Part shown: positions 1-64,000 of the stretch, piece after piece
Position numbering within the stretch: the first letter of the stretch is position 1
How the letters are laid out: each line of letters starts with the position of its first letter
NCBI GenBank assembly: GCA_016784125.1
Contig: JADHVI010000003.1
Location: 7,241 to 71,240, forward strand
DNA length: 64,000 nucleotides
Origin: Candidatus Woesearchaeota archaeon
GTDB lineage: Archaea; Nanobdellota; Nanobdellia; Woesearchaeales; GCA-2686295
Direction: 5' to 3'
Program-made: the position numbers and the translations under genes
Notes under the pieces: generated by a model
Told to the model about the DNA's origin: nothing
Seen by the model: only the letters and a program-made list of their open reading frames with translations
Database searches by the model: none

Positions 1-212
1 TTTACAAGGCAAAGTCTGATGTTATCAAAGCAGTTTCCAATTTTTGTTATGTTTATGACAAACCACAAAGATATATGGCTGCAGGAGAATTCTTGGCGAA
101 CGCTATTTACTCTATGGAAAAACTCAGAGGGTATTATACTTCTACGCATGATAGGATTTCTTTAAGTCATCTAAGAGCTGGTTTAGAAGGATTGATTCTC
201 TCTTTGGCTTAA
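1..212 (+). CDS. 3' end of an upstream gene (partial, reading frame 3, 69 codons, stop TAA 210-212); product unknown
   Basis: Open frame from window edge to TAA with no internal stops; overlaps the stop of the convergent minus-strand gene by 4 nt. Confidence 0.35.
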   Translation, partial: YKAKSDVIKAVSNFCYVYDKPQRYMAAGEFLANAIYSMEKLRGYYTSTHDRISLSHLRAGLEGLILSLA

Positions 213-808
213 TTTTTCTTCAGTGCCGTCGCCACCAACGAATCCATGTATGGTTTCAGCTTTGGTATGTACACTTCTAATTCTTTATTGTTTTTTGTGT
301 CAAAAATTATGTATATATCGTTTCCTACTTCGGGTATTTCTGACCTTAATTCTTCTAGCTCGTCTTTGTTGAATAATATTGAGAAGTTTGATTCAAAGAT
401 TCTTTTTTTGGAATCTTGAAACTCGTAGTATACGTTCAATTTTATTTTGAGTCCTCTGTCTTCTGGCTTTATGGATTCGTATGTTGCAGTCACATTTTTC
501 AAATATTTAATCTTTGCTGTGATGCACTCAATTTTTTTCTCTATGCTCTTCTTTGTTTTCAATCCTAAAAATCCTGTGATGCCTATGAGTACGATTAACG
601 CTAGTATGTTGAATAATGAGTGGTTGCTCACGAGTATTATTGCTATGAGGCTGAATAGAAATATTACAAAGCAAACTAATGTGCCAATACCAAACGCTAT
701 GGTTAAATTTAGCTTCTTCTTGCCTTCGTATGCTTTTACTCTTTCCTCTGGTGGTTTAGGAAATACCTTTAGAGTTATGTCACTTCCCACCTCTTTTTGT
801 TCTTCCAT
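209..808 (-). CDS. hypothetical membrane protein (two predicted TM helices near the N-terminus)
   Basis: 199-aa ORF with hydrophobic stretch FGIGTLVCFVIFLFSLIAIILV...LALIVLIGITGFLGL; no recognisable catalytic motif. Confidence 0.5.
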   Translation of the reverse strand: MEEQKEVGSDITLKVFPKPPEERVKAYEGKKKLNLTIAFGIGTLVCFVIFLFSLIAIILVSNHSLFNILALIVLIGITGFLGLKTKKSIEKKIECITAKIKYLKNVTATYESIKPEDRGLKIKLNVYYEFQDSKKRIFESNFSILFNKDELEELRSEIPEVGNDIYIIFDTKNNKELEVYIPKLKPYMDSLVATALKKN

Positions 809-809
809 T

Positions 810-1703
810 TTAAATTCTGGTTGAATAGTATGGTCCGTACAAATTGCCTATAGTTCTGATTGCTGACATCAAATTGTATATTATTAGCAATTCTTTGTTG
901 TCGGCTTTTTTAAATTTTTCTTTGTTTTTTAATTCCTTTTTTTTCTGCAAAAATCTGTTTATGTTATCCTTTTCGAATTTGTAGAATAATGCGTGGAACA
1001 TTTTTAAGAACTCATTTGTTTCTTGGAATAATTTGATTGTTTCCTGACTCATAGTTGTTTTCTCCTCGTATGCGTGTTTGATGATCTCTTCATAATAATC
1101 CCCTATTTTTTCCAGATCTCGTATTATGACATAGTAGAACTGTGTTTTCAAGCTGTCTTTATATCCTATTTTGTTTAGTATTCTTTTGCAAAAGTCTGTA
1201 AATTTGTCTATACTATTTTCCATTGTCAGTAAATCTTTTAATCGGATATACTCTTTTTTTTCGATTGCTTCCAAACTGCTCTTAGCTATTTCTTCCAATA
1301 AGAAAAACGTTCTTCTCAAGATTGTTTCAAATTCTTCTTCTAGCGTCGCTGAAACGTTTTTTATTTCTAAATATTTCTCGCCTTGATCAATTATTTCATA
1401 CCCCATCAAAGAAGGGATTTTTTCTTGTATTTTTTGATATACCTTGCTGTCTTTGTAGTTAACTCTGATTTCATCCACTCCTGCTTGGTACAAATATGCG
1501 ATGTATAATGGATCATAGTTTTCATCTGCATCAATTATTATTTTGTCTGATTTCTTTACTTTATTTGTTGAAACTATTATTCTTCTTTCTTGCTCTTCTA
1601 TTTCTAGTTCGTCGCCTTTGATGACATTATTTGCTTTTACCCATTTACTGGGTAGGCTAATGACAATTGTTTTGCCTGCTAATTGTATTGCTTTTCTTTG
1701 CAT
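810..1703 (-). CDS. SpoVT/AbrB-domain plus PhoU-like putative regulator
   Basis: N-terminus MQRKAIQLAGKTIVISLPSKWVKANNVIKGDELEI resembles an AbrB swapped-hairpin; remainder is helical and PhoU-like (archaeal COG0704 architecture); 4-nt overlap with downstream gene. Confidence 0.45.
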   Translation of the reverse strand: MQRKAIQLAGKTIVISLPSKWVKANNVIKGDELEIEEQERRIIVSTNKVKKSDKIIIDADENYDPLYIAYLYQAGVDEIRVNYKDSKVYQKIQEKIPSLMGYEIIDQGEKYLEIKNVSATLEEEFETILRRTFFLLEEIAKSSLEAIEKKEYIRLKDLLTMENSIDKFTDFCKRILNKIGYKDSLKTQFYYVIIRDLEKIGDYYEEIIKHAYEEKTTMSQETIKLFQETNEFLKMFHALFYKFEKDNINRFLQKKKELKNKEKFKKADNKELLIIYNLMSAIRTIGNLYGPYYSTRI

Positions 1704-1864
1704 GGCATTCCAATAGTTGTTTTATTATATAAATATTTCGTTAGTATATAATTATATATCTATATATAAGTTATTAGGATAAATTATATAATTTTATTTC
1801 TGGAGATACATATTGTTTTTCCGAAATTGATGAAACATATTTGGGAAATCCGGAGGTAAATCAA

Positions 1865-2326
1865 ATGGATAAAAAAGATATAAAATTTTTGACGCACTTA
1901 AGAAACAATGCAAGGGAAACATTAACTATGATAAGCAAGAAAACAGGTATTCCGATATCAACGCTTTATGATAGGTTGAAAGTACACGAACAAAGTTTAA
2001 TCACGAAGCACACAGCTTTGATAGATTTTGCAAAGCTTGGATATCTTTGCAGAGCTCACATAGCCGTTAAGGTAACCATAGATGAGCGAGAAGTAATAAA
2101 AGAGTATCTTATGAAGCAGAACTGCGTGAACTCATTGTACAAGATTAACAATGGCTATGACTATCTTATTGAAGGGGTATTTGTGCATGTAAAGGAGATG
2201 GAAGACTTCTTAGAAAGATTTGAACAGAAATTCAAAGTTTTAGAAAAGAATGTACATTATATCATAGAAGATGTTAAAAGAGAAAGTTTCATGACGGATG
2301 TTAATGCTGTTTTGTCCAATGTATGA
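1865..2326 (+). CDS. Lrp/AsnC family transcriptional regulator
   Basis: MDKKDIKFLTHLRNNARETLTMISKKTGIPISTLYDRLK is a classic Lrp HTH; C-terminal RAM-like domain; GGAGG RBS 8 nt upstream of ATG 1865 (ORF-track start at 1841 is a TTG). Confidence 0.7.
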   Translation: MDKKDIKFLTHLRNNARETLTMISKKTGIPISTLYDRLKVHEQSLITKHTALIDFAKLGYLCRAHIAVKVTIDEREVIKEYLMKQNCVNSLYKINNGYDYLIEGVFVHVKEMEDFLERFEQKFKVLEKNVHYIIEDVKRESFMTDVNAVLSNV

Positions 2327-3059
2327 CTCTTTTTTCAATCAAAGAAGCTACTTTGTTCAAAGCATATCCGAATATTCCTGTGATAATAATTAATGCATAC
2401 ATTTTTGGAATCTCATATGCGAGATGAGCATTGATGATTGCGTTGCCCAATCCATTGACGGATCCAATGAACATCTCAGTAACAATTATTAGAATAATGC
2501 AAAGTGAAATTGCAATTCTTATGCCTGAAAAAATGTGTGGCAATGAGCCATAGAAAATGATGTTCTTGAAAAAGTATGGTTTTGGAATGTTGTAAACTTT
2601 TGCCATGTTAAAATATGATTTGTTGAGATGTCGAACTCCATAGGATGTATTTACGAGTATAATTGTGGTAGTTAGCCATGCAGCCAAAGCAATTTTTGCA
2701 GTGTCGCCTATGCCAAAAAACAGCATTGTTAGGGGAAAAAGTGCAGTCACAGGTATGGATCTGAGAAAGTCAATGATGAATTCTAGTGAATCATAGAGTT
2801 TTTTGAAATATCCAATAGCTAATCCTGCTGGAATACCAATAACTAGACTTATGGCAATTCCAATTAACACTCTGTAAAATGTTAACCCCATATCTGACAA
2901 TGTTTCTTGTAGGATAATAATTCTAAAAAATTCTGTTCCAACCAACAATGGATTTGGAAACATCAATGGATTGAAAACTTTGCAGTAATAGATGAGTGTT
3001 CCAACTAAAAAAAACAGTCCTGGAATTAGTACATATCTAATTACTCTTTTATAATTCAT
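2301..3059 (-). CDS. ABC transporter permease (NitT/TauT sulfonate/nitrate/taurine family)
   Basis: Six-TM BPD-transporter topology with an EAA-like loop; overlaps the ATPase gene by 4 nt (operon). Confidence 0.75.
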   Translation of the reverse strand: MNYKRVIRYVLIPGLFFLVGTLIYYCKVFNPLMFPNPLLVGTEFFRIIILQETLSDMGLTFYRVLIGIAISLVIGIPAGLAIGYFKKLYDSLEFIIDFLRSIPVTALFPLTMLFFGIGDTAKIALAAWLTTTIILVNTSYGVRHLNKSYFNMAKVYNIPKPYFFKNIIFYGSLPHIFSGIRIAISLCIILIIVTEMFIGSVNGLGNAIINAHLAYEIPKMYALIIITGIFGYALNKVASLIEKRVIHWTKQH

Positions 3060-3769
3060 AGTACGCGTCCTCTTTTAATTGTGTGCAGAACCTCCCGGTG
3101 GTATTTATTGAAATGAGGCAATGTTCCTTTGCTTCTGGGATTGTCAATCTTAATGATGTTCAATATTTTGGCGGGTCTTTCACTTAAGATGATTATTCTA
3201 TCAGACATCATTACTGCATCCTCAATATTATGAGATATCATGATTGTAGTGGGTCTTTTTTCCTTCCACATCTCTAGGAGATATTTCAGAACATTTGTTT
3301 TCATATAATGATCTAGCGACGAAAATGGTTCATCCAATAGGAACAGTTCGGAGTCATAGACAAAAGCTCTTGAAATAGCTAACAACTGCTTCATGCCACC
3401 ACTTAGTTCATAAGGGTAATTCTTCCTGAACTTCCACAAATCAACCTTTTGAAGAATTGTTTTTACTTTCTTAGAACTAATTTTTTTACCTAGAGAAGTG
3501 TTTTCTAAGACAGTTTTCCAAGGAAGCATTGAGTCATCAGAGTTTTGGAAAATAAAGCTCTTCCTAATGTTTTCCTTGGAATACTTGATATGACCTAGGT
3601 AGTGGTCATCTAAACCTGATAATATTTTCAAAAGAGTGGTTTTGCCACAACCATTCGGGCCTATGATTGAAATGAATTCACCTTTCTTAATGGAAAGGTT
3701 TATTCCTTTCAAAACAGCGTTTTTTGAGAATCTCTTTGAAAGATTCTTTACCTCTATCATTTTCACCAC
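3056..3769 (-). CDS. ABC transporter ATP-binding protein
   Basis: Walker A GPNGCGKTT, ABC signature LSGGMKQ, Walker B LFLLDEPFSSLD. Confidence 0.85.
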   Translation of the reverse strand: MVKMIEVKNLSKRFSKNAVLKGINLSIKKGEFISIIGPNGCGKTTLLKILSGLDDHYLGHIKYSKENIRKSFIFQNSDDSMLPWKTVLENTSLGKKISSKKVKTILQKVDLWKFRKNYPYELSGGMKQLLAISRAFVYDSELFLLDEPFSSLDHYMKTNVLKYLLEMWKEKRPTTIMISHNIEDAVMMSDRIIILSERPAKILNIIKIDNPRSKGTLPHFNKYHREVLHTIKRGRVL

Positions 3770-3773
3770 TCAT

Positions 3774-4757
3774 TTATATCAATAATCCTTCAACTTCAAC
3801 TGATTCGCTGAGAAACTCCTCTGCATATAGTTTATCTGCTAGTTCTTGCACTTTGTCGGAATCGATCTTATCTGAACGAAAATATTTGCAAACTGGCAGT
3901 CTTGACTCTAGTTCGTCATCTGCAGGTGTGAATTCAGAGTAATACTCTCGAGCTTCATCATGGTTGCTGTTAATGAAGTCTATGGCTTTGTTTACTGCAT
4001 TGATGATTTTCTGAGCTGTTTCTGGATTATCATCAATAAATTTTGTCGACATGACACTCGTTTCCCATAGCATGTCTTCCATGAAGTAGTTTCCAATTGG
4101 ACTGTCAACCAGTACTATTCCAATTCCTTTTGCTTCTGCTAGGCTGACAAGCGGTTCCATAACAAATACTGCGTCTGCACTGCCTGATGCTAGAACATTT
4201 ATTTGTTCTGATGGGTTGGTTTGTATGATATCTACTTTTCCTGTTAGTCCCTCTTTTTCGAGCATTATATTCATCCACCTTACTCCTGTTGAACCTGGAA
4301 ATGAGGAAATTGTTTTGCCTTCCAGATCTTGAATGTTCTCTATACCTGAATCTATACCTACAATCAATGCATCAAAATCCTTACTAAGCATTCCTTGACT
4401 GAATATTTTTAGGAGGCCAGGTGTTTTTGTTTCAATTATCATAGGAATCAACACATTTACTCCTCCAACTCCCGCATCTAGATTTCCATTTATGACTGCT
4501 TCCACGAGCTGATTTGTTGATTGGAACGGTATAAGTTTTGCATCCAATCCTTCTTCTACGAAGAAACCTTCTGCTTCTGCTACATATGCTGGCAAGTATA
4601 GTAAATGCTCTCTATATCCTATATTTACATTTTCTAAGGCTTTTGCAGTAACTTGTCCTGTTACAGAGTTGTTCTCATTGTCCATCCAAAACAAACCTAT
4701 GCTGGCAACTGCCAGTAATATAACAGTTATGCCAATGATTAAACTAATTTTTTTCAT
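3774..4757 (-). CDS. ABC transporter substrate-binding protein (NMT1/SsuA-like) with N-terminal signal anchor
   Basis: N-terminal hydrophobic helix MKKISLIIGITVILLAVASIGLF; periplasmic-binding-protein-like fold; first gene of the three-gene transporter operon. Confidence 0.65.
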   Translation of the reverse strand: MKKISLIIGITVILLAVASIGLFWMDNENNSVTGQVTAKALENVNIGYREHLLYLPAYVAEAEGFFVEEGLDAKLIPFQSTNQLVEAVINGNLDAGVGGVNVLIPMIIETKTPGLLKIFSQGMLSKDFDALIVGIDSGIENIQDLEGKTISSFPGSTGVRWMNIMLEKEGLTGKVDIIQTNPSEQINVLASGSADAVFVMEPLVSLAEAKGIGIVLVDSPIGNYFMEDMLWETSVMSTKFIDDNPETAQKIINAVNKAIDFINSNHDEAREYYSEFTPADDELESRLPVCKYFRSDKIDSDKVQELADKLYAEEFLSESVEVEGLLI

Positions 4758-4865
4758 ATCACATCACCAACTGGTGACAAAACAATATTTTATATTAAGT
4801 CTTGTTATAATTATATATTATAACAATACGTAAATTTTAAATAGTTCTTTAGTTTAACTAAAGGC

Positions 4866-5597
4866 ATGGACCTCTCGATACTATCAAAAATAGGCTTAAC
4901 GAATAACGAAGTAAAGGTATATCTAAATCTGTTAAAATTGGGTTCTATTCCTGCAGGGGTATTAATCAAGAAGGTTGAATTGCATAGAACATGCGTATAT
5001 GATACTCTAGAACGATTAATTGAGAAAGGAATTATTTCCTACGTTATTATTTCCAACGTTAAATACTTTGAAGCAGTCAATCCTGCTCAGCTTTTGAATT
5101 ATTTAGATCACAAAAAAGACGAGATTGACGACTATAAGAAAGAAGTTGAAAAAATATTGCCCGAGCTAGAAGTTAAGAGGAAATTATCTAAAGAAAAGCA
5201 AGAAGCCAGCATATTCAAAGGCAAAAAAGGTTTGAAATCAATATTTCAAGACACTCTTCGAGCTGGAAAGACAATGTATGTTTTTGGTGCTCAAGGAAAG
5301 TTTAGGGATATATTTCCAATTTATTATCACTTTTTTCACAGAAATAGGGATTTCAAGATGAACATTATTTACACAGAAGATGTTCGAAGCAAACAAAGAG
5401 AAAAAGAATTAAAATTAATAGAGCAAAGATTTATCCCAAATGAATTTGATTCTCCTGCAACTACTTGGATTTATGACGATAAAGTGGCAATTGTCGTTTG
5501 GGAAGATCAACCAATCGCAACTCTAATTAGAAGTGAACAAGTAGCAAAAGCGTACAAGAATAATTTTGACTTACTATGGAATATTGCTAAGAAATAA
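4866..5597 (+). CDS. TrmB-family transcriptional regulator
   Basis: N-terminus LGLTNNEVKVYLNLLKLGSIPAGVLIKKVELHRTCVYDTLERLIEKGII matches the TrmB wHTH; C-terminal effector-like domain. Confidence 0.55.
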   Translation: MDLSILSKIGLTNNEVKVYLNLLKLGSIPAGVLIKKVELHRTCVYDTLERLIEKGIISYVIISNVKYFEAVNPAQLLNYLDHKKDEIDDYKKEVEKILPELEVKRKLSKEKQEASIFKGKKGLKSIFQDTLRAGKTMYVFGAQGKFRDIFPIYYHFFHRNRDFKMNIIYTEDVRSKQREKELKLIEQRFIPNEFDSPATTWIYDDKVAIVVWEDQPIATLIRSEQVAKAYKNNFDLLWNIAKK

Positions 5598-5645
5598 TTT
5601 CTTTTTCTAAAAAAATTGTATTCTCATCTCTTAAAAAAAAACAAT

Positions 5646-5694
5646 GGCCTTCACGTTTGGGGGATCATTGGGGGTGATGCAACACGGTGAAGGC
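5646..5694. terminator. GC-rich hairpin between convergent genes (9-bp stem GGCCTTCAC/GTGAAGGCC, ~31-nt loop with two TTGGGGG repeats)
   Basis: Perfect inverted repeat seen directly; sits between the stop of the TrmB-like gene and the stop of ftsZ; GC-rich in an AT-rich background. Confidence 0.3.
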
Positions 5695-5747
5695 CAAGAA
5701 AGAAGTATGACCTAAAAAAAATTATTAAAATTATTTAGTAAGGTTGT

Positions 5748-6821
5748 TTACCTTACTATTTCGATTCCTAGTTCATCAGACATTGCTTGTTGTCTTGCAA
5801 CTGATTCTTTGCCTGTCAACTTGCCTAGTATCCAAGGGCTCTTCACTCCTGTGATAATTGTCATCACTGTAATCTTACCCTTCATGTTTTCGAGCACTCT
5901 GGCTCCCCAGATAACGTTGGCATCATCATCCATACTCTCTGTTACTAGCTCTCCTACTCTGCTAATCTCATCTAGAGTCATGTCTGGTCCGCCTGATACG
6001 TGTATAATTGCGCCTGTTGCGCCTTCATAGCTAATATCTAGCAATGGGTTACTAAGAGCTCCTTTTACTGCTTCTTCTACTTTGTTGTTTGTGTCACTTG
6101 CTCCTACTCCTATTGCTGCTACTCCGCCATCAGTCATGATGGTTTTAACATCTGCGTAGTCCAGGTTCACTAGGGATGGTATTGCGATGGTTTCGACAAT
6201 TCCCTTAATCATTGTCGCTATTAGTTCGTTCGCTACTGCAAATGCTTGCTGCACTGGTAAGTTTCCTGCGATTTGCACTAATCTGTTGTTGTCTATAACT
6301 ATCACTGTATCTGATTGTTGTCTCAGTTGTTGAAGTCCAAACTCTGCTTTGTCAACTCTGGCCCTTTCAATGTTGAAAGGCATTGTCACTGTTCCGATCA
6401 CTATCGCTCCTGCGTCTTTGGCAACATTTGCAATCACTGGCGAAGCCCCTGTTCCGGTACCGCCACCCATGCCTGCGCAAACAAACACCATGTCGGAACC
6501 CTTCAAGGCTTCCTTTACTTCTTGCAAACTCTCTTGTGCAGCTTCCGCACCTCTTTCCGGGAATCCTCCGCATCCTAGTCCTTTAGTAACATCTCTCCCT
6601 ATCAAGAACTTTCTGTCCGCTTCAATAACATTAAGATGTTGCTGATCTGTATTGCAACCTAGTATCTCGGCTCCTTTGATACCTTTCTTATAGAGCCAAT
6701 TAATCATATTGTTTCCGGCTCCGCCTACACCCATAACTTTGATGTTAGCTTGTCCAACATCATATTCATAGTTCATTGTTGTTTTCTCTTGTTTCACTGC
6801 ATTGTCTACTACAAAGTCCAT
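5748..6821 (-). CDS. ftsZ: cell division protein FtsZ
   Basis: Tubulin/FtsZ signature GGGTGTGASPVIA; N-terminal GAGNNMINWLYKKGIKGAEILGCNTD; GAGGGGG RBS upstream. Confidence 0.92.
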   Translation of the reverse strand: MDFVVDNAVKQEKTTMNYEYDVGQANIKVMGVGGAGNNMINWLYKKGIKGAEILGCNTDQQHLNVIEADRKFLIGRDVTKGLGCGGFPERGAEAAQESLQEVKEALKGSDMVFVCAGMGGGTGTGASPVIANVAKDAGAIVIGTVTMPFNIERARVDKAEFGLQQLRQQSDTVIVIDNNRLVQIAGNLPVQQAFAVANELIATMIKGIVETIAIPSLVNLDYADVKTIMTDGGVAAIGVGASDTNNKVEEAVKGALSNPLLDISYEGATGAIIHVSGGPDMTLDEISRVGELVTESMDDDANVIWGARVLENMKGKITVMTIITGVKSPWILGKLTGKESVARQQAMSDELGIEIVR

Positions 6822-7086
6822 TTTCTGTTACCCCCTCTTCGGTTTTTTTCCATTTTAGTTTTTTGTATTTATTTTATATGCTTGGATATATACTTTGGAG
6901 TATCAAAAAATTTATATCTAACCCTAGGTATAATCACTACTAGAAGTTAGAATTTTTTTGCCAAACGATTCAAACTTATTCGCCAAAATCAGTTTGAATG
7001 TGTCCTCGCCGGAAAACCCAATTAATATATAGTTCTCCATACTGGTATTTAAATATTTCCAATCTCTAGACTATACTTTAGAAACT

Positions 7087-7620
7087 CTACTTTTGAAACA
7101 ACACTGTTCTGCGGCCCGGAAATAGCCCCATTTCAGACATCTTATTTAACTGATCTGGTTCTAATGTTAAATCTATAATGGTGAATCCGTAACGTTCTTT
7201 GATATCTATTACTGAGCGTTTTATTTGTTCTACTGGGATGTTGTGTCCTATCAAAAGAACGTTTGCTTTTTCCTTCTCTTCCCTGCCATGCAAGATGGCT
7301 TGCTCGACCTCTGTTATAGTCGTCATTTGTTCTACGAAATCGTTTAAAGCTGACTTCTTTTGTGCTACTAAATCTTGTAAGAATTCGGTGTTCTTTGTTT
7401 TGTTTAAATGGTATAGTTTAAACTTCTTAATCTTGTTTTCTTTTAGTATTTCAAGATCTTTTAATTTATTGATTATGCGGAAACAAGTAGCTACTGGGGT
7501 TTTAGTCTTTTTGGCGATTTCACGGATGTAGAATTCTTCTTCCGGGTTGTCAAAAAAGAAGTTCATAACTCTGAGCTTCTTCTCATCGAACAGTTTCCCC
7601 AGCAGTTCTATTGTTTCCAT
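7087..7620 (-). CDS. putative winged-helix transcriptional regulator
   Basis: N-terminus FYIREIAKKTKTPVATCFRIINKLKDLEIL is HTH-like; C-terminal domain unknown. Confidence 0.35.
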   Translation of the reverse strand: METIELLGKLFDEKKLRVMNFFFDNPEEEFYIREIAKKTKTPVATCFRIINKLKDLEILKENKIKKFKLYHLNKTKNTEFLQDLVAQKKSALNDFVEQMTTITEVEQAILHGREEKEKANVLLIGHNIPVEQIKRSVIDIKERYGFTIIDLTLEPDQLNKMSEMGLFPGRRTVLFQK

Positions 7621-7654
7621 CTAGCCTCTATAAAACACATCTAATATTTAAAGC

Positions 7655-7689
7655 TTTTCATTTTTGGAACGTTGTTTCATTTTTGGAAC
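7655..7689. promoter_or_regulatory. two direct copies of TTTCATTTTTGGAAC, 19 bp centre-to-centre, in a divergent intergenic region
   Basis: Exact 15-nt direct repeat at 7656-7670 and 7675-7689, between the regulator gene (minus) and the 7748 gene (plus); a TATA-like TTTAAATATTAG lies on the minus strand at 7641-7652. Confidence 0.3.
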
Positions 7690-7747
7690 ACTTGTTTTTT
7701 TGAGAAAAGTTGAATAGATTTATATTATTGCTAAACTTACTGTTATT

Positions 7748-8281
7748 ATGTCATGGGAAACAATCAATAGACCAGGTCAAACAGGTAGTAATAAACAAGT
7801 GTTGTTTGCTCAATATGATGCAAAATTTGGTAATAATAATTGGAGGTTGGCTTGGACTTGGGGAAATCAATTCTTAGATTTCTTAGGGGTTTGTCAGATC
7901 TATGAAGATGGATATTATCATGATTCTTTTGAAAGAGAAGCTGTATGGCAAGAACTCTTAATGACTGCATCCGAAGTATGGGATATTCAAGAAAATGATG
8001 TACAATCAGGATTAGATTATACTATTCAAACTGGCCCTGCTAATCATTTGCAAGATATTGCTGTAAGAAATGTAATACAAAGACGAGGATGGGAGTTTCA
8101 AGGAGATGAATTGATTAGAATAAGAAAACATGAAGACTACTGGGGAGCACTCATGAGTCCTGGATTAATCCCTTTTCATCAACCAGATTTAATAGTCCAA
8201 CCATTGCTGGAAGGTTGGTGGAAACCACATACCATCGAAGATTTCTATCAAAGTAATAAAGTATTGCAAGCTAGAAAGTGA
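7748..8281 (+). CDS. hypothetical Trp-rich protein
   Basis: 177-aa ORF with clean ATG; 11 Trp residues; no recognisable motif. Confidence 0.45.
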   Translation: MSWETINRPGQTGSNKQVLFAQYDAKFGNNNWRLAWTWGNQFLDFLGVCQIYEDGYYHDSFEREAVWQELLMTASEVWDIQENDVQSGLDYTIQTGPANHLQDIAVRNVIQRRGWEFQGDELIRIRKHEDYWGALMSPGLIPFHQPDLIVQPLLEGWWKPHTIEDFYQSNKVLQARK

Positions 8282-8885
8282 GTCCTAAAGCAGAAAGATC
8301 TTGTTTTAACTGAGAAAGAGACTGGTAATGAATTGCTTGAAAACCTAGTTCTTTTGCTGCTTCAACGTTTTCTATTTGATTATCAATGTATATACTTTCT
8401 TCTGCTTTGATGTCAGCATTTTTTAGAACGAATTCATATATATCTTTGTTTGGCTTAGCCATACCAAGTAATGCAGAACAATAAATTTTATCAAATAATT
8501 TATCTAGCTTGAACTTATCAAGTTTAAGCTTTATGCCGCTCTTTGTTTCATTTGCTATTGCCAATAAAGGATATTGCTTTTTTAGATTCTTAATGAAGCT
8601 ATAGACCTCTTGATCCATAATTATCTTAGAGTCATATAAAGCTTTGACTTCTGCTGGAGTAGCGTCGGTTGTGATGTGTTCGTAGAATTCGTTCCAGAAA
8701 GTATCAATATCAGTCCTACCAAACTTAGCGTCAGGCCAGTATTTAGACCATATCTCTTTTGATTTTTCTCTTGTGATGCCTGCTAATTCGAGAACATCTG
8801 TAAAATCAGCCAGATTATTCAAATAATAAATAACTGCGTCAGAGACGAGAACCTCGCCTAAATCAAATATGATTGTTTTAATCAT
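8271..8885 (-). CDS. HAD-superfamily hydrolase
   Basis: Motif I MIKTIIFDLGEVL (DxG variant of the DxD motif); tandem paralog of the next gene; GGAGG RBS. Confidence 0.65.
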   Translation of the reverse strand: MIKTIIFDLGEVLVSDAVIYYLNNLADFTDVLELAGITREKSKEIWSKYWPDAKFGRTDIDTFWNEFYEHITTDATPAEVKALYDSKIIMDQEVYSFIKNLKKQYPLLAIANETKSGIKLKLDKFKLDKLFDKIYCSALLGMAKPNKDIYEFVLKNADIKAEESIYIDNQIENVEAAKELGFQAIHYQSLSQLKQDLSALGLTF

Positions 8886-8920
8886 AATTTTCCTCCTGAA
8901 AATTATGGTATTCCAAAAAA

Positions 8921-9541
8921 CTATTTTTTGTAATAATCAATCTTAACACCTAATGCTTTCAAGTCTTCTTTAAGTTGTGAAACAGATTTGAAATGTATTC
9001 CTTTAATTCCAAGTGAATTTGCAGCAATAATGTTCTCTTTCATGTCATCTGTGAAAATACATTCTTCATATTTTACATTTAATTCTTCACAAACTATATC
9101 GAAATTCTTTTTTGATGGTTTTAACGAGCCAATATAACAAGAAAATATTTCCTTAGTAAATAAATCTCTAACACCCCATTGCGTAAGTATATTGGTTGAC
9201 ATATTATTAGTGTTTGACAAAAGAACTAATCTATACTCCTTGCTTAGTATTTCTAATAGTTCTTTCATACCGTCAAGTAAGTATGATATATTTAATCCAT
9301 CTTCAACGGTTTTAATGAAAAAAGCAATGTTTTCTTTTGTTATTGGAACTTTGAAAAATTTAAGGAAACTTTCTGCCATTGCCTCGTTAGTTTTCCAATC
9401 ATGTAATTGTATGGATTCTTCATATAGTCTTATGAAATTAGAAGTTTTTTTAATATTAAAATGCTTTCTCAGTGTTGATGATAAACCTATCTTTTTTGAA
9501 CCTAAAGTTCCCCATAAGTCAAATATAATCGCTTTAATCAT
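8921..9541 (-). CDS. HAD-superfamily hydrolase (tandem paralog)
   Basis: Motif I MIKAIIFDLWGTL; C-terminus ...SQLKEDLKALG similar to the paralog; upstream ~65 bp nearly identical to the paralog's upstream region. Confidence 0.65.
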   Translation of the reverse strand: MIKAIIFDLWGTLGSKKIGLSSTLRKHFNIKKTSNFIRLYEESIQLHDWKTNEAMAESFLKFFKVPITKENIAFFIKTVEDGLNISYLLDGMKELLEILSKEYRLVLLSNTNNMSTNILTQWGVRDLFTKEIFSCYIGSLKPSKKNFDIVCEELNVKYEECIFTDDMKENIIAANSLGIKGIHFKSVSQLKEDLKALGVKIDYYKK

Positions 9542-9597
9542 AATTTTTCTCCTGAAAATTATGGTATTCCAAAAAATTCTTTTTTGTAATGATCATC

Positions 9598-11343
9598 TTA
9601 ACTCTTCTTCTGTTTATAGAACTCTTCTTGGATTCTTTCTAATGTACAAGCATCATCAGGACTTCTATCGTCTCTGAGAGTTTTTACTCTAGGGAATCTT
9701 AAAGCATAGCCACTGCTGTATGTTGGACTTGCTTGGATTTCTTCGAATTGGATTTCAAGAACTATCTCAGGTTTAATCGTGACTTCTCGGCCTTTCTCTT
9801 GTTTGAAATGAGGTTTTAATAATTCTGTTAATTCTCCAAAGGATAATCCTTCTTCTGGCTTCTCTTTGACACCAGTGCCAACCTTACCTATTTCTAAGAA
9901 CTCACCGTTTTCATTGACACAAGCTAATGTAAATGAAGTTAGCCAACCGCTTCGTTTTCCCTCGCCCCATTCAGCGCCGACTACTACTAAATCAAGTGTG
10001 TCCATGTAAGACTTCAATTTAATCCATGAACCAGCTCTGGAGCCAGGTTTATAAGGTGCTTTCAGATTTTTAAGCATCACACCTTCATTACCTTTCTTCA
10101 CAGATTCATTGTAAAAAGCTGTTGCTTCTGCTTTATCGGATGTAACTATCTTTTTTGATAATATGATCTTGAATTCATCTTCTTTGATGATTTTCTCGAG
10201 TAAAATTCTTCTCTCTTCTAATGTCTTATTGAGCATTGTTTCTCCGTCATAATATAGAACATCAAAAACATTCAGTTCGACAGGAAGTTTTTTTGCAAGT
10301 TCCTCAATATTATACTTCCTTCTAATTCTTTGAGAAATATGTTGAAACACCATGTACTTCTTTGTTTTAGGATCATATCCAACTGCTTCACAATCAATTA
10401 TGAAATTTTTACCTTCAACGTTTTTCAAAACATACTTTGCAACTTCAGGGAATTGTCCAGTAACATCCTCTAGTCTTCTGGTTAAAATTTTAATCTGATT
10501 GTTGAATTTATGTATTTGTACTCTGAAACCATCATATTTGTACTCGAGAACAGCAGGAACTCCAACTTTTTCAAAACCTTCGTCCATGGTTGCAACTTTC
10601 TGAGCAAGCATAACCTTAATTGGATTTCCAGGAACCAAATTTATATTTCCTAGTTCTTTCTCACCTTTTATGGCAGCCAAAGCTACTGTTGCAAAATCAT
10701 TGCTTTTATCATACGCGCTTTGAACTAGCCCAACTACTTTGTTGAATTCTTCTCTATCGACGTCAATAGATATTTTTTCAGGATCGTAATTTACTTCTAT
10801 AGGTAAGTAAGCCCAAACAATAGAATCTCGTAGTGCACCATCTCCTATGCCCACTCTTAAGTCTTCTAAGACAGTTCTAATAATGTACTTAGCCTCTTTT
10901 GGTTTGGCACTTGATAATAATTCTGCAATCAATTGAGTCTTCCTGTCAACGCTCCCCATGCCTTCCATGTCATTAAGCTTTCTAAGATTAGAGAAGACTT
11001 TAGCTACGCTTAAGCTAGTTGAAAATAATGTTGCTTGAGATTTTGTGCCAATTACTTCTTCAGAAACTAATCCGAGATCACCGATCTCCTTCCATAATTG
11101 TTCAATCCTGCTGATTCCAGCTCCTGAAGCAGTATTGATTGCTTTCAAGACGAGCTTGCTTGCCACACCAATTTTTCGCTTGTCCCAATCAGGATATAAC
11201 TGTCCTCTTAATAACAAGATGATTGTACTTATATCCTCTTCATTGGTTTTCTTCAAAAGCTCAGATATATAGAATGTTTTTTCAAGTCTTTTGGAAGTGG
11301 ATTCAATCTTCTCATACACCTCGACCAGGTCGGAGTATTTCAT
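9598..11343 (-). CDS. lig: ATP-dependent DNA ligase
   Basis: Adenylation motif EYKYDGFRVQIHK (KxDG) and the conserved ligase C-terminus; 581 aa is typical for archaeal Lig. Confidence 0.92.
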   Translation of the reverse strand: MKYSDLVEVYEKIESTSKRLEKTFYISELLKKTNEEDISTIILLLRGQLYPDWDKRKIGVASKLVLKAINTASGAGISRIEQLWKEIGDLGLVSEEVIGTKSQATLFSTSLSVAKVFSNLRKLNDMEGMGSVDRKTQLIAELLSSAKPKEAKYIIRTVLEDLRVGIGDGALRDSIVWAYLPIEVNYDPEKISIDVDREEFNKVVGLVQSAYDKSNDFATVALAAIKGEKELGNINLVPGNPIKVMLAQKVATMDEGFEKVGVPAVLEYKYDGFRVQIHKFNNQIKILTRRLEDVTGQFPEVAKYVLKNVEGKNFIIDCEAVGYDPKTKKYMVFQHISQRIRRKYNIEELAKKLPVELNVFDVLYYDGETMLNKTLEERRILLEKIIKEDEFKIILSKKIVTSDKAEATAFYNESVKKGNEGVMLKNLKAPYKPGSRAGSWIKLKSYMDTLDLVVVGAEWGEGKRSGWLTSFTLACVNENGEFLEIGKVGTGVKEKPEEGLSFGELTELLKPHFKQEKGREVTIKPEIVLEIQFEEIQASPTYSSGYALRFPRVKTLRDDRSPDDACTLERIQEEFYKQKKS

Positions 11344-11534
11344 AAGATTTCATAAAGGAGGATCGTTTAAATAGTTTATCAAAAAGCGAAGCTTTTTTGG
11401 AAACTTCAAAAAATTTGGTTTTTTGTTAGTTTTTATCAAAGCAATATTTATAAATTGCTCTTGTTTTTCTCGCTCTATGAAACATCAAAAATCTTATGAT
11501 TTTTGGGCTTCATAAAATTTAAGAGGATATTTTT

Positions 11535-11687
11535 ATGAAATGTGATATTTGTGGTAAGAAAATAGAAAAGACATTCCTAAACAAGATTGTGGGCTCTTAT
11601 ATGCGTAACAGCAAACATAAGAAAAAAGTTGTTTGTCCAGAATGTCAGAAGAAGTACGGCAAGGAAGAATTACTAACTAAGTTATGA
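11535..11687 (+). CDS. small zinc-ribbon protein (50 aa, CxxC...CxxC)
   Basis: MKCDICGKKIEKTFLNKIVGSYMRNSKHKKKVVCPECQKKYGKEELLTKL; AAGAGGA RBS 6 nt upstream; absent from the ORF track because it is under 60 aa. Confidence 0.4.
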   Translation: MKCDICGKKIEKTFLNKIVGSYMRNSKHKKKVVCPECQKKYGKEELLTKL

Positions 11688-11699
11688 ATTAATTCTCAT

Positions 11700-11848
11700 G
11701 CCTCCGTAGCATAGAAGCTATTGCGGCAGCCTCGTACAACCGTTACGCCAGTTGATGTCAAAGTGGGTTTCCTCGCTTTGCTCGTCAAGCCCACGGGGTA
11801 AAGGTGAGAGCAAGCTGCAGGTCGGGGGTGCAACTCCCCTCGGAGGCT
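11700..11848 (+). tRNA. tRNA-Thr (anticodon CGU) with a ~76-nt intron at the canonical 37/38 position
   Basis: 7-bp acceptor stem GCCTCCG/CGGAGGC, U8, D-arm, anticodon stem GCAGC/GCUGC with loop C-U-CGU-A, variable loop AGGUC, T-arm GGGGG-UGCAACU-CCCCU, discriminator U; intron 11737-11812; GC-rich island in an AT-rich spacer; no CCA encoded. Confidence 0.55.
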
Positions 11849-11897
11849 TATTATTACTATAAGAATATTTATAAACTAACAATTATTCTGTTCTTCT

Positions 11898-12449
11898 ATG
11901 TCTCCTTATGATATTGGCGAGGTCAAAAGTGTTAGAAAGAAACTTGGTTTAACTCAATCAGATCTTGCTAAGAAAGCTAATGTTTCTCAATCGCTCATTG
12001 CGAAGATTGAAAGTGATAAATTAGATCCGACTTATTCTAATGCGGTCAAGATATTTGATGCTTTGGATTCTATGCAGAAGAAAAAGTCTTTGAAAGCCAG
12101 GGACTTCATTCACTCTGGAGTCATCGCTTGTCAAGAAGATGATTTGGTGCGGGCTGTTATTAAAAAGATGAAACGGCACGAAATTAGTCAGTTGCCTGTA
12201 ATAAGAAATGAGGCTATTGTGGGCGTCGTATCTGAAACAAGATTAATTGATTATTTGATAGATAATCCTAATATGGATTTGAAAGTTAAGGTTGTGATGG
12301 GGGATATTCCGCCTATTGTTTCTTTAAATACTGATGAATCAGTTATTTCTAGTTTGCTGAAATATTTTGCGTTAATTATTGTTCAAGATATGGGTAAGCT
12401 TAAAGGTGTTATAACCAGGTCCGATATTCTTAGACGAATATATGGGTAG
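11898..12449 (+). CDS. XRE-type HTH plus tandem CBS-domain regulator
   Basis: LGLTQSDLAKKANVSQSLIAKIESDK is a Cro/C1-type HTH; the C-terminal half has CBS-pair features (IVGVVSETRLIDYL ... GVITRSDILR). Confidence 0.6.
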   Translation: MSPYDIGEVKSVRKKLGLTQSDLAKKANVSQSLIAKIESDKLDPTYSNAVKIFDALDSMQKKKSLKARDFIHSGVIACQEDDLVRAVIKKMKRHEISQLPVIRNEAIVGVVSETRLIDYLIDNPNMDLKVKVVMGDIPPIVSLNTDESVISSLLKYFALIIVQDMGKLKGVITRSDILRRIYG

Positions 12450-12652
12450 AAACATTCTTAATTATTAGTGCACTCTTTTTTTTTAAGAATAAGGCAAGAT
12501 TAATTATCTTCGAGGTAGAAACATTCTTAATTATTAGTGCACTCTTTTTTCTTAAGAATAAGGCAAGATTAATTATCTTCGAGGTAGAAACATTCTTAAT
12601 TATTAGTGCACTCTTTTTTCTTAAGAATAAGGCAAGATTAATTATCTTCGAA
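12446..12652. repeat. three tandem ~69-bp direct repeats, each with an internal 8-bp-stem hairpin and T-tract
   Basis: Unit GTAGAAACATTCTTAATTATTAGTGCACTCTTTTTTCTTAAGAATAAGGCAAGATTAATTATCTTCGAG repeated three times; starts at the stop codon of the upstream gene and fills the whole gap to the convergent TFE gene. Confidence 0.85.
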
Positions 12653-12664
12653 TTTGAGAAGATA

Positions 12665-13165
12665 TTATTTCTTGCTGTTACTAAGTTCTTTTAACCTTTC
12701 GGTTAAGAATTCGATTGTTCTTTTGTTGTCTTGTTCGTGCATTATCTCTCCGCACTCAAGGCATTTAAAGTTGTGTTCTATTGCTTGATCGAAAATCATT
12801 CTTGCGCAAGCATTCTTGCACATGTAAAATGTGTTTGTTTGCTCTTTCTCTAGGCGTTCATTTAACTTTTCGATTTGCTTTAACTTTATCTTCAAGGCTA
12901 TCTCAGGGATTATCTTCTCATTGAAATCCCAATAACAAATGTACCATCCTTTAATCTTATCTTTTTTTCTTAGGAAGTGTACGATGTTATGTTCATATAA
13001 CCTATAAAGTAAGTTTCTGGTTCTATGGATCTCTAAGTCCAGCTCTTCTGCTACTATGAACTCAGAGATCTTGTTCTTTCCCCTCAGATAGAACACTATT
13101 TCTAAAGCCTCTTCTCCAACCAACTCCGTAACAACCTCTTCTATGAGCTTTTTATTGATGGTCAT
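12665..13165 (-). CDS. tfe: transcription factor E (TFE alpha, TFIIE-alpha homolog)
   Basis: N-terminal winged helix (EEALEIVFYLRGKNKISEFIVAEELDLEIHRTRNLLYRLYEHNIV) plus C-terminal zinc ribbon (C-x2-C...C-x2-C); start assigned to the first ATG (MTINKK); the ORF-track start 13201 is upstream. Confidence 0.6.
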   Translation of the reverse strand: MTINKKLIEEVVTELVGEEALEIVFYLRGKNKISEFIVAEELDLEIHRTRNLLYRLYEHNIVHFLRKKDKIKGWYICYWDFNEKIIPEIALKIKLKQIEKLNERLEKEQTNTFYMCKNACARMIFDQAIEHNFKCLECGEIMHEQDNKRTIEFLTERLKELSNSKK

Positions 13166-13649
13166 CTTATTTGTTTTTTTTAGTAAACATAATTGTTCCA
13201 TTTTATTTTTCTCCGTTCATCCTTGGATTGCTAAGTCTACATCCTATCTGTTCCTTAGCTAACAAGCCCCCAAGAATGTCTTGTGTTGCAAATAGTATTA
13301 CCGTTTTTCGTCTTTATAAACTTTTCGGTAAAAAAAACTTTATTTGTATGGACGAGTACCTCTCTACAGTCGAGAAAATATACTAAAAACCACACTAATG
13401 TATATAAGTGTATATTAACTACTAATTAGGTACAATGTGATAATTGTTAAAAAATACGTAAAATAAGCAATATTCTGTAATGTGCATCTCAAGATGCAAA
13501 TAAACAGAGATAAACTATTTCTTAATGGCACTGAGATTATACAATGCAAGAAAACAATGGTTTTCAAATTACTCAAAATATTTTTCTAAGAAAATTGCTT
13601 TTAAAAAATATAATGAGAGCCGCACATAAACTTATAGTCTTAATATATA

Positions 13650-16540
<2,891 letters not shown>

Positions 16541-16723
16541 TTTTATATAATGCAAAGACTGGTTTGTTTATGTGCGGCTTCATTAACATGATATATCACA
16601 ACACACTGTATGTTGTGGAAAGTTCAAAAGCCGGTGCTTTTGAACAAATCTAAGTAAGCATGTCTATGCCATAAGATTAACAGATGTTATCTAATTAATC
16701 TAGTGTGTAAAGTAAATATGAAG

Positions 16724-16797
16724 TGGACTCGTCGGGATTCGAACCCGAAGCCTTCTGGTTGCAAACCAGACGCTCTACCAGGTTGAGCTACGAGCCC
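16724..16797 (-). tRNA. tRNA-Ala (anticodon UGC) in the 16S-23S spacer
   Basis: Reverse complement GGGCUCGUAGCUCAACCUGGUAGAGCGUCUGGUUUGCAACCAGAAGGCUUCGGGUUCGAAUCCCGACGAGUCCA folds as a cloverleaf with anticodon loop UUUGCAA. Confidence 0.85.
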
Positions 16798-16869
16798 GTA
16801 TAAGTCCTATAGTAATGAGTATAAAAGGTAGGAATAAAAGAAACTATAAAATTATTAAATTAATAAAAA

Positions 16870-18334
<1,465 letters not shown>

Positions 18335-18761
18335 GTTTCTCAATTTCCGAGTTCCAAAAATTTACAATTTTTGTTACAACGGGAATTAATTTGTATTTCT
18401 AATTCAACAAAAGTTGAATACCGCTAGAATTACTTGTTTTATATCCTATAGTACGTTCATGGTCGCTTATATTAGTCACAATTATTTAGAATTGGCTCTA
18501 TATTTTAGAGCTATATAGTTTCATGGTTTTATTCCTACCAATACTTGAATTTTTATTTCAAGCATGAACTTCAGGTGTGTTATTCGTCATGCTAACGACC
18601 CGAAGGTCTCTGACAGAATTGGCGTTGATGAGTAGAAAATCACGATTTGGATTCTCGCCTTCACATCGATTGATTGTGAGATGTTTAGGGAAAAAAAGGC
18701 CATTTATAAATCTTACGATTAAAAGTATGATAATTTTTTTAGAAAGGTAAATAACTTGGAA

Positions 18762-19007
18762 TTACTGGTCGGTTTCAGTACATATATGATCTATGCATTT
18801 GCAAGTGAAATTTTCATATTGTAAACAAGCATTGTCTGGTGGGGCTGTTTCTAAAAATGTGTTTGAATAACAACCGCTGCAAGTCAAAAGTCCACAGTCT
18901 CCATTTGAAACACAATATTTGTCTGAGTTAACTTCGCTATCTGCGGGCGCACAACTAACTGCAACGAGCGCGACGCATAGTATTATAGTAATTAGTAATA
19001 TTTTCAT
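18762..19007 (-). CDS. small secreted/lipoprotein-like Cys-rich protein (81 aa, 10 Cys)
   Basis: N-terminal signal peptide MKILLITIILCVALVAVSC with a lipobox-like AVSC; mature part rich in Cys (CVSNGDCGLLTCSGCYSN...CLQYENFTCKCIDHIC). Confidence 0.45.
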   Translation of the reverse strand: MKILLITIILCVALVAVSCAPADSEVNSDKYCVSNGDCGLLTCSGCYSNTFLETAPPDNACLQYENFTCKCIDHICTETDQ

Positions 19008-19103
19008 ATTCTTTATACTATATTTATATAATATAAATTTTCCCTTTATGGTTCTTTTATTACAACAATATTTAAATATTTCAATTACTCAAAAATAGTA
19101 TAG

Positions 19104-19409
19104 GTGATTACTGGCACAGCGAAACGACAGAAACACGACAAATATCAGGATTATCTGTACGAACGGATAAAACATTCTTACAACGAAATATTGACTAATA
19201 TCCCATTATATTCTCAGAAGAAAGGTCGAAGAATAGCAGAAATAGATATCTTGGCATTTCATAATGATGGCTGTGATATTTATGAAGTAAAATGTTCTTA
19301 TAGGCCGGTCAAAGCAAAGAAACAACTGACAAAAATAAAACGATTAGTGCCAAATGTCAAGAACACATTTTTCTTCTGTGGAGAATCTGGTGTTTTAGAA
19401 TCTGTTTGA
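19104..19409 (+). CDS. putative PD-(D/E)XK nuclease (Hjc/restriction-endonuclease-like fold)
   Basis: E...EIDILAF...IYEVKCS fits the E/D...(D/E)xK catalytic pattern; non-ATG start, so the boundary is uncertain. Confidence 0.35.
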   Translation: MITGTAKRQKHDKYQDYLYERIKHSYNEILTNIPLYSQKKGRRIAEIDILAFHNDGCDIYEVKCSYRPVKAKKQLTKIKRLVPNVKNTFFFCGESGVLESV

Positions 19410-19446
19410 GTATATAAATGAATTTTAATTCTCATTTAATTTTTTA

Positions 19447-19809
19447 TTAATTATCCTTTTCCCAATAGATATCTGTTTCATCATAATTAATTTTAAACGC
19501 GATATACAAGAAGTCATCATCACTATTATTCACAACTTCATGCAAATCATCTGGTTCTATTACAATAACATCATTTTTTTCAACTAGAATTTTTGTTCCG
19601 TTCACGATAAAGAATCCATTATTGTTTAAGAAATAAAATATTTCTGTTTGTTTTTTGTGATGATGATTTTTTGCAACCTCATGTGGCTTAATTTTAATTT
19701 GTTGAACATGAGTTCCAGGTGCATTTAAATCTGTTTCAGTGAGAAACACTTTTTTACTATACCCCTCTTTTTCATCCCAAGATTTTTCCGATGACTTAAT
19801 GAATTTCAT
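19447..19809 (-). CDS. cupin-domain protein
   Basis: His-rich motif HHHKKQTEIFYFLNNNGFFIVNG...IVIEPDDLHEV typical of the cupin_2 metal-binding barrel. Confidence 0.5.
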   Translation of the reverse strand: MKFIKSSEKSWDEKEGYSKKVFLTETDLNAPGTHVQQIKIKPHEVAKNHHHKKQTEIFYFLNNNGFFIVNGTKILVEKNDVIVIEPDDLHEVVNNSDDDFLYIAFKINYDETDIYWEKDN

Positions 19810-19858
19810 AAGAATAATTTGATGAAGATATTATATAAAACTATTGGTGGAGAAAAAA

Positions 19859-20248
19859 CTATTCTATTATTGAAGTGTGCATTATCTCAATTACGAAGTT
19901 GATAAACACATCTGGTAAGTCAAACCATAATTCTCTATCAGACCAACCACCATGTCTGAATGCAATGCCTTTATCTTCTGCCCATTGTTTAATCTCTTCA
20001 ACGTCTTCTTTTTGTGTGTCAGATATGAATGCGATGTGAGTATTAATCTTCTTTTCAATTGGTGTTTGTTTATCTTCTGTCTCAATCACCTGAATATTTA
20101 TCGGGATTGGTTCTTGTCGTATCATACACCACCGAGCATCTCCTTCTCTATAAACAAGCTTACAACCAAATTTCTCTAGAAGTTCTATAACTAATTCTAA
20201 TTTATTCGGTGTGATGTTAAATGCGAAATGATGTAGTTTAGTTTCCAT
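19859..20248 (-). CDS. glyoxalase/VOC-family protein
   Basis: LHHFAFNI ... HIAFISD resemble the beta-alpha-beta-beta-beta modules of VOC proteins. Confidence 0.45.
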   Translation of the reverse strand: METKLHHFAFNITPNKLELVIELLEKFGCKLVYREGDARWCMIRQEPIPINIQVIETEDKQTPIEKKINTHIAFISDTQKEDVEEIKQWAEDKGIAFRHGGWSDRELWFDLPDVFINFVIEIMHTSIIE

Positions 20249-20264
20249 GTTTTTTAGTTAATTT

Positions 20265-20987
20265 TTATTTTTTCTTTGCTATAAATAACATTTTAGGTTT
20301 ATTTAATTCTTTGTCTTTCAAAGTAGCCTTTGACAAGTCTCCGCCATAATGATCTAATACTTCAAATCCTGCTTGCTCTAAAAAGAATATTAGTTCTTGT
20401 GGAAAATATAATCTGCTGCTCTTAGTATAACTTCCAACTTTCTTGTTGTCTTTTAATCTGAGAAAAGTTCTTGTTCCAATAAGTCTTTGTTTAGTTACAT
20501 CAACTTTTTCTTCGATAATCGCTTTGATACCCATAGCGGTTCTGTCTTTGCCAGTATCAACTCTTCTACCAACTACGCGGTTTTCTATAAGACCCATTGC
20601 ATTCTTTGTTTGAACTAAAAGCAAACCTCCTTTTTTTAGATGTTTGTTGAAATTCTTAAATGTTCTAAACACTTCTTCATTTGTTTTATTAAAAGCAATT
20701 ATGTTATTGATACAAATAATTGCGTCAAACTCCTTATTCATATTCAGAGTTTGCATAGATTGACATCCAAATTTTAGGTTAGGATAGTTTTTCTTTGAAA
20801 ATTTCACTTTTGCAGGGTCGGCTTCAACACCTTCAGCATTGTAACCTTTATCATGAAGATGTTTAACATGAGAACCAACACCGCAGCCAACATCTAAAAC
20901 ACTTTTTATTTTCCCATATTTCTTGAATAGTTTAATAATAAAAGAAGTGTCCTTCTTACTCTTTGGCTCTTGACACATAGCCCACAC
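20265..20987 (-). CDS. class I SAM-dependent methyltransferase
   Basis: Motif I VLDVGCGVGSHVKHL; motif post-I GVE. Confidence 0.7.
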   Translation of the reverse strand: MWAMCQEPKSKKDTSFIIKLFKKYGKIKSVLDVGCGVGSHVKHLHDKGYNAEGVEADPAKVKFSKKNYPNLKFGCQSMQTLNMNKEFDAIICINNIIAFNKTNEEVFRTFKNFNKHLKKGGLLLVQTKNAMGLIENRVVGRRVDTGKDRTAMGIKAIIEEKVDVTKQRLIGTRTFLRLKDNKKVGSYTKSSRLYFPQELIFFLEQAGFEVLDHYGGDLSKATLKDKELNKPKMLFIAKKK

Positions 20988-21129
20988 AACAGGATTTTCA
21001 ATTGAGTACTTTGAATATTTAATATATTTAGTTTTAATCGCCTCCTATGTTGACATGAGACTAGAGAATATATAAATTCTTTTCTTTTGCCGTTAAGTAT
21101 ATATAAAAAAAAGATTTCTAATTATTATC

Positions 21130-21708
21130 ATGAAACAAGTTTATTCTAAGATGTGTGACTTGGCAAAACCATATTATGAAAAAGGACGTCCGATGGATGT
21201 ATCGCATATTGAATGGATGATGCCAGAAGCACTTCTTGTTTGTCAAAAAGAAGATCTTGATGATTCTCTGTTGCTACCATTAGTTATCTTACATGATGTT
21301 GGATATGCAGAGGTGCCAAAAGATCATCCCTTTAAATTGGATGTGAGAAGAGCACATATGGCTGCAGGAGTGAAAATTGCTAGAAGGATATTAGAGCAGC
21401 TTAATTATTCTAAAGAAAAAACTGAAAAAATAGAGTATTACATATCTGTTCATGATAATTGGGCTTGGGGAGACAATGAAATTTACAAACAAGATATTAT
21501 ATTAGGAACATTCACAGACTTGGATTATGCCTGGATGGCAACACCTAAAGGATTTCTGGCTCTTATGAAAATACTTGAAAAAAATAAGCAAGAGATGTTT
21601 GAATTCTTAAAAACCAATGATAAATTAGTATTAAGACCTTTTTCTACGAAGACAGTTAAGGATTTATACGAAAGCTACTTGGAAGATAGACAAAAAGAGT
21701 TATTCTAA
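21130..21708 (+). CDS. HD-domain phosphohydrolase-like protein
   Basis: VILHDVGYA (HD motif) with downstream His/Asp residues (RRAHMAAG ... SVHDNWAW). Confidence 0.5.
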   Translation: MKQVYSKMCDLAKPYYEKGRPMDVSHIEWMMPEALLVCQKEDLDDSLLLPLVILHDVGYAEVPKDHPFKLDVRRAHMAAGVKIARRILEQLNYSKEKTEKIEYYISVHDNWAWGDNEIYKQDIILGTFTDLDYAWMATPKGFLALMKILEKNKQEMFEFLKTNDKLVLRPFSTKTVKDLYESYLEDRQKELF

Positions 21709-21709
21709 A

Positions 21710-23650
21710 TTAAAGAAGTTTGTCTCTTAGTTTTTTTATCTGATTTCTCTGTCTTATAGCCTCTTCAAAATCTAGTTTGTCAGCTGCTACTTGCATATCT
21801 TTTTCAAGTTCAATTATTAGATTTGGAATGTCTGATTTTGGAATATGTTTTACATCTTCTATATGTACTTCTTTTTCTTTAACTGGTTTTATGATTGTTT
21901 GTGGAGTTATATTATTATCTTTATTATATTTTATTTGTATTGTTCTTCTTCTAGCAGTCTCTTTTAATGCGTTTTTTATTGAGTCTGTTTCTCTATCTGC
22001 ATATAAGAATACTTTTGAATCAACATTTCTTGCAGCTCGTCCTATGATTTGTATTAGGCTTCTTGTGTCTCGCAAAAATCCTTCTTTATCAGCATCAAGA
22101 ATTCCAATTAATCCAACCTCTGGAATGTCAAGCCCTTCTCTAAGTAAGTTTATTCCAACTAAACAATCAAATTTTCCAAGTCTTAGTTCTCTGATGATCT
22201 CACTTCGTTCTAAAGTTTTAATTTCAGAATGCAAATATCTTGTTTTTATTCCTTGTTGTGCTAAATAATCAGTTAATTCTTCTGCAAGTTTCTTTGTAAG
22301 AGTTGTTACTAGTGCACGATTTTCTTTTTTAATAACCGCATTTACTTCTTTTTTCAAATGCTCCATTTGACCTTTTATTGGATGAATAAATACTTCTGGA
22401 TCAATTAATCCTGTTGGTCTAATGATTTGTTCTACAACTTGCGTTGAATGAGATGTTTCATATTCAGATGGTGTGGCTGAGACAAATATGATCTGTTCTT
22501 TTTTCATCTTTTTCTCAAACTCTTCAAACATTAGTGGTCTATTGTCAATTGCTGAAGGAAGTCTAAACCCATATTCTACAAGTGTGTTTTTCCTTGAGAA
22601 ATCTCCTTTGTACATCCCTCTAAACTGAGGTAGTGTCTGATGGCTTTCATCAATAAATATAAGATAATCTTCTTTAAAATAATCCAGTAAACAATATGGT
22701 GGTTCACCAGATTTACGTCCATCAATATGTCTTGAATAGTTTTCAATTCCTTTACAAGAACCTGTTTCTTCAATTAATTCAAGATCATACATGGTTCTTT
22801 GTTTTAATCTGTGTGCTTCTATCATTTCAAGTTTTGGAAGAACTTCCTCTAATTCTTGTTTAATTCTCTCAATTGCTTTTCGTAGTTCACTGTCAGGTGT
22901 TACGAAATGTTTTGCTGGATAAACAAAGAAGTAGCTTAAGTCTTCAATTACTTCAAGACTGGTTTTTTCAAGTTCTACTATTCGTTCAATTGAATCTCCA
23001 AAGAATTCTATTCTGATTATATCTTTTCCATATCCTGGAATGAAGTCAATTGTATCGCCCTTTGCTCTAAATCTTCCAGGCATTAATTCAAGATCATTTC
23101 GTTCATATAATGCACTAACTAATTTTCCAAGTAATTCATTTCTTGAAATATTCATATTTTTATGTAGTTCAAAACCCATTTTAATGAAATCATTTGGATT
23201 TCCAAGTCCATAAATTGCTGATACTGACGCGATAACAATTATATCTTTTCTACTAGAAATGGATGCGGTTGTTGCAAGTCTCATTCGCTCAAGAGTTGCA
23301 TTTATTTGTGAGTCTTTTTCGATATATTGATCTTTTGAAGGAATATAACTCTCTGGTTGATAATAATCATAGTAGGAAACAAAGTATTCAACTCTATTAT
23401 CTGGAAAAAAGTCTTTAAACTCATTGTATAATTGCGATGCTAGTGTTTTGTTGTGAGCGAGAATTATGGTTGGTTTATTTATTTGAGCAATGATATTTGC
23501 CATTGTAAAAGTCTTACCAGATCCAGTAACTCCTAAAAGTGTTTGAAAGTTATCTCCTTTGTTTATTCCACTAACTAGTTTTTTAATTGCCTCTGGCTGT
23601 GAACCTTTTGGCTTAAAATTAGCTTTTAATTTGAAAGTTTCTTGTTTCAT
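21710..23650 (-). CDS. uvrB: excinuclease ABC subunit B (UvrB)
   Basis: Helicase motif I GVTGSGKTFTMANII, beta-hairpin region YYDYYQPE, C-terminal UVR domain EEAIRQRNQIKKLRDKL; 4-nt overlap with uvrC. Confidence 0.95.
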   Translation of the reverse strand: MKQETFKLKANFKPKGSQPEAIKKLVSGINKGDNFQTLLGVTGSGKTFTMANIIAQINKPTIILAHNKTLASQLYNEFKDFFPDNRVEYFVSYYDYYQPESYIPSKDQYIEKDSQINATLERMRLATTASISSRKDIIVIASVSAIYGLGNPNDFIKMGFELHKNMNISRNELLGKLVSALYERNDLELMPGRFRAKGDTIDFIPGYGKDIIRIEFFGDSIERIVELEKTSLEVIEDLSYFFVYPAKHFVTPDSELRKAIERIKQELEEVLPKLEMIEAHRLKQRTMYDLELIEETGSCKGIENYSRHIDGRKSGEPPYCLLDYFKEDYLIFIDESHQTLPQFRGMYKGDFSRKNTLVEYGFRLPSAIDNRPLMFEEFEKKMKKEQIIFVSATPSEYETSHSTQVVEQIIRPTGLIDPEVFIHPIKGQMEHLKKEVNAVIKKENRALVTTLTKKLAEELTDYLAQQGIKTRYLHSEIKTLERSEIIRELRLGKFDCLVGINLLREGLDIPEVGLIGILDADKEGFLRDTRSLIQIIGRAARNVDSKVFLYADRETDSIKNALKETARRRTIQIKYNKDNNITPQTIIKPVKEKEVHIEDVKHIPKSDIPNLIIELEKDMQVAADKLDFEEAIRQRNQIKKLRDKLL

Positions 23651-25203
23651 TCTAGCAAGTCCTTTTTTCTAAGCAATCTATTATAACTAATTGCGAATCT
23701 GTGTGCTTCATCCCTGATGGATTGAAGTAACTTTAAAGCTTTTGATTTATGATTTAAACGCAAGGGAAAATGTGACCCTGGGAAATATATTTCTTCAAGT
23801 TTTTTTGCAAGAGATATTACTGGGAGCTTTACATCAATACTTTTTAAGGCACTCATTGTAGAACTGAGTTGCCCTTTTCCACCATCAATTACAACCAAGT
23901 TTGGAAATTCCAGATTTTCTTCTTTTAAACGTTTATATCTTCGAGTTATTACTTCTTTCATAGATTCAAAATCATCTATACCTTCGACTGTTCGAATCTT
24001 AAAACGTCTGTAATTACTTTTGTCAGGTTTGCCATTTCTAAACTGAACCATTGATGCAACAGTGTTTGTTCCTGATAAATGTGATATGTCAAAACATTCA
24101 ATTACTTTTGGTAACTCATTAAGTTTTAGTTTTGCTTGTAAATCAGTTAATTTTTCTAAGTCGCCAAAGAATGATAGTTCAATATTTTTTAAAACAAGTT
24201 TTAATAATTGTTTTTTCTCACCAACCTTTGGAATTTTTATTATTGCTTTTTTACCTCTTTTTTCTGTTAAGTAATCTACAAGTGCTTTGTCAACTACATT
24301 TGGAAGAATTAGTTCTTTTGGAACAGGATTTTCAGAATAATATTGTACTATGAATTGTTCTAAGAAATTATCCTTGTAGTCAAATTCAAATGTTTGTTTG
24401 TTTTCAAGTATTCCCTTGTAAATATTGAATAATAGTAAGTAAACCTTACCATTTTTCACAAGATAGTTTATTATGTCTTCATCATGTTTTTTATCTCGTT
24501 CCATTTTTTGCTTATCATTAACCCAAGTTATGGCTTTAATTTGATTTCGTAACTGCAATGCTGATTCAAAATTTTGTTTACTAGATTCTTTTTTCATTAA
24601 TACTTTTAATGATTCTATAAGTTCACTAGTTTTACCTTTTAATGCTAGTTCTGCATGCTTTATTTGTTTATCATATTCTTTTTTAGAAACTTTATTTATA
24701 CATGGTGCTGAACAAAGTTGTATATGATGTCTTAAGCATTCTTTTTTTGGTAACCTTTTACAAGTTCTAATCATAAAATTCTTTCTAACTAAATCTAAAA
24801 TATAGTCTCTACTCTCACCCGATACAAATGGGCCAAAGAACTTTCCTTTTTCGTCTTTTTTCCTAGCTAATAGTAATCTTGGATATTCTTCATCTGTTAA
24901 CTGAATATATGCATAACGTTTTGAATCTTTAAGAAGAATATTGTATTTTGGTAAGTGTTTTTTTATAAGATTATTTTCTAATATTAAACTTTCAACTTCT
25001 GTATCTGTTACAAAAAAATCAACTGAATCAATTTGTTTTACTAAAGAATCTGTTTTTGCATCTAAACTGTTAGTTTTGTTCTTAAAATAACTATTAACTC
25101 TTTTCTTTAGATTCTTTGCTTTTCCAACATATAGAATGATTCCTTTTTTATCCTTGTAAATATAACAACCTGGATTGTTTGGGATGGTTGATATGTCAAT
25201 CAT
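23647..25203 (-). CDS. uvrC: excinuclease ABC subunit C (UvrC)
   Basis: N-terminal GIY-YIG (GCYIYKDKKGIILYVGKAKNLKKRVNSYF), UVR and Endo V/HhH regions; 4-nt overlaps with uvrA and uvrB. Confidence 0.9.
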   Translation of the reverse strand: MIDISTIPNNPGCYIYKDKKGIILYVGKAKNLKKRVNSYFKNKTNSLDAKTDSLVKQIDSVDFFVTDTEVESLILENNLIKKHLPKYNILLKDSKRYAYIQLTDEEYPRLLLARKKDEKGKFFGPFVSGESRDYILDLVRKNFMIRTCKRLPKKECLRHHIQLCSAPCINKVSKKEYDKQIKHAELALKGKTSELIESLKVLMKKESSKQNFESALQLRNQIKAITWVNDKQKMERDKKHDEDIINYLVKNGKVYLLLFNIYKGILENKQTFEFDYKDNFLEQFIVQYYSENPVPKELILPNVVDKALVDYLTEKRGKKAIIKIPKVGEKKQLLKLVLKNIELSFFGDLEKLTDLQAKLKLNELPKVIECFDISHLSGTNTVASMVQFRNGKPDKSNYRRFKIRTVEGIDDFESMKEVITRRYKRLKEENLEFPNLVVIDGGKGQLSSTMSALKSIDVKLPVISLAKKLEEIYFPGSHFPLRLNHKSKALKLLQSIRDEAHRFAISYNRLLRKKDLLE

Positions 25204-28004
25204 TTTAACATTGGTTTTAGAAATTTACCCGTATAACTTTTTTTATTTGCAACTATTTCTTCAGGTGTTCCTTGCGCAATAATAAGTCCCCCACCACTTC
25301 CACCTTCAGGACCTAAATCTATGATGTGATCTGCTGATTTTACAACATCTAAATTATGTTCAATTACTATCATACTGTTTCCTTTTGAAACTAAATCATC
25401 AAGAACTTTTATTAGTTTTCTAACATCATGAAAATGAAGTCCAGTTGTTGGTTCGTCTAGTAAATAAAGAGTTCTTCCAGTTGAATTTTTTGATAGTTCT
25501 CTTGTTAATTTTATTCTTTGTGCTTCTCCACCAGATAATGTTACTGAACTTTGACCAAGTTTAATATATTCAAGTCCAACTCTATTTAATGTTTCAAGTT
25601 TTCGTTTTAATATAGGAATATTTTCAAATAATTTTAATGCTTCTTCAACACTCATTGCTAAAACATCTGCAATTGATTTATCTTTGTATTTTACTTCTAA
25701 AGTATCTTGATTATATCTTGTACCTTTACACTCTTCACATTCAACGTAAACATCTGGTAAGAAATTCATTTCTATTTTGATTAGTCCATCTCCAGCACAT
25801 GCTTCACAACGTCCACCTTTAACATTAAATGAGAATCTTCCTGGTTTATATCCTCTGATTTTGGCTTCTTTTGTAATTGAAAATATCTTTCTAATCTCAT
25901 CAAATACTTTTGTGTAAGTTGCAGGATTACTTCTTGGAGTTTTTCCTATCGGGCTTTGATCAATAACTATTATTTTGTCAATATTTGCATTAATGATCAT
26001 TTCTTTGTGTTCGCCAGGGGTCAATTTAGAATTATGAAGCTTTTTCATCATTGCTTTATACAAAATTTCGTAAATTAAAGTTGATTTTCCACTTCCTGAA
26101 ACACCTGTTATAAGAGTTAATACTCCTGTTGGAATTTTAACATCTATGTTTTGAAGATTGTTATGAGTGCATCCTTTTAGTTCAATAAAGGAAGTTGATT
26201 CTCGTCTTTTGTCAGGTGTTGGAATTGTTAGTTTTCCAGTTAGATATTGGCCTGTTAATGATTTTGGATTATTTTCGATTTCTTTTGGAGTACCACATGC
26301 CACAATTAATCCTCCATGAATTCCTGCGCCAGGTCCCATGTCTATAACATAGTCTGCATTTCTGATTGTATCTTCATCATGTTCTACAACTATCAATGTA
26401 TTTCCAAGATCTCGCAAATGGTACAGTGTATCTATTAGTTTTTTATTATCTCTTTGATGTAAACCAATGCTTGGTTCGTCAAGAATATACATAACACCCA
26501 TTAAGTTTGATCCTATTTGAGTTGCAAGTCTGATTCTTTGTGCTTCTCCACCAGATAGTGTTCCTGCATTTCTTGATAATGTTAAATATCCAAGTCCGAC
26601 TTGTTCTAAAAATTTAAGTCTTTCTTTTATTTCTTTTAACACTTGTTTTGCAATAGTTTCTTGTTTTTCTGTTAATTCAAGATTGTTAAAAAATTCTAAA
26701 CCTTTTCTAATTGAAAAATCAGTTACTTCAATAATTGATTTTCCTGTGATTTTTACAGCTAAGATTTTACTTTTCAATCTTTTTCCAAGACAATTAGGAC
26801 ATGGTAGTATTCGCATAAATTTTTCTAGTTCTTTTCGTCTGTAATCTGATTCTGTTTGGTGATATAGTCTTTCACTTTGTGGAATTAATCCTTCCCACTT
26901 TCCATGACTTGACCAGTTAGCTTCGCCACCTTTCATACTCATATTAAACTTTATTTTTTCATCTGATCCATGCATTAGAATATTAAATTGTTCTTCGCTT
27001 AAATCTTTGATTGGTGCAAATACGCTGAATCGGAAGTGTTTTGCAACTGCGCCAAGATATTGACCTCTCCATCCATCTATTGCGTTTCGGTAAAGCATTA
27101 CTGCGCCATCTGCAATACAAGTATCTTTGTTTGGAATTATCAAGTCTGAATCAAACTCCATTTTTATTCCAAGACCATGACAATCTTCACAAGCTCCAAA
27201 TGGACTGTTAAAAGAAAACATTCTTGGTTGTAGTTCTTCAAATATAAGACCACATTTTGGACAAGCCATATTTGCTGAATGGATTGTTTCATTATTTTTA
27301 TCATCAAGAACAATTAATAGTCCGTCACCTTTATTCAAAGCATTTTCACATGCCTCTGCAAGTCTGTTTTTATCAGTTGTACTAATTCTATCTATTACAA
27401 CTTCTATATCATGTTTTTTATATCGATCTAATTGTACTTTTTCATCTGTTCGCTGAATGGTCCCATTTACTCGAACTCGAGTGTATCCTTCTTTGTTTAA
27501 GTCTTCAATTACTTTTTCATAAGTTCCTTTTTTCTGTCTTATAATTGGTGCAAGAATTGTTACTTGGCCTTTGTTATCTGCAGAAATATTTTCAGCAATT
27601 TTTTGTGGTGATTGTGATTCAATTTTAATATTATGTTTGGGGCAATATGGTGTTCCAATTCGAGCATATAATAATCTTAAATAATCATATATATCAGTAA
27701 CTGTTCCAACTGTACTTCGAGGATTCTTACTAGTAGTCTTTTGCTCGATTGAAATCGCAGGAGATAGTCCTTCAATACTATCTACATCTGGTTTACTCAT
27801 AAGTCCTAAGAATTGTCTGGCGTAAGCTGAAAGAGATTCAACATATCTCCTTTGCCCTTCGGCATACAATGTATCAAATGCAAGTGTTGATTTGCCACTT
27901 CCTGAAAGTCCAGTTATAACTATGAATTTGTCTCTAGGGAGGGTTACATTAATATTTTGTAAATTGTGTTCTCTTGCACCTTTAATTATTATGTCTTTAG
28001 TCAT
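25200..28004 (-). CDS. uvrA: excinuclease ABC subunit A (UvrA)
   Basis: Two ABC modules (GLSGSGKSTLAFDT... and GVSGSGKSTLIYE...), LSGGEAQRI signatures, zinc-finger Cys clusters; start assigned to ATG at 28004 (MTKDIIIKG); the ORF-track extension to 28028 begins with TTG. Confidence 0.95.
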   Translation of the reverse strand: MTKDIIIKGAREHNLQNINVTLPRDKFIVITGLSGSGKSTLAFDTLYAEGQRRYVESLSAYARQFLGLMSKPDVDSIEGLSPAISIEQKTTSKNPRSTVGTVTDIYDYLRLLYARIGTPYCPKHNIKIESQSPQKIAENISADNKGQVTILAPIIRQKKGTYEKVIEDLNKEGYTRVRVNGTIQRTDEKVQLDRYKKHDIEVVIDRISTTDKNRLAEACENALNKGDGLLIVLDDKNNETIHSANMACPKCGLIFEELQPRMFSFNSPFGACEDCHGLGIKMEFDSDLIIPNKDTCIADGAVMLYRNAIDGWRGQYLGAVAKHFRFSVFAPIKDLSEEQFNILMHGSDEKIKFNMSMKGGEANWSSHGKWEGLIPQSERLYHQTESDYRRKELEKFMRILPCPNCLGKRLKSKILAVKITGKSIIEVTDFSIRKGLEFFNNLELTEKQETIAKQVLKEIKERLKFLEQVGLGYLTLSRNAGTLSGGEAQRIRLATQIGSNLMGVMYILDEPSIGLHQRDNKKLIDTLYHLRDLGNTLIVVEHDEDTIRNADYVIDMGPGAGIHGGLIVACGTPKEIENNPKSLTGQYLTGKLTIPTPDKRRESTSFIELKGCTHNNLQNIDVKIPTGVLTLITGVSGSGKSTLIYEILYKAMMKKLHNSKLTPGEHKEMIINANIDKIIVIDQSPIGKTPRSNPATYTKVFDEIRKIFSITKEAKIRGYKPGRFSFNVKGGRCEACAGDGLIKIEMNFLPDVYVECEECKGTRYNQDTLEVKYKDKSIADVLAMSVEEALKLFENIPILKRKLETLNRVGLEYIKLGQSSVTLSGGEAQRIKLTRELSKNSTGRTLYLLDEPTTGLHFHDVRKLIKVLDDLVSKGNSMIVIEHNLDVVKSADHIIDLGPEGGSGGGLIIAQGTPEEIVANKKSYTGKFLKPMLK

Positions 28005-28101
28005 TTGTATTAATCCTTCTTTTAGCAAGATAACATTTCAAAAATCTATTTGATTTTTGTTTGTGTTCTCTTGCACCTTTGATAATTGTATCTTTAGTCA
28101 T
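27997..28101 (-). CDS. 34-codon upstream ORF whose first 13 codons duplicate the uvrA N-terminus (MTKDTIIKGAREHKQKSNRFLKCYLAKRRINTND); its stop overlaps the uvrA start
   Basis: ~45-nt near-identical copy of the uvrA 5' end (40/45 identities); uORF stop TAA overlaps the uvrA start as AATGACTAA. Confidence 0.3.
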   Translation of the reverse strand: MTKDTIIKGAREHKQKSNRFLKCYLAKRRINTND

Positions 28102-28262
28102 CTTACATAGTTTTAATTTGAAACTCAAAAAGTCTTTTTTTCCGAAAAATTCGTAAACTTTACAGAATCAATTTTGAGACTTTTATAAAGATTTTGGGAA
28201 TTTGTCCAGTGGCGTAAAAAACCAGGATTAAATTTATATACTGTACAAATTATTAGTTTAAT

Positions 28263-28724
28263 ATGCAATATAAAGTATCCCATGGTGAAACTTTTGAAAT
28301 CAACACACTTGTTTTAGACTTGAACGGAACATTATCTGTGAATGGTTGGGTTCTAGAGGGAGTCAAAGAGAGAATCGACAAACTCAACTCTTTAGGTTTT
28401 AAAATCATTTTATTCACAGGGAACCAGAGAGGAACAGCAGGCAAACTTTGCGGTGACTTAGGAATTGAATATAAAGTTGCACAAACTTGTAAGGATAAGG
28501 AAGAAGAAATGTTAAAACTTGATACTAACAAATGTGCTGCTATTGGCAATGCCAGGATTGATATTGGAACTTTTAAACATGCTAAATTATCAATTCTCAC
28601 ACTACAAGCAGAAGGAATACATGCAAAAGCTATTTCTCATGTAGATATTATTGTCCCATCAATTCTTGATGCACTAGACTTGTTCATAAACAAAGACTCA
28701 CTTTGCGCGACATTAAGAGAATAA
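28263..28724 (+). CDS. HAD-superfamily hydrolase (soluble P-type-ATPase-like domain, COG4087-like)
   Basis: Motif I VLDLNGTL, motif III-like K...GNARID. Confidence 0.5.
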   Translation: MQYKVSHGETFEINTLVLDLNGTLSVNGWVLEGVKERIDKLNSLGFKIILFTGNQRGTAGKLCGDLGIEYKVAQTCKDKEEEMLKLDTNKCAAIGNARIDIGTFKHAKLSILTLQAEGIHAKAISHVDIIVPSILDALDLFINKDSLCATLRE

Positions 28725-28753
28725 TTAATAAATGCTTAAGTATATTTATTATC

Positions 28754-29377
28754 ATGAAATTTTATTTATCATCTTTCAGGCTTGGAGACAAATCTGCTGA
28801 ATTAGTTAGACTAATGCCTGAAAATAAGAAGATTGCATATATACCAAATGCTAATGATTATACAAATGTGGATTTGGATAGAAAGATCAAATGGGAACGA
28901 CTTGATATAGATAGTTTAGAGAAAATAGGTTTGACTGTAGAATACCTTGATTTAAGAAATTATTTTGACAAAACTGATGATTTACGAAAAAAACTGAGTG
29001 GATTTGGTGGTGTGTTCATAAGAGGTGGAAGTGCTTTTGTTCTAAGGCAAGCAATGAAATTGAGTGGTTTCGATATAATCTTTAAAGAACTTCTAAAAAG
29101 AGAGGATTTTGTATATTCAGGATACAGCGCAGGAATCTGTGTTCTTGCGCCAGATTTCAAAGCGATACAAATAGTTGATGACGCTTCAGATTGGCCGTAC
29201 AAAGAGCTTCAAGAAACAATTTGGGAAGGCCTTGGATATTTAGATTATATGATTCTCCCGCATTACAAATCAAATCATCCAGAATCAGCAGACATTGATA
29301 AAGAAGTCGAGTTCGCTAAGAAAAACAATCTCCCGTTTAAGACTTTGAGAGATGGTGAAGTAATTATTATTGAATGA
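28754..29377 (+). CDS. peptidase S51 (dipeptidase E / cyanophycinase-like) family protein
   Basis: GGVFIRGGSAFVL ... SGYSAGICVL matches the S51 nucleophile-elbow Ser; start set to the first ATG (ORF-track start 28703 is a TTG and overlaps the upstream gene). Confidence 0.5.
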   Translation: MKFYLSSFRLGDKSAELVRLMPENKKIAYIPNANDYTNVDLDRKIKWERLDIDSLEKIGLTVEYLDLRNYFDKTDDLRKKLSGFGGVFIRGGSAFVLRQAMKLSGFDIIFKELLKREDFVYSGYSAGICVLAPDFKAIQIVDDASDWPYKELQETIWEGLGYLDYMILPHYKSNHPESADIDKEVEFAKKNNLPFKTLRDGEVIIIE

Positions 29378-29384
29378 AAATGAT

Positions 29385-30062
29385 TTATTTCTTCTTCATT
29401 AAATATACTTTGACAGCCTTGCCAGCTTTGCGAAAATCTCCTTTTTTCAGCTCATAATGGTATATTATGTCAAATTTCTTTCTAAAAGTATCTTTGATTT
29501 CCTTATCTGTAAAAAAATGATTATAATGTCCATTGCGCAGCGTCCAATTTCTATTCTTTGATTTTGGACTAATTCCCGGAATATATCCATAATTATTACT
29601 AAAACAATATAATAAGAAGTGTCCATCTGTTTTTAGAACCCGTAATATACTGCTCAAATATTTTTTCCACTCAGATTTTCTTAAATGGTGAATACAACCA
29701 GAATCTAATAATGCATCAAAAAAATTTGAATTATATGGCAATCTAAATACTGAACCAACTTGATTAGATATTTTAACATCATTGTCTTTTGCATTCTTCT
29801 TTGCAATCTTGATAGCTGACTCTGAAACATCTATACCATGCACAGTAAATCCATTTTTTGCAAATAAAACAGAATTTCTTCCATTACCACATCCAATATC
29901 CAACACATTCCCATTAATTTTATGGTCTTTCAAATATTTGATATATTCTTTTACGACTGGAGAAGGATTTTTTGATGTATAGTGATCATCATTTGAAAAT
30001 TTATTGTTCATAGATTTCCATCTTTTTTCGTACCTGTCGGTTTCAATTTTTTCGTAGTTCAT
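29385..30062 (-). CDS. class I SAM-dependent methyltransferase
   Basis: VLDIGCGNGRNSVLFAKNGFTVHGIDVSESAIKIAKKNA. Confidence 0.7.
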   Translation of the reverse strand: MNYEKIETDRYEKRWKSMNNKFSNDDHYTSKNPSPVVKEYIKYLKDHKINGNVLDIGCGNGRNSVLFAKNGFTVHGIDVSESAIKIAKKNAKDNDVKISNQVGSVFRLPYNSNFFDALLDSGCIHHLRKSEWKKYLSSILRVLKTDGHFLLYCFSNNYGYIPGISPKSKNRNWTLRNGHYNHFFTDKEIKDTFRKKFDIIYHYELKKGDFRKAGKAVKVYLMKKK

Positions 30063-30106
30063 GTTGATACATTTAGTTAGAGAATAGAGTTAATAAATAT
30101 TTTGTT

Positions 30107-30784
30107 CTAAGAAAAAATCTGTTTTACTTTATCTGCCACTAGCTCACCCAGTTTTCTATGATTATGATTATCAATATGAACACCTTCTATTTCATCGACA
30201 ACTATTGCATCATTTGGGTTAAGATAAAAAACATCTTCTTCTTCTTCAGCAAGTGTTTTGTAGGAATCAATCAGAGCAGTTGTTTTCTCGGTAGCTTCTT
30301 TGAACAGCTTTGAAGCAAAATCTGCATCTTCTTTTACAACTGCGGGTACGACAATCAGTATTTTTGTTTGAGAAGTATTTTCTAAAGTTTTCATATTCTT
30401 CACAGCGCTAATTAATGCTCTCATACCTTCTGTTATTTCAATAACTGATAAGTTCATCATTTCTTTAGCATCAGTTGTTCCAAGCATTATAATAACTAAG
30501 TTTAGTGGATTATGTGTTTCTAGAACTATTGGCAGGGTTTTGAGTCCATTTCTTAGAGGCAACTCTGGTCTAGGATCATCAAACATTGTTGTTCTTGCTC
30601 CCAAACCTTCTTCTATAATTTTATAATCTAATCCTAATAGTTTTTGTAAAACTCCTGGCCAACGATTATTCGAATTATATCTTTTCGTACCCATGCTTGA
30701 AGGAACCCATCCCCAAGTGTTTGAGTCACCATAACATAGAATAGTTTTTACTTTTGAATTGGTATCAAAAATATCTTTGTCCAT
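30107..30784 (-). CDS. SGNH/GDSL-family hydrolase
   Basis: Block I ILCYGDSNTWGW (GDSxT with nucleophile Ser) and a C-terminal DxxH-type region (VHIDNHNH). Confidence 0.6.
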   Translation of the reverse strand: MDKDIFDTNSKVKTILCYGDSNTWGWVPSSMGTKRYNSNNRWPGVLQKLLGLDYKIIEEGLGARTTMFDDPRPELPLRNGLKTLPIVLETHNPLNLVIIMLGTTDAKEMMNLSVIEITEGMRALISAVKNMKTLENTSQTKILIVVPAVVKEDADFASKLFKEATEKTTALIDSYKTLAEEEEDVFYLNPNDAIVVDEIEGVHIDNHNHRKLGELVADKVKQIFS

Positions 30785-30846
30785 ACAAATTACTAATGAG
30801 GCGAATTATATAAAGATTTTGTAATAAAGAATTAGAATTATTTATG

Positions 30847-32394
30847 TCATGTTTTAAATATTAACTGATTAAGGTAGCGCATTAGTCCTTCTTTGACATA
30901 GTTTGGAAGAACCCTTAATGTTTTCAAATAAGATCCTTGTTGTGATAATTTAATAACTTGCCAATAAGTAAAAGGTTCGTATATAATTAAAGTCAATAAT
31001 TTTGCAATAAACAAAGAGATTTTAAACTTAAATGTTCTCGGATTTTGTTTGTAGAAATAAACAATTTTGTTCATATGTTCTGCATTTAGAAATGCTGCGA
31101 GTCTAGTAAGGTCGTTTAAAATGTTTTTTTTATACGATAAGTAGTCTTTTCTGAGAGAATCTTCGATTTTTTCAGGCAATTCTTTTTTGACTTTTTCGTA
31201 TATTTCTGTTCCTAAATAACAAGTCAAGGAAAAAAATTGGGTGTAGAATGGTTTTGGCGTTTCAATAAGCGTTTGTACTGTCGCAAGTCTATCTTCTTCG
31301 TTTTCAAAAGGATTATCTAATATAATATCATAAAACGCAGCTATATTAAACTTTTTAATTATTCTTGCTGCTTTAAGAAAATCTGCTTTTAATGATTTCC
31401 GCTTGTAGATATCATTGCAAACGCGGTCACTTCCACTTTGCAACCCCAAGTTGATCCAAGCTAAACCTGCGTCCTTCAAGTATTTTATTTTATTTGGAGT
31501 AATATAAATTGGGATTGCTCTGATAATGAATGGTTTTTTTATTTTTCCTTTGTAAATTTCACAAAACTCTTTGAGATAGGTATCACTACATGCTAAAAAA
31601 CAATCATCTTGGAAGTTAATATATTCAATTTCTGAGTACTCATTTACTGTTTTTTCAAGTTCAAAGATGATATCTTTAATACTGCGTCTCCTAATTTTTT
31701 TAGTTTGATATAAATGCGAAATAAAATTATTACAACAATATGTGCAAGAAAATGGACATCCTCTGGAGCTCATAATACTATAAGTAGTTCCTCTATATCT
31801 AGCATATTTCTTAAATTTTTTTTTATCAATAGGAACTATAAAACCATTTTTTCCTTGAATAAAGCTATTTATAGGAATATGATCATATGATGGTATCTCA
31901 TCTAAATTCTCAATAAGTGGATATAGAATATTTTTCTTTACTTTACCATTTTGTATGTGACCAAGATTGTTAATGTTATTTACATTTTCATCGTTGTTAA
32001 TGGCATTCGCTAAATCCAGAATAGTTCTCTCGCCTTCTCCAATACAAACATAATCTGCGTCGTCCAAACACATTGCTGGAGAAATTGTTGGGTGTATGCC
32101 GCCCCAGATAATTGGAATAGATTCAAAATTATTTTTTAAATATTTAGTTAAATCGCGTGAATTAAAATACTCAACAGTCATTAAACTAATTCCAATCAGC
32201 TTAGGAGATATTTCAAGAACGAATTTACCGATTTGTTTTAAAGCGTTATTATTGTTTGGATTAAAATTTGGCAGGTGGAGAAGAACTGAATCATAACCTT
32301 TTTTTAATAAGCAATAGTGCAATGTTTTTAATCCTATTATATCTAAATCTCTTTGAAGTGAAATTAACAGAACACTTATTTTTTTCATATTCAC
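30847..32394 (-). CDS. B12-binding-domain radical SAM protein (class B)
   Basis: N-terminal cobalamin-binding-like domain followed by SSRGCPFSCTYCCN (CxxxCxxC). Confidence 0.7.
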   Translation of the reverse strand: MNMKKISVLLISLQRDLDIIGLKTLHYCLLKKGYDSVLLHLPNFNPNNNNALKQIGKFVLEISPKLIGISLMTVEYFNSRDLTKYLKNNFESIPIIWGGIHPTISPAMCLDDADYVCIGEGERTILDLANAINNDENVNNINNLGHIQNGKVKKNILYPLIENLDEIPSYDHIPINSFIQGKNGFIVPIDKKKFKKYARYRGTTYSIMSSRGCPFSCTYCCNNFISHLYQTKKIRRRSIKDIIFELEKTVNEYSEIEYINFQDDCFLACSDTYLKEFCEIYKGKIKKPFIIRAIPIYITPNKIKYLKDAGLAWINLGLQSGSDRVCNDIYKRKSLKADFLKAARIIKKFNIAAFYDIILDNPFENEEDRLATVQTLIETPKPFYTQFFSLTCYLGTEIYEKVKKELPEKIEDSLRKDYLSYKKNILNDLTRLAAFLNAEHMNKIVYFYKQNPRTFKFKISLFIAKLLTLIIYEPFTYWQVIKLSQQGSYLKTLRVLPNYVKEGLMRYLNQLIFKT

Positions 32395-32739
32395 AACGTT
32401 GAGTTATGATAGTTATTTAAATTTAATTATATACAAAGAATTTTTTTGAAAATTGCTAAGAAATTAGTTAGAAATATTACAATTTTTTTTCATTGTAATG
32501 ACCAGAAAATTATTTTCTGATTTATTTATTCTGTCTCTTTCTCTTTTCTTTCTTCATCTTCTTACGTTGCCACTTCCAACGCATTTGACCTTTCTTTTTC
32601 CATCTCCTGGAACTTCTCTTCATTGTTTTCATGCTTCACAGCTTCGTATGCTGCTAATTGGACCTCCATTATGGTTATGCCCTGTTGGAACTGGCGTCGA
32701 TTTATAAAACTTTGTAATACCGAGAACTAAGAATCTGGG

Positions 32740-33597
32740 CTAGTTTACTTTATTTTGAACATTTCCATTTAAGAAAGTTTGAATGTTTTTCAAAGTTATT
32801 TCTCTAAGATTATTCTGAGCCTCTAGCGTCATCCACCCGAAGTGAGGTGTTAAATATATGTTGTCTAATTTTCCAAAATTATTTCTAATCTCTTGTTCTT
32901 CTATAGCTTCAAACCACGCAGATAGACATTTCTCTTCGCATAATTTAAAGACTGTATCTAAGTCAACTAATTCTGATCTACCTGGATTTAATAAAACAGT
33001 TCCTTTTTTAATAAGAGAGAGTTTTTCTTTGTTTAAGATTTGCTCGGTATTCTTATTCAAAGCACAATTGAGTGAAATAACATCACTAGTCTTTAACAGC
33101 TCGTCGAGTGTCACTAATTTGAATCCATCTTTTTCTGAACGAGAAAAATGAACAACTTTCATTCCTAATCCTAATGCTATTTCTGCAATTCTTCTACCAA
33201 TATTGCCCAAACCAATTACTCCTAGAGTTTTCCCTTTTAATTCCCAGCCCATAAAGCTTTCAAAACCCCAGTTTCCTTGCTTAACAAAATTCATGGCATC
33301 ATGTGTTCTGCGTGAAATATTAAGCAAAGCGGATATTGTAAGTTCTGCAACCACCTCTGTAGAATAACCTGGAACATTAGTTAGAGTGATTTTATTTCTG
33401 TTCATCTCTTCAAGGTTAAAATGAGATACATCTGTGTGAGTTGTTCCAATATATTTAAGATTTGTATTATCAAAAAATCCTTTCTCATAATTTTCAAACA
33501 ATCTTAATACTAGTGCTTCAGCACCTTGAAAATCTTCTTTCTTCAAACTATTACAATATTCTTTCTCACCATAAACAATTTTTAGTTCTTCTGTCAA
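32740..33597 (-). CDS. D-isomer-specific 2-hydroxyacid dehydrogenase; N-terminus possibly disrupted (see finding at 33598-33675)
   Basis: Rossmann motif GVIGLGNIGRRIAEIALGLGMKVV plus a catalytic-domain Arg/Glu/His region; the ORF-track start is a TTG; an upstream in-frame ATG is separated by a TAA. Confidence 0.7.
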   Translation of the reverse strand: MTEELKIVYGEKEYCNSLKKEDFQGAEALVLRLFENYEKGFFDNTNLKYIGTTHTDVSHFNLEEMNRNKITLTNVPGYSTEVVAELTISALLNISRRTHDAMNFVKQGNWGFESFMGWELKGKTLGVIGLGNIGRRIAEIALGLGMKVVHFSRSEKDGFKLVTLDELLKTSDVISLNCALNKNTEQILNKEKLSLIKKGTVLLNPGRSELVDLDTVFKLCEEKCLSAWFEAIEEQEIRNNFGKLDNIYLTPHFGWMTLEAQNNLREITLKNIQTFLNGNVQNKVN

Positions 33598-33713
33598 TTC
33601 TCTTAATCTAGAAATAAATGATTCTTCAAACGGTTATGATTTAAGATCATATAAAACCAACTTTTTGAACTTCATAAAAAATAGTTATAGATTGGATTAT
33701 AAATTATTTTCTA

Positions 33714-34178
33714 TTAGAGAATTTTTCCTATGTATTCTTCCAGCTTCTCTTCATATAGATCTTTCTTGACTTCTCTCGATCTAACAGCCAATGTTGCAAT
33801 TGGTTTCTTGCTAAGCTTTTCCATGCCTGCAAATGTTTTTTGATCTGACTTTCCAGCCATGGTACAGAAAAAAGCTACTTTACCTAGTTTTTTCTTATTA
33901 TCGCGAATAAATGTTCTAACGGCAGGTGTAACCATGCCGCCCCAAACTGGTGTGCCGATAATAACTAAATCATACTTTGAAGGATCATGTCTTAAGTCCC
34001 ATAACTCTGTGTGGCCCTTTACCAGTGCTTCATGTCCGCCTTTGATATAGCCAAAGATTCCTTTTCTACTTTTCAAATCAATTAATTCTTCAATACTGCA
34101 TTTTAATTTAGAAGCTATTTCTTCAGCTATCTTCTTAGTATTTTGAGTTCTAGAATAATATACTACTAAAGTTTTCAT
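33714..34178 (-). CDS. flavodoxin-like fold protein
   Basis: MKTLVVYYSRTQNTKKIAEEIA is a flavodoxin FMN-binding N-terminus. Confidence 0.55.
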   Translation of the reverse strand: MKTLVVYYSRTQNTKKIAEEIASKLKCSIEELIDLKSRKGIFGYIKGGHEALVKGHTELWDLRHDPSKYDLVIIGTPVWGGMVTPAVRTFIRDNKKKLGKVAFFCTMAGKSDQKTFAGMEKLSKKPIATLAVRSREVKKDLYEEKLEEYIGKIL

Positions 34179-34179
34179 T

Positions 34180-35244
34180 TTAAGCCAAATAAGTTCCTAA
34201 TGCTTTCTTGAATTCTTCTATCATTCGAACTTCTGAAGGATCTATCTTGTATCTTAAAGCTAAGTAGTATGATGTCCAATCCCCCATGCTAATTGCTGAG
34301 AACATTTTTGTTAGAAATGATTCTCCTTTAATACCAATTTCTGTTACGTCTATTCCTGCTCGCTTGTAGACTTCTTTTGTAACTTCCATTCTTTTAGCTA
34401 CGCGATGTGGATCCAAATCAGTTCTAATAATTATGCAATACATTTCTCCAATAGGATTTTCGACGCATTCTATCTCGTTATGGTTCAACTCTGAAAATAC
34501 ATTGCTAAGAGCCATTATCTTGGTGTTCTCATTGAATTGAGTTTTCCATCTATATGCGACTGGCGAAAACAATTCTGACGAATAAATTAATGGTGTTTTA
34601 CCAACTAATTTTTCCGAAAGGTTTATGCCTGTATCTGAGAATATTTTTTTATCCAAACTCTTAACTAAATGTTCGACTTCTCTTTTTTGGCTACCAATGA
34701 TTCTTAATTTTTCCATTAATTTGAGCATTGGAAAGAATGAATATCCAATCGCTGCTCTTGGTTGTATATCACGAGGAATTTTGATTACTGCGGTTCTATT
34801 CAAAACAGACATCTCTGAAAGCTTTCCGCCAGAAGTAATCGTTACTATTTTACAGGATTTTCTAATCGCATCTTTATATGCAGAAACTGTCTCTTCAGTA
34901 TTACCAGAATAACTACTGATAACAACCAATGTGTTCTTATCGCAGTGCTCTGGCAACTTATAGTTTCTATTAACAATAACTGGTATCTTTGCAAATTCAT
35001 GCAAGTATACTTTTAGTAAATCTCCTGCTATTGCGCTTCCACCCATACCGGAAACAACTACTTTTTGAATTTCGCCTTCAATGTTAACATCAACATTTAG
35101 GTTGTATGCTAATTTGATCTGATTTGCAAATCCTTGTAGTAAACTCTTCATATCTGCTTTATCAAAAGAATAATAATCATCTGGGAATTTTAGTTCTTCA
35201 TCCTCAACGTCTATTTGTTCATCTTTGACCATTATAACCACCAT
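34180..35244 (-). CDS. SIS-domain bifunctional phosphoglucose/phosphomannose isomerase-like protein
   Basis: SGMGGSAIAGD and a second SIS-like block VVISSYSGNTEE; ~350 aa is typical of archaeal PGI/PMI. Confidence 0.65.
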   Translation of the reverse strand: MVVIMVKDEQIDVEDEELKFPDDYYSFDKADMKSLLQGFANQIKLAYNLNVDVNIEGEIQKVVVSGMGGSAIAGDLLKVYLHEFAKIPVIVNRNYKLPEHCDKNTLVVISSYSGNTEETVSAYKDAIRKSCKIVTITSGGKLSEMSVLNRTAVIKIPRDIQPRAAIGYSFFPMLKLMEKLRIIGSQKREVEHLVKSLDKKIFSDTGINLSEKLVGKTPLIYSSELFSPVAYRWKTQFNENTKIMALSNVFSELNHNEIECVENPIGEMYCIIIRTDLDPHRVAKRMEVTKEVYKRAGIDVTEIGIKGESFLTKMFSAISMGDWTSYYLALRYKIDPSEVRMIEEFKKALGTYLA

Positions 35245-35286
35245 TATTTTATAATGCTGTGTTATTTATATAATTTATGAATGATG

Positions 35287-35940
35287 CTATTGATAAGAAG
35301 GTTGTTCTGATGTTCTATCTATCATTAATTTTGTTTTTGCATCAGGGGTGACTATCATTGTAAAATCTCGATTCCTAATTTCTTGAGCCAGTTCTTGAAC
35401 ATTGGACACCCTGTTAAAAAATCCTGTGGAATAACCCCCTACAGTTCTTTCATCGCGAGCATCTGATCCTGCAATCAACTTAATGCCTTGTTTCGTAGCC
35501 AGTGTAACTGTATCTAAATTGTTAATAGCGGAAGCTTTTAGATTGACTTCTAAAGCGTGGATGCTTGGAATCCTTTTTTCACTATTTCTCGCATATACTC
35601 CTGGCCGAGTAAATGGGTGTGCTGCTACAATAGCCCAGTTTAATCTTTCAGCTAATGCTCCAATTTCTGCAAATGGTAAGTTCGGTCTTGGTATATATTT
35701 ATCCGATTCTATTCCATATATCAAAATGTGTCCTAGATCGGACGTGTACTCAACACCTCTCATTATTAATAAATCAGAGTTTTTGTACTGTTCCCATCTA
35801 GCACTGGCGTCATAAGAATTATGTTCTACGATTACAATTCCGTCAAGCCCATTTGCCAAAGCAGCTTCAATTATTTTATTTGGATCTGCTTGTCCATGGC
35901 TGTTGTGCAATGAATGCACGTGTGGATCGATATTTTGCAT
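35287..35940 (-). CDS. PHP-domain phosphoesterase
   Basis: N-terminal DPHVHS...VIVEHNS His cluster typical of PHP. Confidence 0.55.
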   Translation of the reverse strand: MQNIDPHVHSLHNSHGQADPNKIIEAALANGLDGIVIVEHNSYDASARWEQYKNSDLLIMRGVEYTSDLGHILIYGIESDKYIPRPNLPFAEIGALAERLNWAIVAAHPFTRPGVYARNSEKRIPSIHALEVNLKASAINNLDTVTLATKQGIKLIAGSDARDERTVGGYSTGFFNRVSNVQELAQEIRNRDFTMIVTPDAKTKLMIDRTSEQPSYQ

Positions 35941-35989
35941 TTTGAACTGGGAGATTAACTTTTTATATAAATCTTATCTCTGTATTTAT

Positions 35990-37246
35990 ATGGAGAAGAT
36001 TTTTATCAAGACTTATGGGTGTACGCATAACCAATCTGATTCAGAGTTTATGGCTGGTTTGCTAGAGCAGGAAGGCTTCAAACTAGTTGATGATGAAGCA
36101 AGCTCAGACCTCATAATTATTAATACTTGTACTGTGAAGGATCCTTCTGAGAAAAAATTTTTCTTTGAATTAGAGAACATTAAAAAACCCGTAGTTGTAG
36201 CAGGTTGTATTCCACAGTCTGACCAGAACAATCCAAAACTCCAAAACTATTCTTTAGTTGGTGTAAAACAGATAGAACGAATTGCTGAAGTTGTAAAACA
36301 AACATTACAAGGCAATAAAGTACGGTTTCTAAATCAATCAAACGATCAAAGTTTAAACTTGCCAAGAATAAGAAAAAATTCTCTCATTGAGATTATCCCA
36401 ATCTCTTCAGGTTGCTTAGGCCAGTGTACATTTTGCAAAACTAAATTTGCTCGTGGTTCATTAGTTTCATTCAAGGAAGAAGCAATCATTAAACAGGCAA
36501 GAGCTGCTTTAAATGAGGGTGTCAAAGAGATATGGTTGACGTCTGAAGACACAGGTGCTTATGGCTTAGATATCAAAACTACTTTGCCCCATCTACTAAA
36601 AGAATTGCTCAAAATAAACAAGGATTACAAAGTGAGACTTGGTATGATAAACCCTGAGTATGTAATAGAATACGTCGATGAACTGGTCGAAATATACCAA
36701 TACAAAAAAATGTTCAAATTTATACACATCCCTGTTCAGTCAGGTAATGACCGCATCCTAAAACTTATGAAGCGTCCTTACACAATCAAAGATTTCAGAA
36801 AAGTAGTACATCATATGACAAAACTCATACCCACTCTTACAATTTCGACAGATATAATTTGTGGTTTTCCAACAGAAACTGAAGAGGAATTTCAAGATAC
36901 TATGAATTTAGTCAAAGAAATGAAATTCCCTGTGTTGAACATATCTAAGTTCTATCCTCGACCTAGAACTCTGGCTGCGAAGATGATTCCTTTGGATACA
37001 ATGATTAAGAAAGCTCGTTCTAAAAAACTAACTAATTTGAACAAAACTCATATCTCGAACGCAGAATGGATTGGTTGGGAGGGAGAAATAATTGTGGATG
37101 ATGTGGGTAATGAAGACTCTTTTTTAGGGAGAACTAATTCTTACCGTCAAATAGTTGTACGAGGGAAAAACCTCTTTGGGAAACATCTTAAAGTTAGAGT
37201 TGTGGATATATGTAGGGATTACTTTGTAGGATCTAAAATTGAATAA
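35990..37246 (+). CDS. MiaB-like radical-SAM methylthiotransferase (archaeal MtaB/CDKAL1-type)
   Basis: UPF0004 N-domain (IKTYGCTHNQSDSE), radical SAM CLGQCTFC, C-terminal TRAM; start at the first ATG (MEKIFIKTYGC). Confidence 0.8.
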   Translation: MEKIFIKTYGCTHNQSDSEFMAGLLEQEGFKLVDDEASSDLIIINTCTVKDPSEKKFFFELENIKKPVVVAGCIPQSDQNNPKLQNYSLVGVKQIERIAEVVKQTLQGNKVRFLNQSNDQSLNLPRIRKNSLIEIIPISSGCLGQCTFCKTKFARGSLVSFKEEAIIKQARAALNEGVKEIWLTSEDTGAYGLDIKTTLPHLLKELLKINKDYKVRLGMINPEYVIEYVDELVEIYQYKKMFKFIHIPVQSGNDRILKLMKRPYTIKDFRKVVHHMTKLIPTLTISTDIICGFPTETEEEFQDTMNLVKEMKFPVLNISKFYPRPRTLAAKMIPLDTMIKKARSKKLTNLNKTHISNAEWIGWEGEIIVDDVGNEDSFLGRTNSYRQIVVRGKNLFGKHLKVRVVDICRDYFVGSKIE

Positions 37247-37327
37247 ATTCACACACCCTCATACTCCTCATACTTCATCATACTAACAACCGTAAAATTT
37301 AAATATGACCAACTATTCTAGACCCTT

Positions 37328-38164
37328 ATGAAAGAAAGAGTTACACTAACTTTAGAGAGAAATGTTCTAGAAAAAATAGATAAAAGTGTGGATGGTGGTA
37401 AAGTGAAAAACAGAAGTCACGCAGTTGAAATGCTACTAAGAAAAGCTATTGGTGTAGACAAGCCAACTAAGGCATTTATATTGGCGGGTGGCAAAGGAAA
37501 AAGACTAAGATTTCTAAGCAAGGACACACCAAAACCTCTGATGAAAATTAAAGGCAAACCAATCATACAGTATAATATAGAGCTCTTCAAGAAGCATGGT
37601 ATCAGAGACATCATAATATCAGTAGGTTACAAAGCAGACCTAATCAAAAAAGAACTCGGAGATGGAAGAAAATTTGGAGTCAACTTAACTTATGTCGAAG
37701 AAAAAAATGCTTTGGGAACAGCAGGTCCACTTAAATTGGCCAGACCATTTCTAAAAGAAACATTCATTATGTGCAATGCAGATGAACTTAAAAATATAGA
37801 CTTAGATGACATGTTCAACTTCCACCAAGCAAACAAAGGATTAGGAACAATCGCATTAACATCTGTACAAGACCCAAGTGCTTACGGAGTAGCATTATTA
37901 AATGGAAATAAGATTATGACTTTTGTCGAGAAACCATCAAAAGAAAATGCTCCATCAAACTTGATAAATGCTGGATTATACATCCTAGAACCAGATGTCA
38001 TTGACTGTATTCCAGATGGATTTGCAATGTTGGAAACGGATGTATTCCCAAAACTAGCATCAGAAGAAAACCTTTATGGTTATCCATTTAGCGGACAATG
38101 GTTCGATACCGGAACACCGGAAAGATTCAAATTCGCAGAAGATAAATGGAGAGGATTTATTTAG
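37328..38164 (+). CDS. ribbon-helix-helix domain fused to a sugar-1-phosphate nucleotidyltransferase
   Basis: N-terminus VTLTLERNVLEKIDKSVDGGKVKNRSHAVEMLLRKAI is RHH-like; followed by ILAGGKGKRLRFLSKDTPKPLMKIKGKPII (NTP_transferase G-loop). Confidence 0.65.
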   Translation: MKERVTLTLERNVLEKIDKSVDGGKVKNRSHAVEMLLRKAIGVDKPTKAFILAGGKGKRLRFLSKDTPKPLMKIKGKPIIQYNIELFKKHGIRDIIISVGYKADLIKKELGDGRKFGVNLTYVEEKNALGTAGPLKLARPFLKETFIMCNADELKNIDLDDMFNFHQANKGLGTIALTSVQDPSAYGVALLNGNKIMTFVEKPSKENAPSNLINAGLYILEPDVIDCIPDGFAMLETDVFPKLASEENLYGYPFSGQWFDTGTPERFKFAEDKWRGFI

Positions 38165-39517
38165 ATGAGTATATTTAAAACCTATGATATAAGGGGTATA
38201 TATCCTGATCAATTGGATGAAGAATTAATATATAAAATAGGAAAATCATTTGTTCAAATTCTAAAAGAAGAAACCTTAAAAGAAAAACTAACAATAGTTA
38301 TAGGAAGAGATATGAGGTTATCTTCACCTTCTTTATCAAAAAAGCTTATAGAAGGAATAATTGATACCGGATCTGATGTAATAGATATAGGATTAGTATC
38401 AACACCAACATTCTATTATTCAATTGGAAAATTCAAAGCTGATGGTGGATTACAAGTTTCAGCTTCACATAATCCTAAAGAATACAATGGTGTCAAAGCA
38501 GTAAGAGCTAACGCTTATCCAATGGGTTTAAGCAATGGTTTAGATAAGGTTAGAGATTTATGTACAAAAAATGAGTTCGAAAAAGTAGAACAGAAGGGAC
38601 AAGTAATTAATAAAGAAAATGTTGTTAATTCTATTGTTGATTATTCTTTAAAATATTATAATTTTAATATTAAACCATTAAAAGTTGTTGCGGATGTTGC
38701 AAATGCAATGAGCTCACCTGATCTAGATAATCTGTTTGAACAACTACCTTGCGAATTAATTAAAATGAATTTTGAATTAGATGGAACTTTTCCAGTTCAC
38801 CAAGCAGACCCTTTTCAAGAAAAAAATATTGTGGATATAAAAAGAAAAGTTATTGAAGAAGGGGCAGATTTAGGTATAGCAACTGATGGAGATGGTGATA
38901 GAATATTCTTTATTGATGACAAAGGAGAACTAGTTGAGCCAGGAATTATTAGAGGAATTATTGCTAAAGTTGTTTTGCAACACAATCCTGGATCAAAAAT
39001 TTGTTATGATATTAGGCCTGGAAGAATTACAAAAGATATGATTATTGAGAATGGTGGTATTCCTATTGTTACAAAAGTTGGTCATTCATTGATTAAAATA
39101 CAAGCAATAAAAGAAAAAGCCCCTTTCTCAGGTGAATCATCAGGGCACTTTTTTATGAAAACAAATAATGGATTTTTTGAATGCCCTTTGATTATTGCTT
39201 TGATAATAATGGACGAAATATCTAAAAATGGTAAACTGTCTGAAATCATAAAACCTTTACAGAGATATTCTCATTCAGGTGAAATTAATTCTATAGTTGA
39301 AGATAAAGAAGAAAAAATGAAAGAGCTTGAAAAAGTGTTTGGAGATGGGTCTAAAGTTTCATGGTTGGATGGAATATCAATAGAACATGATGATTACTGG
39401 TTCAATGTCAGAGCTTCAAATACTGAACCTCTTCTAAGATTAAATTTGGAAGCAACTTCCAAAGAGAAAATGGAAGAGATGACTAAGAAAGTTGTTGAAA
39501 TAATAAGAAAAATCTAA
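38165..39517 (+). CDS. phosphoglucomutase/phosphomannomutase
   Basis: Active-site Ser loop SASHNPKEYNG, metal-binding DGDGDR, sugar-binding GESSGH. Confidence 0.85.
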   Translation: MSIFKTYDIRGIYPDQLDEELIYKIGKSFVQILKEETLKEKLTIVIGRDMRLSSPSLSKKLIEGIIDTGSDVIDIGLVSTPTFYYSIGKFKADGGLQVSASHNPKEYNGVKAVRANAYPMGLSNGLDKVRDLCTKNEFEKVEQKGQVINKENVVNSIVDYSLKYYNFNIKPLKVVADVANAMSSPDLDNLFEQLPCELIKMNFELDGTFPVHQADPFQEKNIVDIKRKVIEEGADLGIATDGDGDRIFFIDDKGELVEPGIIRGIIAKVVLQHNPGSKICYDIRPGRITKDMIIENGGIPIVTKVGHSLIKIQAIKEKAPFSGESSGHFFMKTNNGFFECPLIIALIIMDEISKNGKLSEIIKPLQRYSHSGEINSIVEDKEEKMKELEKVFGDGSKVSWLDGISIEHDDYWFNVRASNTEPLLRLNLEATSKEKMEEMTKKVVEIIRKI

Positions 39518-39520
39518 TAA

Positions 39521-40984
39521 CTAGCTATTCCACTTATGCTTATTTCTAAACAAATGCTTTTTCTTCAAGAATTTTTCAACTTCAGGAATATCTTCAACAG
39601 TGCCCATGTCTAACCAGTAATCTTGAATCTTGCTGATCTTAACCATTTTCTTACCACCAAGCTTTGTAATGGCATCGATTAATTCGTACTCGCCCCGTTC
39701 AGACTTATTGATTACTTTCAAAACCTTAAATATTTCAGGAGTGAATTTATACAACGAAGTATTAACTAAGTTTCCAATTAACTTCTTAGGTTTCTCTTTA
39801 ATTCTGACAAGATAATCCTTGTCTTGGAACATAACTCCATATTTGCCAGGGTGTTTGTCAACTCTTCCAACAACATGGCAATAACCATCATTCTTTCGCA
39901 AAACCTCTAAATCGCCAGGAGAATACAAATTATCACCTGCAACAACAACGAAGTTCTCCCGTTCAATATAGTCATGTAACAAGCTAACAGCATGGCCAGT
40001 GCCCAGTAATCTTTTTTGTTCAATGAGCTTAACATCCTTAAAACCATACTTTTTCAAGAACTCTTTAATCTTGGCCTGCTTATAACCAACAATTAAAAAG
40101 ATTTCTTTGTAACCTGCTTTCTGAATATTGGTTAATAGATACCAAAGAAAAGGTTTATCATTAACCTTAACGAGAACCTTAGGAATATTCTTAGTCAAAG
40201 GCATCATATTAGTTCCTTTACCAGCTGCTAAAACGAAAATCTTGTTAATCTTTCCCTTTTCAGGAACAAGTATTTCACATAACTGAGAAACTCTCTTAAA
40301 TTCAAAATCAGGAGTCTCATCATCATTTATTGGTTGAAGATGAGCATATTCTCCATGTTGAATTAAGGATGTGAAGCAACCAATATTATTGGCTGGAGCG
40401 ATATCACTGTCACGCCTATTGCCAACCATCATAGTCTCATCAGCTTGCAAGTGATGATCCTTCAAAATCTGTTTCAAAAGATTCTTTTTATCAGCACCAT
40501 AATCAACACTCTTATAATAAATCCTGTCAAAATATTTCTCCAAACCTAAAGCTTTGATTTTCATCTCCTGAGATTTTCGAATACCAACAGTTAACATGAA
40601 CAATTTGTAACGCTTCCTAAGTTTATCAAGAGAAAATTCGACATCAGGAAAAGGTGTGATTTCAGGTTTTTTTAGCATAAAATAATTATAGTAAGAATAA
40701 TAGCCTGCGTGGATAATGCTTTTACGCTTTTGCTCATTCTTAATGTCAAAAAAATCAACAATTTTGATGTACAACTCTTTCTCAGTATGCTTCTGTTTAA
40801 ACAATTCATTACTCTTACTCAAAAGCTTATTGAAAGGAACATCTAAACCGGCCTCAATCATCTGCTTCATAGCAAAACGTCTAGCAGGTTTGACAAGTTG
40901 TTCATAACAATCATATAAAGTATCATCTAAATCAAAAATCACTGCTTTCAAATCAGACAATAACAAGATCTTCTTACGCTTCAT
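39521..40984 (-). CDS. bifunctional HAD-phosphatase / sugar-1-phosphate nucleotidyltransferase fusion
   Basis: N-terminal HAD motif I VIFDLDDTLYD; C-terminal NTase G-loop VLAAGKGTNMMPLTKNIPKVLVKV; 11-nt overlap with the GHMP kinase gene. Confidence 0.6.
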   Translation of the reverse strand: MKRKKILLLSDLKAVIFDLDDTLYDCYEQLVKPARRFAMKQMIEAGLDVPFNKLLSKSNELFKQKHTEKELYIKIVDFFDIKNEQKRKSIIHAGYYSYYNYFMLKKPEITPFPDVEFSLDKLRKRYKLFMLTVGIRKSQEMKIKALGLEKYFDRIYYKSVDYGADKKNLLKQILKDHHLQADETMMVGNRRDSDIAPANNIGCFTSLIQHGEYAHLQPINDDETPDFEFKRVSQLCEILVPEKGKINKIFVLAAGKGTNMMPLTKNIPKVLVKVNDKPFLWYLLTNIQKAGYKEIFLIVGYKQAKIKEFLKKYGFKDVKLIEQKRLLGTGHAVSLLHDYIERENFVVVAGDNLYSPGDLEVLRKNDGYCHVVGRVDKHPGKYGVMFQDKDYLVRIKEKPKKLIGNLVNTSLYKFTPEIFKVLKVINKSERGEYELIDAITKLGGKKMVKISKIQDYWLDMGTVEDIPEVEKFLKKKHLFRNKHKWNS

Positions 40985-41969
40985 TAATAACTAACCCCTT
41001 TTTCACTATCTGAAAATCAATCACATCTGATTCTTTAGATAAAGCATTACTAACATCTTCCTTCTTATTTTTTTCAACAAAGAAAACAACGCAGCCACCG
41101 CCACCTGCACCACAAACTTTAGCAGAAATAGCACCATTCTTCTTAGCTAACGCAATTAAAGATTCAATCTTATCAGTGGAAACAGAGTCAGCCAACAGCT
41201 TTCGATTTTCCCACTCCTCACCCAATATTAAACCAATATCATCAAACCGTTTATCAAACAAAACGTCTTTCATTTTATGAGCAGTAGCAACAATACGTGC
41301 GAATTTTTCATGAACTCCATCTTTGCCTTCAATTTCGTTTTTAATCATTTCCCAATTGCTCATGCCAGAGTTTCTAGGCTTGCCAGTATAACAAAGAACT
41401 AACCTATCTTCAAGCTCCTTAATATCAACATCAATTGTCTCATGAGAAATCTTATTCATTCCAAGATAAACAATGTTTACACCGCCATATAATGCGGGTA
41501 CATAATCTTGGTAACCAGTCAACATTTTCAAAAACTTTCCTTCAATGTTCTTAGCAATCTCGTGCAACTCATCCATGGAAAAACCTTTTTTTGTAAGTCT
41601 ATTCAAAGCACCACAAACAGCTATATTCAAAGCAGACGAACTAGACAAACCCGCACCCGGAGGAGCACTTCCTTTGACCTCTAATCTGAAACCCTGTTTA
41701 GGCTGGAAGAACTCAATAATCATCGAGAACAAAGATAAATAATGATTATGATGTAAATTATTGAATGAATCAAAAGAAACCTCTTCATCACTAATGTTGG
41801 ACGCGAGAATAATTTTGTTATCCTCTCTTGTAGAAAGCTTAGCCTTAGCCAAAAGATTAATTGCAAAGTTAACTGTGAGTGCATCTTTATGAAATAGATA
41901 CAAAGGCCAAATATCAACCGTTCCGCCAGCTAAATCAACTCTGGTAGGTGCTGAGCTTTCAATAATCAT
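40974..41969 (-). CDS. GHMP-family sugar kinase (HddA/fucokinase-like)
   Basis: N-terminus SAPTRVDLAGGTVDIWP and ATP-binding PPGAGLSSSSA. Confidence 0.7.
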   Translation of the reverse strand: MIIESSAPTRVDLAGGTVDIWPLYLFHKDALTVNFAINLLAKAKLSTREDNKIILASNISDEEVSFDSFNNLHHNHYLSLFSMIIEFFQPKQGFRLEVKGSAPPGAGLSSSSALNIAVCGALNRLTKKGFSMDELHEIAKNIEGKFLKMLTGYQDYVPALYGGVNIVYLGMNKISHETIDVDIKELEDRLVLCYTGKPRNSGMSNWEMIKNEIEGKDGVHEKFARIVATAHKMKDVLFDKRFDDIGLILGEEWENRKLLADSVSTDKIESLIALAKKNGAISAKVCGAGGGGCVVFFVEKNKKEDVSNALSKESDVIDFQIVKKGLVINEA

Positions 41970-42134
41970 TTTACCAAAGTTTATAGTTTATTCTTTATAA
42001 ATTTTTATCCTCTATAGAAAAATGAGTTTTCCAAAACATTTATAAATTTACGAGCAATTCTTGAAGATGAAAGAGAAAGAAAAGGAGCTAGACTCATATC
42101 GAAGATCGAGTTCGATGTTCTCTAAAAACAAAAA

Positions 42135-42479
42135 ATGGTTAAGTTAAAACCTATACTACCAACACTAAAAGAAAAAAAACGATATCTCGTATATGAAGTG
42201 TTGAGCGAAAGGAAGATAGAACTAGACTTATCAAGGGAAATAGTTAAAAAGACAACTACACTCTTAGGAATATTTGATTCTGCAAAAGCAGGAATCCAGA
42301 GTGTGGAGTACGATAAAAAACATCAGAGGGGTGTATTAAGAGTGACTGTAAAAGAAGTGGATAAGTTGAAAACGACTCTGGCATTGATAAACCAGTTAAA
42401 CGACGAAGAAATAACCATTCGCACACTAGGTGTGAGTGGGATATTGAAGAAAGCAAAGAATAAATACATCGCAGGATGA
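42135..42479 (+). CDS. rnp2: RNase P protein component 2 (Pop5)
   Basis: LKPILPTLKEKKRYLVYEVLSE matches the Pop5 N-terminus; ~114 aa; position immediately upstream of psmA as in the archaeal exosome superoperon. Confidence 0.65.
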   Translation: MVKLKPILPTLKEKKRYLVYEVLSERKIELDLSREIVKKTTTLLGIFDSAKAGIQSVEYDKKHQRGVLRVTVKEVDKLKTTLALINQLNDEEITIRTLGVSGILKKAKNKYIAG

Positions 42480-42480
42480 G

Positions 42481-43206
42481 GTGAAAAACATGGAACCAAT
42501 GCAACATCAAATGATGGGATATGACCGAGCAATAACAATGTTCAGTCCAGACGGAAGACTATTACAAGTAGAATACGCAAAGAAAACAGTTAAACTAGGA
42601 AACACAGCAATCGGAATGGTTTGCTCAGATGGAGTTCTACTAGTGGCTGACAAAAGAATTGTTGACAAACTAGTAGTACTAGATGCAATTGAAAAAATAT
42701 TTCAGATTGATGATCACATAATTGCAACTGCATCAGGAATCATATCAGATGCAAGAGTACTAGTAGAAAGATCACAATTAAAAGCACAACAACACAATGT
42801 GACATACGACTCGCCAATAGATGTACTATCAATTGTGAAAGACATCTGTAATCTAAAACAGATTTGTACACAATCAGGCGGATTAAGACCATTCGGAGTA
42901 TCATTATTAGTAGCAGGAATGGAAGATGACACACCAGTGTTGTTTGAAACAGATCCAACAGGCATATTCAACCAATACATGGCAACAGCCATTGGAGAGG
43001 GAGAAACAGAAGTAAAAGATATACTCTACAAGGAGTACAAGGAAAAAATAACAGTCGATGAAGGACTGAAGATATGTATAAAAGCACTAAAGAAAGTGCT
43101 AAACGATGATTTCAGCGAAAAAAGAATAGACGCATCAGTCGTCAGAAAAGGAAAAAATGTAATGGAGAAAATACCAGCTGAAAACATTAGAAAGTATTTG
43201 AAATAA
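42481..43206 (+). CDS. psmA: proteasome subunit alpha
   Basis: YDRAITMFSPDGRLLQVEYA alpha-subunit signature; 241 aa. Confidence 0.95.
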   Translation: MKNMEPMQHQMMGYDRAITMFSPDGRLLQVEYAKKTVKLGNTAIGMVCSDGVLLVADKRIVDKLVVLDAIEKIFQIDDHIIATASGIISDARVLVERSQLKAQQHNVTYDSPIDVLSIVKDICNLKQICTQSGGLRPFGVSLLVAGMEDDTPVLFETDPTGIFNQYMATAIGEGETEVKDILYKEYKEKITVDEGLKICIKALKKVLNDDFSEKRIDASVVRKGKNVMEKIPAENIRKYLK

Positions 43207-43207
43207 A

Positions 43208-43261
43208 ATGAGTAAACAACAAAAATCAAAGATTTTTGGGCTTACTAATTTGGAGAAATAA
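43208..43261 (+). CDS. 17-codon spacer ORF (MSKQQKSKIFGLTNLEK) that duplicates the SBDS start context
   Basis: GAAATAAAATGAGTAA occurs twice (43198-43213 and 43255-43270); the ORF starts 1 nt after the psmA stop and ends 1 nt before the SBDS ATG. Confidence 0.25.
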   Translation: MSKQQKSKIFGLTNLEK

Positions 43262-43262
43262 A

Positions 43263-43988
43263 ATGAGTAAGGGACAACAATTATTCGATTATCAGAAAAT
43301 ATCGATAAACATGGCTAAGCTGAAAACGCATGGTCAAAGTTTTGAAATAGTTGTAGACCCAGATCTCGCAATAGACTTCAAAAACGGAAAAGAAATAGAA
43401 ATTAGAGATGTGTTAAAAGCAGAGGAAATATTCTCAGATGCAAATAAGGGATTACACGCAGCAGAGATAGAATTGCAAAGAGTATTCCAGACAAAGGATC
43501 CGTTACAAGTGGCGGACAAGATTCTAAGAGACGGAGAGATACAACTTACAGCAGAATACAGAGAAAAAGTGAGAGCAGAGAAAAAACAAAGAATTCTTGA
43601 CATAATCCACCGAAACGGAATAGATCCTAAAAGCAAATTGCCACATCCATTGCAAAGATTAGAAAATGCCTTTGATCAGGCAAATATACATATCGACGAA
43701 TTCAAAAGAGCAGAAGATCAGGTAAATGATATAGTAAAGAAACTTATGCCAATCCTGCCGATAAGATTCGCAAAAAAAGAAATACAGATAACCATACCTG
43801 CTGAACATGCAACCAAATTATATGGGCGAATAAGCAAGTATGGAGATATAAAAAAAGAGCAATGGATGAATGATGGTTCTTGGTTTGCAGTAGTAGAAAT
43901 ACCTGCAGGCCTTCAAAACGAATTCTTCGATGAATTAAACAAAGAAACACATGGCAATATAGACACTAAGATTCTAAGTGAAAGGTGA
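43263..43988 (+). CDS. SBDS (Shwachman-Bodian-Diamond) family ribosome-maturation protein
   Basis: FEIVVDPDLAIDFKNG...QLTAEYREK; canonical position between psmA and rrp4. Confidence 0.8.
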   Translation: MSKGQQLFDYQKISINMAKLKTHGQSFEIVVDPDLAIDFKNGKEIEIRDVLKAEEIFSDANKGLHAAEIELQRVFQTKDPLQVADKILRDGEIQLTAEYREKVRAEKKQRILDIIHRNGIDPKSKLPHPLQRLENAFDQANIHIDEFKRAEDQVNDIVKKLMPILPIRFAKKEIQITIPAEHATKLYGRISKYGDIKKEQWMNDGSWFAVVEIPAGLQNEFFDELNKETHGNIDTKILSER

Positions 43989-43994
43989 AATAAA

Positions 43995-44807
43995 ATGGGA
44001 AAACTATTAGTAAAAGATAAAGAAGTAGTAGTTCCAGGAGAAGTAATAGCAGATGGCATGGACTATCTGCCAAGCTTTGGAACTTACAGACAAAATGAAA
44101 AGATAATGGCAAACAGATTAGGCTTATTATCTGTTGACGGAAAAGTCGTCAAGACAATAGCCATTTCAGGGAGATATATCCCAAGAAGAAATGACGTAAT
44201 AATTGGAAGAGTATTTGATATATTAATGAGTGGCTGGAGAATGGATATTAACAGTGCATACTCAGCAGTACTAATGATGCAAGAAGCATCATTCAAATTC
44301 ATCCAAAAGGGTGCAGATCTATCAAAGTTCTTCGCACTAGATGATTACGTAGTAGCTAAAATAATAAGAGTCACATCACAAAATTTGATTGACTTAACAA
44401 TGAAAGGACCTGGGCTAAGGAAACTAGACGGTGGAAAAATCATTTCGATTAATACACATAAAGTTCCAAGAGTCATAGGCAAACAAGGATCAATGGTCTC
44501 AATGATCAAAGATGCAACTGGCTGCAGAATAACTGTAGGTCAGAATGGATTAGTATGGATAAACGGAGAGCCAGAACAAGAATCGATAGCCGTTAGTGCA
44601 ATCAAAAAAATTGAAAGCGAAGCTCACCACCCAGGACTAACAGATGAAATAAAGGTTTTTCTGGAAAAACGAACTGGGAAAAAAATCGTGAAAGCGATTC
44701 CACAACCAGAAAATAAACCCATATTCAAGAAACCAGAAAATACAGGTGCCCACAACAGTGAATCTGTTGAGGTCCCAGAACAAAAAGTTATGAGGAAATC
44801 ACAATGA
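43995..44807 (+). CDS. rrp4: exosome complex RNA-binding protein Rrp4 (S1 + KH)
   Basis: N-terminus GKLLVKDKEVVVPGEVIADG, S1 and KH (GKQGSMVSMIK) blocks. Confidence 0.8.
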   Translation: MGKLLVKDKEVVVPGEVIADGMDYLPSFGTYRQNEKIMANRLGLLSVDGKVVKTIAISGRYIPRRNDVIIGRVFDILMSGWRMDINSAYSAVLMMQEASFKFIQKGADLSKFFALDDYVVAKIIRVTSQNLIDLTMKGPGLRKLDGGKIISINTHKVPRVIGKQGSMVSMIKDATGCRITVGQNGLVWINGEPEQESIAVSAIKKIESEAHHPGLTDEIKVFLEKRTGKKIVKAIPQPENKPIFKKPENTGAHNSESVEVPEQKVMRKSQ

Positions 44808-45502
44808 CACTCAAAAAAAGACCTGATGGAAGAAAATTCGATCAGACAAGAAAAGTAGAGGCAAAAGCCGGAGTGATAAAGAACGCAGATGGATCAGGAT
44901 TTTTTAAGATAGGAAATACTAGTGCTTATGCAGCAGTATATGGCCCAAAAGAATTATTTCCAAGAAACAAACAGGATCCAAAGAAAGGACTGCTAAGATG
45001 CAACTACAACATGATGCCATTCTCAGGCGCAGGAGATAGAGTAAGACCCGGCCCAAGTAGAAGATCAAAAGAGATCTCAATGGTAACACAGAAAGCATTG
45101 CTTCCAGTAGTTGATTTAAGCAACTGCCCAAACGCAGTAGTAGATGTTTTTATCGAACTAACAGAAACAGATGCAGGTAGTAGATGCGCAGGAATATGCG
45201 CAGCTTCAATCGCGCTAGCAGATGCAGGAATAACTATGAAAGACATGGTCTCAGCAGTATCAGCAGGAATCGTAGATAATCAAGTATTAGTCGACTTAGA
45301 CTATCAAGAAGAAGCCTACGAAACAGGTGATGTTGCAGACATACCAGTCGCAATGATTCCAAACACAGAAGAGATAACACTACTGCAAATGGATGGTAGA
45401 ATCTCAAAAGAAGACTTCAAAAAAGCACTTGAAATGGTTAAACAACCATTGAAAGACTTGGCGGAGATTCAAAGAAAAGCTCTAAAAGAGAAATATAAGT
45501 GA
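44804..45502 (+). CDS. rrp41: exosome complex exonuclease Rrp41 (RNase PH)
   Basis: RPDGRKFDQTRKVEAKAGVIKNADGSGFFKIGNTSAYAAVYGP. Confidence 0.85.
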   Translation: MTLKKRPDGRKFDQTRKVEAKAGVIKNADGSGFFKIGNTSAYAAVYGPKELFPRNKQDPKKGLLRCNYNMMPFSGAGDRVRPGPSRRSKEISMVTQKALLPVVDLSNCPNAVVDVFIELTETDAGSRCAGICAASIALADAGITMKDMVSAVSAGIVDNQVLVDLDYQEEAYETGDVADIPVAMIPNTEEITLLQMDGRISKEDFKKALEMVKQPLKDLAEIQRKALKEKYK

Positions 45503-45513
45503 GGTATTGAAAA

Positions 45514-46284
45514 ATGAATCAAGATTTCAAAAATCACATGTGCCAAGCACTAAAAAAGAATGTGCGAATGGACGGAAGAAAGAACGATGAGTTCAGAAAG
45601 ATAACTGTGCAAACAGGTGTCATCGCAGGTGCTGAAGGATCAGCAAAAGTTACTTGTGGAGATACTGAATTAATAGTAGGTATCAAGATGAATGTTGGAA
45701 CTCCATACCCAGACACACCTGATGCGGGTGTACTTATGACTGGAGCAGAATTATATCCTATGTCAAACCCACAGTTTGAAGTTGGACCTCCAGGAGACAT
45801 CGCAATAGAAACAGCAAGAGTAATCGATAGAGGAATTCGAGAATCAGGAGCAATCGATACAAAGAAGCTATGCATAGAAGCAGGAGAAAAAGTGTGGATG
45901 GTATGTCTGGACATTGCACCGGTTAACTTAGATGGAAATCTAATTGATCTAGGCGCACTAGGAGCAATCGCAGCTCTAAGAAATGCGAAGTTCCCAGAGT
46001 TGAAAGATGGCAAACCAGATTACAAGCATATTTCAAAGAAGGCGCTTCCAATCTCAAAGATACCAATAGAAATAACAGTCTCAAAGATAGGAGAAAGTTT
46101 CTTGGTAGACTTAACAAATGAAGAAGAAAAATTTGTTGATGCAAGATTGACAGTCGCAGTCTTGGAAGACGACACTCTATGTGCAATGCAGAAAGGTGGA
46201 GATTCTCCATTGACTCAGGACGAAATTTTAATGATGATTGATTTAGCAATCAAGAAAAGCAAAGATTTAAGAAAACTATTGTAA
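45514..46284 (+). CDS. rrp42: exosome complex protein Rrp42 (inactive RNase PH)
   Basis: RNase-PH-like fold; RMDGRKNDEFRKITVQTGVIAGAEGSAKV. Confidence 0.8.
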   Translation: MNQDFKNHMCQALKKNVRMDGRKNDEFRKITVQTGVIAGAEGSAKVTCGDTELIVGIKMNVGTPYPDTPDAGVLMTGAELYPMSNPQFEVGPPGDIAIETARVIDRGIRESGAIDTKKLCIEAGEKVWMVCLDIAPVNLDGNLIDLGALGAIAALRNAKFPELKDGKPDYKHISKKALPISKIPIEITVSKIGESFLVDLTNEEEKFVDARLTVAVLEDDTLCAMQKGGDSPLTQDEILMMIDLAIKKSKDLRKLL

Positions 46285-46298
46285 TTGAGGTTTTAACC

Positions 46299-46559
46299 AT
46301 GGTTGATAATAGATTAGAAGAAGGAGAATTTACAAAGTACGAGATGGCTCGAATGATTGGAAGTAGATCATTGCAAATAGCAATGGGTGCGCCATTTCTC
46401 CTCAAGATATCGCCAAAGAAGCTAGAAGAGATGAAATACAATCCTGTCGAAGTAGCTAAGTTGGAGTTTCATGAGGGAGTATTGCCAATCACTGTAAAAA
46501 GAATTCTTCCACACAATAAAAAAGAGAACAAAGAACAATCTGAGAAGAAAGCTAAATAA
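46299..46559 (+). CDS. rpoK: DNA-directed RNA polymerase subunit K (Rpb6/omega homolog)
   Basis: FTKYEMARMIGSRSLQIAMGAPFLL ... EGVLPITVKRILP closely matches the RpoK core. Confidence 0.7.
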   Translation: MVDNRLEEGEFTKYEMARMIGSRSLQIAMGAPFLLKISPKKLEEMKYNPVEVAKLEFHEGVLPITVKRILPHNKKENKEQSEKKAK

Positions 46560-46576
46560 TTTTATTTTTTTATTAT
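46560..46576 (+). terminator. oligo-T tract after the superoperon
   Basis: TTTTATTTTTTTATT immediately after the rpoK stop; archaeal termination is signalled by T-runs. Confidence 0.3.
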
Positions 46577-46993
46577 CTATTTATTATTACTAATAAATAA
46601 TCCATCTAATTGGTCTTCTAATAATCTCCAATAAGAAAAGCTTTCTCTGACAGCCATAGTTGTAGTATCTTTTTCTTGAACAGTTGAATCTATATTTGCA
46701 TTCCAAACATTTTCAGGGAAATCAATTGGTCTATTTTCACCCTCAATATAAACCCTGTTGCCTCTAGAAGTTCTGTGAAGATCATTGTGATTACTGTAAG
46801 GATCAATAGTTTTAATTACTGCTTCAGAAATGGGCATAATTGGTTGCTTTGATTCCCAACTAGAAGCATAAGTTAAAATGCTAATGGCTGCTCCGAATAA
46901 AACAATTAGTGAACTTGCAATATATGTTTCTGGTTTTCGGAGATATTCTGGCATATTTTTGGAAATAAGACTAAGTTTATATTCTTTTCTCAA
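46577..46993 (-). CDS. hypothetical single-pass membrane protein
   Basis: Hydrophobic helix IASSLIVLFGAAISILTYA; no motifs. Confidence 0.4.
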   Translation of the reverse strand: MRKEYKLSLISKNMPEYLRKPETYIASSLIVLFGAAISILTYASSWESKQPIMPISEAVIKTIDPYSNHNDLHRTSRGNRVYIEGENRPIDFPENVWNANIDSTVQEKDTTTMAVRESFSYWRLLEDQLDGLFISNNK

Positions 46994-47036
46994 AAATAGA
47001 AAGAGTTAAATATAATCTTCTCCTATTTTTCTTAAA

Positions 47037-48113
47037 ATGGACATAGACAAAAGACTCGAACTAATAGGCCAAGTAGGCGAAGAAATAATAACTCCTTCAG
47101 ACCTCAGAGCGCTTCTCGAAGAGAAGAAGCGTTTCATAGCTTATGACGGATTTGAGCCTTCAGGAACCATGCATATAGCACAAGGAATTCTCAGAGCTAT
47201 CAATGTTAACAAGATGACCAAGGCAGGCGCCAAGTTCAAAATGCTAGTTGCAGATTGGCATGGATGGGCAAACAACAAAATGGGTGGTGACTTGGATAGG
47301 ATTCAAACAGTTGGAAAATACTTCATCGAAGTTTGGAAGGCATCAGGTATGAAGTTGGATGACGTAGAATTTATCTGGGTTAGTGATATGGTTAAAGATC
47401 AGGAATACTGGAAGAAAGTTATGCAAGTAGCGAGAAATTCCACTATGAAAAGAATCATTAGATGCGGACAGATAATGGGTCGAAAAGAAGGAGAAGTAAT
47501 GCAAGCATCACAGATATTATATCCTTGTATGCAAGCAGCAGATATATTTCATCTGAAAGCAGATGTCTGCCAGCTGGGAATGGATCAAAGAAAAGTAAAT
47601 GTCTTGGCAAGAGAAGTAGGTCCAAAACTTGGCTACTGGAAACCAATTGTTGTAAGTCATCACATGTTGATGGGATTAGGACAACCTACTAGTTCAGAAA
47701 AAGACGCTGTAGACAGAGCAATCGATTTGAAGATGAGCAAATCAAAACCAGACTCTGCTATATTTATGACTGATACAAAGGAAGAAATCAAGAGGAAAAT
47801 CAATAAAGCGTACTGTCCTCAAGGAGAATCATTTGAGAACCCAATATTGGAATACTGTAAATACATAATATTTGAGAAATACAAAACACTGACAATTGAG
47901 AGGCCTGAGAAATTTGGTGGTAACCTGGAATTTAAGAGTTATGCTGAACTAGAAAAAGAGTTTATAGCTGGAAAACTACATCCGATGGACTTGAAGAACA
48001 CAGTTGCAGCAAAGATTGACGAACTAATAGAGCCGGTCAGAATTCACTTTGAAAAGAATTCTAAAGCTAGAAAACTCAAAGAACAAGTCGAGAGCTTCAA
48101 AGTAACCAGGTGA
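47037..48113 (+). CDS. tyrS: tyrosyl-tRNA synthetase (archaeal type)
   Basis: Class I HIGH-region IAYDGFEPSGTMHIAQG, KMSKS (KMSKSKP), and a C-terminal ...YCPQGESFENPILEYCKYIIFEK...TIERPEKFGGNLEFKSYAELEKEF...LHPMDLKN block typical of archaeal TyrRS. Confidence 0.9.
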   Translation: MDIDKRLELIGQVGEEIITPSDLRALLEEKKRFIAYDGFEPSGTMHIAQGILRAINVNKMTKAGAKFKMLVADWHGWANNKMGGDLDRIQTVGKYFIEVWKASGMKLDDVEFIWVSDMVKDQEYWKKVMQVARNSTMKRIIRCGQIMGRKEGEVMQASQILYPCMQAADIFHLKADVCQLGMDQRKVNVLAREVGPKLGYWKPIVVSHHMLMGLGQPTSSEKDAVDRAIDLKMSKSKPDSAIFMTDTKEEIKRKINKAYCPQGESFENPILEYCKYIIFEKYKTLTIERPEKFGGNLEFKSYAELEKEFIAGKLHPMDLKNTVAAKIDELIEPVRIHFEKNSKARKLKEQVESFKVTR

Positions 48114-48119
48114 TTTTCA

Positions 48120-48881
48120 ATGCCTAATTTTGATTCTATCAAAAACATAGTTGTAGATGAATACTCAACTGAACCTGCGCAAGAAAGATATAGAAAAAAC
48201 ACTCGTGCTGGATTATGGAAATCTGAAACAATTTTGTTTGAGAAATATTTGAAACCAGGATCTTCAGTTCTAGACATTGGTTGTGGTTCAGGAAGAACAA
48301 GTTTTGCGCTTGCAAAAATGGGTTATAAAGTAACTGCCATTGATTTAACACCTGCAATGATTGCATCTGCTAAGCAACTTGGCAAAGAATTTGATATGGA
48401 TTTAGATTTCAGATTAGGTGACGCAACAAACTTAGACTTTGAAAAAGAGAGCTTTGACAACGCAGTATTCTCATTTAATGGATGGGATAATATTCCTGGA
48501 AGGGAAAATAGGTTAAAATCGTTGCAAGAAGTCTACAGAGTTCTAAAACCAGGCGGAGTATATGTCTTAACATCTCATGTTAGAAAGATGGGAAAATATA
48601 CTCCTTTTTGGATAGCGCAGTGGATGAAAATGTATATCTTGAAACCATTTGGATACAAAGTAATGGAAAAAGAATGGGGCGACAGATTCTTCAAACAAGA
48701 ACAATCGGGTTTGAAAATGAAGAATAAACAGTTTGCATGCATACCAAGCTTAAAAGAAATAAAATATCAAATAGCAAAAGCTGGTTTTACACTAGAGTTT
48801 TATGATTATAGAAATAATATTTCAAAAGAGGAACTAACAGCAGGAAACTGTACGTTCTTTATTTGCAAGAAAAATGGGTGA
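48120..48881 (+). CDS. class I SAM-dependent methyltransferase
   Basis: VLDIGCGSGRTSFALAKMGYKVTAIDLTPAMIASAKQ. Confidence 0.7.
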   Translation: MPNFDSIKNIVVDEYSTEPAQERYRKNTRAGLWKSETILFEKYLKPGSSVLDIGCGSGRTSFALAKMGYKVTAIDLTPAMIASAKQLGKEFDMDLDFRLGDATNLDFEKESFDNAVFSFNGWDNIPGRENRLKSLQEVYRVLKPGGVYVLTSHVRKMGKYTPFWIAQWMKMYILKPFGYKVMEKEWGDRFFKQEQSGLKMKNKQFACIPSLKEIKYQIAKAGFTLEFYDYRNNISKEELTAGNCTFFICKKNG

Positions 48882-49845
48882 CTGGGAATCAATATTCAAA
48901 GAGAGGAAAGATATTTTTAGAGAGCCTCAGGAAGATATGAATAAAATCATTGCTCTTTTGAAAAAAGAAAAAGCTAAAAGAGTTCTTGATCTAGGATGCG
49001 GTACAGGAAGACATACAGTTCTATTATCAAAAAACGGATTTGAAGTTTATGCGGCTGATATTTCAGAATCTGGAATAAAGAACGCAAAAAAGTGGTTGAA
49101 AGAAGAAGGTTTGAATGCCAAGTTCAAGATTCAAGATTTTTATAAAAAATTTAACTTTAAAGATGGTTTTTTTGATGCTGTGATATCAACGCAGTCTATT
49201 CATCACAATTATCAAGATAAAGTTCAGTTCTGCATTTCCGAAATCGAAAGAGTTCTCAAACCAGGCGGAATTGCTTTTGTAACTGTTTCAGCCAGCAAAT
49301 ACAAACGCAGAGCTTCTAAATATAAAATTGTAGGTCCCAGAGTTTATGTTCCAATGGATGGGGCTGAAAAAGGACTGCCTCATTTTATTTATACTAAGTC
49401 TTTGTTGAGAAAAGATTTTAAGAATTTTAAAATTATAAGTTTGCATATGGACAAAGGAAAACATTACTGTGTTTTAGGAAGGAAAGGCAATACAACTAAA
49501 TTCCAAGAAAATATCTATGCGAAGCTGAGGAAAGTGCCGAAAGGCAAAGTAACGACTTATGGAGAACTAGCCAAAGCAGTAAAGAGTAAAGCTTATCGCG
49601 CAGTTGGTAGTGCAATGAACAAGAACCCATATGTGTCTGAAAAGCATAGCTTTTCTGAACATGCCAAAAATAAAGAATTTTTGAGCACGCCTCAAGTACC
49701 ATGCCACAGAGTTGTTTGTAGCGATGGAAGTATTGGTGGTTTTGCATCTGGAGTCAAAAAGAAGATTGCAATCTTAGAAAAGGAAGGAGTTCTAGTAAAG
49801 AAGAATAAAATAGTTGATTTTGAAAAGAAACTCTACAAGTTCTAA
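48874..49845 (+). CDS. fusion protein: SAM-dependent methyltransferase + O6-alkylguanine-DNA alkyltransferase (MGMT/Ogt) C-terminal domain
   Basis: N-terminus VLDLGCGTGRHTVLLSKNGFEVYAADIS; C-terminus YAKLRKVPKGKVTTYGELA...NKNPY...VPCHRVV (PCHR active-site Cys) with a ~17-aa insertion before PCHR. Confidence 0.6.
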   Translation: MGDWESIFKERKDIFREPQEDMNKIIALLKKEKAKRVLDLGCGTGRHTVLLSKNGFEVYAADISESGIKNAKKWLKEEGLNAKFKIQDFYKKFNFKDGFFDAVISTQSIHHNYQDKVQFCISEIERVLKPGGIAFVTVSASKYKRRASKYKIVGPRVYVPMDGAEKGLPHFIYTKSLLRKDFKNFKIISLHMDKGKHYCVLGRKGNTTKFQENIYAKLRKVPKGKVTTYGELAKAVKSKAYRAVGSAMNKNPYVSEKHSFSEHAKNKEFLSTPQVPCHRVVCSDGSIGGFASGVKKKIAILEKEGVLVKKNKIVDFEKKLYKF

Positions 49846-50393
49846 GAATATTGCTCAAGAATACTGGGATTATCAGCAAGTTTTTTTCTAGCATCGTCAA
49901 TTTTGGCGTTCAAATCTACAACTTCTTGTTCATTTCTATTTGTAATACAATAATTCGCTTTGCCAGAGGAGTGATCTTTCCCTTCAACAACACGTTTTAT
50001 TTGGTATAATCCTGTTATAATAATGTGTTTTTTATTAACAGAAATACTAGGATTTAATTCAACTGCTCTTAAAATATTTTCTTCCCGCTCTTGTTTGTCA
50101 GTTGTTACATCTGAAAGTTCGAGATATAAAAAAGATAATTTAGTTGCAAAGTGATTAATAACTTGCATGTTTTTAGCATATAAATCTGTGTATCCAAAAG
50201 CAGACATGTGCAAACTGGCTGCAACTCCTCCTACAATAAAATCTTCTATATGTTTAATGTTTTTTCTGTGTCCTTTTGCTGCGGTTAGTTTATCTACAGG
50301 AATCTCTACTTTAATTGCAGTCATTCTTGCAGAAATTCCACGTCGTATATAAACCTTGGCATGATTACTATTAACTAGAAAATTCTTTGTCAA
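49842..50393 (-). CDS. hypothetical protein
   Basis: 183-aa ORF; 4-nt overlap with the upstream gene; no confident motif. Confidence 0.4.
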   Translation of the reverse strand: MTKNFLVNSNHAKVYIRRGISARMTAIKVEIPVDKLTAAKGHRKNIKHIEDFIVGGVAASLHMSAFGYTDLYAKNMQVINHFATKLSFLYLELSDVTTDKQEREENILRAVELNPSISVNKKHIIITGLYQIKRVVEGKDHSSGKANYCITNRNEQEVVDLNAKIDDARKKLADNPSILEQYS

Positions 50394-50829
50394 CTGCTTT
50401 CAAATAGTCTTTAACTCTTTTCAGCACAGAATTCAAATAATATTTTTCGATGTTCTCTTCATATAAATCAAGAAGTTTGGAGTTTTCTTTTATCCGATAA
50501 TTATTTGCAATCTTTTCGACGAAGAACAAGTCTCTGATTCTCAGCAATTGGCGCCTAATATTTGAAGGTGCAATACCCAACAAAGGTTGTTTGTACTTCT
50601 TACGATTAGCAATAGTCAATTCTTCAACTTCTTTGCTTGTTAATTCTTTCTTGGCTTCCAGCATCACCTGAAATACGTCGACCACTACATCCCTTGAATC
50701 CCCTGGTTGTAATAGTCCAACAGAAAGGCATAATTTCCTGACAAGCTCTCGTTTCTCTAAACCACTAGGGGTTTCGTACTTCCTAATAGTCATCTCTGCT
50801 AATGGGCTGTCTGTAGATATTTTTGCCAT
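50371..50829 (-). CDS. hypothetical protein (possible winged-helix DNA-binding)
   Basis: 152 aa; charged helical; LEKRELVRKLCLSVGLLQPGDSRDVVVDVFQVML resembles a wHTH. Confidence 0.35.
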   Translation of the reverse strand: MAKISTDSPLAEMTIRKYETPSGLEKRELVRKLCLSVGLLQPGDSRDVVVDVFQVMLEAKKELTSKEVEELTIANRKKYKQPLLGIAPSNIRRQLLRIRDLFFVEKIANNYRIKENSKLLDLYEENIEKYYLNSVLKRVKDYLKAVDKEFSS

Positions 50830-50922
50830 AAAGATTTGTTGAAGATGTTAGTATTTATAGTTTTTGAATTTTATAGTGATTTCTGCGATAATTTTTTATA
50901 GAGATTATAATCATTTATCTCT

Positions 50923-52665
50923 ATGGGGGTTTGTAGTAAAAAGGAATTGAAGATATTCATCACTTTTTTCTTAATATATGTTATATTCGCGCAGAGTATT
51001 GCTTGGAATGAAAATACTAGGCTAGATCTGACTTTAGCTATTGTAGATGAAGGAACATTTGCAATAGATTCCTACTTTGAAAACACAGGTGACAGAGTTA
51101 CTTTCAATGATCATTATTACACAGATAAAGCTCCAGGAATGTCTTTTTTAGGAATACCATCATATTTTGTCTATAAACAATTTTTTGGACCGCCAACTGT
51201 TGGAGAAGAACTATATGCTCCTTTATCAAAGAGTTTTGCTTCAGCTTTATTTATAGTAATAATATTTACTTCTGCTCTCTTAGGAGCATTGAGTGTAGTT
51301 TTAGTATACAGAGTATCAAATTTTTTCACGAAAAGAAAACTCCACAAAAACTTAATTGTGCTAATATATGGCCTTGGAACACTCATTTTTGTTTACTCAA
51401 GAATCTTCATGTCACATACAGCTGCAGCGTTTTTCTCATTTTTATGTTTCTATTTAATATTAAAAGCAAACCAAGAGAAGAGCAAGAAAAAATATTATTT
51501 TTTATTGGCAGGACTCAGTGGAGGTTTTGGTCTGATAACCGATTACACCGTTCTAATTGTTCTAATCATTTCTTTTTTAATGATATTTCTTGGAACCTCA
51601 AAATACAAGCTTGTTTTCACTTCTAAACTAAAACATTCTGGATTGTTCATTTTAGGATTCATATTAATTTTCTCACTCTTAATCTTTTATAATCAACAAG
51701 TCTTCAACAAGAGCATTGCTTACCCATATTCATATGTAGATTCGTCTGTGTGGACTGATTCGAGCTATGAACTATATGGTGTTACGTGTGAAGGGCTCTC
51801 ACCAGATGACACTTATCGTTGTAAAGCTATAGGAACACAAGATGTAAAACTGTGTGAAGAAATATCAGATTTTAATACTAGAGACAGTTGTTTTTTATCT
51901 CTTGCATTTTCACTAAAAGAGATTGATGTTTGCAACAATATTCTAAATAAAGATAACTCGTATTTTTGCAAATCTAGAGTGAACTACGACAAATCATTCT
52001 GTAACGAAATAGTGGATCAATCTATTAAGAAAGAATGCGTGGGAGAACTGTCAATAATAAAAAAAGTGTCTAATATTTTCTTCCTAAACAAAGAAGATGT
52101 ACCTCTAAAAATGTTTAGATTGTCATTCTTTCCTTATAGAGGATTATTTTTCTATTTTCCAATTTTAATATTTTCAATCATAGGTTTGTTCTTTATGTTC
52201 AAAAAGTACAAGTTTGAATCTTTGGCAATAGCAGGGCTGTTTTTAGTTTTATTGTGGTTTAGTGCATCACTAACTGTTTGGTGGGGTGGTTATGCTTTTG
52301 GTCCACGTCACATGACTCCTCTGATGCCTTTCTTAATGATTCCATTATTATTTTCTCTTAAAAAAATTAAGCTTCGTTACATAATGCCTTTTATAGTAAT
52401 ATCAATATTCTTCTGCGTTTTAAGTTTACAAATTCCAGAAGAAGCAGGTTTAGGTAAAACTGTTGATAATCTTACACCGTTTGGAAATCCTTTATTTGAT
52501 CATTATCTTCCTTCATTCTTGGAATCGGGACCAAGAACTATTTTATTAGAGAAATTATCTGATGTGTTTATGTCTAACATGGGATTTAAAATAGCTATAA
52601 TTTTATCATTATTGGTTTGGCATAAAGAATTGTATCGCTTAATTAGAAAAAAATCTTTTAAGTAG
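50923..52665 (+). CDS. GT-C-fold membrane glycosyltransferase (PMT/ArnT-like) with an inserted Cys-rich extracytoplasmic loop
   Basis: ~12 TM segments; first-loop acidic motif AIVDEG...YYTDKAPGMSFLGIP typical of the GT39/GT83 families; ~120-aa loop with 12 Cys (CEGLSPDDTYRCKA...CEEISDFNTRDSCF...CNNIL...YFCKS...FCNEIV...ECVG). Confidence 0.5.
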   Translation: MGVCSKKELKIFITFFLIYVIFAQSIAWNENTRLDLTLAIVDEGTFAIDSYFENTGDRVTFNDHYYTDKAPGMSFLGIPSYFVYKQFFGPPTVGEELYAPLSKSFASALFIVIIFTSALLGALSVVLVYRVSNFFTKRKLHKNLIVLIYGLGTLIFVYSRIFMSHTAAAFFSFLCFYLILKANQEKSKKKYYFLLAGLSGGFGLITDYTVLIVLIISFLMIFLGTSKYKLVFTSKLKHSGLFILGFILIFSLLIFYNQQVFNKSIAYPYSYVDSSVWTDSSYELYGVTCEGLSPDDTYRCKAIGTQDVKLCEEISDFNTRDSCFLSLAFSLKEIDVCNNILNKDNSYFCKSRVNYDKSFCNEIVDQSIKKECVGELSIIKKVSNIFFLNKEDVPLKMFRLSFFPYRGLFFYFPILIFSIIGLFFMFKKYKFESLAIAGLFLVLLWFSASLTVWWGGYAFGPRHMTPLMPFLMIPLLFSLKKIKLRYIMPFIVISIFFCVLSLQIPEEAGLGKTVDNLTPFGNPLFDHYLPSFLESGPRTILLEKLSDVFMSNMGFKIAIILSLLVWHKELYRLIRKKSFK

Positions 52666-53646
52666 CAAACATTTTCTATTTGATAGTAAGATTTCATTCA
52701 AAGCTTGTCTAAGTCCAAACTTATGTCTTCTTATCTTGAGAATGTTTTTTTCAACAAGAACTTTTTTGACAAGCAAATCAAGTTTATTGCTATCTGCATA
52801 CAATTGATTCATAACTTTATTTGGTATCTGTAGATCCAGAAGGGGTCTAATTTTTTTAAAAGCAAAATAAGTACTGCTTGAAACACCCCAATTTTTAGAT
52901 GTTTTTATCAAAAAATCCCAATTAATTTGGTTTTTCTTTAGTAAAAGTGAGATGTCAACTAAGTATTTCAAAGGACTTCGAAATAGGTCGTGGTGTGCTA
53001 AGAAAGTTGATATAAGAATAACTTCATGCTCTGGACATAAATAGTTTTTTTTTGAATGTTGAAATAACTCTTCAATAGAAATGTTGTAAGGATCTGTTTT
53101 TTCAAATACTTGCCAATGAAGATCAATGTGGCAGTCAACCATCCCAACTTTTTTGACAAAAGGTAGCTGTGTGCTAAACTCTTCTAAATATTTCTTAGAA
53201 TGGATTTGCTCAAATAACCCAAATCCATTTGCTTTAAGAATCTCTACTGCTCGTTTTTTATCTTCTTCTAAAATCAAAATATCAATATCCATAAATTCTC
53301 TAAGTCCAATTTTATAATAACCTTGAGAAACCATTGATGCTCCTTTGAAAACGAGGAATCTAATTTTATTTTTTTGAAATATCTTAGAAACTCTATCAAG
53401 TTCTTTTTTTAACAACAGACTATACATCAAAACGTTTTTGTAATTATTTTTTAGCTCTAACTTTTTATTCTTAGGAATTGAGCTTGAATGTTTCAATTTC
53501 TCATAAACTATTCCGCCAATTAAATTATAACTATGGATACTTTCTAATTTGTCCCAGTCAATACATGGTAACTTGTTCTCTTTAATGTTTTTATTATTGA
53601 TGAATTGCTTTGTGATTTCCAGTATGGTCTGTTCTTCTTTGTTCAT
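52639..53646 (-). CDS. putative nucleotidyltransferase (Pol-beta-like, PF14907-like)
   Basis: GAS...DIDILIL pattern (FKGASMVSQGYYKIGLREFMDIDILIL); start set to the first ATG (ORF-track start is a TTG). Confidence 0.45.
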   Translation of the reverse strand: MNKEEQTILEITKQFINNKNIKENKLPCIDWDKLESIHSYNLIGGIVYEKLKHSSSIPKNKKLELKNNYKNVLMYSLLLKKELDRVSKIFQKNKIRFLVFKGASMVSQGYYKIGLREFMDIDILILEEDKKRAVEILKANGFGLFEQIHSKKYLEEFSTQLPFVKKVGMVDCHIDLHWQVFEKTDPYNISIEELFQHSKKNYLCPEHEVILISTFLAHHDLFRSPLKYLVDISLLLKKNQINWDFLIKTSKNWGVSSSTYFAFKKIRPLLDLQIPNKVMNQLYADSNKLDLLVKKVLVEKNILKIRRHKFGLRQALNEILLSNRKCLLLKRFFSN

Positions 53647-53708
53647 TGATCTTTTCAATATGAATAACTATTTAAGTTAATCGAAATTTGTTACAATTGA
53701 TCTGCATC

Positions 53709-54653
53709 ATGAATTATTTTGATAATTTAAGAACTTTGTATAACAATCCAATTGAGATTAAAGGCTTTAAACAACTCAACAAGAAAGGCTTGTTTCCTGA
53801 AGAAGAAATATTGATAAAGAAGCATCTTAAGCCAGGAAAAAAAGTTTTAGTTATTGGCTGTGGTGCCGGAAGAGAATGTTTTGTTCTCGCAGAAATGGGA
53901 TTTGAAGTTGTAGGTGTTGACATATCTAAAGAAATGGTTGCAGCTGCAAAAAAACTTTCTGAGAAGAAAAAACTAAATATCAAATTCTTCGAATCAAATA
54001 TATTGGACTTTGATTACAAGAAAGAATCATTTGATTACGTTTTAATGCTTGAACAAATGTATAATCTTATTCCTTTCAAAAAAAACAGGTTGCTGTTATT
54101 AAAGAAAGTTCGCTTCTTACTTAAGAAGAACGGCTTATTCATTTTCTCAGCATATTCAAAGTTATATTTTCATTTAATTTTTCCTTATTTGTTTGTGAAA
54201 TTTCCGCAAAATTTAATTAGAAATTTATTCTCCAGTAAAGACAAACTTATGCACCTTCAACAGTCTAAATATTCATTTTCAAATCCGAAACCTTTGTCGA
54301 GAATAAAACTCTTAAAACGTTTTTTTGGAAAAGTTTATTATGCCTTAAAATTATTTCTAAGAGAACCTATTTTTTTATTTAAGAATATATACAGATTAAT
54401 TCAAAAAATTATCTTTAAAAAAAGAGCTGTATTGGAACCTGGTGATTTAATTGGAAATCCGAGTCTTTTTTGTAAAAACGAATCTTTGAAAGTAGTTTTT
54501 AAGTATTTCAGTCCAAAACAAATTACAGAGAAAATAGTCGAATCTGATTTTAAATTAGTTAGATATTATTCTAGAGATGAACTCCTAGAAAACAAAAGGT
54601 TTATGGGGAAAATATTTACTGATATAAATTATTATGTTGCAGAGAAATTTTAA
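53709..54653 (+). CDS. class I SAM-dependent methyltransferase
   Basis: VLVIGCGAGRECFVLAEMGFEVVGVDISKEMVAAAKK; first ATG used. Confidence 0.65.
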   Translation: MNYFDNLRTLYNNPIEIKGFKQLNKKGLFPEEEILIKKHLKPGKKVLVIGCGAGRECFVLAEMGFEVVGVDISKEMVAAAKKLSEKKKLNIKFFESNILDFDYKKESFDYVLMLEQMYNLIPFKKNRLLLLKKVRFLLKKNGLFIFSAYSKLYFHLIFPYLFVKFPQNLIRNLFSSKDKLMHLQQSKYSFSNPKPLSRIKLLKRFFGKVYYALKLFLREPIFLFKNIYRLIQKIIFKKRAVLEPGDLIGNPSLFCKNESLKVVFKYFSPKQITEKIVESDFKLVRYYSRDELLENKRFMGKIFTDINYYVAEKF

Positions 54654-54739
54654 CAAGTTTTACAACAGTTGAGCTCGCCAACATTCTTAATAAGTTTAAG
54701 AGTCGGTTTTTCGTATTCAAGAGTTTTCTTCTTCATCAT
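54650..54739 (-). CDS. candidate RiPP precursor peptide (29 aa: MMKKKTLEYEKPTLKLIKNVGELNCCKTC)
   Basis: Unannotated small ORF in the gap between the MTase and the B12-rSAM genes, on the same strand as the PqqD, kinase and NTase genes; Lys-rich leader-like N-terminus and Cys-rich C-terminus; weak RBS (AAGAAA); could be a chance ORF. Confidence 0.35.
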   Translation of the reverse strand: MMKKKTLEYEKPTLKLIKNVGELNCCKTC

Positions 54740-54811
54740 ATTTTTTCTTAATTTTTTTTATTTAAAAACTTTTTGGATATATTTATATATTTCTTCTCGC
54801 AATCCAATCTT

Positions 54812-56242
54812 ATGACTGATGTTCTTCTTTTTATTCCAAGATATAAGTGGAATGATTCTAAAAAAGCAGACTCTTGTTATCCTCCTATTGGAGTTGCTAT
54901 ACTTGCTTCTAATCTTGAAAAAAATAGTTATTCTGTTTCTATTCGTGACGCAAACGTAGAACCAATATCTGAGAAGGAGTTTATTGGTTTAATTAAGAAA
55001 GAAAAGCCTTCCTTATTTGGTTTGTCTATTTCAGATGCGAATATTCCGGATGTGAAAAGATGGTGTTTACTAGTTAAAAAAATAAGTGCACACACAAAAA
55101 TAGTGATTGGCTGTCGCGATAAATTATTTCTAAAAAATAATTTTTTGTCTTTTGCAGATTATTTTGTAATTGGTGAAGCAGAAGAAACAATTGTTGAATT
55201 GTCAGATTGTATTATTAAGCGTACCTGCTCTTTAAAATCAATTAATGGATTGGCTTATTTTGAAAAGAATGTACTAGTGATGAATAGTCTTAGAAAAAAA
55301 GTCTCTAATCTAAATAAGCTGCCATTTCCAGCATACCATCTTCTTTCGATGAATCTTTACAAGCCATATGCAATTAATCATCTTGGTAAAAGGTTTACTG
55401 CTATTATTAGCAGTCGTGGATGTGCTTTCAAATGTTCTTTTTGCAGTATCGCAGTTGCTAATAGCCATACTTGGAGACCCTTAAGCGCGGCAAATACTAT
55501 TGCGTTAGTAGAATATTTGCATGCAAAACATGGTATTACTCACATACATTTTCAGGATGATGAATTTCTTATAGATTCTAAGAGAGCTGCTAAGATTTGT
55601 ACTCTAATGAGATCGAAATTTGATAAAGAAATTGTTTGGGAGTGCAGGGGCAGGGCTGCAAATATGTCTGAAACATTAGCTTCTCTTCTTGCATCTGCGA
55701 ATTGTATAGCAATTACTTTTGGAATCGAACTTGGATATCAAGAAGGCTTAGATAAAATAAAAAAACAAACCACTATAAAACAAATTGAAAAGGCTGTTGA
55801 AGTTTCCAGAGAGAATCATTTACAAACAAAAGCGGGTTTTATGTTAGGATTTCCTTGGGAAACAAAGGAAGATGTCCAGAAAACAATTGATTTTGCAAAA
55901 AAGTTGCCCCTTGATTTTGCAGGTTTTACGATTTTAATTCCTTTTGAAGGAACTGAAATGTATGCTTTGCTAAAAAAAGAACGTTTAATTGTTTCATCTG
56001 GAGATACTTTCTCAAAGAAGAATGGTTTCGAGTTTTCTGTAAACACCAAATTTTTATCTTATAGAGAACTGGTAAAATTAAAACTGAGAGCACAAAAACA
56101 GTTCTATTTGCGACCAACTTATTTTCTAAGCTTATTTTTTAGATCTCATAATTTACTAATGTTGAAAAGGTGTTTGAAAACTTATTTTTACTCAATAAAA
56201 GCTATTATCTGGACCTCTTCTAAACTTTTCAGAACTCAATAA
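54812..56242 (+). CDS. B12-binding-domain radical SAM protein (class B)
   Basis: N-terminal cobalamin-binding-like domain, SSRGCAFKCSFCSI (CxxxCxxC); TATA-like ATTTATATATTTC ~20 nt upstream of the first ATG. Confidence 0.7.
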   Translation: MTDVLLFIPRYKWNDSKKADSCYPPIGVAILASNLEKNSYSVSIRDANVEPISEKEFIGLIKKEKPSLFGLSISDANIPDVKRWCLLVKKISAHTKIVIGCRDKLFLKNNFLSFADYFVIGEAEETIVELSDCIIKRTCSLKSINGLAYFEKNVLVMNSLRKKVSNLNKLPFPAYHLLSMNLYKPYAINHLGKRFTAIISSRGCAFKCSFCSIAVANSHTWRPLSAANTIALVEYLHAKHGITHIHFQDDEFLIDSKRAAKICTLMRSKFDKEIVWECRGRAANMSETLASLLASANCIAITFGIELGYQEGLDKIKKQTTIKQIEKAVEVSRENHLQTKAGFMLGFPWETKEDVQKTIDFAKKLPLDFAGFTILIPFEGTEMYALLKKERLIVSSGDTFSKKNGFEFSVNTKFLSYRELVKLKLRAQKQFYLRPTYFLSLFFRSHNLLMLKRCLKTYFYSIKAIIWTSSKLFRTQ

Positions 56243-56498
56243 GTTTATTTTTTTCTAGTTTGTTTAACATTTCAATTACATCTTTCTCTAAAGCCTTTTT
56301 CCCAACTGAGAATTTCTTACTCATGGAAACAATGATTTCTTCAATATTTCTCTTTCCGTTTATAAGATTCCATACAATGCTCCCACTACTATTAAGGTTA
56401 TAGAACTTTCCTGTTTCAAGCAAGAGTATGATAGTTTCATCATCAATTTTCTCAGATTCAATATCTTTTCGCTTTTTAGGAATACTTTTCAAGTTCAT
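56229..56498 (-). CDS. PqqD-family protein (RiPP recognition element-like)
   Basis: ETGKFYNLNSSGSIVWNLINGKRNIEEIIVSMSKKFSV...ALEKDVIEMLNKLEKNKLI fits the PqqD/RRE pattern (x-Y-x-LN-x-G-x-iW-x-l-G-x-R-x-eeI ... D-v-efl-x-L-x-LI); 89 aa. Confidence 0.65.
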   Translation of the reverse strand: MNLKSIPKKRKDIESEKIDDETIILLLETGKFYNLNSSGSIVWNLINGKRNIEEIIVSMSKKFSVGKKALEKDVIEMLNKLEKNKLIEF

Positions 56499-58098
56499 CT
56501 ATTTCCCTCCAAAAATGCTTGTCTTTTTTAAAGTATAAATAATTGCACTTTACTTCTTTTGAAATATTTTTTATCAGTTCAAATACTTTTTCATACTCAT
56601 CCTTTTTCCTGGTTATGAATTTGAAAAACATTTCTTCCTTGGTTAGTTCCATAATTACATTTGCTCTACTAATTTCGCTTAGAGTGTGAGAATCTGATTG
56701 TTTAATGAAAAATATTCTGTGAAGTTTCACAGTTTTACTATTTGGTTTTAATGTCTCTTTGAATTTAAAATATTCTCCTCCCAGAGGATTGCCATACAAG
56801 AAAAACTGTTTATTCTTTTTCTGGATAATTGTTGTTTCATCATTTAGAACTGCTGATTTATCTGACAAACTAGCAATAGTGGATTTTCCAGCTCCCTTCT
56901 CACCGCAGAAGACATATCCTTTGTTATTTCTAACAATTGAGCTGGCATGTAGGAATATTGTCTGTTTGTCATATAATATGCTGGCAAAAGTCATTTTCAA
57001 GGCTTTTCCGCAAGCATATTTACTATTAGGCATTTTAATCCATGCATACGCCTGTTCTTTGTTTTTCTCAATCTGTAATAATAATGTTTTGTCTTCATAT
57101 ATTGTTTCTAAAGATGAATCTACTTTGTTTTGTATACTTAGAAACAACTTAATTGACTCAGGTTTTTTAGTTTCAAAGTGCTTGTAATCATTTTCAATTC
57201 TTTTCAAAAACAATTTGCTCTCAGACATTACTTTTACTGTTAGATCAGCAATATTTATCTTTAAGTCATAAGTGGGTTTAATACCTATTAGTTCTAGTGA
57301 TTCTTTTTTGTTCTTGAATGAAATAATCGTGTTTGACAAATCAAACAAATCTTTCATCATTTTATCAATAGCCTTGGTTGTTGAACTATACTCTTTGTAA
57401 ATTTGAAGTATTTTCTTCAAGCAGTTTTCTGATTCTCTAGTTATAGTATTATTCTTACTGGCAATATACTTTGCCTTTAGAAAATAGTTTCTTGCTAAAT
57501 AGAATTTATTCTCTTCTCTCGCAGGATTTTGTTTCATGTCTTTGATTATGAGCGGATAATTCCTTTTTCTTTTCTTTTCTGTTTGTTCTAAATTGTTATA
57601 ACCAAAATGCCTAATACAGACTTTTTTAAGCATACGGCTTTTAGGAATATTTTTTTGCGATTCAACTATTTTTTCATGAACAATTCCACTCCAAAAATAT
57701 TTTTTTGAATTCCTAAAGAGAACTATTCTTTTGTGAACTGAAGATTTTTGATTTTCTTTTTCAGAGATAATTTTTACTTTGAAACAATCGTTTTTTTCAT
57801 TTAATTGGCTCTTTAATTCTGTACTGTGTTCTAAAATCTCATCTGCATCAATTGAAATAATCCATTCTTTGGTACACTTACTTAATGCATAGTTTCTTGC
57901 TTCTGAAAAATCGTTTTTGAATTTATGCGAGAAAACTTTGTTAGTATATTTTTTCCCAATCGCAATGGTACTATCTTTTGACCCTGTATCAACAATTACA
58001 ATCTCATCAACAACATTTTTTATGCTTTCTAAACATCTGGAAAGATTCTTTTCTTCATCTTTTACAATTAGACACGCAGAAATTGTTTTTTTTGTCAT
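56476..58098 (-). CDS. family-2 glycosyltransferase fused to an HprK-related P-loop kinase domain
   Basis: N-terminal GT2 (CLIVKDEEKNLSRCLESI...IVIVDTGSKDST...ISIDADE); C-terminal FLHASSIVRNNKGYVFCGEKGAGKSTIASL matches the HprK-type kinase P-loop (LHAS...G-x-x-G-x-GKST); overlaps the PqqD gene by 23 nt. Confidence 0.6.
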   Translation of the reverse strand: MTKKTISACLIVKDEEKNLSRCLESIKNVVDEIVIVDTGSKDSTIAIGKKYTNKVFSHKFKNDFSEARNYALSKCTKEWIISIDADEILEHSTELKSQLNEKNDCFKVKIISEKENQKSSVHKRIVLFRNSKKYFWSGIVHEKIVESQKNIPKSRMLKKVCIRHFGYNNLEQTEKKRKRNYPLIIKDMKQNPAREENKFYLARNYFLKAKYIASKNNTITRESENCLKKILQIYKEYSSTTKAIDKMMKDLFDLSNTIISFKNKKESLELIGIKPTYDLKINIADLTVKVMSESKLFLKRIENDYKHFETKKPESIKLFLSIQNKVDSSLETIYEDKTLLLQIEKNKEQAYAWIKMPNSKYACGKALKMTFASILYDKQTIFLHASSIVRNNKGYVFCGEKGAGKSTIASLSDKSAVLNDETTIIQKKNKQFFLYGNPLGGEYFKFKETLKPNSKTVKLHRIFFIKQSDSHTLSEISRANVIMELTKEEMFFKFITRKKDEYEKVFELIKNISKEVKCNYLYFKKDKHFWREIDELEKYS

Positions 58099-58143
58099 TT
58101 TAATGCAAAGAATTAAAAAAGTAATTGATTAATAAATTTTGTT

Positions 58144-58560
58144 ATGAGACAATTAACTATAAACAGCAACAGTATGCTTCCATTACTGAAAATCAACGAT
58201 CGAGTAGTTGTGAATAACACTAATTCATTTGTAATTGGGGATATACTAGTTTATAAGAAAAACAAATCTTTTGTAGGCCATAGACTAGTTAAAAAAAGTG
58301 AATTAGGTTTTTTTGTTAAAGGAGATAATGATCCTACTGTTGAACTTGTTAGTTCCAATAAAATCCTTGGGAAAATAATTCTAATTAATAATTATAAATT
58401 TAAGAATAATTTCATTGAAAAAATAATTTCTCATTGTTCTTATGTTCAGTCAAAAATCCCTTTCATATTTAACATTAAGAATGATTTGTTAAGAAAAGCC
58501 TTTAAATTTCTAACTAATCCTTTATTATACTTAGCTCACTCTTCAAAGCATTGTTTATAA
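58144..58560 (+). CDS. S24/S26-family (signal-peptidase/LexA-like) peptidase
   Basis: SMLPLLKINDRVVV (Ser nucleophile box), GDILVYKK, VKGDN motifs as in S26 signal peptidases; 138 aa. Confidence 0.45.
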   Translation: MRQLTINSNSMLPLLKINDRVVVNNTNSFVIGDILVYKKNKSFVGHRLVKKSELGFFVKGDNDPTVELVSSNKILGKIILINNYKFKNNFIEKIISHCSYVQSKIPFIFNIKNDLLRKAFKFLTNPLLYLAHSSKHCL

Positions 58561-59327
58561 TAATCACATTGCCCAGTGCTCCACTTACAAAGTGGACTTG
58601 TTTGTTGCGGATAATCAACTTTTTCTTTAGAAACAGTCTTTGTATGAATCTTATCAACTTCAGTTCTAGCTTCATCTACAAGCGCGTCATCAACAGGCAA
58701 TAAAAATTCATTATGTTTCAAAAAATCAATTCCAACTAAGTCAGGCTTAACACCATGAGCTTCTTCATACATCATAGCGTAGATGCCAAGTTGTAACCTG
58801 TATTCAGGGGTCATGTGAGCTCTCTTGCTGGTCTTATAATCAAGAATGACAACTTTTGTGTTGTTCTCAAATAAAACATCTATAAATCCACGAACATTAT
58901 GTTTTTTAGAAACAAACTCTTTTTCTCTTGTAGGAGTCAAATGCTCGAATGCTTGAGTAAATGTCTTGCTATCATCCAATTGGTTTCGAAATTTTTTCTG
59001 AAATCGTTTGAACCAGTTCTGAAGCATTTCCTTGCTTTCATTATAGTAAAACTTAAGTTTTGAGTCTCCAAGCTTTAACTCTGATAATTCTTCATAGTTA
59101 TCATTCCAGATTTTTTCAAACAACCAAAACAAGTGAAGTCTTAAGGCATCTTCGCTACTAATCTTAGCGTCAATGTCAAAGAAGTCTTCTAAAACAGTGT
59201 GGACAATTTTTCCCCTAATTAAATGAATACTTGGAAAACTAGGAAGCGCTTCAATATACCTATAATAATACTTCCGTGGGCACTGTTTGTAAGTGTTGAT
59301 GCTGCTCGGACTCTCTACTCTACTCAT
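58536..59327 (-). CDS. Cas4/RecB-like PD-(D/E)XK nuclease with a 4-Cys cluster (stand-alone)
   Basis: N-terminal Cys (YKQCPRKYYY), ILDYKTSK (motif III D..K), C-terminal C-x7-C-x5-C (CKWSTGQCDYYKQC) = Cas4/DUF83 pattern; no cas genes nearby. Confidence 0.55.
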   Translation of the reverse strand: MSRVESPSSINTYKQCPRKYYYRYIEALPSFPSIHLIRGKIVHTVLEDFFDIDAKISSEDALRLHLFWLFEKIWNDNYEELSELKLGDSKLKFYYNESKEMLQNWFKRFQKKFRNQLDDSKTFTQAFEHLTPTREKEFVSKKHNVRGFIDVLFENNTKVVILDYKTSKRAHMTPEYRLQLGIYAMMYEEAHGVKPDLVGIDFLKHNEFLLPVDDALVDEARTEVDKIHTKTVSKEKVDYPQQTSPLCKWSTGQCDYYKQCFEE

Positions 59328-62300
59328 TTTTTATCTATAGAAACTACTATTTTCTTATCTCTAACTGTTTTATCTGCTAAATACTTTAACTTCTTAGCAT
59401 CCAAACCAATAGTTATCTCTGTTGCTCCAATTTTTTTCTTTATCTCATCTTTGAATGGGCTTAGATTAACATCTGTGTTAATACAAGCTTTTATGGATTC
59501 TTCTTTTTTGAATCCAGAATCTTTTCTTAATTGCTGAATTCTTCTAATTGTATCCCTTGCGAAACCTTCAACTTCTAGTTCGTTGGTTACAAGTGTTGAT
59601 AGCATCACTTGCCCACCTTTAAAACTAGAAACCTCTGTGTTTTTAGGTGGAATCTGTGTGATATCAAAATGTTCTTTCTTTAATTCGAACTTGCCAACTT
59701 TAACAGAATCTTTAGTTTGCAAAGTTTTAGCAATATCGGATTTACTCTTAGCAATAGTTTCAGCAATTGTGCCTGTATCAGTGCCAAACTCTTTACCAAT
59801 ATTCCTAAAGTTTGGTTTAATCTCAAAATCACATTTGATCTTGCCAATAGAAATTTTCTTCACATTAACCTGCTTCATCAATAAAGCTTCTAGAGGTTTA
59901 ATGTTCTCGACAATTTTCTTATCAGCATCAATCATGACTTCTCCCAAAGGCCACCTTACACCCATCTTGGACTTGTCTCTGCAAGCAAGAGTTGCTGCAA
60001 TTACTTCTTGAGTTACGCTCATAGCTTTTTCCAAACTCAAATCGGATTTTCCAGGTTCAGGAATTATTTCCAAATGTACAGATTCTTTTAACTTGTTCAA
60101 ACACTTCAAGTTCTGATAAATTTTTTCGCTGATATAAGGTGTAATTGAAGCCATTAAAGATATTATTTTTAGCACACAATGATTGATGACATTCAAAGGA
60201 TTCTTATCATTATCTAATCGATTTCTAATGAGCTGAACATAAGTTCTACTAAGATCATCAACTACGAAGTTCTGAATTGTTCTCCCGACCAAATGTAAGT
60301 TAAAAGATTCGAATTGTTCTCTTGCTTCTCTAATGGTAGTGTTTAACCTTGAAAGTATCCATTTATCTTCTACTTCTTTAGATTCAACTGATGAAACCTT
60401 TGCATTCTGAGAAAGCAAGTAGATATGCAGATTCCAAAGTGTGTTCAATATCCTGGAAACTTCGGTTTTGATTGTTTCAAGACTAAATTTTTGTGTGCTA
60501 GAAGGATCAATGTCCCAACAATAATACAATCTGAGAGCATCAGCACCATGATTCTTAAGAGCATCTTTTGCAGTTACCACATTACCAACTGACTTACTCA
60601 TCTTTTCGCCTTTAGAATCCAAAACCCATCCAGGCATGGAAACAGTTTCATAAGGTGATTTGTCAAACACACCAATACCAACAAACATCAATGAGTAGAA
60701 CCATCCTCTAATCTGATCTTGAGATTCATTGATTCTACTAACAGGATAATTATTTTCAAATAGTTCTTTATTCTCAAAAGGATAATGTAAAGATGCAAAA
60801 GTTGAACATCCTGAGTCAAACCAAACATCGAATATATCATTGATTCGAGTCATATCTTTCTTGCAAGCACCACATTTCAACATAACATTGTTAACTGTGT
60901 GCAAATCAAAGTCTTTAGGAATTTTGCCAGAAGCTTCTTTCTCTAATTCTTTTAATGATCCAACAGATTTAATTTCGCCACATTCACACTTCCAAATAGG
61001 AATTGGGATTCCCCAGTATCTTTGTCTTGAAAAATTCCAGTCTTCAGCGTTGCTAACCCAAGCTTCGAATCTTTCTTTTGCAAATTCAGGTTGCCATTCG
61101 ACCTTCTTGTTAGCAGAAAGCATCTTGTTTCTTATGTCCTCAATTTTTAAGAACCATTGTTTGCTCAATCTGAAAATCAATGGTGATTTACAACGCCAGC
61201 AAACAGGATAACTATGTTCAATCTTTGAAAAGTTAAGAAGGGATCCTGCTTTATGCATATCCTCCATAATTGCATGATCAGCTTGCTTTACGAATTCGCC
61301 CTGATATTTGCCAGCATCATCAGTAAAACAACAAGCATCATCCAAAGGACTTATATTTGGTAAATTATAATGTTTACCAATCTCGTGATCAGTTTTACCA
61401 TGACCAGGAGCTGAATGAACTAATCCACTACCATCTTCAACTGTGACGAAATCTTCGAATACATCTCCTGTCTTGATTCCTTTCTTAGCAGCAACTTTCG
61501 AAGCAACTCTCTCTTTTAAAATAGGAATTGACATGTAGACTTTCAACGCATTAGGATTCTTAGATAGTTCTTTTTGAACTGGAACATCTAATATGCTTTC
61601 ATATTGTAAACCATCCAATTTGGTTCCTTTGAAAGTCTCTAAAACCTTATATTCAATATCAATTTCTTTAAGCAAAGTTAATCTGTTCTTGGCTAGAATT
61701 AAATTTCCTTTACCAGTTTCAACCTTGACATATTCTTTGTCAGGATGAGCACAAATAGCAACGTTTGCAGGCAAAGTCCAAGGAGTTGTTGTGAATACTA
61801 ACAAGAAATCATTCTTTGTTCCTTTAACCTTGAATTTAACATATACTGAAGGATCAGTCATCTGTTTATAGGAGTCAGTTACTTCATAACCTGCAAGAGC
61901 AGTTTGACATTTAGGACACCAGAAAACAGGTTTTTTACCTTCATAGACCATTCCTTTATCCCAGAATTTTTTGAAAGCCCACCAAGCAGACTCAATATAA
62001 GAATTATTGTAAGTTAAATAAGGACTCTTCCAAGAGTACCAAGAACCAAGTTTGTCATAGACATCCAACCAAAGATCTTTGTTGAGAGTTGCGCTTTCTC
62101 TACAAGTCTTCATGAACTTAGCGATGCCATACTTTTCTATGTCTTTCTTTGATTTTAATTTGAGTTTCTTCTCAACCATGTTTTCGATTGGAAGACCATG
62201 AGTATCAAAACCAGGTTGGAACAAAACTTTCTTACCTTTCATAAAGTTCCATCTAACATAAGCATCTTTGTAAACAGTATTTCTGATATGGCCTACATGA

Positions 62301-62449
62301 GGGATGTAGTTTGCGTAGGGTGGACCATCCAATAAGAAGTAGCTCTCTCCCTTAGCGTTTTGTTTCTCCAAAAGTTTTAGAAGATCAATTTTCTTCCAAA
62401 AAGCTCCTATCTCTTTTTCGACTTTGCTGAAGTCATAACTTTCGTTCAT
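59324..62449 (-). CDS. ileS: isoleucyl-tRNA synthetase
   Basis: HIGH (PPYANYIPHVGH), GFDTHGLPIE, KMSKS (KMSKSVGNV); 1041 aa is typical of archaeal IleRS. Confidence 0.88.
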   Translation of the reverse strand: MNESYDFSKVEKEIGAFWKKIDLLKLLEKQNAKGESYFLLDGPPYANYIPHVGHIRNTVYKDAYVRWNFMKGKKVLFQPGFDTHGLPIENMVEKKLKLKSKKDIEKYGIAKFMKTCRESATLNKDLWLDVYDKLGSWYSWKSPYLTYNNSYIESAWWAFKKFWDKGMVYEGKKPVFWCPKCQTALAGYEVTDSYKQMTDPSVYVKFKVKGTKNDFLLVFTTTPWTLPANVAICAHPDKEYVKVETGKGNLILAKNRLTLLKEIDIEYKVLETFKGTKLDGLQYESILDVPVQKELSKNPNALKVYMSIPILKERVASKVAAKKGIKTGDVFEDFVTVEDGSGLVHSAPGHGKTDHEIGKHYNLPNISPLDDACCFTDDAGKYQGEFVKQADHAIMEDMHKAGSLLNFSKIEHSYPVCWRCKSPLIFRLSKQWFLKIEDIRNKMLSANKKVEWQPEFAKERFEAWVSNAEDWNFSRQRYWGIPIPIWKCECGEIKSVGSLKELEKEASGKIPKDFDLHTVNNVMLKCGACKKDMTRINDIFDVWFDSGCSTFASLHYPFENKELFENNYPVSRINESQDQIRGWFYSLMFVGIGVFDKSPYETVSMPGWVLDSKGEKMSKSVGNVVTAKDALKNHGADALRLYYCWDIDPSSTQKFSLETIKTEVSRILNTLWNLHIYLLSQNAKVSSVESKEVEDKWILSRLNTTIREAREQFESFNLHLVGRTIQNFVVDDLSRTYVQLIRNRLDNDKNPLNVINHCVLKIISLMASITPYISEKIYQNLKCLNKLKESVHLEIIPEPGKSDLSLEKAMSVTQEVIAATLACRDKSKMGVRWPLGEVMIDADKKIVENIKPLEALLMKQVNVKKISIGKIKCDFEIKPNFRNIGKEFGTDTGTIAETIAKSKSDIAKTLQTKDSVKVGKFELKKEHFDITQIPPKNTEVSSFKGGQVMLSTLVTNELEVEGFARDTIRRIQQLRKDSGFKKEESIKACINTDVNLSPFKDEIKKKIGATEITIGLDAKKLKYLADKTVRDKKIVVSIDKK

Positions 62450-62663
62450 ATTTTCTCCCTCACTATCTTGTTTTTCTTATTCTTTTATATTAATTTCTAT
62501 ATTATATTAACATTCCCCAGCTAAAATGCTAGAGATACAACTAAATAATAATAGAAATTATATTGGCGATGCTTGTATGTGCCATAAAGAGAAGTTATAA
62601 CAAGGAATATTTAAAGTTTTCTGAAGCACAAACTATATAAAACTTGTATTCCTATCTGTTCTC

Positions 62664-63359
62664 ATGAAAAAGGCTGCAGTGTGTCTGAAGGATCATTCAA
62701 AGCTGAACTATATGAAAGGAGTTCTCAAAAATAAAGGGTTGACCTATGTTAGTAAAGATCCTCAATTTGTCATTGCATTTGGAGGGGATGGTTCATTACT
62801 CTATTCTGAAAGAAAGTTTCCAGGTGTGCCTAAACTCTTGATTAAAGATAGCAAGAGATGCAACAAATGTGTTGGTGACAACGAAGAAACAGTTCTAGAT
62901 CTTATTAGAATGAATGCTTACAAAATAACAGAGGCACCTAAAATTGAGGCTGTTTTCAATGGTGATCGAATGATTGCGATGAATGATATTGTTATTCGGA
63001 ATAAGACTCCAAACCAAGCTATCCGGATGGAAATCTGGATTAATGGTCATAAAAAACATGAGGAATTCTTAGGTGATGGATTAGTCATATCAACTCCTTA
63101 TGGTTCAACGGCTTACTTTAAATCAATAACTCGAACGAGCTTTGATGAAGGAATTGGAATTGCTTTTAATAATCCAATTGAGGAGCATGGACCAGTTTTT
63201 CTGGAAGGCTTAGAGAGGTTGAAAGTTAAGTTTTTAAGAGGAAGTGCTCAAATTACTGCTGATAATGATCCTAAGATTCGCACATTGAAACAAGGAGAAA
63301 CAATTAGTGTGGGAAAAGCAAAAGAAATTACTAAACTAATTAATATCAAAGGCTTTTAA
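62664..63359 (+). CDS. nadK: NAD(+) kinase
   Basis: GGDGSLLY (GGDG motif) and NE/DGD...TPYGSTAY substrate-binding region. Confidence 0.8.
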   Translation: MKKAAVCLKDHSKLNYMKGVLKNKGLTYVSKDPQFVIAFGGDGSLLYSERKFPGVPKLLIKDSKRCNKCVGDNEETVLDLIRMNAYKITEAPKIEAVFNGDRMIAMNDIVIRNKTPNQAIRMEIWINGHKKHEEFLGDGLVISTPYGSTAYFKSITRTSFDEGIGIAFNNPIEEHGPVFLEGLERLKVKFLRGSAQITADNDPKIRTLKQGETISVGKAKEITKLINIKGF

Positions 63360-63375
63360 TGTGGAGGTTCAAAAA

Positions 63376-63810
63376 ATGATTGCAACAATTAAACATGGCT
63401 GCCCAATATGTCGTAGTGATGTAAAAGGAGATAAGAAGAACAAATATTTCTGTAAGAAATGTAATATTCTATACGATGAAGATCACATAAGGAAAGGAAA
63501 AGTCGTAATCTCACAATCAGAGAAAGTCGAGACGTTAAAAGTCGAACGAGAAAAAGGATATCTCTATTTTATAGACAAACAAGGAGATGTATCCCGGGTT
63601 AAAAGAGCAAAGAGCAGAGCTGACAAAGGTGCTAAAATACATGAAAAAGTGAAGGAAGTTGGCTTGAAGAAAGAGAAAGGTTACTTGTACTACTTGGATT
63701 CTGAAGGAGATGTTTCACGTAGTCCTATGAATAGAGGGAAAAACTATACTCCTAATAAAGAAGTCCTTGTAGGAACAGAAACATTAACAGAGAAAAAACA
63801 TGATTCTTAA
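63376..63810 (+). CDS. zinc-ribbon protein with two internal GYLY(F/Y)xDxxGDVSR repeats
   Basis: CPICRS...CKKCN zinc ribbon; repeats EKGYLYFIDKQGDVSRV and EKGYLYYLDSEGDVSRS; GGAGG RBS before ATG 63376 (ORF-track start 63361 is GTG). Confidence 0.45.
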   Translation: MIATIKHGCPICRSDVKGDKKNKYFCKKCNILYDEDHIRKGKVVISQSEKVETLKVEREKGYLYFIDKQGDVSRVKRAKSRADKGAKIHEKVKEVGLKKEKGYLYYLDSEGDVSRSPMNRGKNYTPNKEVLVGTETLTEKKHDS

Positions 63811-63819
63811 GGTGAACAA

Positions 63820-64000
63820 ATGTTTATACATAACATAAATCCGGTGCTAGTAAGCATTGGTGCTATAGAGATAAGATATTACAGTTTAGCTTATATCTTA
63901 GGATTTCTCCTAGCTTATTGGTTACTCTGGAAAGCAGCAGATAAGAAACTAATTGAAAACCTCACAAAAAAAGGTGTGGATGATTTAGTTGTCTACTTGA
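63820..64000 (+). CDS. lgt: prolipoprotein diacylglyceryl transferase (Lgt)-like, 5' partial at window end
   Basis: INPVLVSIGAIEIRYYSLAYILGFLLAYWLLWKAADKK closely parallels the Lgt N-terminus (E. coli [35 protein letters not shown]); AGGTGA RBS. Confidence 0.6.
   Translation, partial: MFIHNINPVLVSIGAIEIRYYSLAYILGFLLAYWLLWKAADKKLIENLTKKGVDDLVVYL

Follow-up and report, generated by a model that had tools for sequence, protein, structure and literature searches.

A probable archaeal variant of the linear polyphosphorylated peptide (LPP) gene clusters in Candidatus Woesearchaeota

What would an archaeon make with a very small peptide gene lying among a PqqD-type protein, a glycosyltransferase fused to a kinase-like domain, a nucleotidyltransferase, a methyltransferase and a radical SAM enzyme? 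The question is raised by a 64-kb window (the whole stretch of DNA analysed) from a DPANN archaeon, Candidatus Woesearchaeota, in which an open reading frame check located every gene where a sequence-only reading had placed it. The features are the following, L001 being the closest orthologous locus.

50923-52665, plus strand: GT-C fold membrane glycosyltransferase, PMT_2-type (Pfam PMT_2)
52639-53646, minus strand: PF14907 nucleotidyltransferase-fold enzyme (NTase), LppN/PsmN-like (Pfam NTP_transf_5)
53688/53709-54653, plus strand: class-I SAM-dependent methyltransferase (Pfam Methyltransf_31)
54650-54739, minus strand: 29-aa precursor peptide gene, MMKKKTLEYEKPTLKLIKNVGELNCCKTC (open reading frame)
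54760-54768, minus strand: TATA-like box TTTTTAAAT, conserved between window and L001
54773/54812-56242, plus strand: class-B (B12-binding) radical SAM enzyme (Pfam B12-binding and Radical_SAM)
56229-56498, minus strand: PqqD-type RiPP recognition element (RRE), LppB/B1-like (Pfam PqqD)
56476-58098, minus strand: 540-aa GT2::kinase fusion protein, GT2 at the N-terminus and kinase-like domain C-terminal
57604-58098, minus strand: GT-A domain of the fusion, residues 1-165, SunS/ThuS/GmaR type
57289-57603, minus strand: helical linker of the fusion, about residues 166-270 (predicted model and SunS alignment)
56476-57270, stop codon included, minus strand: ScmC/HprK-like P-loop kinase domain, residues 277-540, LppK-like
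58144-58560, plus strand: S24/S26 peptidase, LppS-like (Pfam Peptidase_S24)
58536-59327, minus strand: PD-(D/E)XK/Cas4-like nuclease

The sequence-only reading took the locus for an undescribed system. It is RiPP-like and without lasso enzymes, but its kind has already been described: the LPP family (LppA/K/B/S/N/D) was defined in 2026 by Popov et al. (Nat Commun) as exactly this set of genes, without a cyclase and with a leader peptidase of the archaeal signal-peptidase-like type (PMC13381572). By sequence, the kinase domain, the PqqD protein, the S24/S26 peptidase and the PF14907 transferase are homologues of LppK, LppB, LppS and LppN, respectively, and the locus is probably an LPP-type RiPP biosynthetic gene cluster, most likely an archaeal variant of that family in which the 29-aa peptide is phosphorylated, glycosylated, methylated and then trimmed. 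This is supported from sequence and structure by component homology, co-conservation, gene fusions, intact catalytic motifs and a peptide under purifying selection.

Domain calls were made by Pfam and NCBIfam HMM searches, and the LppK, LppS, LppB and LppN sequences for pairwise comparison were taken from the supplement of PMC13381572. Two of the assignments first made by eye, PqqD and NTP_transf_5, clear their thresholds. The PqqD protein matches Pfam PqqD at E 1.4e-15 (57.8 bits, cut-off 23.4) and NCBIfam lasso_PqqD_Bac at 1e-16, and as a discrete RRE it is predicted to bind the YxKPxL leader motif. Its PDB matches are TbiB1 (4.7e-11), PbaB1 (7.5e-7) and LppB (7.6e-4), with 25% identity to LppB over 80 aa (pairwise E 5e-9); by the PDB matches it is nearer to lasso RREs than to LppB, which counts against the LPP reading, as does the absence of an exporter within the window. 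The NTase matches PF14907 at E 4e-37 (128.5 bits, cut-off 31.2), carries a KG...R...DxD...H motif invariant among seven homologues and aligns with LppN at 22% identity over 187 aa (E 2e-5); on the model of the pseudomycoidin enzyme PsmN (PMC8498205), its predicted task is to attach a sugar or nucleotide to the peptide once phosphorylated. The S24/S26 peptidase scores 23.4 bits for Pfam Peptidase_S24 (cut-off 23.3), and its SM.P, HR and KGDN motifs are conserved among eight loci. It aligns with LppS over 123 aa at 28% identity (E 3e-10), and the Ser and His of the two match; the third LppS catalytic residue, D93, corresponds to a Glu one position off, which tells against the LPP reading. Because its catalytic Ser is residue 10, the protein has no N-terminal membrane anchor, and it is predicted to be a soluble archaeal-type (Ser/His) signal-peptidase-I-like leader peptidase resembling LppS.

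The proposed fusion of glycosyltransferase and kinase is real and not an assembly artefact, given that the identical 540-aa protein occurs on 18 contigs and that a 61%-identical orthologue, likewise of 540 aa, exists. The N-terminal GT2 domain (66 bits), a GT-A domain with a DAD motif, belongs to the peptide- and protein-glycosylating SunS/ThuS/GmaR type and is closest by structure to SunS and ThuS and by sequence to GmaR (3.9e-33). The predicted model (pLDDT 90.8) has helices at 170-270, and the SunS alignment extends to about residue 246; as modelled, the linker (about 166-270) corresponds to the helices that first follow the GT-A domain in SunS. Every other close homologue of the GT2 domain has a GT2-TPR architecture, and the kinase domain stands where these relatives carry the TPR domain. 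The HprK-like assignment falls below every curated HMM cut-off (ScmC 38 bits against 125, HprK_rel_A 26.5 against 200), but it is backed by a match of the fusion protein to the precomputed Pfam family PF27840 (ScmC) and by a conserved His, Walker A motif (GEKGAGKST) and Asp. The domain aligns with LppK at E 1e-19 over 191 aa, reaching the C-terminal YxLxFxKxxxFW motif; the match to the lasso kinase PbaK is confined to the surroundings of the P-loop.

This architecture could also be read as glycocin-like, with S- or O-glycosylation of the Cys/Thr-rich peptide tail by the SunS/GmaR-like domain as the essential chemistry and the P-loop domain as a peptide/RRE docking module replacing TPR, not a kinase. 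The structural kinship to the S-glycosyltransferases SunS and ThuS, the TPR domains of the close relatives and the three Cys in both the window and L001 tails speak for such a reading. It is nevertheless unlikely: P-loop, His and Asp are invariant in 23 homologues, most homologues stand alone without GT2, the alignment with the proven kinase LppK runs end to end, the tails at other loci lack Cys, and a helix-loop-helix nested-disulfide precursor, a SunT-type transporter and a thiol-disulfide oxidoreductase are all absent.

For an LPP-type cluster the precursor would be the 29-aa open reading frame, which carries no NCBI annotation and whose exact sequence was not found in the protein collection. 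It is a real gene, more than chance, with protein sequence, position and promoter box conserved at the 61%-identical orthologous locus. The L001 orthologue, MKKEKEKYEKPTMKLIKNIGILNCCGTC, has the same convergent 4-nt overlap with the 3' end of the methyltransferase gene as in the window, and between Tyr and stop the two differ by nine synonymous and four non-synonymous changes beside nine identical codons, a pattern that places the peptide under purifying selection. The TTTTTAAAT box, common to both loci 21-29 nt upstream of the peptide ATG amid intergenic bases that differ, points to a promoter of the peptide's own and a transcript without a leader, although taken alone it is weak evidence because the genome is AT-rich. 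A Lys-rich peptide with a Y-x-K-P motif is found at 10 of the 12 loci having kinase-domain relatives, compared with about 1 in 900 small ORFs as background; in a scan of 11 sources, L017 and L021 being left out, the strict pattern Y.[KR]P.[LIMVF] occurred in 11 of 2722 small ORFs, eight of them these very peptides. Within the leader, Y1, P4, a hydrophobic residue at 6, K/Q10 and another hydrophobic residue at 12 agree with the LPP logo YxxPxVLxHQxIxFET. On the model of LppA, whose Tyr is at -16 (PMC13381572), residues 1-24 (a Lys-rich N-terminus and Y9-x-K-P12-x-L14) are predicted to be leader and residues 25-29 (CCKTC) core. The peptide lacks two features of LPP precursors, the FET cleavage motif and a Ser at core +3. 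Further, a Ser-to-Thr change abolished phosphorylation in LPP (PMC13381572), and the related L004 peptide ends in IGFQI, with neither hydroxyl nor thiol, so that Ser/Thr phosphorylation may not be the chemistry that is conserved.

Tyr and C-terminus lie at a nearly fixed distance (21, 21, 21, 21 and 20 residues at five loci), which speaks for the LPP reading; with the predicted tail of 4-5 residues, it would also suit C-terminal chemistry of the mycofactocin/PQQ kind, in which the peptide is only a scaffold and radical SAM, methyltransferase and GT2 alter a few of its C-terminal residues, to be excised as a small glycosylated metabolite. The gene set parallels that of mycofactocin (MftB RRE, MftC radical SAM, MftE peptidase, MftF GT2, MftM methyltransferase), and the GT2 domain has weak matches to MftF models. 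Such a product is decidedly improbable: the C-terminal residues vary among loci (TC, KN, QI, LS, TL), in contrast to the invariant Val-Tyr of MftA or Glu/Tyr of PqqA, and the radical SAM enzyme is of the B12 type, not SPASM, with several loci lacking any. What the closest characterised relatives release is no small molecule but a peptide of 45 residues (PMC13381572).

The first grouping, four minus-strand genes (fusion, PqqD, 29-aa ORF, NTase) with the interleaved methyltransferase, is borne out by co-conservation at L001, where orthologues are 59-72% identical apart from the S26 peptidase (41%). Among the 12 loci, partly gathered by similarity searches and hence a small sample rather than a census, PqqD adjoins the kinase homologue in 12, and an S26 domain is present in 10, NTP_transf_5 in 9 and GT2, fused or adjacent, in 9. 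The GT2::kinase fusion occurs in the window, L001 and L003; L002, L003 and L017 have S26 joined to NTP_transf_5, and L004 has it joined to a methyltransferase. These Rosetta-stone fusions (GT2::kinase, S26::NTase, S26::MTase) bind the enzymes into one system, and the S26 peptidase, suggested earlier as a possible member, is a core component. The GT-C protein, suggested likewise, is probably accessory. It scores 29.8 bits for PMT_2 and 3.7e-16 for the LA_3751/2 family, and its gene has a convergent 27-nt overlap with the NTase gene; L001 has a weakly similar membrane protein in the same position, and the system has PMT_2 genes on its flanks in L001, L014 and L015, the last with three copies. 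The third suggested neighbour, the Cas4-like nuclease, is not part of the system because it never accompanies it elsewhere. The methyltransferase (Methyltransf_31, 2e-21), with a 64%-identical L001 orthologue in the same arrangement, is a tailoring enzyme. The radical SAM protein (B12-binding 1.9e-15, Radical_SAM 9e-21, CxxxCxxC motif GCAFKCSFC), encoded divergently from the peptide, reaches no NCBIfam equivalog. Its inclusion in the set holds in part: such genes adjoin the system in L003, L014 and L015 and one lies 10 kb off in L001, but L001 has only a degenerate copy of this enzyme, a lack of conservation that counts against the LPP reading, and several loci have none. It is a recurrent but dispensable accessory tailoring enzyme, with C-methylation as one possible role.

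Several loci and the window also contain, in or near the system, GT-C and GT2 genes, flippases, Wzy/Wzt-type genes and an NDP-sugar supply module, and LPP clusters, too, lie within capsule loci (PMC13381572). An ordinary cell-surface glycan or S-layer glycosylation locus, its small ORF no substrate and its PqqD and kinase acting elsewhere, is still very improbable, given that PqqD-type RREs are peptide-binding adapters, that the Y-x-K-P peptide gene recurs far above background and is under purifying selection, and that L011 comprises only kinase, PqqD, GT2, class-V aminotransferase, peptide and S26 amid housekeeping genes. That this is a lasso cluster with cyclase and B2 protease elsewhere in the genome is scarcely credible, even with a PqqD protein that scores best against lasso RRE models and TbiB1 and a YxxPxL lasso leader motif, for the 64-kb window holds no lasso cyclase, as initially read (all ORFs of at least 480 aa are accounted for), Asn-synthetase-like and transglutaminase-like genes are absent from it and from every related locus, a 5-residue core cannot thread, and an S26 leader peptidase takes the place of B2.

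For the LPP-type cluster we infer every step of the following pathway. In Bacillota, LppK polyphosphorylates core Ser3, RRE binding requires YxxP, and leader cleavage by LppS requires LppB (PMC13381572); RRE binding, kinase activity and RRE-dependent cleavage would by analogy operate here. The 29-aa peptide would be transcribed from its own promoter, and the stand-alone PqqD would bind the leader at Y9-E-K-P12-T-L14 as an added beta-strand, offering the C-terminal tail to the enzymes. The LppK-like P-loop domain of the 540-aa enzyme would phosphorylate a hydroxyl in CCKTC, most likely Thr28, and its SunS/GmaR-like GT-A domain would transfer sugar to Thr or Cys, or to the phosphate. The PF14907 enzyme could then build on the phosphate in the way that PsmN adds hexoses in pseudomycoidin, while the methyltransferase and B12-radical SAM enzyme would attach further groups. 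Finally, with the PqqD-leader complex as its guide, the soluble Ser/His S26 peptidase would cut about 16 residues past the Tyr and release a modified pentapeptide, to which the GT-C enzyme may attach lipid-linked sugars extracellularly. The residues modified, the order of steps, the identity of the sugar, the roles of radical SAM and GT-C, and the biological function are speculative.

Among known systems, the glycocin enzymes SunS/ThuS and the flagellin O-GlcNAc transferase GmaR share the GT2 domain; the window protein has a kinase domain in place of TPR, substrate delivery is predicted to be by an RRE, and the remaining glycocin cluster is absent. The SynChlorMet cassette (ScmC/ScmD and two radical SAM/SPASM proteins; TIGR04248-04251) and the HprK-related kinase A/B systems (TIGR04352/04355) resemble the window in a kinase-like domain of Pfam family PF27840 (ScmC) paired with a PqqD homologue, but the window scores 38 against 125, 26.9 against 100 and 26.5 against 200 at the equivalog cut-offs and lacks the SPASM radical SAM pair. 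The resemblance to the accessories of Firmicutes lasso clusters, pointed out from the first, is sound: HprK-like kinase, PqqD RRE and PF14907 transferase also occur together in the systems that make phosphorylated or phosphoglycosylated lasso peptides (paeninodin PadeK; pseudomycoidin PsmK/PsmN), with the linear precursor phosphorylated on Ser and a hexose added to the phosphate (PMC8498205). The window differs in having neither cyclase nor B2 protease, and lasso kinases target a C-terminal Ser, whereas the window peptide ends in Cys. With LPP it shares a discrete PqqD RRE, an LppK-type P-loop kinase, a soluble archaeal-type Ser/His signal-peptidase-like leader peptidase, a PF14907 NTP transferase, a precursor with a Lys-rich N-terminal segment and a YxxPxhydrophobic leader, the absence of a lasso cyclase and an association with glycan-biosynthesis genes. 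It differs in its host, in the fusion of the kinase to a SunS-like GT2, in a 29-aa precursor with a predicted 5-residue core (35-200 aa in LPP), and in lacking the FET|xxS motif and an MsbA-like exporter. The B12-radical SAM, methyltransferase and GT-C genes are accessories new relative to LPP; in 126 Bacillota LPP clusters there are 0 Radical_SAM, 7 Methyltransf_25 and 1 PMT_2 domains (PMC13381572). The family has been called 'restricted to the Bacillota', the archaeal peptidases of that dataset being housekeeping and without an RRE (PMC13381572). As far as could be found, what appears new to the literature is the occurrence in archaea, the fusion to a SunS-like GT2 and the minimal precursor, and the archaeal host would extend LPP-type clusters to Woesearchaeota, with relatives in Altiarchaeota.

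A sequence-only reading of this DNA had proposed an undescribed peptide-modification system at window 52639-59327. All the ORFs that it named were found at the coordinates listed here, and the system is most probably of a kind already known: the linear polyphosphorylated peptides (LPPs), a RiPP family described in Bacillota by Popov et al. (Nat Commun 2026, PMC13381572).

50923-52665 (+): PMT_2-like GT-C membrane glycosyltransferase (HMM scan)
52639-53646 (-): PF14907 NTP_transf_5 nucleotidyltransferase, NTase (HMM scan, 128.5 bits)
53709-54653 (+): class-I methyltransferase (HMM scan)
54650-54739 (-): 29-aa ORF
54812-56242 (+): B12-binding radical SAM protein with CxxxCxxC (HMM scan)
56229-56498 (-): PqqD (57.8 bits, cut-off 23.4)
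56476-58098 (-): 540-aa protein with GT2 at its N-terminus (HMM scan)
58144-58560 (+): Peptidase_S24 (23.4 bits, cut-off 23.3)
58536-59327 (-): PD-(D/E)XK/Cas4-like nuclease (HMM scan)
59324-62449 (-): IleRS

The kinase (540-aa protein) and PqqD genes overlap by 23 nt, and the island proteins are deposited under an 'archaeon' or 'Candidatus Woesearchaeota archaeon' bin. The core genes of LPP clusters, which are housed in capsule loci, include a discrete RRE (LppB), an HprK-like kinase (LppK), an NTP_transf_5 protein (LppN) and an MsbA-like exporter (PMC13381572). Homology to this machinery is supported by pairwise alignment with LPP sequences machine-read from the PDF supplement of that paper, in which small errors are possible: window proteins align with LppK (24% over 191 aa, reaching the C-terminal YxLxFxKxxxFW motif; E 1e-19), LppS (28% over 123 aa, catalytic Ser and His aligned; 3e-10), LppB (25% over 80 aa; 5e-9) and LppN (22% over 187 aa; 2e-5). 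LppB is likewise matched in a PDB search with the window PqqD (7.6e-4).

Co-conservation of these genes is supported in 12 loci, each centred on a relative of the kinase domain and together a small sample picked by similarity: the window, L001-L004, L007, L011 and L014-L017 from metagenomes and MAGs, and L021 from a Butyrivibrio fibrisolvens plasmid. Comparison of neighbourhoods in relatives, one of the checks proposed for the original claim, supports it as to co-conservation, with an adjacent PqqD gene in 12/12 loci, an S24/S26 domain in 10/12, NTP_transf_5 in 9/12 and GT2, fused or adjacent, in 9/12; a B12-radical SAM gene is present in 5/12, PMT_2/GT-C in 4/12 and a class-I methyltransferase in 3/12. 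In the closest, orthologous locus (L001), PqqD has the highest identity to the window protein (72%), ahead of the methyltransferase (64%), the fusion (61%) and the NTase (59%), with the S26 peptidase (S24/S26 domain) lowest at 41%. A locus search with a six-sequence kinase alignment gave 2 genome and 4 metagenome loci, the window's genome lying outside the species representatives. Named hosts among the 12 loci include two Woesearchaeota bins, one Altiarchaeota bin and one unclassified archaeon. Since Woesearchaeota have the LPP core machinery, and related systems occur in Altiarchaeota and further archaeal bins, the family spans both prokaryotic domains.

Individual loci show how the gene set varies. 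The plasmid locus (pNP243, NZ_CP146964.1, about 177.6-196 kb) is LPP-like and belongs to the Clostridia. It encodes a 57-aa peptide containing YVKPEL (MKKAYVKPELKAS...) and a Cys/Pro/Tyr-rich tail, and beside it a ScmC-like protein, PqqD, GT2, ABC ATPases, two NTP_transf_5 proteins and an S24/S26 peptidase (sigpep_I_arch 2e-5); the genus name Butyrivibrio does not occur in the supplement of PMC13381572, and this gene set makes the family broader in bacteria than the published one. In L017 (archaeon GCA_043823195.1, JBDRAZ010000052.1, 1-16739), a kinase/PqqD/S24::NTase core stands amid radical SAM or SPASM genes, at least seven in number; the peptide there has 50 aa (…IKKKYIKPVCVQEKIEAGVAAWCGAAGSGTKASGTPACYDTQNS), and the locus may represent a thioether-type variant of the kinase/PqqD/S26/NTase platform. 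In L011, where SRP54 and thymidylate kinase genes are the neighbours, the system is minimal, with a class-V aminotransferase or cysteine-desulfurase-like gene (1857-2921, +) between its GT2 and peptide genes.

The 540-aa protein joins a glycosyltransferase to a kinase. Over its first 250 residues it matches the SunS-family S-glycosyltransferase model (2e-20) and, among PDB entries, GmaR (3.9e-33), SunS (1e-16) and ThuS (7e-14). The C-terminal half, assigned to PF27840 'ScmC' in precomputed Pfam annotation, matches ScmC (1e-9) and HprK-related kinase A/B, all below curated cut-offs. Consequently the label 'HprK-like' given in the sequence-only reading misses every curated HMM threshold and is valid for fold and active site, because the His, G-x-x-G-x-GK-[ST] and Asp are invariant in the kinase-domain alignment (n=23 homologues); the domain has the P-loop, the His before it, the Asp after it and the HprK/PEPCK topology of HPr kinase/phosphorylase-PEPCK, and its catalytic motifs are intact. 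The GT2::kinase fusion is rare: among 5.8 billion clusters, its full length is covered only by the window protein and an orthologue with 61% identity. When the kinase domain was searched exhaustively, 4,202 homologues were returned, mostly stand-alone and 250-300 aa long, with one independent GT2::ScmC fusion (P0126) besides; a word-indexed search for homologues of this domain by itself gave a single match. That a SunS/GmaR-like glycosyltransferase and the kinase are one protein suggests a single short tail as the target of both glycosylation and phosphorylation. In L004, SunS-like GT2 fragments broken by stops lie downstream of PqqD (4255-4520, +; MKNSITACLIVKGD..., ...WKDHFGDARNYSISKATKE) and represent either a decaying gene or sequencing errors.

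Domain fusions link the other parts of the system as well, GT2::kinase in the window, L001 and L003 being accompanied by S26::NTP_transf_5 in L002, L003 and L017 and S26::methyltransferase in L004. The peptidase, first regarded as a possible member, is thus tied to the system both by its recurrence (10/12 loci) and by its fusions, which would place the NTase and the methyltransferase in an RRE-leader-peptidase complex. The S26 domains of the related loci, the window protein included, have SM.P, HR and KGDN motifs in common and are therefore of the Ser/His (archaeal/eukaryal) type; the catalytic Ser is residue 10 of the window protein, which consequently has no membrane anchor. The archaeal peptidases in the LPP paper's dataset have housekeeping functions; they are anchored and lack an RRE (PMC13381572). 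A word-indexed homology search with the NTase matched only itself and its orthologue; its two-sequence model had a pLDDT of 45 and was kept out of the fold search, and the mechanism of PF14907 is taken from the literature. At a site in L001 that would suit a tailoring radical SAM lies a radical-SAM-like ORF of 328 aa (12941-13927, -) with a B12-domain-like N-terminus; without CxxxCxxC and with 25% identity over 81 aa only, it was rejected as an orthologue of the window's B12-radical SAM and is probably inactive.

The 29-aa ORF (MMKKKTLEYEKPTLKLIKNVGELNCCKTC), the predicted precursor, has three Cys among its last five residues, and its exact sequence is missing from the protein collection. Its L001 counterpart (MKKEKEKYEKPTMKLIKNIGILNCCGTC) has an equal position and an equal 4-nt convergent overlap with the methyltransferase gene, and a TTTTTAAAT box stands 21-29 nt upstream of the ATG in both. 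Selection on the peptide is supported: from Tyr to stop codon, 9 codons are identical in the two genes, 9 differ synonymously and 4 non-synonymously. In 10/12 loci there is a small ORF whose Lys-rich N-terminus leads into Y-x-K-P; the second residue after this motif is hydrophobic in 9 of the 10 peptides and Cys in L017. The pattern Y.[KR]P.[LIMVF] was found in 11 of 2,722 small ORFs from 11 sources (a scan that left out L017 and L021), eight of the 11 being these peptides. The distance from Tyr to C-terminus is 21, 21, 21, 21 and 20 residues in five loci and larger in L015, L014, L002, L017 and L021, and the tails vary (CCKTC, CCGTC, AATKN, IGFQI, VGLS and others). LPP precursors carry YxxPxVLxHQxIxFET|xxS (PMC13381572); the peptide has Y1, P4, hydrophobic 6, K(Q)10 and hydrophobic 12 in common with the LPP logo and differs at L7, H9, F14-E15-T16 and S19, with a Thr at +20 from Tyr. 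Pfam and NCBIfam scans of the window and L001 peptides gave no match at E up to 10, and an eight-peptide profile against PDB chains gave chance matches to RepB only.

The surrounding DNA confirms the archaeal host, since archaeal Rfam models match the window's 16S-tRNA(Ala)-23S operon; the operon is complete (13644-18333, -; 23S 13644-16547, tRNA-Ala(TGC) 16723-16797, 16S 16872-18333) and accounts for the GC peak at 14-18 kb. Also present are uvrB, uvrC and uvrA in a row (bacterial-type nucleotide excision repair; 21710-28028, -) and, 24 kb from the island, another B12-binding radical SAM gene (515 aa; 30847-32394, -). A phosphoglucomutase/phosphomannomutase, a HAD::sugar-1-phosphate nucleotidyltransferase fusion and a GHMP kinase are grouped 9 kb upstream of the island (38165-41969), plausibly as an NDP-sugar supply module. 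Two class-I methyltransferase genes in tandem (48120-49845, +), the second fused to an MGMT/Ogt-type DNA_binding_1 domain (9.9e-26), are not kept beside the system in L001. The stand-alone Cas4/PD-(D/E)XK gene (58536-59327, -) shares 25 nt with the 3' end of the S26 gene, and no cas genes were noticed among the ORFs annotated in the window; the suggestion that this nuclease might belong to the island does not hold, as beyond the window the two stand together only where this genome itself recurs.

By analogy with LPPs and pseudomycoidin (PMC8498205), from which RRE binding, kinase activity, leader cleavage and a sugar on phosphate are inferred, the PqqD protein would bind the leader YEKPTL, much as RRE binding in LPPs needs Y-16 and P-13 (PMC13381572). 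The bifunctional fusion enzyme would phosphorylate and glycosylate the tail, most likely at Thr28 and a Cys or with the sugar on the phosphate; LppK puts several phosphates on core Ser3 (PMC13381572). The PF14907 enzyme, methyltransferase and B12-radical SAM may tailor the tail further, after which the soluble S26 peptidase would cut about 16 residues past Tyr, at a predicted leader/core boundary of N24|C25, as LppS cuts after T-1 only with LppB present (PMC13381572), and the GT-C may act post-export. The modified residues, step order, sugar identity, radical SAM reaction and biological role are speculative. Four observations do not fit: the L004 tail IGFQI has neither hydroxyl nor thiol, a Ser-to-Thr change abolishes phosphorylation in LPPs (PMC13381572), the equivalent of LppS D93 in the window peptidase is a shifted Glu, and an MsbA-like ABC exporter (LppD) is absent from the 64-kb window, in which every ORF of at least 480 aa is assigned.

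To our knowledge, RiPP clusters are rare in genome-reduced DPANN archaea, and the placement of this one amid housekeeping genes suggests a role at the cell surface or in host interaction. A bolder and rather unlikely reading is that the product is of an unseen kind, a five-residue Cys-rich CCKTC with a phosphate-linked sugar and methyl groups, and the first RiPP assigned to DPANN archaea; that kinase, RRE, S26 and NTase form an ancient cross-domain platform; that Bacillota LPP systems are of archaeal origin, because their leader peptidase is 'archaeal-type'; and that the GT2::kinase is the missing partner of LppN. If so, the fusion would name what lies behind the inactive LppN and the unsolved final LPP structure. 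The natural fusions are hypotheses open to direct testing, and so short a precursor (29 residues, about five of them core) would lend itself well to reconstitution in vitro.

Other known systems account for the island less well. A glycocin cluster of the SunS type would explain the SunS-like GT2, with a peptide as its substrate, but the window peptide is a 29-aa ORF, not a helix-loop-helix precursor with nested disulfides, and the window has no gene for a SunT-type peptidase-ABC exporter or thiol-disulfide oxidoreductases. The SynChlorMet cassette (TIGR04248-04251) is rejected on scores (ScmC 38 against a cut-off of 125, ScmD 26.9 against 100) and on content, the cassette having two radical SAM/SPASM proteins whereas the island has none with SPASM; HprK-rel-A membership fails in at least one defining feature. 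A lasso peptide cluster is rejected, the lack of a lasso cyclase having been noted already in the sequence-only reading: neither the Asn-synthetase-like cyclase (C) nor the transglutaminase-like leader peptidase (B2) is present in the island or the related loci, no ORF of at least 480 aa in the window is unassigned, and the lasso kinase PbaK aligns over the P-loop region only (61 aa; pairwise E 8e-8). Literature searches on ScmC/SynChlorMet returned unrelated acronyms only, and those on PF14907/PF27840 and on PqqD together with signal peptidase, nucleotidyltransferase and glycosyltransferase in archaea returned nothing relevant.

The LPP family, months old (2026, PMC13381572), is the known system closest to the island. 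Both have a discrete PqqD-type RRE beside the kinase, an LppK-type HprK-like kinase, an archaeal-type (Ser/His) signal-peptidase-I-like leader peptidase of the LppS type and a PF14907 NTP transferase (LppN). LppN was inactive in a heterologous host, for which the authors postulated a missing partner, and the final product and function of LPPs are still to be established (PMC13381572); a GT2 of the window type may be that partner activity. LPPs are stated as restricted to Bacillota, and 126 Bacillota clusters contain 0 Radical_SAM, 7 Methyltransf_25 and 1 PMT_2 domains (PMC13381572). The window system differs in lacking an MsbA-like exporter, in its archaeal rather than Bacillota host, in its minimal precursor (29 aa against 35-200 aa in LPPs; PMC13381572), in its B12-radical SAM, methyltransferase and GT-C accessories and in the fusion of its kinase to a SunS/GmaR-like GT2.

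Follow-up and report, generated by a model that had tools for sequence, protein, structure and literature searches.

The window, i.e. the whole stretch of 64,000 nucleotides analysed here, belongs to a contig of a Candidatus Woesearchaeota archaeon and has a GC content of about 32%; a 16S rRNA lies at 16872-18333. Between a methyltransferase gene and a B12-radical SAM gene, both on the plus strand, lies a small ORF on the minus strand, the strand that also carries the PqqD, GT2/kinase-like and NTP_transf_5 genes (Table 1). Translation of the minus strand from 54640 to 54760 gives KKLRKNMMKKKTLEYEKPTLKLIKNVGELNCCKTC between two stop codons, which confirms an ORF of 29 amino acids, stop included at 54739..54650, as in the original prediction. 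The three cysteines and one threonine that had been noticed at the C-terminus are also present, and so is the overlap of the stop codon with that of the methyltransferase gene on the opposite strand (54650-54652 and 54651-54653, respectively). The first ATG is at 54739; an alternative start, ATG 54736, would yield a peptide of 28 amino acids, the length of the homologue described below. The B12-radical SAM gene starts at TTG 54773 or at ATG 54812, the start chosen by gene callers.

Table 1. Coordinates (window positions) of the peptide gene, of its features and of the neighbouring genes
Feature	Position	Strand	Basis or remark
Precursor peptide gene (predicted function)	54650..54739	minus	MMKKKTLEYEKPTLKLIKNVGELNCCKTC + stop, by translation
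Y9-E-K-P-T-L14 codons, Y-x-x-P-x-L motif of the putative leader	54698..54715	minus	Y, E, K, P and T invariant with L001
N24-C-C-K-T-C29 codons, putative core/modification site (Y+15 to Y+20)	54653..54670	minus	NCC-x-TC invariant with L001
TATA-box-like TTTTTAAATA (putative promoter)	54759..54768	minus	19 nt upstream of the peptide ATG, read from sequence
NTP_transf_5 'uncharacterised nucleotidyltransferase', 335-339 aa	52639..53658	minus	Pfam PF14907 4.1e-37
Class I SAM methyltransferase, 314-321 aa	53688..54653	plus	Pfam Methyltransf_31 2.1e-21
B12-binding radical SAM enzyme, 476 aa	54812..56242	plus	Pfam B12-binding + Radical_SAM
Discrete PqqD-family peptide chaperone (RRE), 89 aa	56229..56498	minus	Pfam PqqD 1.4e-15
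GT2-kinase-like fusion, 540 aa	56476..58098	minus	Pfam Glycos_transf_2 5e-18; C-terminal 'ScmC' domain
S24/S26 signal-peptidase-I-like protease, 138 aa, candidate leader peptidase	58144..58560	plus	Pfam Peptidase_S24 5e-5

Translation of the window in six frames yields 667 ORFs of 20-60 amino acids and, given this abundance, an ORF of 29 codons could by itself be due to chance. The peptide ORF is the only one of the 667 that matches [KR]x0-3-Y-x-K-P-x-[LIVMF]; five of them match Y..P.L. The TATA-box-like sequence upstream of its ATG has a counterpart, TTTTTAAATG, at the same 19-nt distance from the peptide start in the homologous cluster L001, despite a different upstream neighbour. It may therefore be regarded as a putative archaeal promoter of a leaderless or short-leader transcript, bearing in mind that such boxes are common in A+T-rich DNA. 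A collection of about 15 billion predicted proteins does not include the exact peptide, even though the locus is present on at least 17 contigs, so that the ORF is truly unannotated; the L001 homologue has been annotated once, by JGI.

L001 is the only other cluster found with the same GT2-kinase fusion, the two fusion enzymes being 61% identical. It encodes a homologue of 28 amino acids, MKKEKEKYEKPTMKLIKNIGILNCCGTC (11908-11994), which adjoins the same methyltransferase and is 71% identical to the window peptide (E 2.7e-14 in a pairwise screen). The original prediction had proposed the balance of synonymous and nonsynonymous changes as part of a check: over the last 21 codons, the two genes show 9 synonymous and 4-5 non-synonymous codon differences, and the pN/pS of 0.19 (pN 0.15, pS 0.82, i.e. 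saturated synonymous sites) equals that of the adjacent PqqD gene. Conservation is higher in the sense than in the antisense frame, and the other frames, among them both other sense frames, are interrupted by stops in one or both genomes. The convergent, stop-overlapping arrangement with the methyltransferase gene is also present in L001. Its radical SAM gene and the position of its peptide relative to PqqD differ from those of the window; despite these rearranged flanking genes, the length, the motif and the C-terminus of the peptide are kept, YEKPT and NCC-x-TC being invariant. A different conserved small ORF was looked for in the island, and none besides the peptide ORF was found outside the large genes in the comparison of the window with L001. 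The peptide ORF is a real gene under purifying selection, and it is counted as a gene because of this conservation and not because of its length; its proposed role as the precursor of the surrounding RiPP-like island is supported by the same comparison. L001 is, however, the only close orthologous cluster found, which counts against the interpretation given below: a third candidate, L074/P0196, was rejected since it matches the C-terminus of the L001 protein without a single difference and adds nothing.

The partners conserved in both clusters are the PqqD protein, the GT2/kinase-like protein, the methyltransferase, the NTP_transf_5 protein and the S24/signal-peptidase-like protease; the NCBIfam matches of the PqqD protein, the kinase-like domain, the GT2 domain and the protease are all below curated cutoffs. 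The PqqD protein, 72% identical between the window and L001, scores 60.9 bits against lasso_PqqD_Bac (cutoff 80). Its best solved relative is TbiB1, a lasso leader-binding protein (4.7e-11), and it also matches PDB 9x8z_B, a 'PqqD family protein' presumed to be LppB (7.6e-4). The methyltransferase is closely related to the L001 protein (phmmer 1e-127), and the NTP_transf_5 protein is kept in L001, L007, L075, L081, L082 and L048.

The fusion protein combines a GT2 peptide/protein glycosyltransferase (about residues 1-250) with a P-loop kinase-like domain of HprK/PEPCK fold (about residues 270-540). Its subthreshold NCBIfam matches are the SunS family (2.2e-20), ScmC (1.1e-9), HprK_rel_A (3.2e-6) and HprK_rel_B (8.5e-5), and the best PDB matches of the GT2 domain are GmaR (3.9e-33) and SunS (1e-16), its DxD motif being D-A-D in SIDADE. 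The C-terminal domain is assigned to the ScmC family (precomputed PF27840; TIGR04249 1.1e-9); its AF2 model (pLDDT 88) matches PEPCK (2.4e-9) and HprK/P (1.1e-5) in Foldseek, and its P-loop, GEKGAGKST, is intact. On the basis of fold and P-loop, it is classified as an HprK-like kinase, and kinase activity is predicted. The protease matches NCBIfam signal peptidase I (5e-5) below cutoff, and its S10 (SMxP), H46 (HR) and D61 (KGDN) are invariant in seven cluster-associated homologues; in L007 the same domain forms a fusion with NTP_transf_5, and in L075 with the methyltransferase.

The B12-radical SAM enzyme, on which the original prediction had anchored the island, proved not to be a conserved partner. 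L001 encodes instead an unrelated radical SAM protein of 326 amino acids, placed differently, which rules out the B12-radical SAM enzyme as the defining enzyme; it is a variable accessory of the cluster, found again in L081 (26% identity), with another one in L048. Searches of the window cluster with Pfam and NCBIfam revealed no SPASM protein, MftC/PqqE-type enzymes included, the radical SAM enzyme there being of the B12-binding class. From 49.8 to 59.3 kb, Pfam detected no ABC transporter or exporter, and one has to go about 50 kb further to reach the nearest homologue of an ABC ATPase (3056-3769); ABC2/ABC pairs are present in the related clusters L075 and L082.

The N-terminal part of the peptide had been likened to PqqA-type leaders for its KP...G...E pattern, but its relevant feature is instead Y-x-x-P-x-L (Y9-L14). 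This motif is the binding site of the PqqD chaperones of lasso peptides and of LPP-type systems (PMC10368454, PMC13381572), LPP referring to the LppA/K/B/S/N/D system of Paenibacillus alginolyticus (Popov et al., Nat Commun 2026; PMC13381572). The spacing of NCCKTC from the tyrosine (Y+16 to Y+20) spans both the register of the LPP phospho-serine and that of the first cysteine of the bacterial relatives, each at Y+18. Residue Y+18 is, however, a lysine in the window and a glycine in L001, and a serine in neither, which speaks against an LPP-like pathway.

Comparable peptides occur beyond these two clusters. Peptides of 25-30 amino acids with Y-x-K-P-x-(I/V) were found in four further low-GC clusters and, more broadly, peptides of 25-47 amino acids with Y-x-K-P-x-(I/V/F) adjoin ScmC-like and PqqD genes in L007, L075, L078/79, L081, L082 and L048. 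The C-terminus lies exactly at Y+20, i.e. 15 residues after the motif, in five of the six low-GC clusters. As the last 15 residues of the L075 peptide include no Ser, Thr or Cys, no single acceptor chemistry can be common to all six peptides. Searches based solely on the kinase-like domain led to bacterial loci that also carry peptides, with [KR]-x-[YW]-x-x-P-x-[VIL], and in most of them a PqqD gene lies directly 3' of the kinase-like gene (PqqD was counted by phmmer in 56 of 74 searched sequences, window copies included). The kinase-like domain has 4,202 relatives; used as a query, it gave one match in a word-indexed search, so that an exhaustive HMMER search was needed, and the locus-finding alignment A2 was too diverse for a pattern, alignments A3 and A7 being used instead.

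Other searches were less informative. A profile HMM and PSSMs made from the bacterial leaders placed the window peptide at rank 8 with 2.4 bits, below Lys-rich proteins; since these profiles do not discriminate, the argument for a family rests on motif, context and length rather than on profile score. A tandem-duplicated peptide used as a query of the protein database returned no match at E<=10, the L001 peptide included, the index of this database being unable to score such short proteins. A strict degenerate DNA pattern (Y-[EKQ]-K-P-x-Phi, 10 residues, C-C-x-T-C-stop), which does match the L001 and window copies, gave 0 matches in metagenome_contigs; this null result says little because the collection does not hold the contig of L001.

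Taken as a whole, the peptide gene very probably encodes a ribosomal precursor of 28-29 amino acids for an archaeal pathway working like the tailoring module of LPPs or of phosphorylated lasso peptides. The peptide most likely is modified by the neighbouring set of chaperone, kinase-like/glycosyltransferase fusion, nucleotidyltransferase, methyltransferase and protease, with whose families it co-occurs in six low-GC clusters and many bacterial ones, and most likely represents an archaeal miniature relative of the bacterial LPP family, first described in 2026.

The following course of events is inferred, from PqqD binding and the order of steps to the residues modified, the site of cleavage and the product. 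A leaderless transcript of its own, driven by the TATA box, would probably serve for translation of the peptide, and the discrete PqqD chaperone would bind Y9-E-K-P-T-L14. The resulting complex could then offer the C-terminal NCCKTC, 16-20 residues past the tyrosine, to the fusion enzyme, whose HprK-like P-loop domain would phosphorylate a side chain, Thr28 being the best candidate. The GmaR/SunS-like GT2 domain might put a sugar on a Thr or Cys. Further groups may be added by the NTP_transf_5 protein, by the methyltransferase and, in this genome, by the B12-radical SAM enzyme. Finally, the signal-peptidase-like Ser/His/Asp protease would cut off the leader, probably near N24/C25. The mature core would thus have about five residues and be unusually small, a point against the proposed pathway. 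The lack of an exporter gene in the cluster, the NCBIfam scores below cutoff, the L075 tail devoid of Ser, Thr and Cys, and the failure of the bacterial-leader profiles to single out the window peptide also count against it.

We regard as rather unlikely a more specific scenario, in which the peptides of 25-30 amino acids would constitute a distinct minimal branch of HprK-like/PqqD systems in small-genome, low-GC archaea and possibly in other ultra-small prokaryotes. Almost the whole peptide would be 'leader', a fixed ruler of about 20 residues counted from the tyrosine would set the last 4-6 residues in the active sites, and the product would be a pentapeptide decorated with phosphate, sugar and methyl groups. 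As the clusters lie inside glycan-synthesis loci, the peptide could alternatively be the primer of a phosphoglycan. Either product, if real, would be a chemistry new for any RiPP, and archaeal.

It is improbable, but conceivable, that the peptide is instead a PqqA/MftA-like scaffold, of which only the last few residues, CCKTC, would be reworked by enzymes bound through PqqD. The protease would then free a small metabolite or cofactor, rich in thiols and bearing sugar and methyl groups, rather than a bioactive peptide. The very short length of the peptide and the constant spacing between PqqD-binding motif and C-terminus would suit such a role. Moreover, PqqD, radical SAM enzyme, protease, GT2 and methyltransferase parallel the mycofactocin set (MftB/C/E/F/M), and the GT2 domain weakly matches the mycofactocin glycosyltransferase MftF (1.8e-5). 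However, cofactor precursors hold an invariant core, whereas the C-termini of the subfamilies are all different (NCCKTC, LIGFQI, LLGTRA, EAATKN, YAATTIN). Furthermore, the window and L001, the two closest clusters, do not share their radical SAM enzyme, and the window cluster is devoid of the MftC/PqqE-type SPASM enzyme.

The chances are slim that the peptide is a precursor of a glycocin-like S-glycosylated bacteriocin, with S- or O-glycosylation of its Cys/Thr tail by the SunS/GmaR-like GT2 domain as the main modification and an HprK-like domain that would only dock the PqqD-peptide complex. The best family and solved matches of the GT2 domain are indeed SunS-family S-glycosyltransferases and GmaR, and GT2-TPR proteins account for about 100 of its top homologues, the substrate-binding TPR part being replaced here by the kinase-like domain. 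The cysteines of the window peptide are possible acceptors, including the terminal one, which recalls the sugar-bearing C-terminal Cys of glycocin F. Yet the intact and conserved P-loop favours catalysis by the kinase-like domain, the SunS-family score is far under the cutoff (72.9 versus 350 bits for TIGR04195), and the GT2 is kept in L075, L081 and L082 though their peptides are devoid of Cys. The cores of glycocins, such as sublancin (SunS) and glycocin F, are helix-loop-helix structures of about 40 amino acids with two nested disulfides (PMC9266682), versus a tail of about 5-6 amino acids here, and the cluster offers neither this core nor a TPR domain nor a peptidase-containing ABC transporter; recruitment would presumably rely on PqqD, which plays no part in glycocin pathways.

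Lastly, a chance ORF, or a non-coding element (promoter or terminator) conserved between convergent and divergent genes and staying open, could be suspected from the many small ORFs of the window, from the silence of gene callers on all of the at least 17 contigs and from the overlap with the methyltransferase 3' end and the adjoining divergent promoter region, but this reading is effectively refuted by the frame conservation and the PqqD-like pN/pS, and opposed by the stops in other frames, by the features kept despite rearranged neighbours and by analogous peptides in five or more other clusters.

Characterised ribosomal natural products are very few in archaea (PMC12144867), and LPPs have been reported only in Bacillota, to which their authors regard them as restricted (PMC13381572). 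The peptide-bearing loci found here belong to Acidobacteriota, Chloroflexota, Rokubacteria, Omnitrophota, Patescibacteria, Alphaproteobacteria and archaea. This suggests that the module of HprK-like kinase, PqqD and Y-x-x-P peptide is far more widespread than the Bacillota range of LPPs, and that it has a stripped-down archaeal form, in which the peptide has less than 30 amino acids and the kinase domain forms one protein with a peptide glycosyltransferase. As a peptide of this length can be synthesised, its binding, phosphorylation, glycosylation and cleavage are directly testable with three or four recombinant proteins. The locus is also a concrete case of a functional gene overlooked by every gene caller in at least 17 assemblies.

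Among known systems, the SynChlorMet (SCM) cassette and the ScmC-PqqD-radical SAM/SPASM clusters (TIGR04248-04251), for which no experimental paper was found, share with the window a ScmC-family kinase-like domain and, after it, a PqqD gene and a small peptide of the Y-x-K-P-x-V type that has a Cys about 18 residues past the Tyr. The window proteins score below cutoff against the corresponding profiles (ScmC 38 bits, cutoff 125; ScmD 26.9 bits, cutoff 100). The bacterial clusters differ by their radical SAM/SPASM maturases, often by a Peptidase_C25, and by longer two-Cys peptides that end in Ser, whereas the window cluster lacks the maturases ScmE and ScmF and its peptide ends in Cys.

Phosphorylated lasso peptides include the paeninodin, pseudomycoidin and Bsf types (PMC9266682, PMC10368454), and PsmK and PsmN first add phosphate and then sugar to a lasso peptide (PMC9266682). 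The putative Y9-x-x-P12-x-L14 leader motif, conserved in the window peptide, is of the YxxPxL type bound in lasso systems by a discrete B1/PqqD protein; the best matches of the window PqqD are lasso B1 proteins (lasso_PqqD_Bac, TbiB1), and the tailoring enzymes of lasso systems, an HprK-like kinase together with an 'N' protein of the NTP_transf_5 type, have their predicted counterparts in the window. However, a lasso core needs at least 14 amino acids with an Asp or Glu at positions 7-9, whereas the window peptide has 15 residues after the motif and E22 as sole acidic one; being too short and devoid of this residue, it cannot form a lasso. Neither an Asn-synthetase-like macrolactam synthetase (C) nor a B2 cysteine protease, the transglutaminase-like leader peptidase, was found by a Pfam scan of the ten ORFs flanking the peptide (49.8-59.3 kb), nor any unassigned ORF of cyclase size near the cluster in the ORF list from 44 to 64 kb. 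The lasso reading is therefore ruled out.

The closest parallel is with the LPPs, which are defined by the same four-protein set and a YxxP precursor (PMC13381572). Their kinase polyphosphorylates a Ser at Y+18, Thr at this site not being accepted by LppK, and their SpI-like protease needs the RRE (PMC13381572). The window differs by its archaeal host, by a precursor of 28-29 instead of 35-200 amino acids and by the absence of the MsbA-like exporter of the LPP core cluster. Of the LPP consensus, YxxPxVLxHQxIxFETxxS, it shares only Y-E-K-P-T-L, the VLxHQxIxFET part and the Ser at Y+18 being absent; its Cys-rich tail, NCCKTC, has a Thr at Y+19. Its kinase-like domain forms a single protein with a GmaR/SunS-like GT2, and its cluster has, in addition, a methyltransferase and a B12-radical SAM enzyme. 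Both systems nevertheless combine a discrete PqqD-fold RRE, an HprK-like kinase domain (recognised here by fold and by family matches below cutoff), a signal-peptidase-I-like leader peptidase of archaeal type with a Ser/His/Asp triad (a candidate here, judging by family matches and invariant residues) and an LppN-like NTP_transf_5 (PF14907). Both lack a lasso cyclase, lie among glycosyltransferase and polysaccharide genes, and have a precursor with an N-terminal Y-x-x-P-x-(V/L) and a variable C-terminus.

The unannotated 29-aa, Lys-rich and Cys-rich ORF of the window (hereafter, the small ORF) is a real finding. The neighbours claimed for it (methyltransferase, B12-binding radical SAM enzyme, or B12-rSAM, PqqD, NTP_transf_5 and the fusion of a GT2 glycosyltransferase with an HprK/ScmC-like kinase-like domain) are borne out by ORF and Pfam annotation (see the table). 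As the window contains 667 ORFs of 20–60 aa, the small ORF alone is not beyond chance, and it is the related loci that provide the evidence. The fusion has a single full-length relative in a set of 5.8 billion clustered proteins: P0002 (61% identical), carried by the JGI contig L001. In L001, a 28-aa gene (MKKEKEKYEKPTMKLIKNIGILNCCGTC) lies immediately after PqqD and the methyltransferase gene is convergent, their stops overlapping as in the window. The two peptides are 71% identical, i.e. more than the two fusions, and comparison of the last 22 codons and the stop reveals 9 identical, 9 synonymous and 5 non-synonymous codons. Over the last 21 codons (Nei-Gojobori), pS is 0.82, pN 0.15 and pN/pS 0.19, a ratio exactly equal to that of the neighbouring PqqD gene; the conservation in a related cluster and the excess of synonymous changes expected of a precursor gene are therefore observed. 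The sense frame (71%, E 2.7e-14) is far better conserved than its antisense shadow (52%, E 3.5e-4), and both other sense frames are interrupted by stops in one or both genomes.

When every ORF of 15–90 aa from the window and L001 clusters was compared all against all, this pair was the only conserved small ORF outside a large gene, so that no competing candidate emerged elsewhere in the island. Given this screen and the conservation in L001, the core claim of the original prediction, that the small ORF encodes the precursor peptide of the surrounding island, holds. The small ORF was never called and its L001 counterpart was called once, by JGI; the exact window peptide is missing from ~15 billion predicted proteins, though at least 17 contigs carry the locus.

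Features of the window and of related loci (positions are those of the locus named; G+C given where available)
Locus	Feature	Position (strand)	Remarks
Window	Small ORF	54739..54650 (-)	29 aa, or 28 aa with second ATG as start; minus-strand translation of 54640-54760: KKLRKNMMKKKTLEYEKPTLKLIKNVGELNCCKTC
Window	Class I methyltransferase	ends 54653 (+)	Stop codon overlaps small-ORF stop
Window	B12-rSAM	starts ATG 54812 (gene callers) or TTG 54773	Divergent from small ORF
Window	PqqD	56229-56498 (-)	Strand of small ORF
Window	GT2 fusion	56476-58098 (-)	540 aa; strand of small ORF
Window	NTP_transf_5	52639-53658 (-)	Strand of small ORF
Window	S24-like peptidase	58144-58560 (+)	
Window	PMT_2-type membrane glycosyltransferase	50923-52665 (+)	Adjoins cluster
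Window	TTTTTAAATA box	54759-54768	19 nt upstream of small-ORF ATG
Window	rRNA operon	13644-18333 (-)	SSU 16872-18333; tRNA-Ala(TGC) 16723-16797; LSU 13644-16547
Window	Methyltransferase/DNA-binding ORF	48874-49845 (+)	323 aa
Window	Another methyltransferase	48120-48881	Directly upstream of the preceding ORF
L001	Glycan genes	1-9500, 16600-18700	
L007	Glycan genes	1-8600	
L007	S24-NTP_transf_5 fusion	8787-9989 (-)	Two radical SAM proteins; 47-aa peptide with YKKPSF
L048	Mini-peptide		G+C 48%; annotated 'archaeon'; MMADGKRKLRYIKPIVTEFTRQITVARASSSLPAPCQF
L075	Mini-peptide		G+C 28%; separate GT2, NTP_transf_5, ABC pair; MKYKKKRIYTKPKIIEIQKIDKLLIGFQI
L075	S24-methyltransferase fusion	4893/5040-6335 (+)	
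L075	GT2 fragments	4255-4800 (+)	Between PqqD and peptide gene
L078/L079	Mini-peptide		G+C 30%; short contig; MPKRDKKLKYSKPKIVEIKKIDKLLLGTRA
L081	Mini-peptide		G+C 40%; another GT2-kinase fusion, NTP_transf_5, B12-rSAM; MNRNQKKGMYHKPKVIHLKQIELLEAATKN
L081	Glycan genes	1-1756, 9079-10320	
L082	Mini-peptide		G+C 24%; GT2, methyltransferase, S24, ABC pair, NTP_transf_5; (MILGDLH)MEKYIKPKIELIKKTERLYAATTIN
L083-L161	Large bacterial peptide group	e.g. L108 8272-8442, L092 8023-8193, L161 6367-6537	Also L008, L012, L019, L022, L023
L066	Tandem W-x-x-P-x-V genes	14164-14867 (-)	
L055	Tandem W-x-x-P-x-V genes	7023-7458 (-)	
L064	Tandem W-x-x-P-x-V genes	2159-2897 (+)	
L009	Five tandem small ORFs	1877-3337 (-)	

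Residues Y9-E-K-P-T-L14 of the peptide form a Y-x-x-P-x-L motif, which in lasso leaders occupies positions -17 to -12 (PMC10368454); [Y/W]xxPx[L/V/I/F/A] is the site bound by discrete lasso RREs (PqqD-fold peptide-binding chaperones) and by LppB, the chaperone of linear polyphosphorylated peptides (LPPs; Popov et al. 2026, PMC13381572). Five of the 667 small ORFs contain Y..P.L, and the window peptide is the only one matching [KR]x0-3-Y-x-K-P-x-[LIVMF]. In NCBIfam, the window PqqD scores best against the lasso PqqD chaperone, with 60.9 bits, short of the cutoff of 80; among solved structures it is closest to TbiB1 (4.7e-11), then to two recent lasso/LPP PqqD entries, 9x90 and 9x8z; judged from these matches, it appears in keeping with the lasso/LPP-type motif of the peptide.

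The window (G+C ~32%) is archaeal, as shown by Rfam matches to complete SSU and LSU rRNAs of archaeal type, whose spacer contains a tRNA-Ala; this operon is a G+C peak (0.46–0.48 vs ~0.32). L001 carries TTTTTAAATG at the same 19-nt distance from its peptide gene as the box of the window, despite a different upstream gene, and the other mini-peptide genes are preceded by TATA-like boxes at 20–35 nt. Such boxes, which are weak evidence in A+T-rich DNA, would be consistent with archaeal leaderless transcription. Elsewhere in the window, a single 323-aa ORF combines an N-terminal class I SAM methyltransferase with a C-terminal methylated-DNA-protein-cysteine methyltransferase DNA-binding domain (PCHRVV motif), for which gene callers give just a 76-aa DNA_binding_1 gene on the identical contig.

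In its N-terminal half, the fusion carries a GT2 domain whose best matches are GmaR (3.9e-33), SunS (1e-16) and a ThuS-like protein, which places it within a clade of protein/peptide glycosyltransferases; its match to the NCBIfam SunS family (2.2e-20) is far under the cutoff. GmaR modifies Listeria flagellin with O-GlcNAc, and SunS S-glucosylates a sublancin Cys. In ~100 of the best homologues, TPR repeats follow the GT2 domain, a place taken in the fusion by the kinase-like domain. This C-terminal half (residues ~270–540) matches weakly the NCBIfam ScmC and HprK-related kinases A and B, and precomputed Pfam assigns it to PF27840 (ScmC). Its relatives number 4,202 in an exhaustive search of 1.84 billion representatives, and nearly all are standalone (~265–290 aa). 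Its AlphaFold2 model (pLDDT 88, pTM 0.87) matches first ATP-dependent PEP carboxykinases (E 2e-9, TM ~0.5), then HPr kinase/phosphorylases (E 1e-5), which have one P-loop kinase fold in common. The P-loop GEKGAGKST is intact, and its G, K, S and T are invariant among relatives.

The S24-like protein weakly matches bacterial signal peptidase I. The Ser of SMxP, the His of HR and the Asp of KGDN are invariant in an alignment of seven cluster-associated homologues, a Ser/His/Asp arrangement also reported for LppS (PMC13381572). In L007 and L075, an S24/signal-peptidase-like domain is fused N-terminally to NTP_transf_5 and to a SAM methyltransferase, respectively, which ties the protease functionally to the system and links the three activities in one pathway. 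The radical SAM component is variable: that of L001 (326 aa) is distantly related (25% identity over 81 residues), and the B12-rSAM of L081 is 26% identical to that of the window.

Further low-GC clusters were reached through the nearest standalone homologues of the kinase-like domain; in all of them, kinase-like and PqqD genes are followed by a tiny peptide gene, mostly on the opposite strand. In the window, L001, L075, L078 and L081 peptides, exactly 15 residues follow the six-residue motif, so that the C-terminus always lies at Y+20 (20 positions after the motif Tyr); that of L082 lies at Y+21. The last five or six residues vary between subfamilies. L075 also appears to contain a decaying pseudogene: fragmented remains of a second GmaR/SunS-like GT2 gene, with pieces (e.g. 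MKNSITACLIVKGDAYLARYLESISNFVDEIIIV..., ...HFGDARNYSISKATKE) similar to the N-terminus of the window fusion.

The kinase-like domain alone also retrieved 66 genome and 80 metagenome loci. In most of them, the next gene after the kinase-like one is PqqD, and small ORFs with the pattern [KR]-x-[YW]-x-x-P-x-[VIL] are present in many. A large peptide group, very well conserved, lies beside genes for ScmC-like proteins and PqqD, near radical SAM/SPASM enzymes and often Peptidase_C25. Its members come from soil metagenomes, where the sequence is KKPYTKPSVxSEPIYETLALACGKLPGQGGxCNxAPRRS, and from Acidobacteriota, Chloroflexota, Rokubacteria, Omnitrophota and Patescibacteria. Y+18 is the position of the first Cys for 13 of 17 members from genomes and for 26 of 34 candidates from metagenome loci, and Ser is nearly always C-terminal (in 29 of the peptides from metagenome loci); several members display A-x-A before the first Cys, resembling a signal peptidase cleavage site. 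A literature search found no paper on this family, nor on SynChlorMet. A Pfam census of 123 neighbouring ORFs counted Radical_SAM (11), SPASM (10), PqqD (6), Peptidase_C25 (5), NTP_transf_5 (3) and Peptidase_S24 (3), with no lasso cyclase or B2 among families matching at least two ORFs. A second group, from Alphaproteobacteria, has W-x-x-P-x-V leaders and probably corresponds to the Sphingomonadales phosphorylated lasso peptides mentioned in PMC10368454. Two to three tandem paralogous W-x-x-P-x-V precursor genes, whose products end in Ser, lie near HprK-like/PqqD pairs in L066, L055 and L064 (Alphaproteobacteria, Acidobacteriota); these are probably phosphorylated lasso peptide clusters. In a Rokubacteria MAG (L009), five tandem small ORFs ~5 kb from a ScmC-like/PqqD pair, each with PPKVGWKAPAVVGKxVxxVxPxT, may be an array of W-x-x-P precursors in multiple copies, or else pieces of one repeat protein.

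In the proposed mechanism, PqqD would bind YEKPTL and the complex would dock on the kinase-like domain of the fusion. The tail, ~16–20 residues from the Tyr, would undergo phosphorylation (Thr28 being favoured) and/or glycosylation of Thr/Cys by the GT2 domain; further decoration would come from NTP_transf_5, the methyltransferase and the B12-rSAM, and the SpI-like protease would cut off the leader near N24/C25. Acceptor-type residues cluster around Y+18 in LPPs, the bacterial relatives, L078, L081 and L048, which, with the fixed C-terminus at Y+20, suggests a 'ruler' between chaperone site and active site. Against this mechanism, the L075 tail has neither hydroxyl nor thiol, every curated family score is sub-threshold, and LppK rejects Thr at its phospho-site (PMC13381572), another weak point.

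Among known systems, lasso peptides (no C or B2 gene, no space for a ring), glycocins (no helix-loop-helix core or TPR domain) and SCM cassettes (no SPASM enzyme) were rejected because these defining parts are missing. The LPP family is the best match. LPP clusters have no cyclase and are often surrounded by polysaccharide loci, an association that Popov et al. also report for paeninodin clusters in Bacilli; LPP precursors carry YxxPxVLxHQxIxFETxxS, LppK polyphosphorylates core Ser3 (Y+18), and LppS cuts after T(-1) (Y+15) solely when LppB presents the precursor (PMC13381572). Pseudomycoidin is phosphorylated by its kinase on the C-terminal Ser, and this phosphate receives hexoses from PsmN, a protein of NTP_transf_5 type (PMC9266682). 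With LPP clusters, the window cluster shares four of their five proteins, a Y-x-x-P precursor and a glycan setting; glycan genes (PMT_2-type, GT2/GT4, Wzt_C ABC exporter, Wzy_C, EpsG, Polysacc_synt) also lie in or beside the peptide clusters, including those of L001, L007 and L081. Its precursor differs in length and lacks the remaining leader consensus; Lys (Gly in L001) stands in place of the Ser at Y+18, next to a Thr at Y+19 and near Cys residues at +16, +17 and +20; and the cluster has no exporter, the nearest ABC ATPase being ~50 kb away. It also exceeds the LPP set by a methyltransferase, a B12-rSAM and the GT2 fusion. The context of the gene family is already published, unlike its occurrence in archaea, its broad distribution and its mini-precursors of fixed length. 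From its gene content and peptide sequence, the locus is most likely an archaeal, miniaturised variant of the LPP/phospho-lasso tailoring system, marked by the GT2-kinase fusion and by a tail of 5–6 residues rich in Cys.

Follow-up and report, generated by a model that had tools for sequence, protein, structure and literature searches.

A single open reading frame on the reverse strand of the window (the whole 64,000-nucleotide stretch analysed) runs from an ATG start through 540 codons and joins a family 2 glycosyltransferase (GT2) domain, a helical domain and a P-loop domain of the HprK/PEPCK superfamily (Table 1). At a G+C content of 28.8%, the chance of 540 stop-free codons is ~3e-23. Two deposited proteins that are 100% identical to the product (MBL7057009.1 and MBC8494621.1) are labelled 'glycosyltransferase [archaeon]', and a literature search for the accessions of the fusion protein found no paper. 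The rRNA genes of the window, with a 16S rRNA gene at 16872..18333, are those of an archaeon. The precomputed Pfam annotation of the fusion protein lists PF00535 and PF27840 (ScmC). The full-length AF2 model has a pLDDT of 90.3 and a pTM of 0.61, so the mutual orientation of the GT2 and kinase domains is uncertain. The genes around the fusion encode a PqqD-family protein, a candidate precursor peptide and several putative tailoring enzymes.

Table 1. The fusion gene, its domains and motifs, and neighbouring genes (positions in the window)
Feature	Position	Strand	Basis
Whole fusion gene (GT2, helical domain, HprK/ScmC-like domain)	56476..58098	-	ORF, 540 aa + stop
GT-A (GT2) catalytic domain, aa 1-168	57595..58098	-	Pfam PF00535; PDB and structural matches
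Helical domain, aa ~169-272	57283..57594	-	Secondary structure of model, as in SunS/ThuS
HprK/PEPCK-superfamily P-loop domain (ScmC family), aa 273-540	56479..57282	-	Family matches, PF27840, fold search
LH384AS motif of P-loop domain	56938-56952	-	Sequence
Walker A GEKGAGKST, aa 399-407	56878-56904	-	Sequence
Acidic pair D420-E421	within 56830-56847	-	Sequence
PqqD-family RiPP recognition element, 89 aa	56229..56498	-	Pfam PqqD, E 1.4e-15
Candidate precursor peptide, 28/29 aa, M(M)KKKTLEYEKPTLKLIKNVGELNCCKTC	54650..54739	-	Missed by gene callers
B12-binding radical SAM enzyme	54773..56242	+	Pfam Radical_SAM and B12-binding
SAM-dependent methyltransferase	53688..54653	+	Pfam Methyltransf_31, E 2e-21
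PF14907 nucleotidyltransferase (PsmN/LppN-type)	52639..53658	-	Pfam NTP_transf_5, E 4e-37
GT-C-like polytopic membrane protein, Cys-rich insert	50923..52665	+	Pfam PMT_2 and PMT
Small ER/archaeal-type (S26B-like) signal-peptidase homolog without membrane anchor	58144..58560	+	Pfam Peptidase_S24, 23.4 bits (cut-off 23.3)

Domains of the fusion protein

The N-terminal half of the protein has the features of the SunS family, a GT-A core with a DxD motif and an adjoining helical domain. Pfam Glycos_transf_2 (PF00535) covers aa 7-101 (E 5e-18), and the DxD motif is D84-A-D86 (aa 84-86, inside IDADE; nt 57838-57849). The best matches in sequence and structure are GmaR and the SunS/ThuS enzymes (PDB 22ao; 7msp, 7msn, and 7msk): GmaR 22ao is matched at E 4e-33 and SunS 7msp at E 1e-16, and the structural comparison ranks SunS and ThuS first (E 6e-17). 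These structural alignments span ~285 columns and therefore reach beyond the GT-A core; the model places helices at residues 170-190, 195-216, 221-236, 242-260, and 264-270. The NCBIfam SunS model (TIGR04195) aligns with aa 5-248 at 72.9 bits, below its equivalog cut-off of 350. SunS and ThuS are S-glycosyltransferases of glycocins and GmaR is the O-GlcNAc transferase of flagellin; the acceptors of these enzymes are peptides or proteins. Nearly all relatives of the GT2 domain end in C-terminal TPR repeats. In contrast to SunS and GmaR, the fusion has no TPR array and carries the HprK-like domain at its C-terminus instead.

The initial annotation described one polypeptide of 540 aa with an N-terminal GT2 domain (DxD present) and a C-terminal HprK-type P-loop domain; Pfam and NCBIfam matches and the fold search uphold both domain calls. 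For the C-terminal 286 aa the best NCBIfam models are ScmC (E 3e-10), HprK_rel_A (5e-7), and HprK_rel_B (2e-5), and the next are generic ABC ATPases at E 0.05. The AlphaFold model of the domain (pLDDT 88) was compared with the PDB, and all 50 of the 50 matches listed are PEPCK (E down to 3e-9) or HPr kinase/phosphatase (E 8e-6 to 2.5e-3), with no other P-loop NTPase fold among them. A closer relationship to unrelated P-loop NTPases, which the annotation had named as the result that would speak against it, is thus not what these comparisons give. A phmmer search of the PDB with this domain returned only insignificant generic P-loop matches.

The fold and the motif order LH(A/G)S...GxxGxGK(S/T)...D(D/E) are common to the fusion domain, HprK/P and ATP-dependent PEPCK. 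In the fusion, the stretch FLHASSIVRNNKGYVFCGEKGAGKSTIASL (aa 382-411; nt 56866-56955) belongs to this region, and the His of LHxS is followed by Walker A GxxGxGK(S/T) and then the acidic pair, as in the HprK/PEPCK superfamily. The His, the GK.T residues and the leading Asp vary little or not at all among 99 homologs; at the second acidic position the fusion has Glu (E421) in place of the Asp of PsmK and of the family consensus. The domain profile aligns the motif segment to PEPCK, and the equivalent segment of P0126, a close homolog, aligns to positions 132-184 of the true HPr kinase model TIGR00679. All HprK-related models nonetheless score below their curated cut-offs (ScmC 39.7 bits against 125, HprK_rel_A 29 against 200), and for HPr kinase proper neither Pfam Hpr_kinase_C (PF07475) nor TIGR00679 matches the fusion even at E <= 10. 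Because of these scores, the domain is best placed in a divergent subfamily of the HprK/PEPCK superfamily; the annotation's HprK-family kinase therefore stands at the level of the superfamily, by fold and best models, but not as HprK proper. The domain also differs from HprK in having no HprK N-terminal domain and in its genomic context.

The family model that scores best, although below its cut-off, is ScmC of the SynChlorMet (SCM) cassette (TIGR04249/PF27840), a family defined by comparative genomics only; a literature search on ScmC/SynChlorMet returned unrelated acronyms only. ScmC resembles the fusion domain in pairing with a PqqD homolog and radical-SAM enzymes, but the radical-SAM partner in the window is of the B12-binding type, whereas the SCM cassette has the ScmE/ScmF SPASM pair. 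The kinases termed 'HprK kinases' in lasso and LPP clusters were defined by matches to TIGR04249, TIGR04352, and TIGR04355 (Popov et al., PMC13381572). These are the best three NCBIfam models of the fusion, all below cut-off, and the comparison is through shared models only. Two such enzymes, LppK (PMC13381572) and PsmK (PMC6993621), are experimentally proven peptide Ser kinases. An exhaustive profile search for the family of the C-terminal domain yielded 6658 representatives at E <= 1e-3; a word-indexed search with the domain alone returned one relative, P0121.

Neighbouring genes and a candidate precursor peptide

The first 23 nt of the PqqD gene also belong to the 3' end of the fusion gene. 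The PqqD protein matches lasso_PqqD_Bac best among NCBIfam models (60.9 bits; cut-off 80) and the lasso RRE TbiB1 best in the PDB (E 5e-11). This overlapping gene, together with a conserved 28-aa ORF that has a leader motif of the lasso/LPP type, is the support for a peptide substrate.

The 28-aa ORF, MKKKTLEYEKPTLKLIKNVGELNCCKTC, bears a YxxPxL leader motif (YEKPTL), and its ortholog at the related locus L001, the single orthologous cluster, is MKKEKEKYEKPTMKLIKNIGILNCCGTC. Between the two, 10 codons have changed synonymously and 8 non-synonymously (9 and 4 from Y8 onwards), a pattern that shows purifying selection on the pair, and a TTTTTAAAT box is kept ~25 nt upstream of the ATG in both. 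The peptide of a Planctomycetota locus (L014) has YxKPxLKxIK and CCK[ST] in common with the precursor, and small ORFs with Y.KP.[LIVMF] occur in seven of the nine related loci, against a chance expectation of 0.1-0.33 per locus. The candidate core contains Thr and no Ser; its three conserved Cys are compatible with S-glycosylation, which is not evidence for sugar transfer to a Cys thiol. Four candidate peptides were compared with the NCBIfam models, and none had a match. A degenerate DNA pattern for YxKPxxKLIKNxG had three matches in metagenomes, all of them chance matches with no ORF on translation.

Upstream of the fusion lies a gene for a small signal-peptidase homolog, in which S10-M-x-P, H46-R47, and K59-G-D61 are invariant and whose profile finds SEC11A and SEC11C as best PDB matches (E 1e-4). 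Its domain is fused to NTP_transf_5 at L002, L003, and L015 and to a methyltransferase at L017, and the product is a candidate leader peptidase. The PF14907 gene, 3 kb from the fusion, and the methyltransferase gene have orthologs at L001 (59% and 63% identity, respectively). The B12 radical-SAM enzyme has a homolog at L003, the locus of the other GT2-kinase fusion (26% identity, E 4e-36); its counterpart at L001 is a weak partial match with no CxxxCxxC by eye. The GT-C-like membrane protein matches the NCBIfam LA_3751/2 family at 59 bits (cut-off 200) and resembles a membrane protein of the L001 cluster weakly (E 3e-5); it is a possible accessory of the cluster, with uncertain membership. No exporter is found between 49.8 and 63.8 kb; a scan of ten other ORFs gave an ABC_tran match for just one, UvrA.

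Related loci and cluster type

At all nine related loci the kinase gene is directly followed by a PqqD gene, and eight of the nine have a PF14907 gene; PqqD and PF14907 genes near the fusion and at these loci are a context typical of RiPP kinases. A second, independent GT2-kinase fusion is P0126. The ortholog P0002 (540 aa) is 61% identical to the fusion protein and alike in architecture. P0275, a 564-aa relative of the GT2 of P0126, was rejected as a further case because it has no ScmC-like domain, which limits the GT2-kinase fusions found to P0001/P0002 and P0126. Elsewhere the GT2 is encoded separately: an Altiarchaeota locus has a SunS-like GT2 directly after PqqD that is homologous to that of the fusion (39% identity, E 7.5e-21), and at L017 the homologous SunS-like gene is a pseudogene after PqqD, while another GT2 gene overlaps the start codon of the kinase gene. 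Other fusion partners of the kinase domain are PqqD (in P0223 and P0229) and, for the homolog P0258, a CapD-like Polysacc_synt_2 dehydratase. RRE-GT fusions are mentioned in the RRE-Finder papers, without a kinase. The related loci sit amid glycan genes (GT1/GT4, Wzy_C, Bac_transf, Polysacc_synt, EpsG, Wzt ABC, PMT_2). A search of genome contigs for related loci added one distant Acidobacteriaceae locus, and a search of metagenome contigs found nothing. Proteins of the related systems carry no annotation beyond 'glycosyltransferase' or 'hypothetical protein', and gene calling has missed the precursors.

The initial annotation had set the fusion against lasso clusters, and here the locus points elsewhere. 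A lasso cluster is rejected for want of an Asn-synthetase-like macrolactam cyclase and a transglutaminase-like B2 protease; all ORFs of the window of >= 500 aa are assigned otherwise, and no cluster neighbour matches either enzyme. By its gene content the locus is instead related to the linear polyphosphorylated peptide (LPP) clusters, in an archaeal form that appears to decorate a 28-residue Cys-rich peptide. The LPP clusters of Bacillota (LppA/K/B/S/N/D; Popov et al., Nat Commun 2026, PMC13381572), to which LPPs are stated to be restricted, are among the closest known systems. Four of their core genes are matched: the HprK-like kinase, a discrete PqqD-type RRE, a leader peptidase resembling archaeal/ER-type signal peptidases, and the PF14907 NTP transferase. 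The YxxPx[L/V] leader motif is also common to both, as is a location amid glycan genes; LPP clusters lie in capsule loci (PMC13381572). The window differs in its archaeal host, in the fusion of the kinase to a SunS/GmaR-like GT2, in the additional B12 radical-SAM enzyme and methyltransferase, and in having no MsbA-like exporter. Its precursor is no longer than 28 aa, lacks Ser and has the tail CCxTC, and YEKPTL matches only the YxxPx[L/V] part of the LPP leader YxxPxVLxHQxIxFETxxS, the remainder (VLxHQxIxFET) not being kept.

Lasso tailoring of the paeninodin/pseudomycoidin type (PadeK/PsmK and PsmN; PMC6993621) likewise combines an HprK-like kinase and a PF14907 protein with a B1-type PqqD RRE, but there the kinase is free-standing and the characterised clusters have no recognisable glycosyltransferase. 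Pseudomycoidin is phosphorylated and then receives a hexose, and PsmN was taken to be a new kind of glycosyltransferase or a supplier of substrate for a host glycosyltransferase (PMC6993621). Products detectable in a heterologous host did not change when LppN was deleted, and the authors proposed a partner encoded elsewhere than in the core cluster (PMC13381572).

Proposed function and its alternatives

The fusion is best explained, with a probability of about 65%, as a tailoring enzyme with two activities in a RiPP pathway akin to that of the LPPs of Bacillota. The analysis shows directly which domains are present and how they fold, and that the catalytic motifs, the gene context and the peptide ORF are conserved; which reactions are catalysed, on which residues and in which order is inferred. 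Coupled phosphorylation and glycosylation of a peptide, as the initial annotation had suggested, is the mechanism that fusion and context favour most. The PqqD protein would bind the YEKPTL leader motif of the 28-aa precursor and present the tail LNCCKTC. The C-terminal HprK-like domain would then phosphorylate a hydroxyl with ATP, the likeliest site being the conserved Thr27; in alignment this residue falls one position beyond Ser3 of LppA, which is phosphorylated, and opposite a Ser of the Planctomycetota homolog. With a nucleotide sugar as donor, the GT2 domain would glycosylate a Cys or Thr side chain or the phosphate; its recruitment is probably via PqqD, which glycocin enzymes do not use. 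Fusion of the domains would couple the two consecutive steps of phosphorylation and glycosylation. Pseudomycoidin is a precedent for this pair of steps, and the second fusion P0126 and the GT2 genes next to kinase and PqqD genes elsewhere speak for the coupling. Further modifications may come from the PF14907 nucleotidyltransferase, the B12 radical-SAM enzyme and the methyltransferase, and removal of the leader would fall to the soluble Sec11-like peptidase.

Several observations are counted against this explanation: the core has no Ser, whereas LppK is strict for Ser and rejected Ser-to-Thr and Ser-to-Tyr substitutions (PMC13381572); the second acidic position is Glu; the scores for ScmC, HprK_rel_A and SunS are below cut-off and Pfam Hpr_kinase_C gives no match; no exporter is nearby; and the model leaves the mutual orientation of the two domains uncertain. 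A non-peptide acceptor also has to be considered, because the related loci lie among glycan-biosynthesis genes.

That a peptide-type GT2 and the kinase occur naturally in one protein is Rosetta-stone evidence as to the enzyme class of the sugar-adding partner, and so are the free-standing homologous GT2 genes beside kinase-PqqD pairs. A family of peptide natural products described in 2026, and so far from Bacillota only, is thereby extended to archaea, and RiPP machinery of the LPP kind occurs well outside Bacillota, in the archaeon of the window, Altiarchaeota, Planctomycetota, and Acidobacteriaceae MAGs. The system is compact, consisting of a 28-aa precursor, one PqqD protein and one 540-aa enzyme.

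A more detailed version is offered tentatively, with odds clearly against it: the cluster may make a very small, heavily decorated archaeal RiPP, possibly CCKTC, with the fusion either phosphorylating Thr and then building a phosphodiester-linked sugar, or S-glycosylating Cys and phosphorylating that sugar. In that case the GT2 would be the 'missing partner' postulated by Popov et al. and Zyubko et al. for the PF14907 protein, and LPP-like phospho-glyco-peptides would be an ancient cross-domain class tied to cell-surface glycan loci, not a peculiarity of Bacillota.

Among the alternatives to a bifunctional enzyme, an unlikely one holds that only the GT2 is catalytic, the HprK-like domain having replaced the TPR of SunS/GmaR as a nucleotide-binding scaffold or docking module for the PqqD-leader complex; the peptide would be glycosylated and remain unphosphorylated. 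The loss of the TPR that nearly all GT2 relatives have, the Ser-less core set against the demand of LppK for Ser, and the PqqD-kinase fusions P0223 and P0229, in which the kinase domain therefore operates in physical contact with the RRE, fit such a role. A scaffold would be expected to lose its catalytic motifs, however, and the domain retains His384, a full Walker A and the acidic pair, with the His, GK.T and first Asp (nearly) invariant across the family; moreover, the helical domain that SunS and ThuS use beside the GT-A core is still there.

Less probable again is that the fusion acts on a cell-surface glycan or lipid-linked sugar, such as a polysaccharide or an intermediate bound to polyprenyl; PqqD and the short ORF would then be regulatory or incidental. 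The setting of all related loci amid glycan genes, the fusion of P0258 to a CapD-like dehydratase, and the presence of LPP clusters, too, in capsule loci agree with this, but it leaves aside the kinase-PqqD pair in nine of nine loci, the likeness of the PqqD protein to lasso B1, the recurrence of leader-motif ORFs well above chance and the purifying selection on the precursor pair. The closest structural relatives of the GT2 domain, moreover, glycosylate peptides or proteins, and both LppK and PsmK act on peptides.

That the 540-aa ORF is an artefact, two neighbouring genes merged by a sequencing or assembly error, is effectively refuted: separate GT2 and kinase genes with a 4-nt overlap do exist at L017, so that a one-base error could mimic a fusion, but the GT2 there belongs to a different subfamily, 17 contigs of independent samples and assemblies encode the identical fusion protein, P0002 is equal in length and architecture at 61% identity, and ~100 residues of confidently predicted helices connect the two domains.

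Domain architecture of the fusion protein

The initial annotation described one 540-residue polypeptide joining a glycosyltransferase family 2 (GT2) domain to an HprK-like kinase, and the reading frame proves real: in DNA of 28.8% G+C, an equally long stop-free run would arise by chance with a probability of about 3e-23, and the P-loop string first quoted for it lies at residues 382-411. The identical protein is deposited as MBL7057009.1 and MBC8494621.1, both labelled 'glycosyltransferase [archaeon]'. An artefactual fusion is excluded because identical copies occur on 17 contigs from several sources, and because the single ortholog, P0002 (61% identity), is also 540 aa long with unchanged domain architecture. 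This architecture is rare; the window protein P0001, P0002 and the singleton P0126 are all the examples found.

The N-terminal GT-A/GT2 assignment is borne out by a Pfam Glycos_transf_2 match (residues 7-101, E 5e-18), by the DxD motif (D84-A-D86) and by the best solved sequence relatives, which are headed by the GmaR catalytic domain (residues 5-190, E 4e-33) and include the glycocin S-glycosyltransferases SunS and ThuS (residues 4-246, E 1e-16 to 7e-14). In the AlphaFold model of the full-length protein (pLDDT 90.3, pTM 0.61), five helices (residues 170-270) follow the GT-A core (residues 1-165), and SunS and ThuS head its PDB neighbours (about 285 alignment columns, E 6e-17). The NCBIfam SunS model gives 72.9 bits, far short of its cut-off of 350; the domain is SunS/GmaR-like and lies outside the SunS equivalog. 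Among the relatives listed for this half, nearly all have the GT2-TPR architecture and a length of roughly 600-850 aa, whereas the fusion has its C-terminal domain where the TPR array would stand.

The three top NCBIfam matches of residues 255-540 are ScmC (E 3.4e-10), HprK-related kinase A (5e-7) and HprK-related kinase B (2e-5), all below their curated cut-offs; ABC ATPases come next at E 0.05. Pfam Hpr_kinase_C does not match the fusion, and the precomputed Pfam annotation of the domain is PF27840 'ScmC'. At E <= 1e-3, an exhaustive profile search with the domain recovers 6658 representatives, for the most part free-standing proteins 250-280 aa long. For the AlphaFold domain model, built with an alignment of 99 of these homologs (pLDDT 88), all 50 PDB matches listed are ATP- or GTP-dependent PEP carboxykinases (PEPCK; E down to 3e-9) or HPr kinase/phosphatases (8e-6 to 2.5e-3), with no RecA, ABC or AAA fold among them. 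The LHAS...GxxGxGKST motif of the kinase-family profile aligns to PEPCK, and the same segment of P0126, a close homolog, aligns to the true HPr kinase TIGR00679. Residues invariant or nearly so across the 99 homologs are H384, the Walker A glycines, Lys and Thr, and D420. The residue after D420 is Glu in the fusion but Asp in the family consensus and in PsmK, the kinase of the lasso peptide pseudomycoidin, whose acidic pair is D158/D159 (PMC6993621). Family matches, exclusively PEPCK/HprK fold matches and conserved motifs together place the domain in the HprK/PEPCK superfamily, and neither sequence nor fold comparison aligns it better to unrelated P-loop NTPases. The initial call of an HprK-type domain thus holds at superfamily level, the domain being a divergent member and not HprK itself. 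Other ScmC/HprK-like domains are fused to a CapD-like Polysacc_synt_2 dehydratase (P0258, 964 aa) and to an M23 peptidase (P0262, 444 aa).

Gene neighbourhood and likeness to LPP systems

The start of a PqqD-family gene overlaps the fusion-gene end by 23 nt; the top matches of its product are lasso B1-type RREs (lasso_PqqD_Bac, 60.9 bits; TbiB1, E 5e-11). Further neighbours are listed in the table. The small S24/S26-superfamily peptidase, Sec11/SipW-like and free-standing in the window, appears, by reading of its sequence, to have no hydrophobic N-terminal membrane anchor. The S-M-x-P, H-R and K-G-D boxes are invariant in four aligned peptidase domains and align exactly in the best PDB matches of the peptidase profile, human SEC11A and SEC11C (E 1e-4). 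The GT-C-like membrane protein, a candidate member of the system, has a Cys-rich insert of roughly 90 residues (about aa 290-380) and weak similarity to a membrane protein of the orthologous cluster L001.

Features of the window
Feature	Position	Strand	Remarks
rRNA operon	13644-18333	-	complete, archaeal; 16S, tRNA-Ala(TGC), 23S
UvrB-UvrC-UvrA operon	21710-28028	-	bacterial-type
Second B12-binding radical-SAM enzyme	30847-32394	-	
MiaB-like enzyme	35903-37246	+	UPF0004 + radical SAM
Phosphogluco/mannomutase	38165-39517		
HAD hydrolase-nucleotidyl transferase fusion	39521-40984		
GHMP kinase	40974-41969		
323-aa ORF	48874-49845	+	
GT-C-like membrane protein	50923-52665	+	PMT_2; LA_3751/2-like
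Candidate precursor (uncalled small ORF)	54650..54739	-	28/29 aa
Fusion ORF	56476..58098	-	ATG start, 540 aa
S24/S26-superfamily peptidase	58144-58560	+	138 aa; divergent from fusion gene
B12-binding radical-SAM enzyme			fusion-gene neighbour
SAM methyltransferase			fusion-gene neighbour
PF14907 nucleotidyltransferase			fusion-gene neighbour; E 4e-37

Gene fusions link these components. Besides the GT2-kinase fusions, PqqD is fused to the kinase (P0223 and P0229, about 355 aa), and the peptidase domain to the N-terminus of the PF14907 protein in three related loci (L002 8787-9989, L003 3970-5475, L015 10871-12136) and to the methyltransferase in a fourth (L017 4893-6335); because of these Rosetta-stone links, GT2, kinase, PqqD, peptidase, PF14907 protein and methyltransferase are predicted to form one system. 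P0126 (582 aa) is a second, independent GT2-kinase fusion, with an N-terminal GT2 of a different subfamily and 36% identity to the window kinase domain over its conserved part; its locus also encodes PqqD, a fused peptidase-PF14907 protein and a homolog of the window B12 radical-SAM enzyme (E 4e-36). On an Altiarchaeota contig a separate GT2 gene (39% identity to the window N-terminal domain, E 7.5e-21) directly follows a kinase-PqqD pair. Directly 3' of PqqD in L017 are frame-broken SunS/GmaR-like GT2 fragments (4255-4538, +; 60% and 42% identity to the window N-terminal domain), which look like a pseudogene of the window-type GT2 component; another GT2 gene there overlaps the kinase start codon by 4 nt. 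The L001 radical-SAM gene (12941-13927, -, 328 aa) aligns weakly to the C-terminal half of the window B12 radical-SAM enzyme, no CxxxCxxC was seen in its product by eye, and the gene may be decayed.

A lasso cluster is ruled out, as neither a lasso cyclase nor a B2 protease is encoded in the window, where every ORF of at least 500 aa is accounted for; by gene content the cluster is instead classed as LPP-like. The linear polyphosphorylated peptide (LPP) family was described in May 2026 and called restricted to Bacillota; its core comprises an archaeal-type signal-peptidase-like leader peptidase (LppS), an RRE (LppB), an HprK-like kinase (LppK), an NTP transferase (LppN) and an exporter, its clusters sit inside capsule loci, and its precursors have the leader YxxPxVLxHQxIxFETxxS (Popov et al., PMC13381572). 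The window gene set matches this core, except that no exporter is encoded near the fusion gene. The fusion also hits, below the cut-offs, the same three models, TIGR04249, TIGR04352 and TIGR04355, that define the 'HprK kinase' class in the domain table of that study (PMC13381572). LppK polyphosphorylates core Ser3, and LppS (catalytic S29, H68, D93) cuts off the leader, for which LppB is required; deletion of LppN left detectable products unchanged in a heterologous host, so the authors postulated a partner whose gene is not part of the core cluster (PMC13381572). In pseudomycoidin, phosphorylation by PsmK is followed by PsmN-dependent hexose addition (PMC6993621).

A candidate precursor peptide and its proposed tailoring

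Between the methyltransferase and radical-SAM genes, on the strand of the fusion gene, the uncalled small ORF encodes M(M)KKKTLEYEKPTLKLIKNVGELNCCKTC (= MMKKKTLEYEKPTLKLIKNVGELNCCKTC), whose leader motif, YxxPxL, is of the lasso/LPP type and whose tail is CCxTC. Its L001 counterpart, MKKEKEKYEKPTMKLIKNIGILNCCGTC (11908-11994), lies directly 3' of the PqqD gene; the two ORFs differ by 10 synonymous and 8 non-synonymous codons (9 and 4 from Tyr8 on). A TTTTTAAAT box about 25 nt 5' of the ATG is kept in both and may be a TATA-like archaeal promoter from which a leaderless transcript starts. Lasso and LPP RREs bind a [Y/W]xxPx[L/V/I/F/A] motif (PMC13381572), which YEKPTL of the small ORF fits. Of nine loci with a homologous kinase, seven contain small ORFs that carry Y.KP.[LIVMF] close to their N-terminus; shuffled sequences give an expectation of 0.1-0.33 per locus. 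The Planctomycetota peptide, MEKQKKLYGKPLLKAIKIMEVGAATCCKSTASTC..., has YxKPxLKxIK and CCK[S/T] in common with the window peptide, and its gene is directly upstream of those for a Sec11-like peptidase, kinase, PqqD and PF14907; an Acidobacteriaceae peptide carries ...YVKPEFRYEVVFETLALS, near the LPP consensus. In a Tyr-based alignment, cleavage at the LPP site would come after Asn23 and leave CCKTC, and phospho-Ser3 of LppA would correspond to position 26, adjoining the conserved Thr27, whose place is taken by Ser in the Planctomycetota peptide.

The fusion is most likely a bifunctional tailoring enzyme acting on this 28-aa precursor. PqqD would recruit it to the leader, the C-terminal domain would phosphorylate a hydroxyl, probably that of Thr27, and the GT2 domain would put a sugar on Cys or Thr, or on the phosphate; the remaining cluster enzymes would attach further groups, and the Sec11-like peptidase would cut the leader away. 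Several points count against the bifunctional reading: the core has no Ser and LppK did not accept Thr (PMC13381572), every family score is under its cut-off, the second acidic residue is Glu instead of Asp, an exporter gene is missing near the fusion gene, and the inter-domain geometry of the model is uncertain at its pTM. A glycan or lipid acceptor in place of a peptide is possible, because glycan genes surround all the related loci; in a further rival reading, the kinase-like domain serves for docking only.

HprK-like RiPP kinases, their PF14907 partners and the LPP family are already known. Not described in the literature searched are an HprK-like kinase fused to a peptide-type GT2, an LPP-like system in Archaea and non-Bacillota MAGs, the addition of B12 radical-SAM and methyltransferase enzymes to such a system, and a minimal Cys-rich precursor. 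In practical terms, the cluster is compact enough to serve for testing how LPP and lasso phosphopeptides are glycosylated.

Host and other genes of the window

The window is archaeal, its 16S-tRNA(Ala)-23S operon matching archaeal rRNA models; G+C is about 0.32 overall and peaks at 0.46-0.48 in this operon. The archaeal genome also carries the Uvr operon. The three sugar-activation genes at 38165-41969 are a possible source of NDP-sugar donor. The 323-aa ORF combines a class I SAM methyltransferase domain with an O6-methylguanine-DNA methyltransferase DNA-binding domain, and the public gene call (L004) covers its last 76 aa only.
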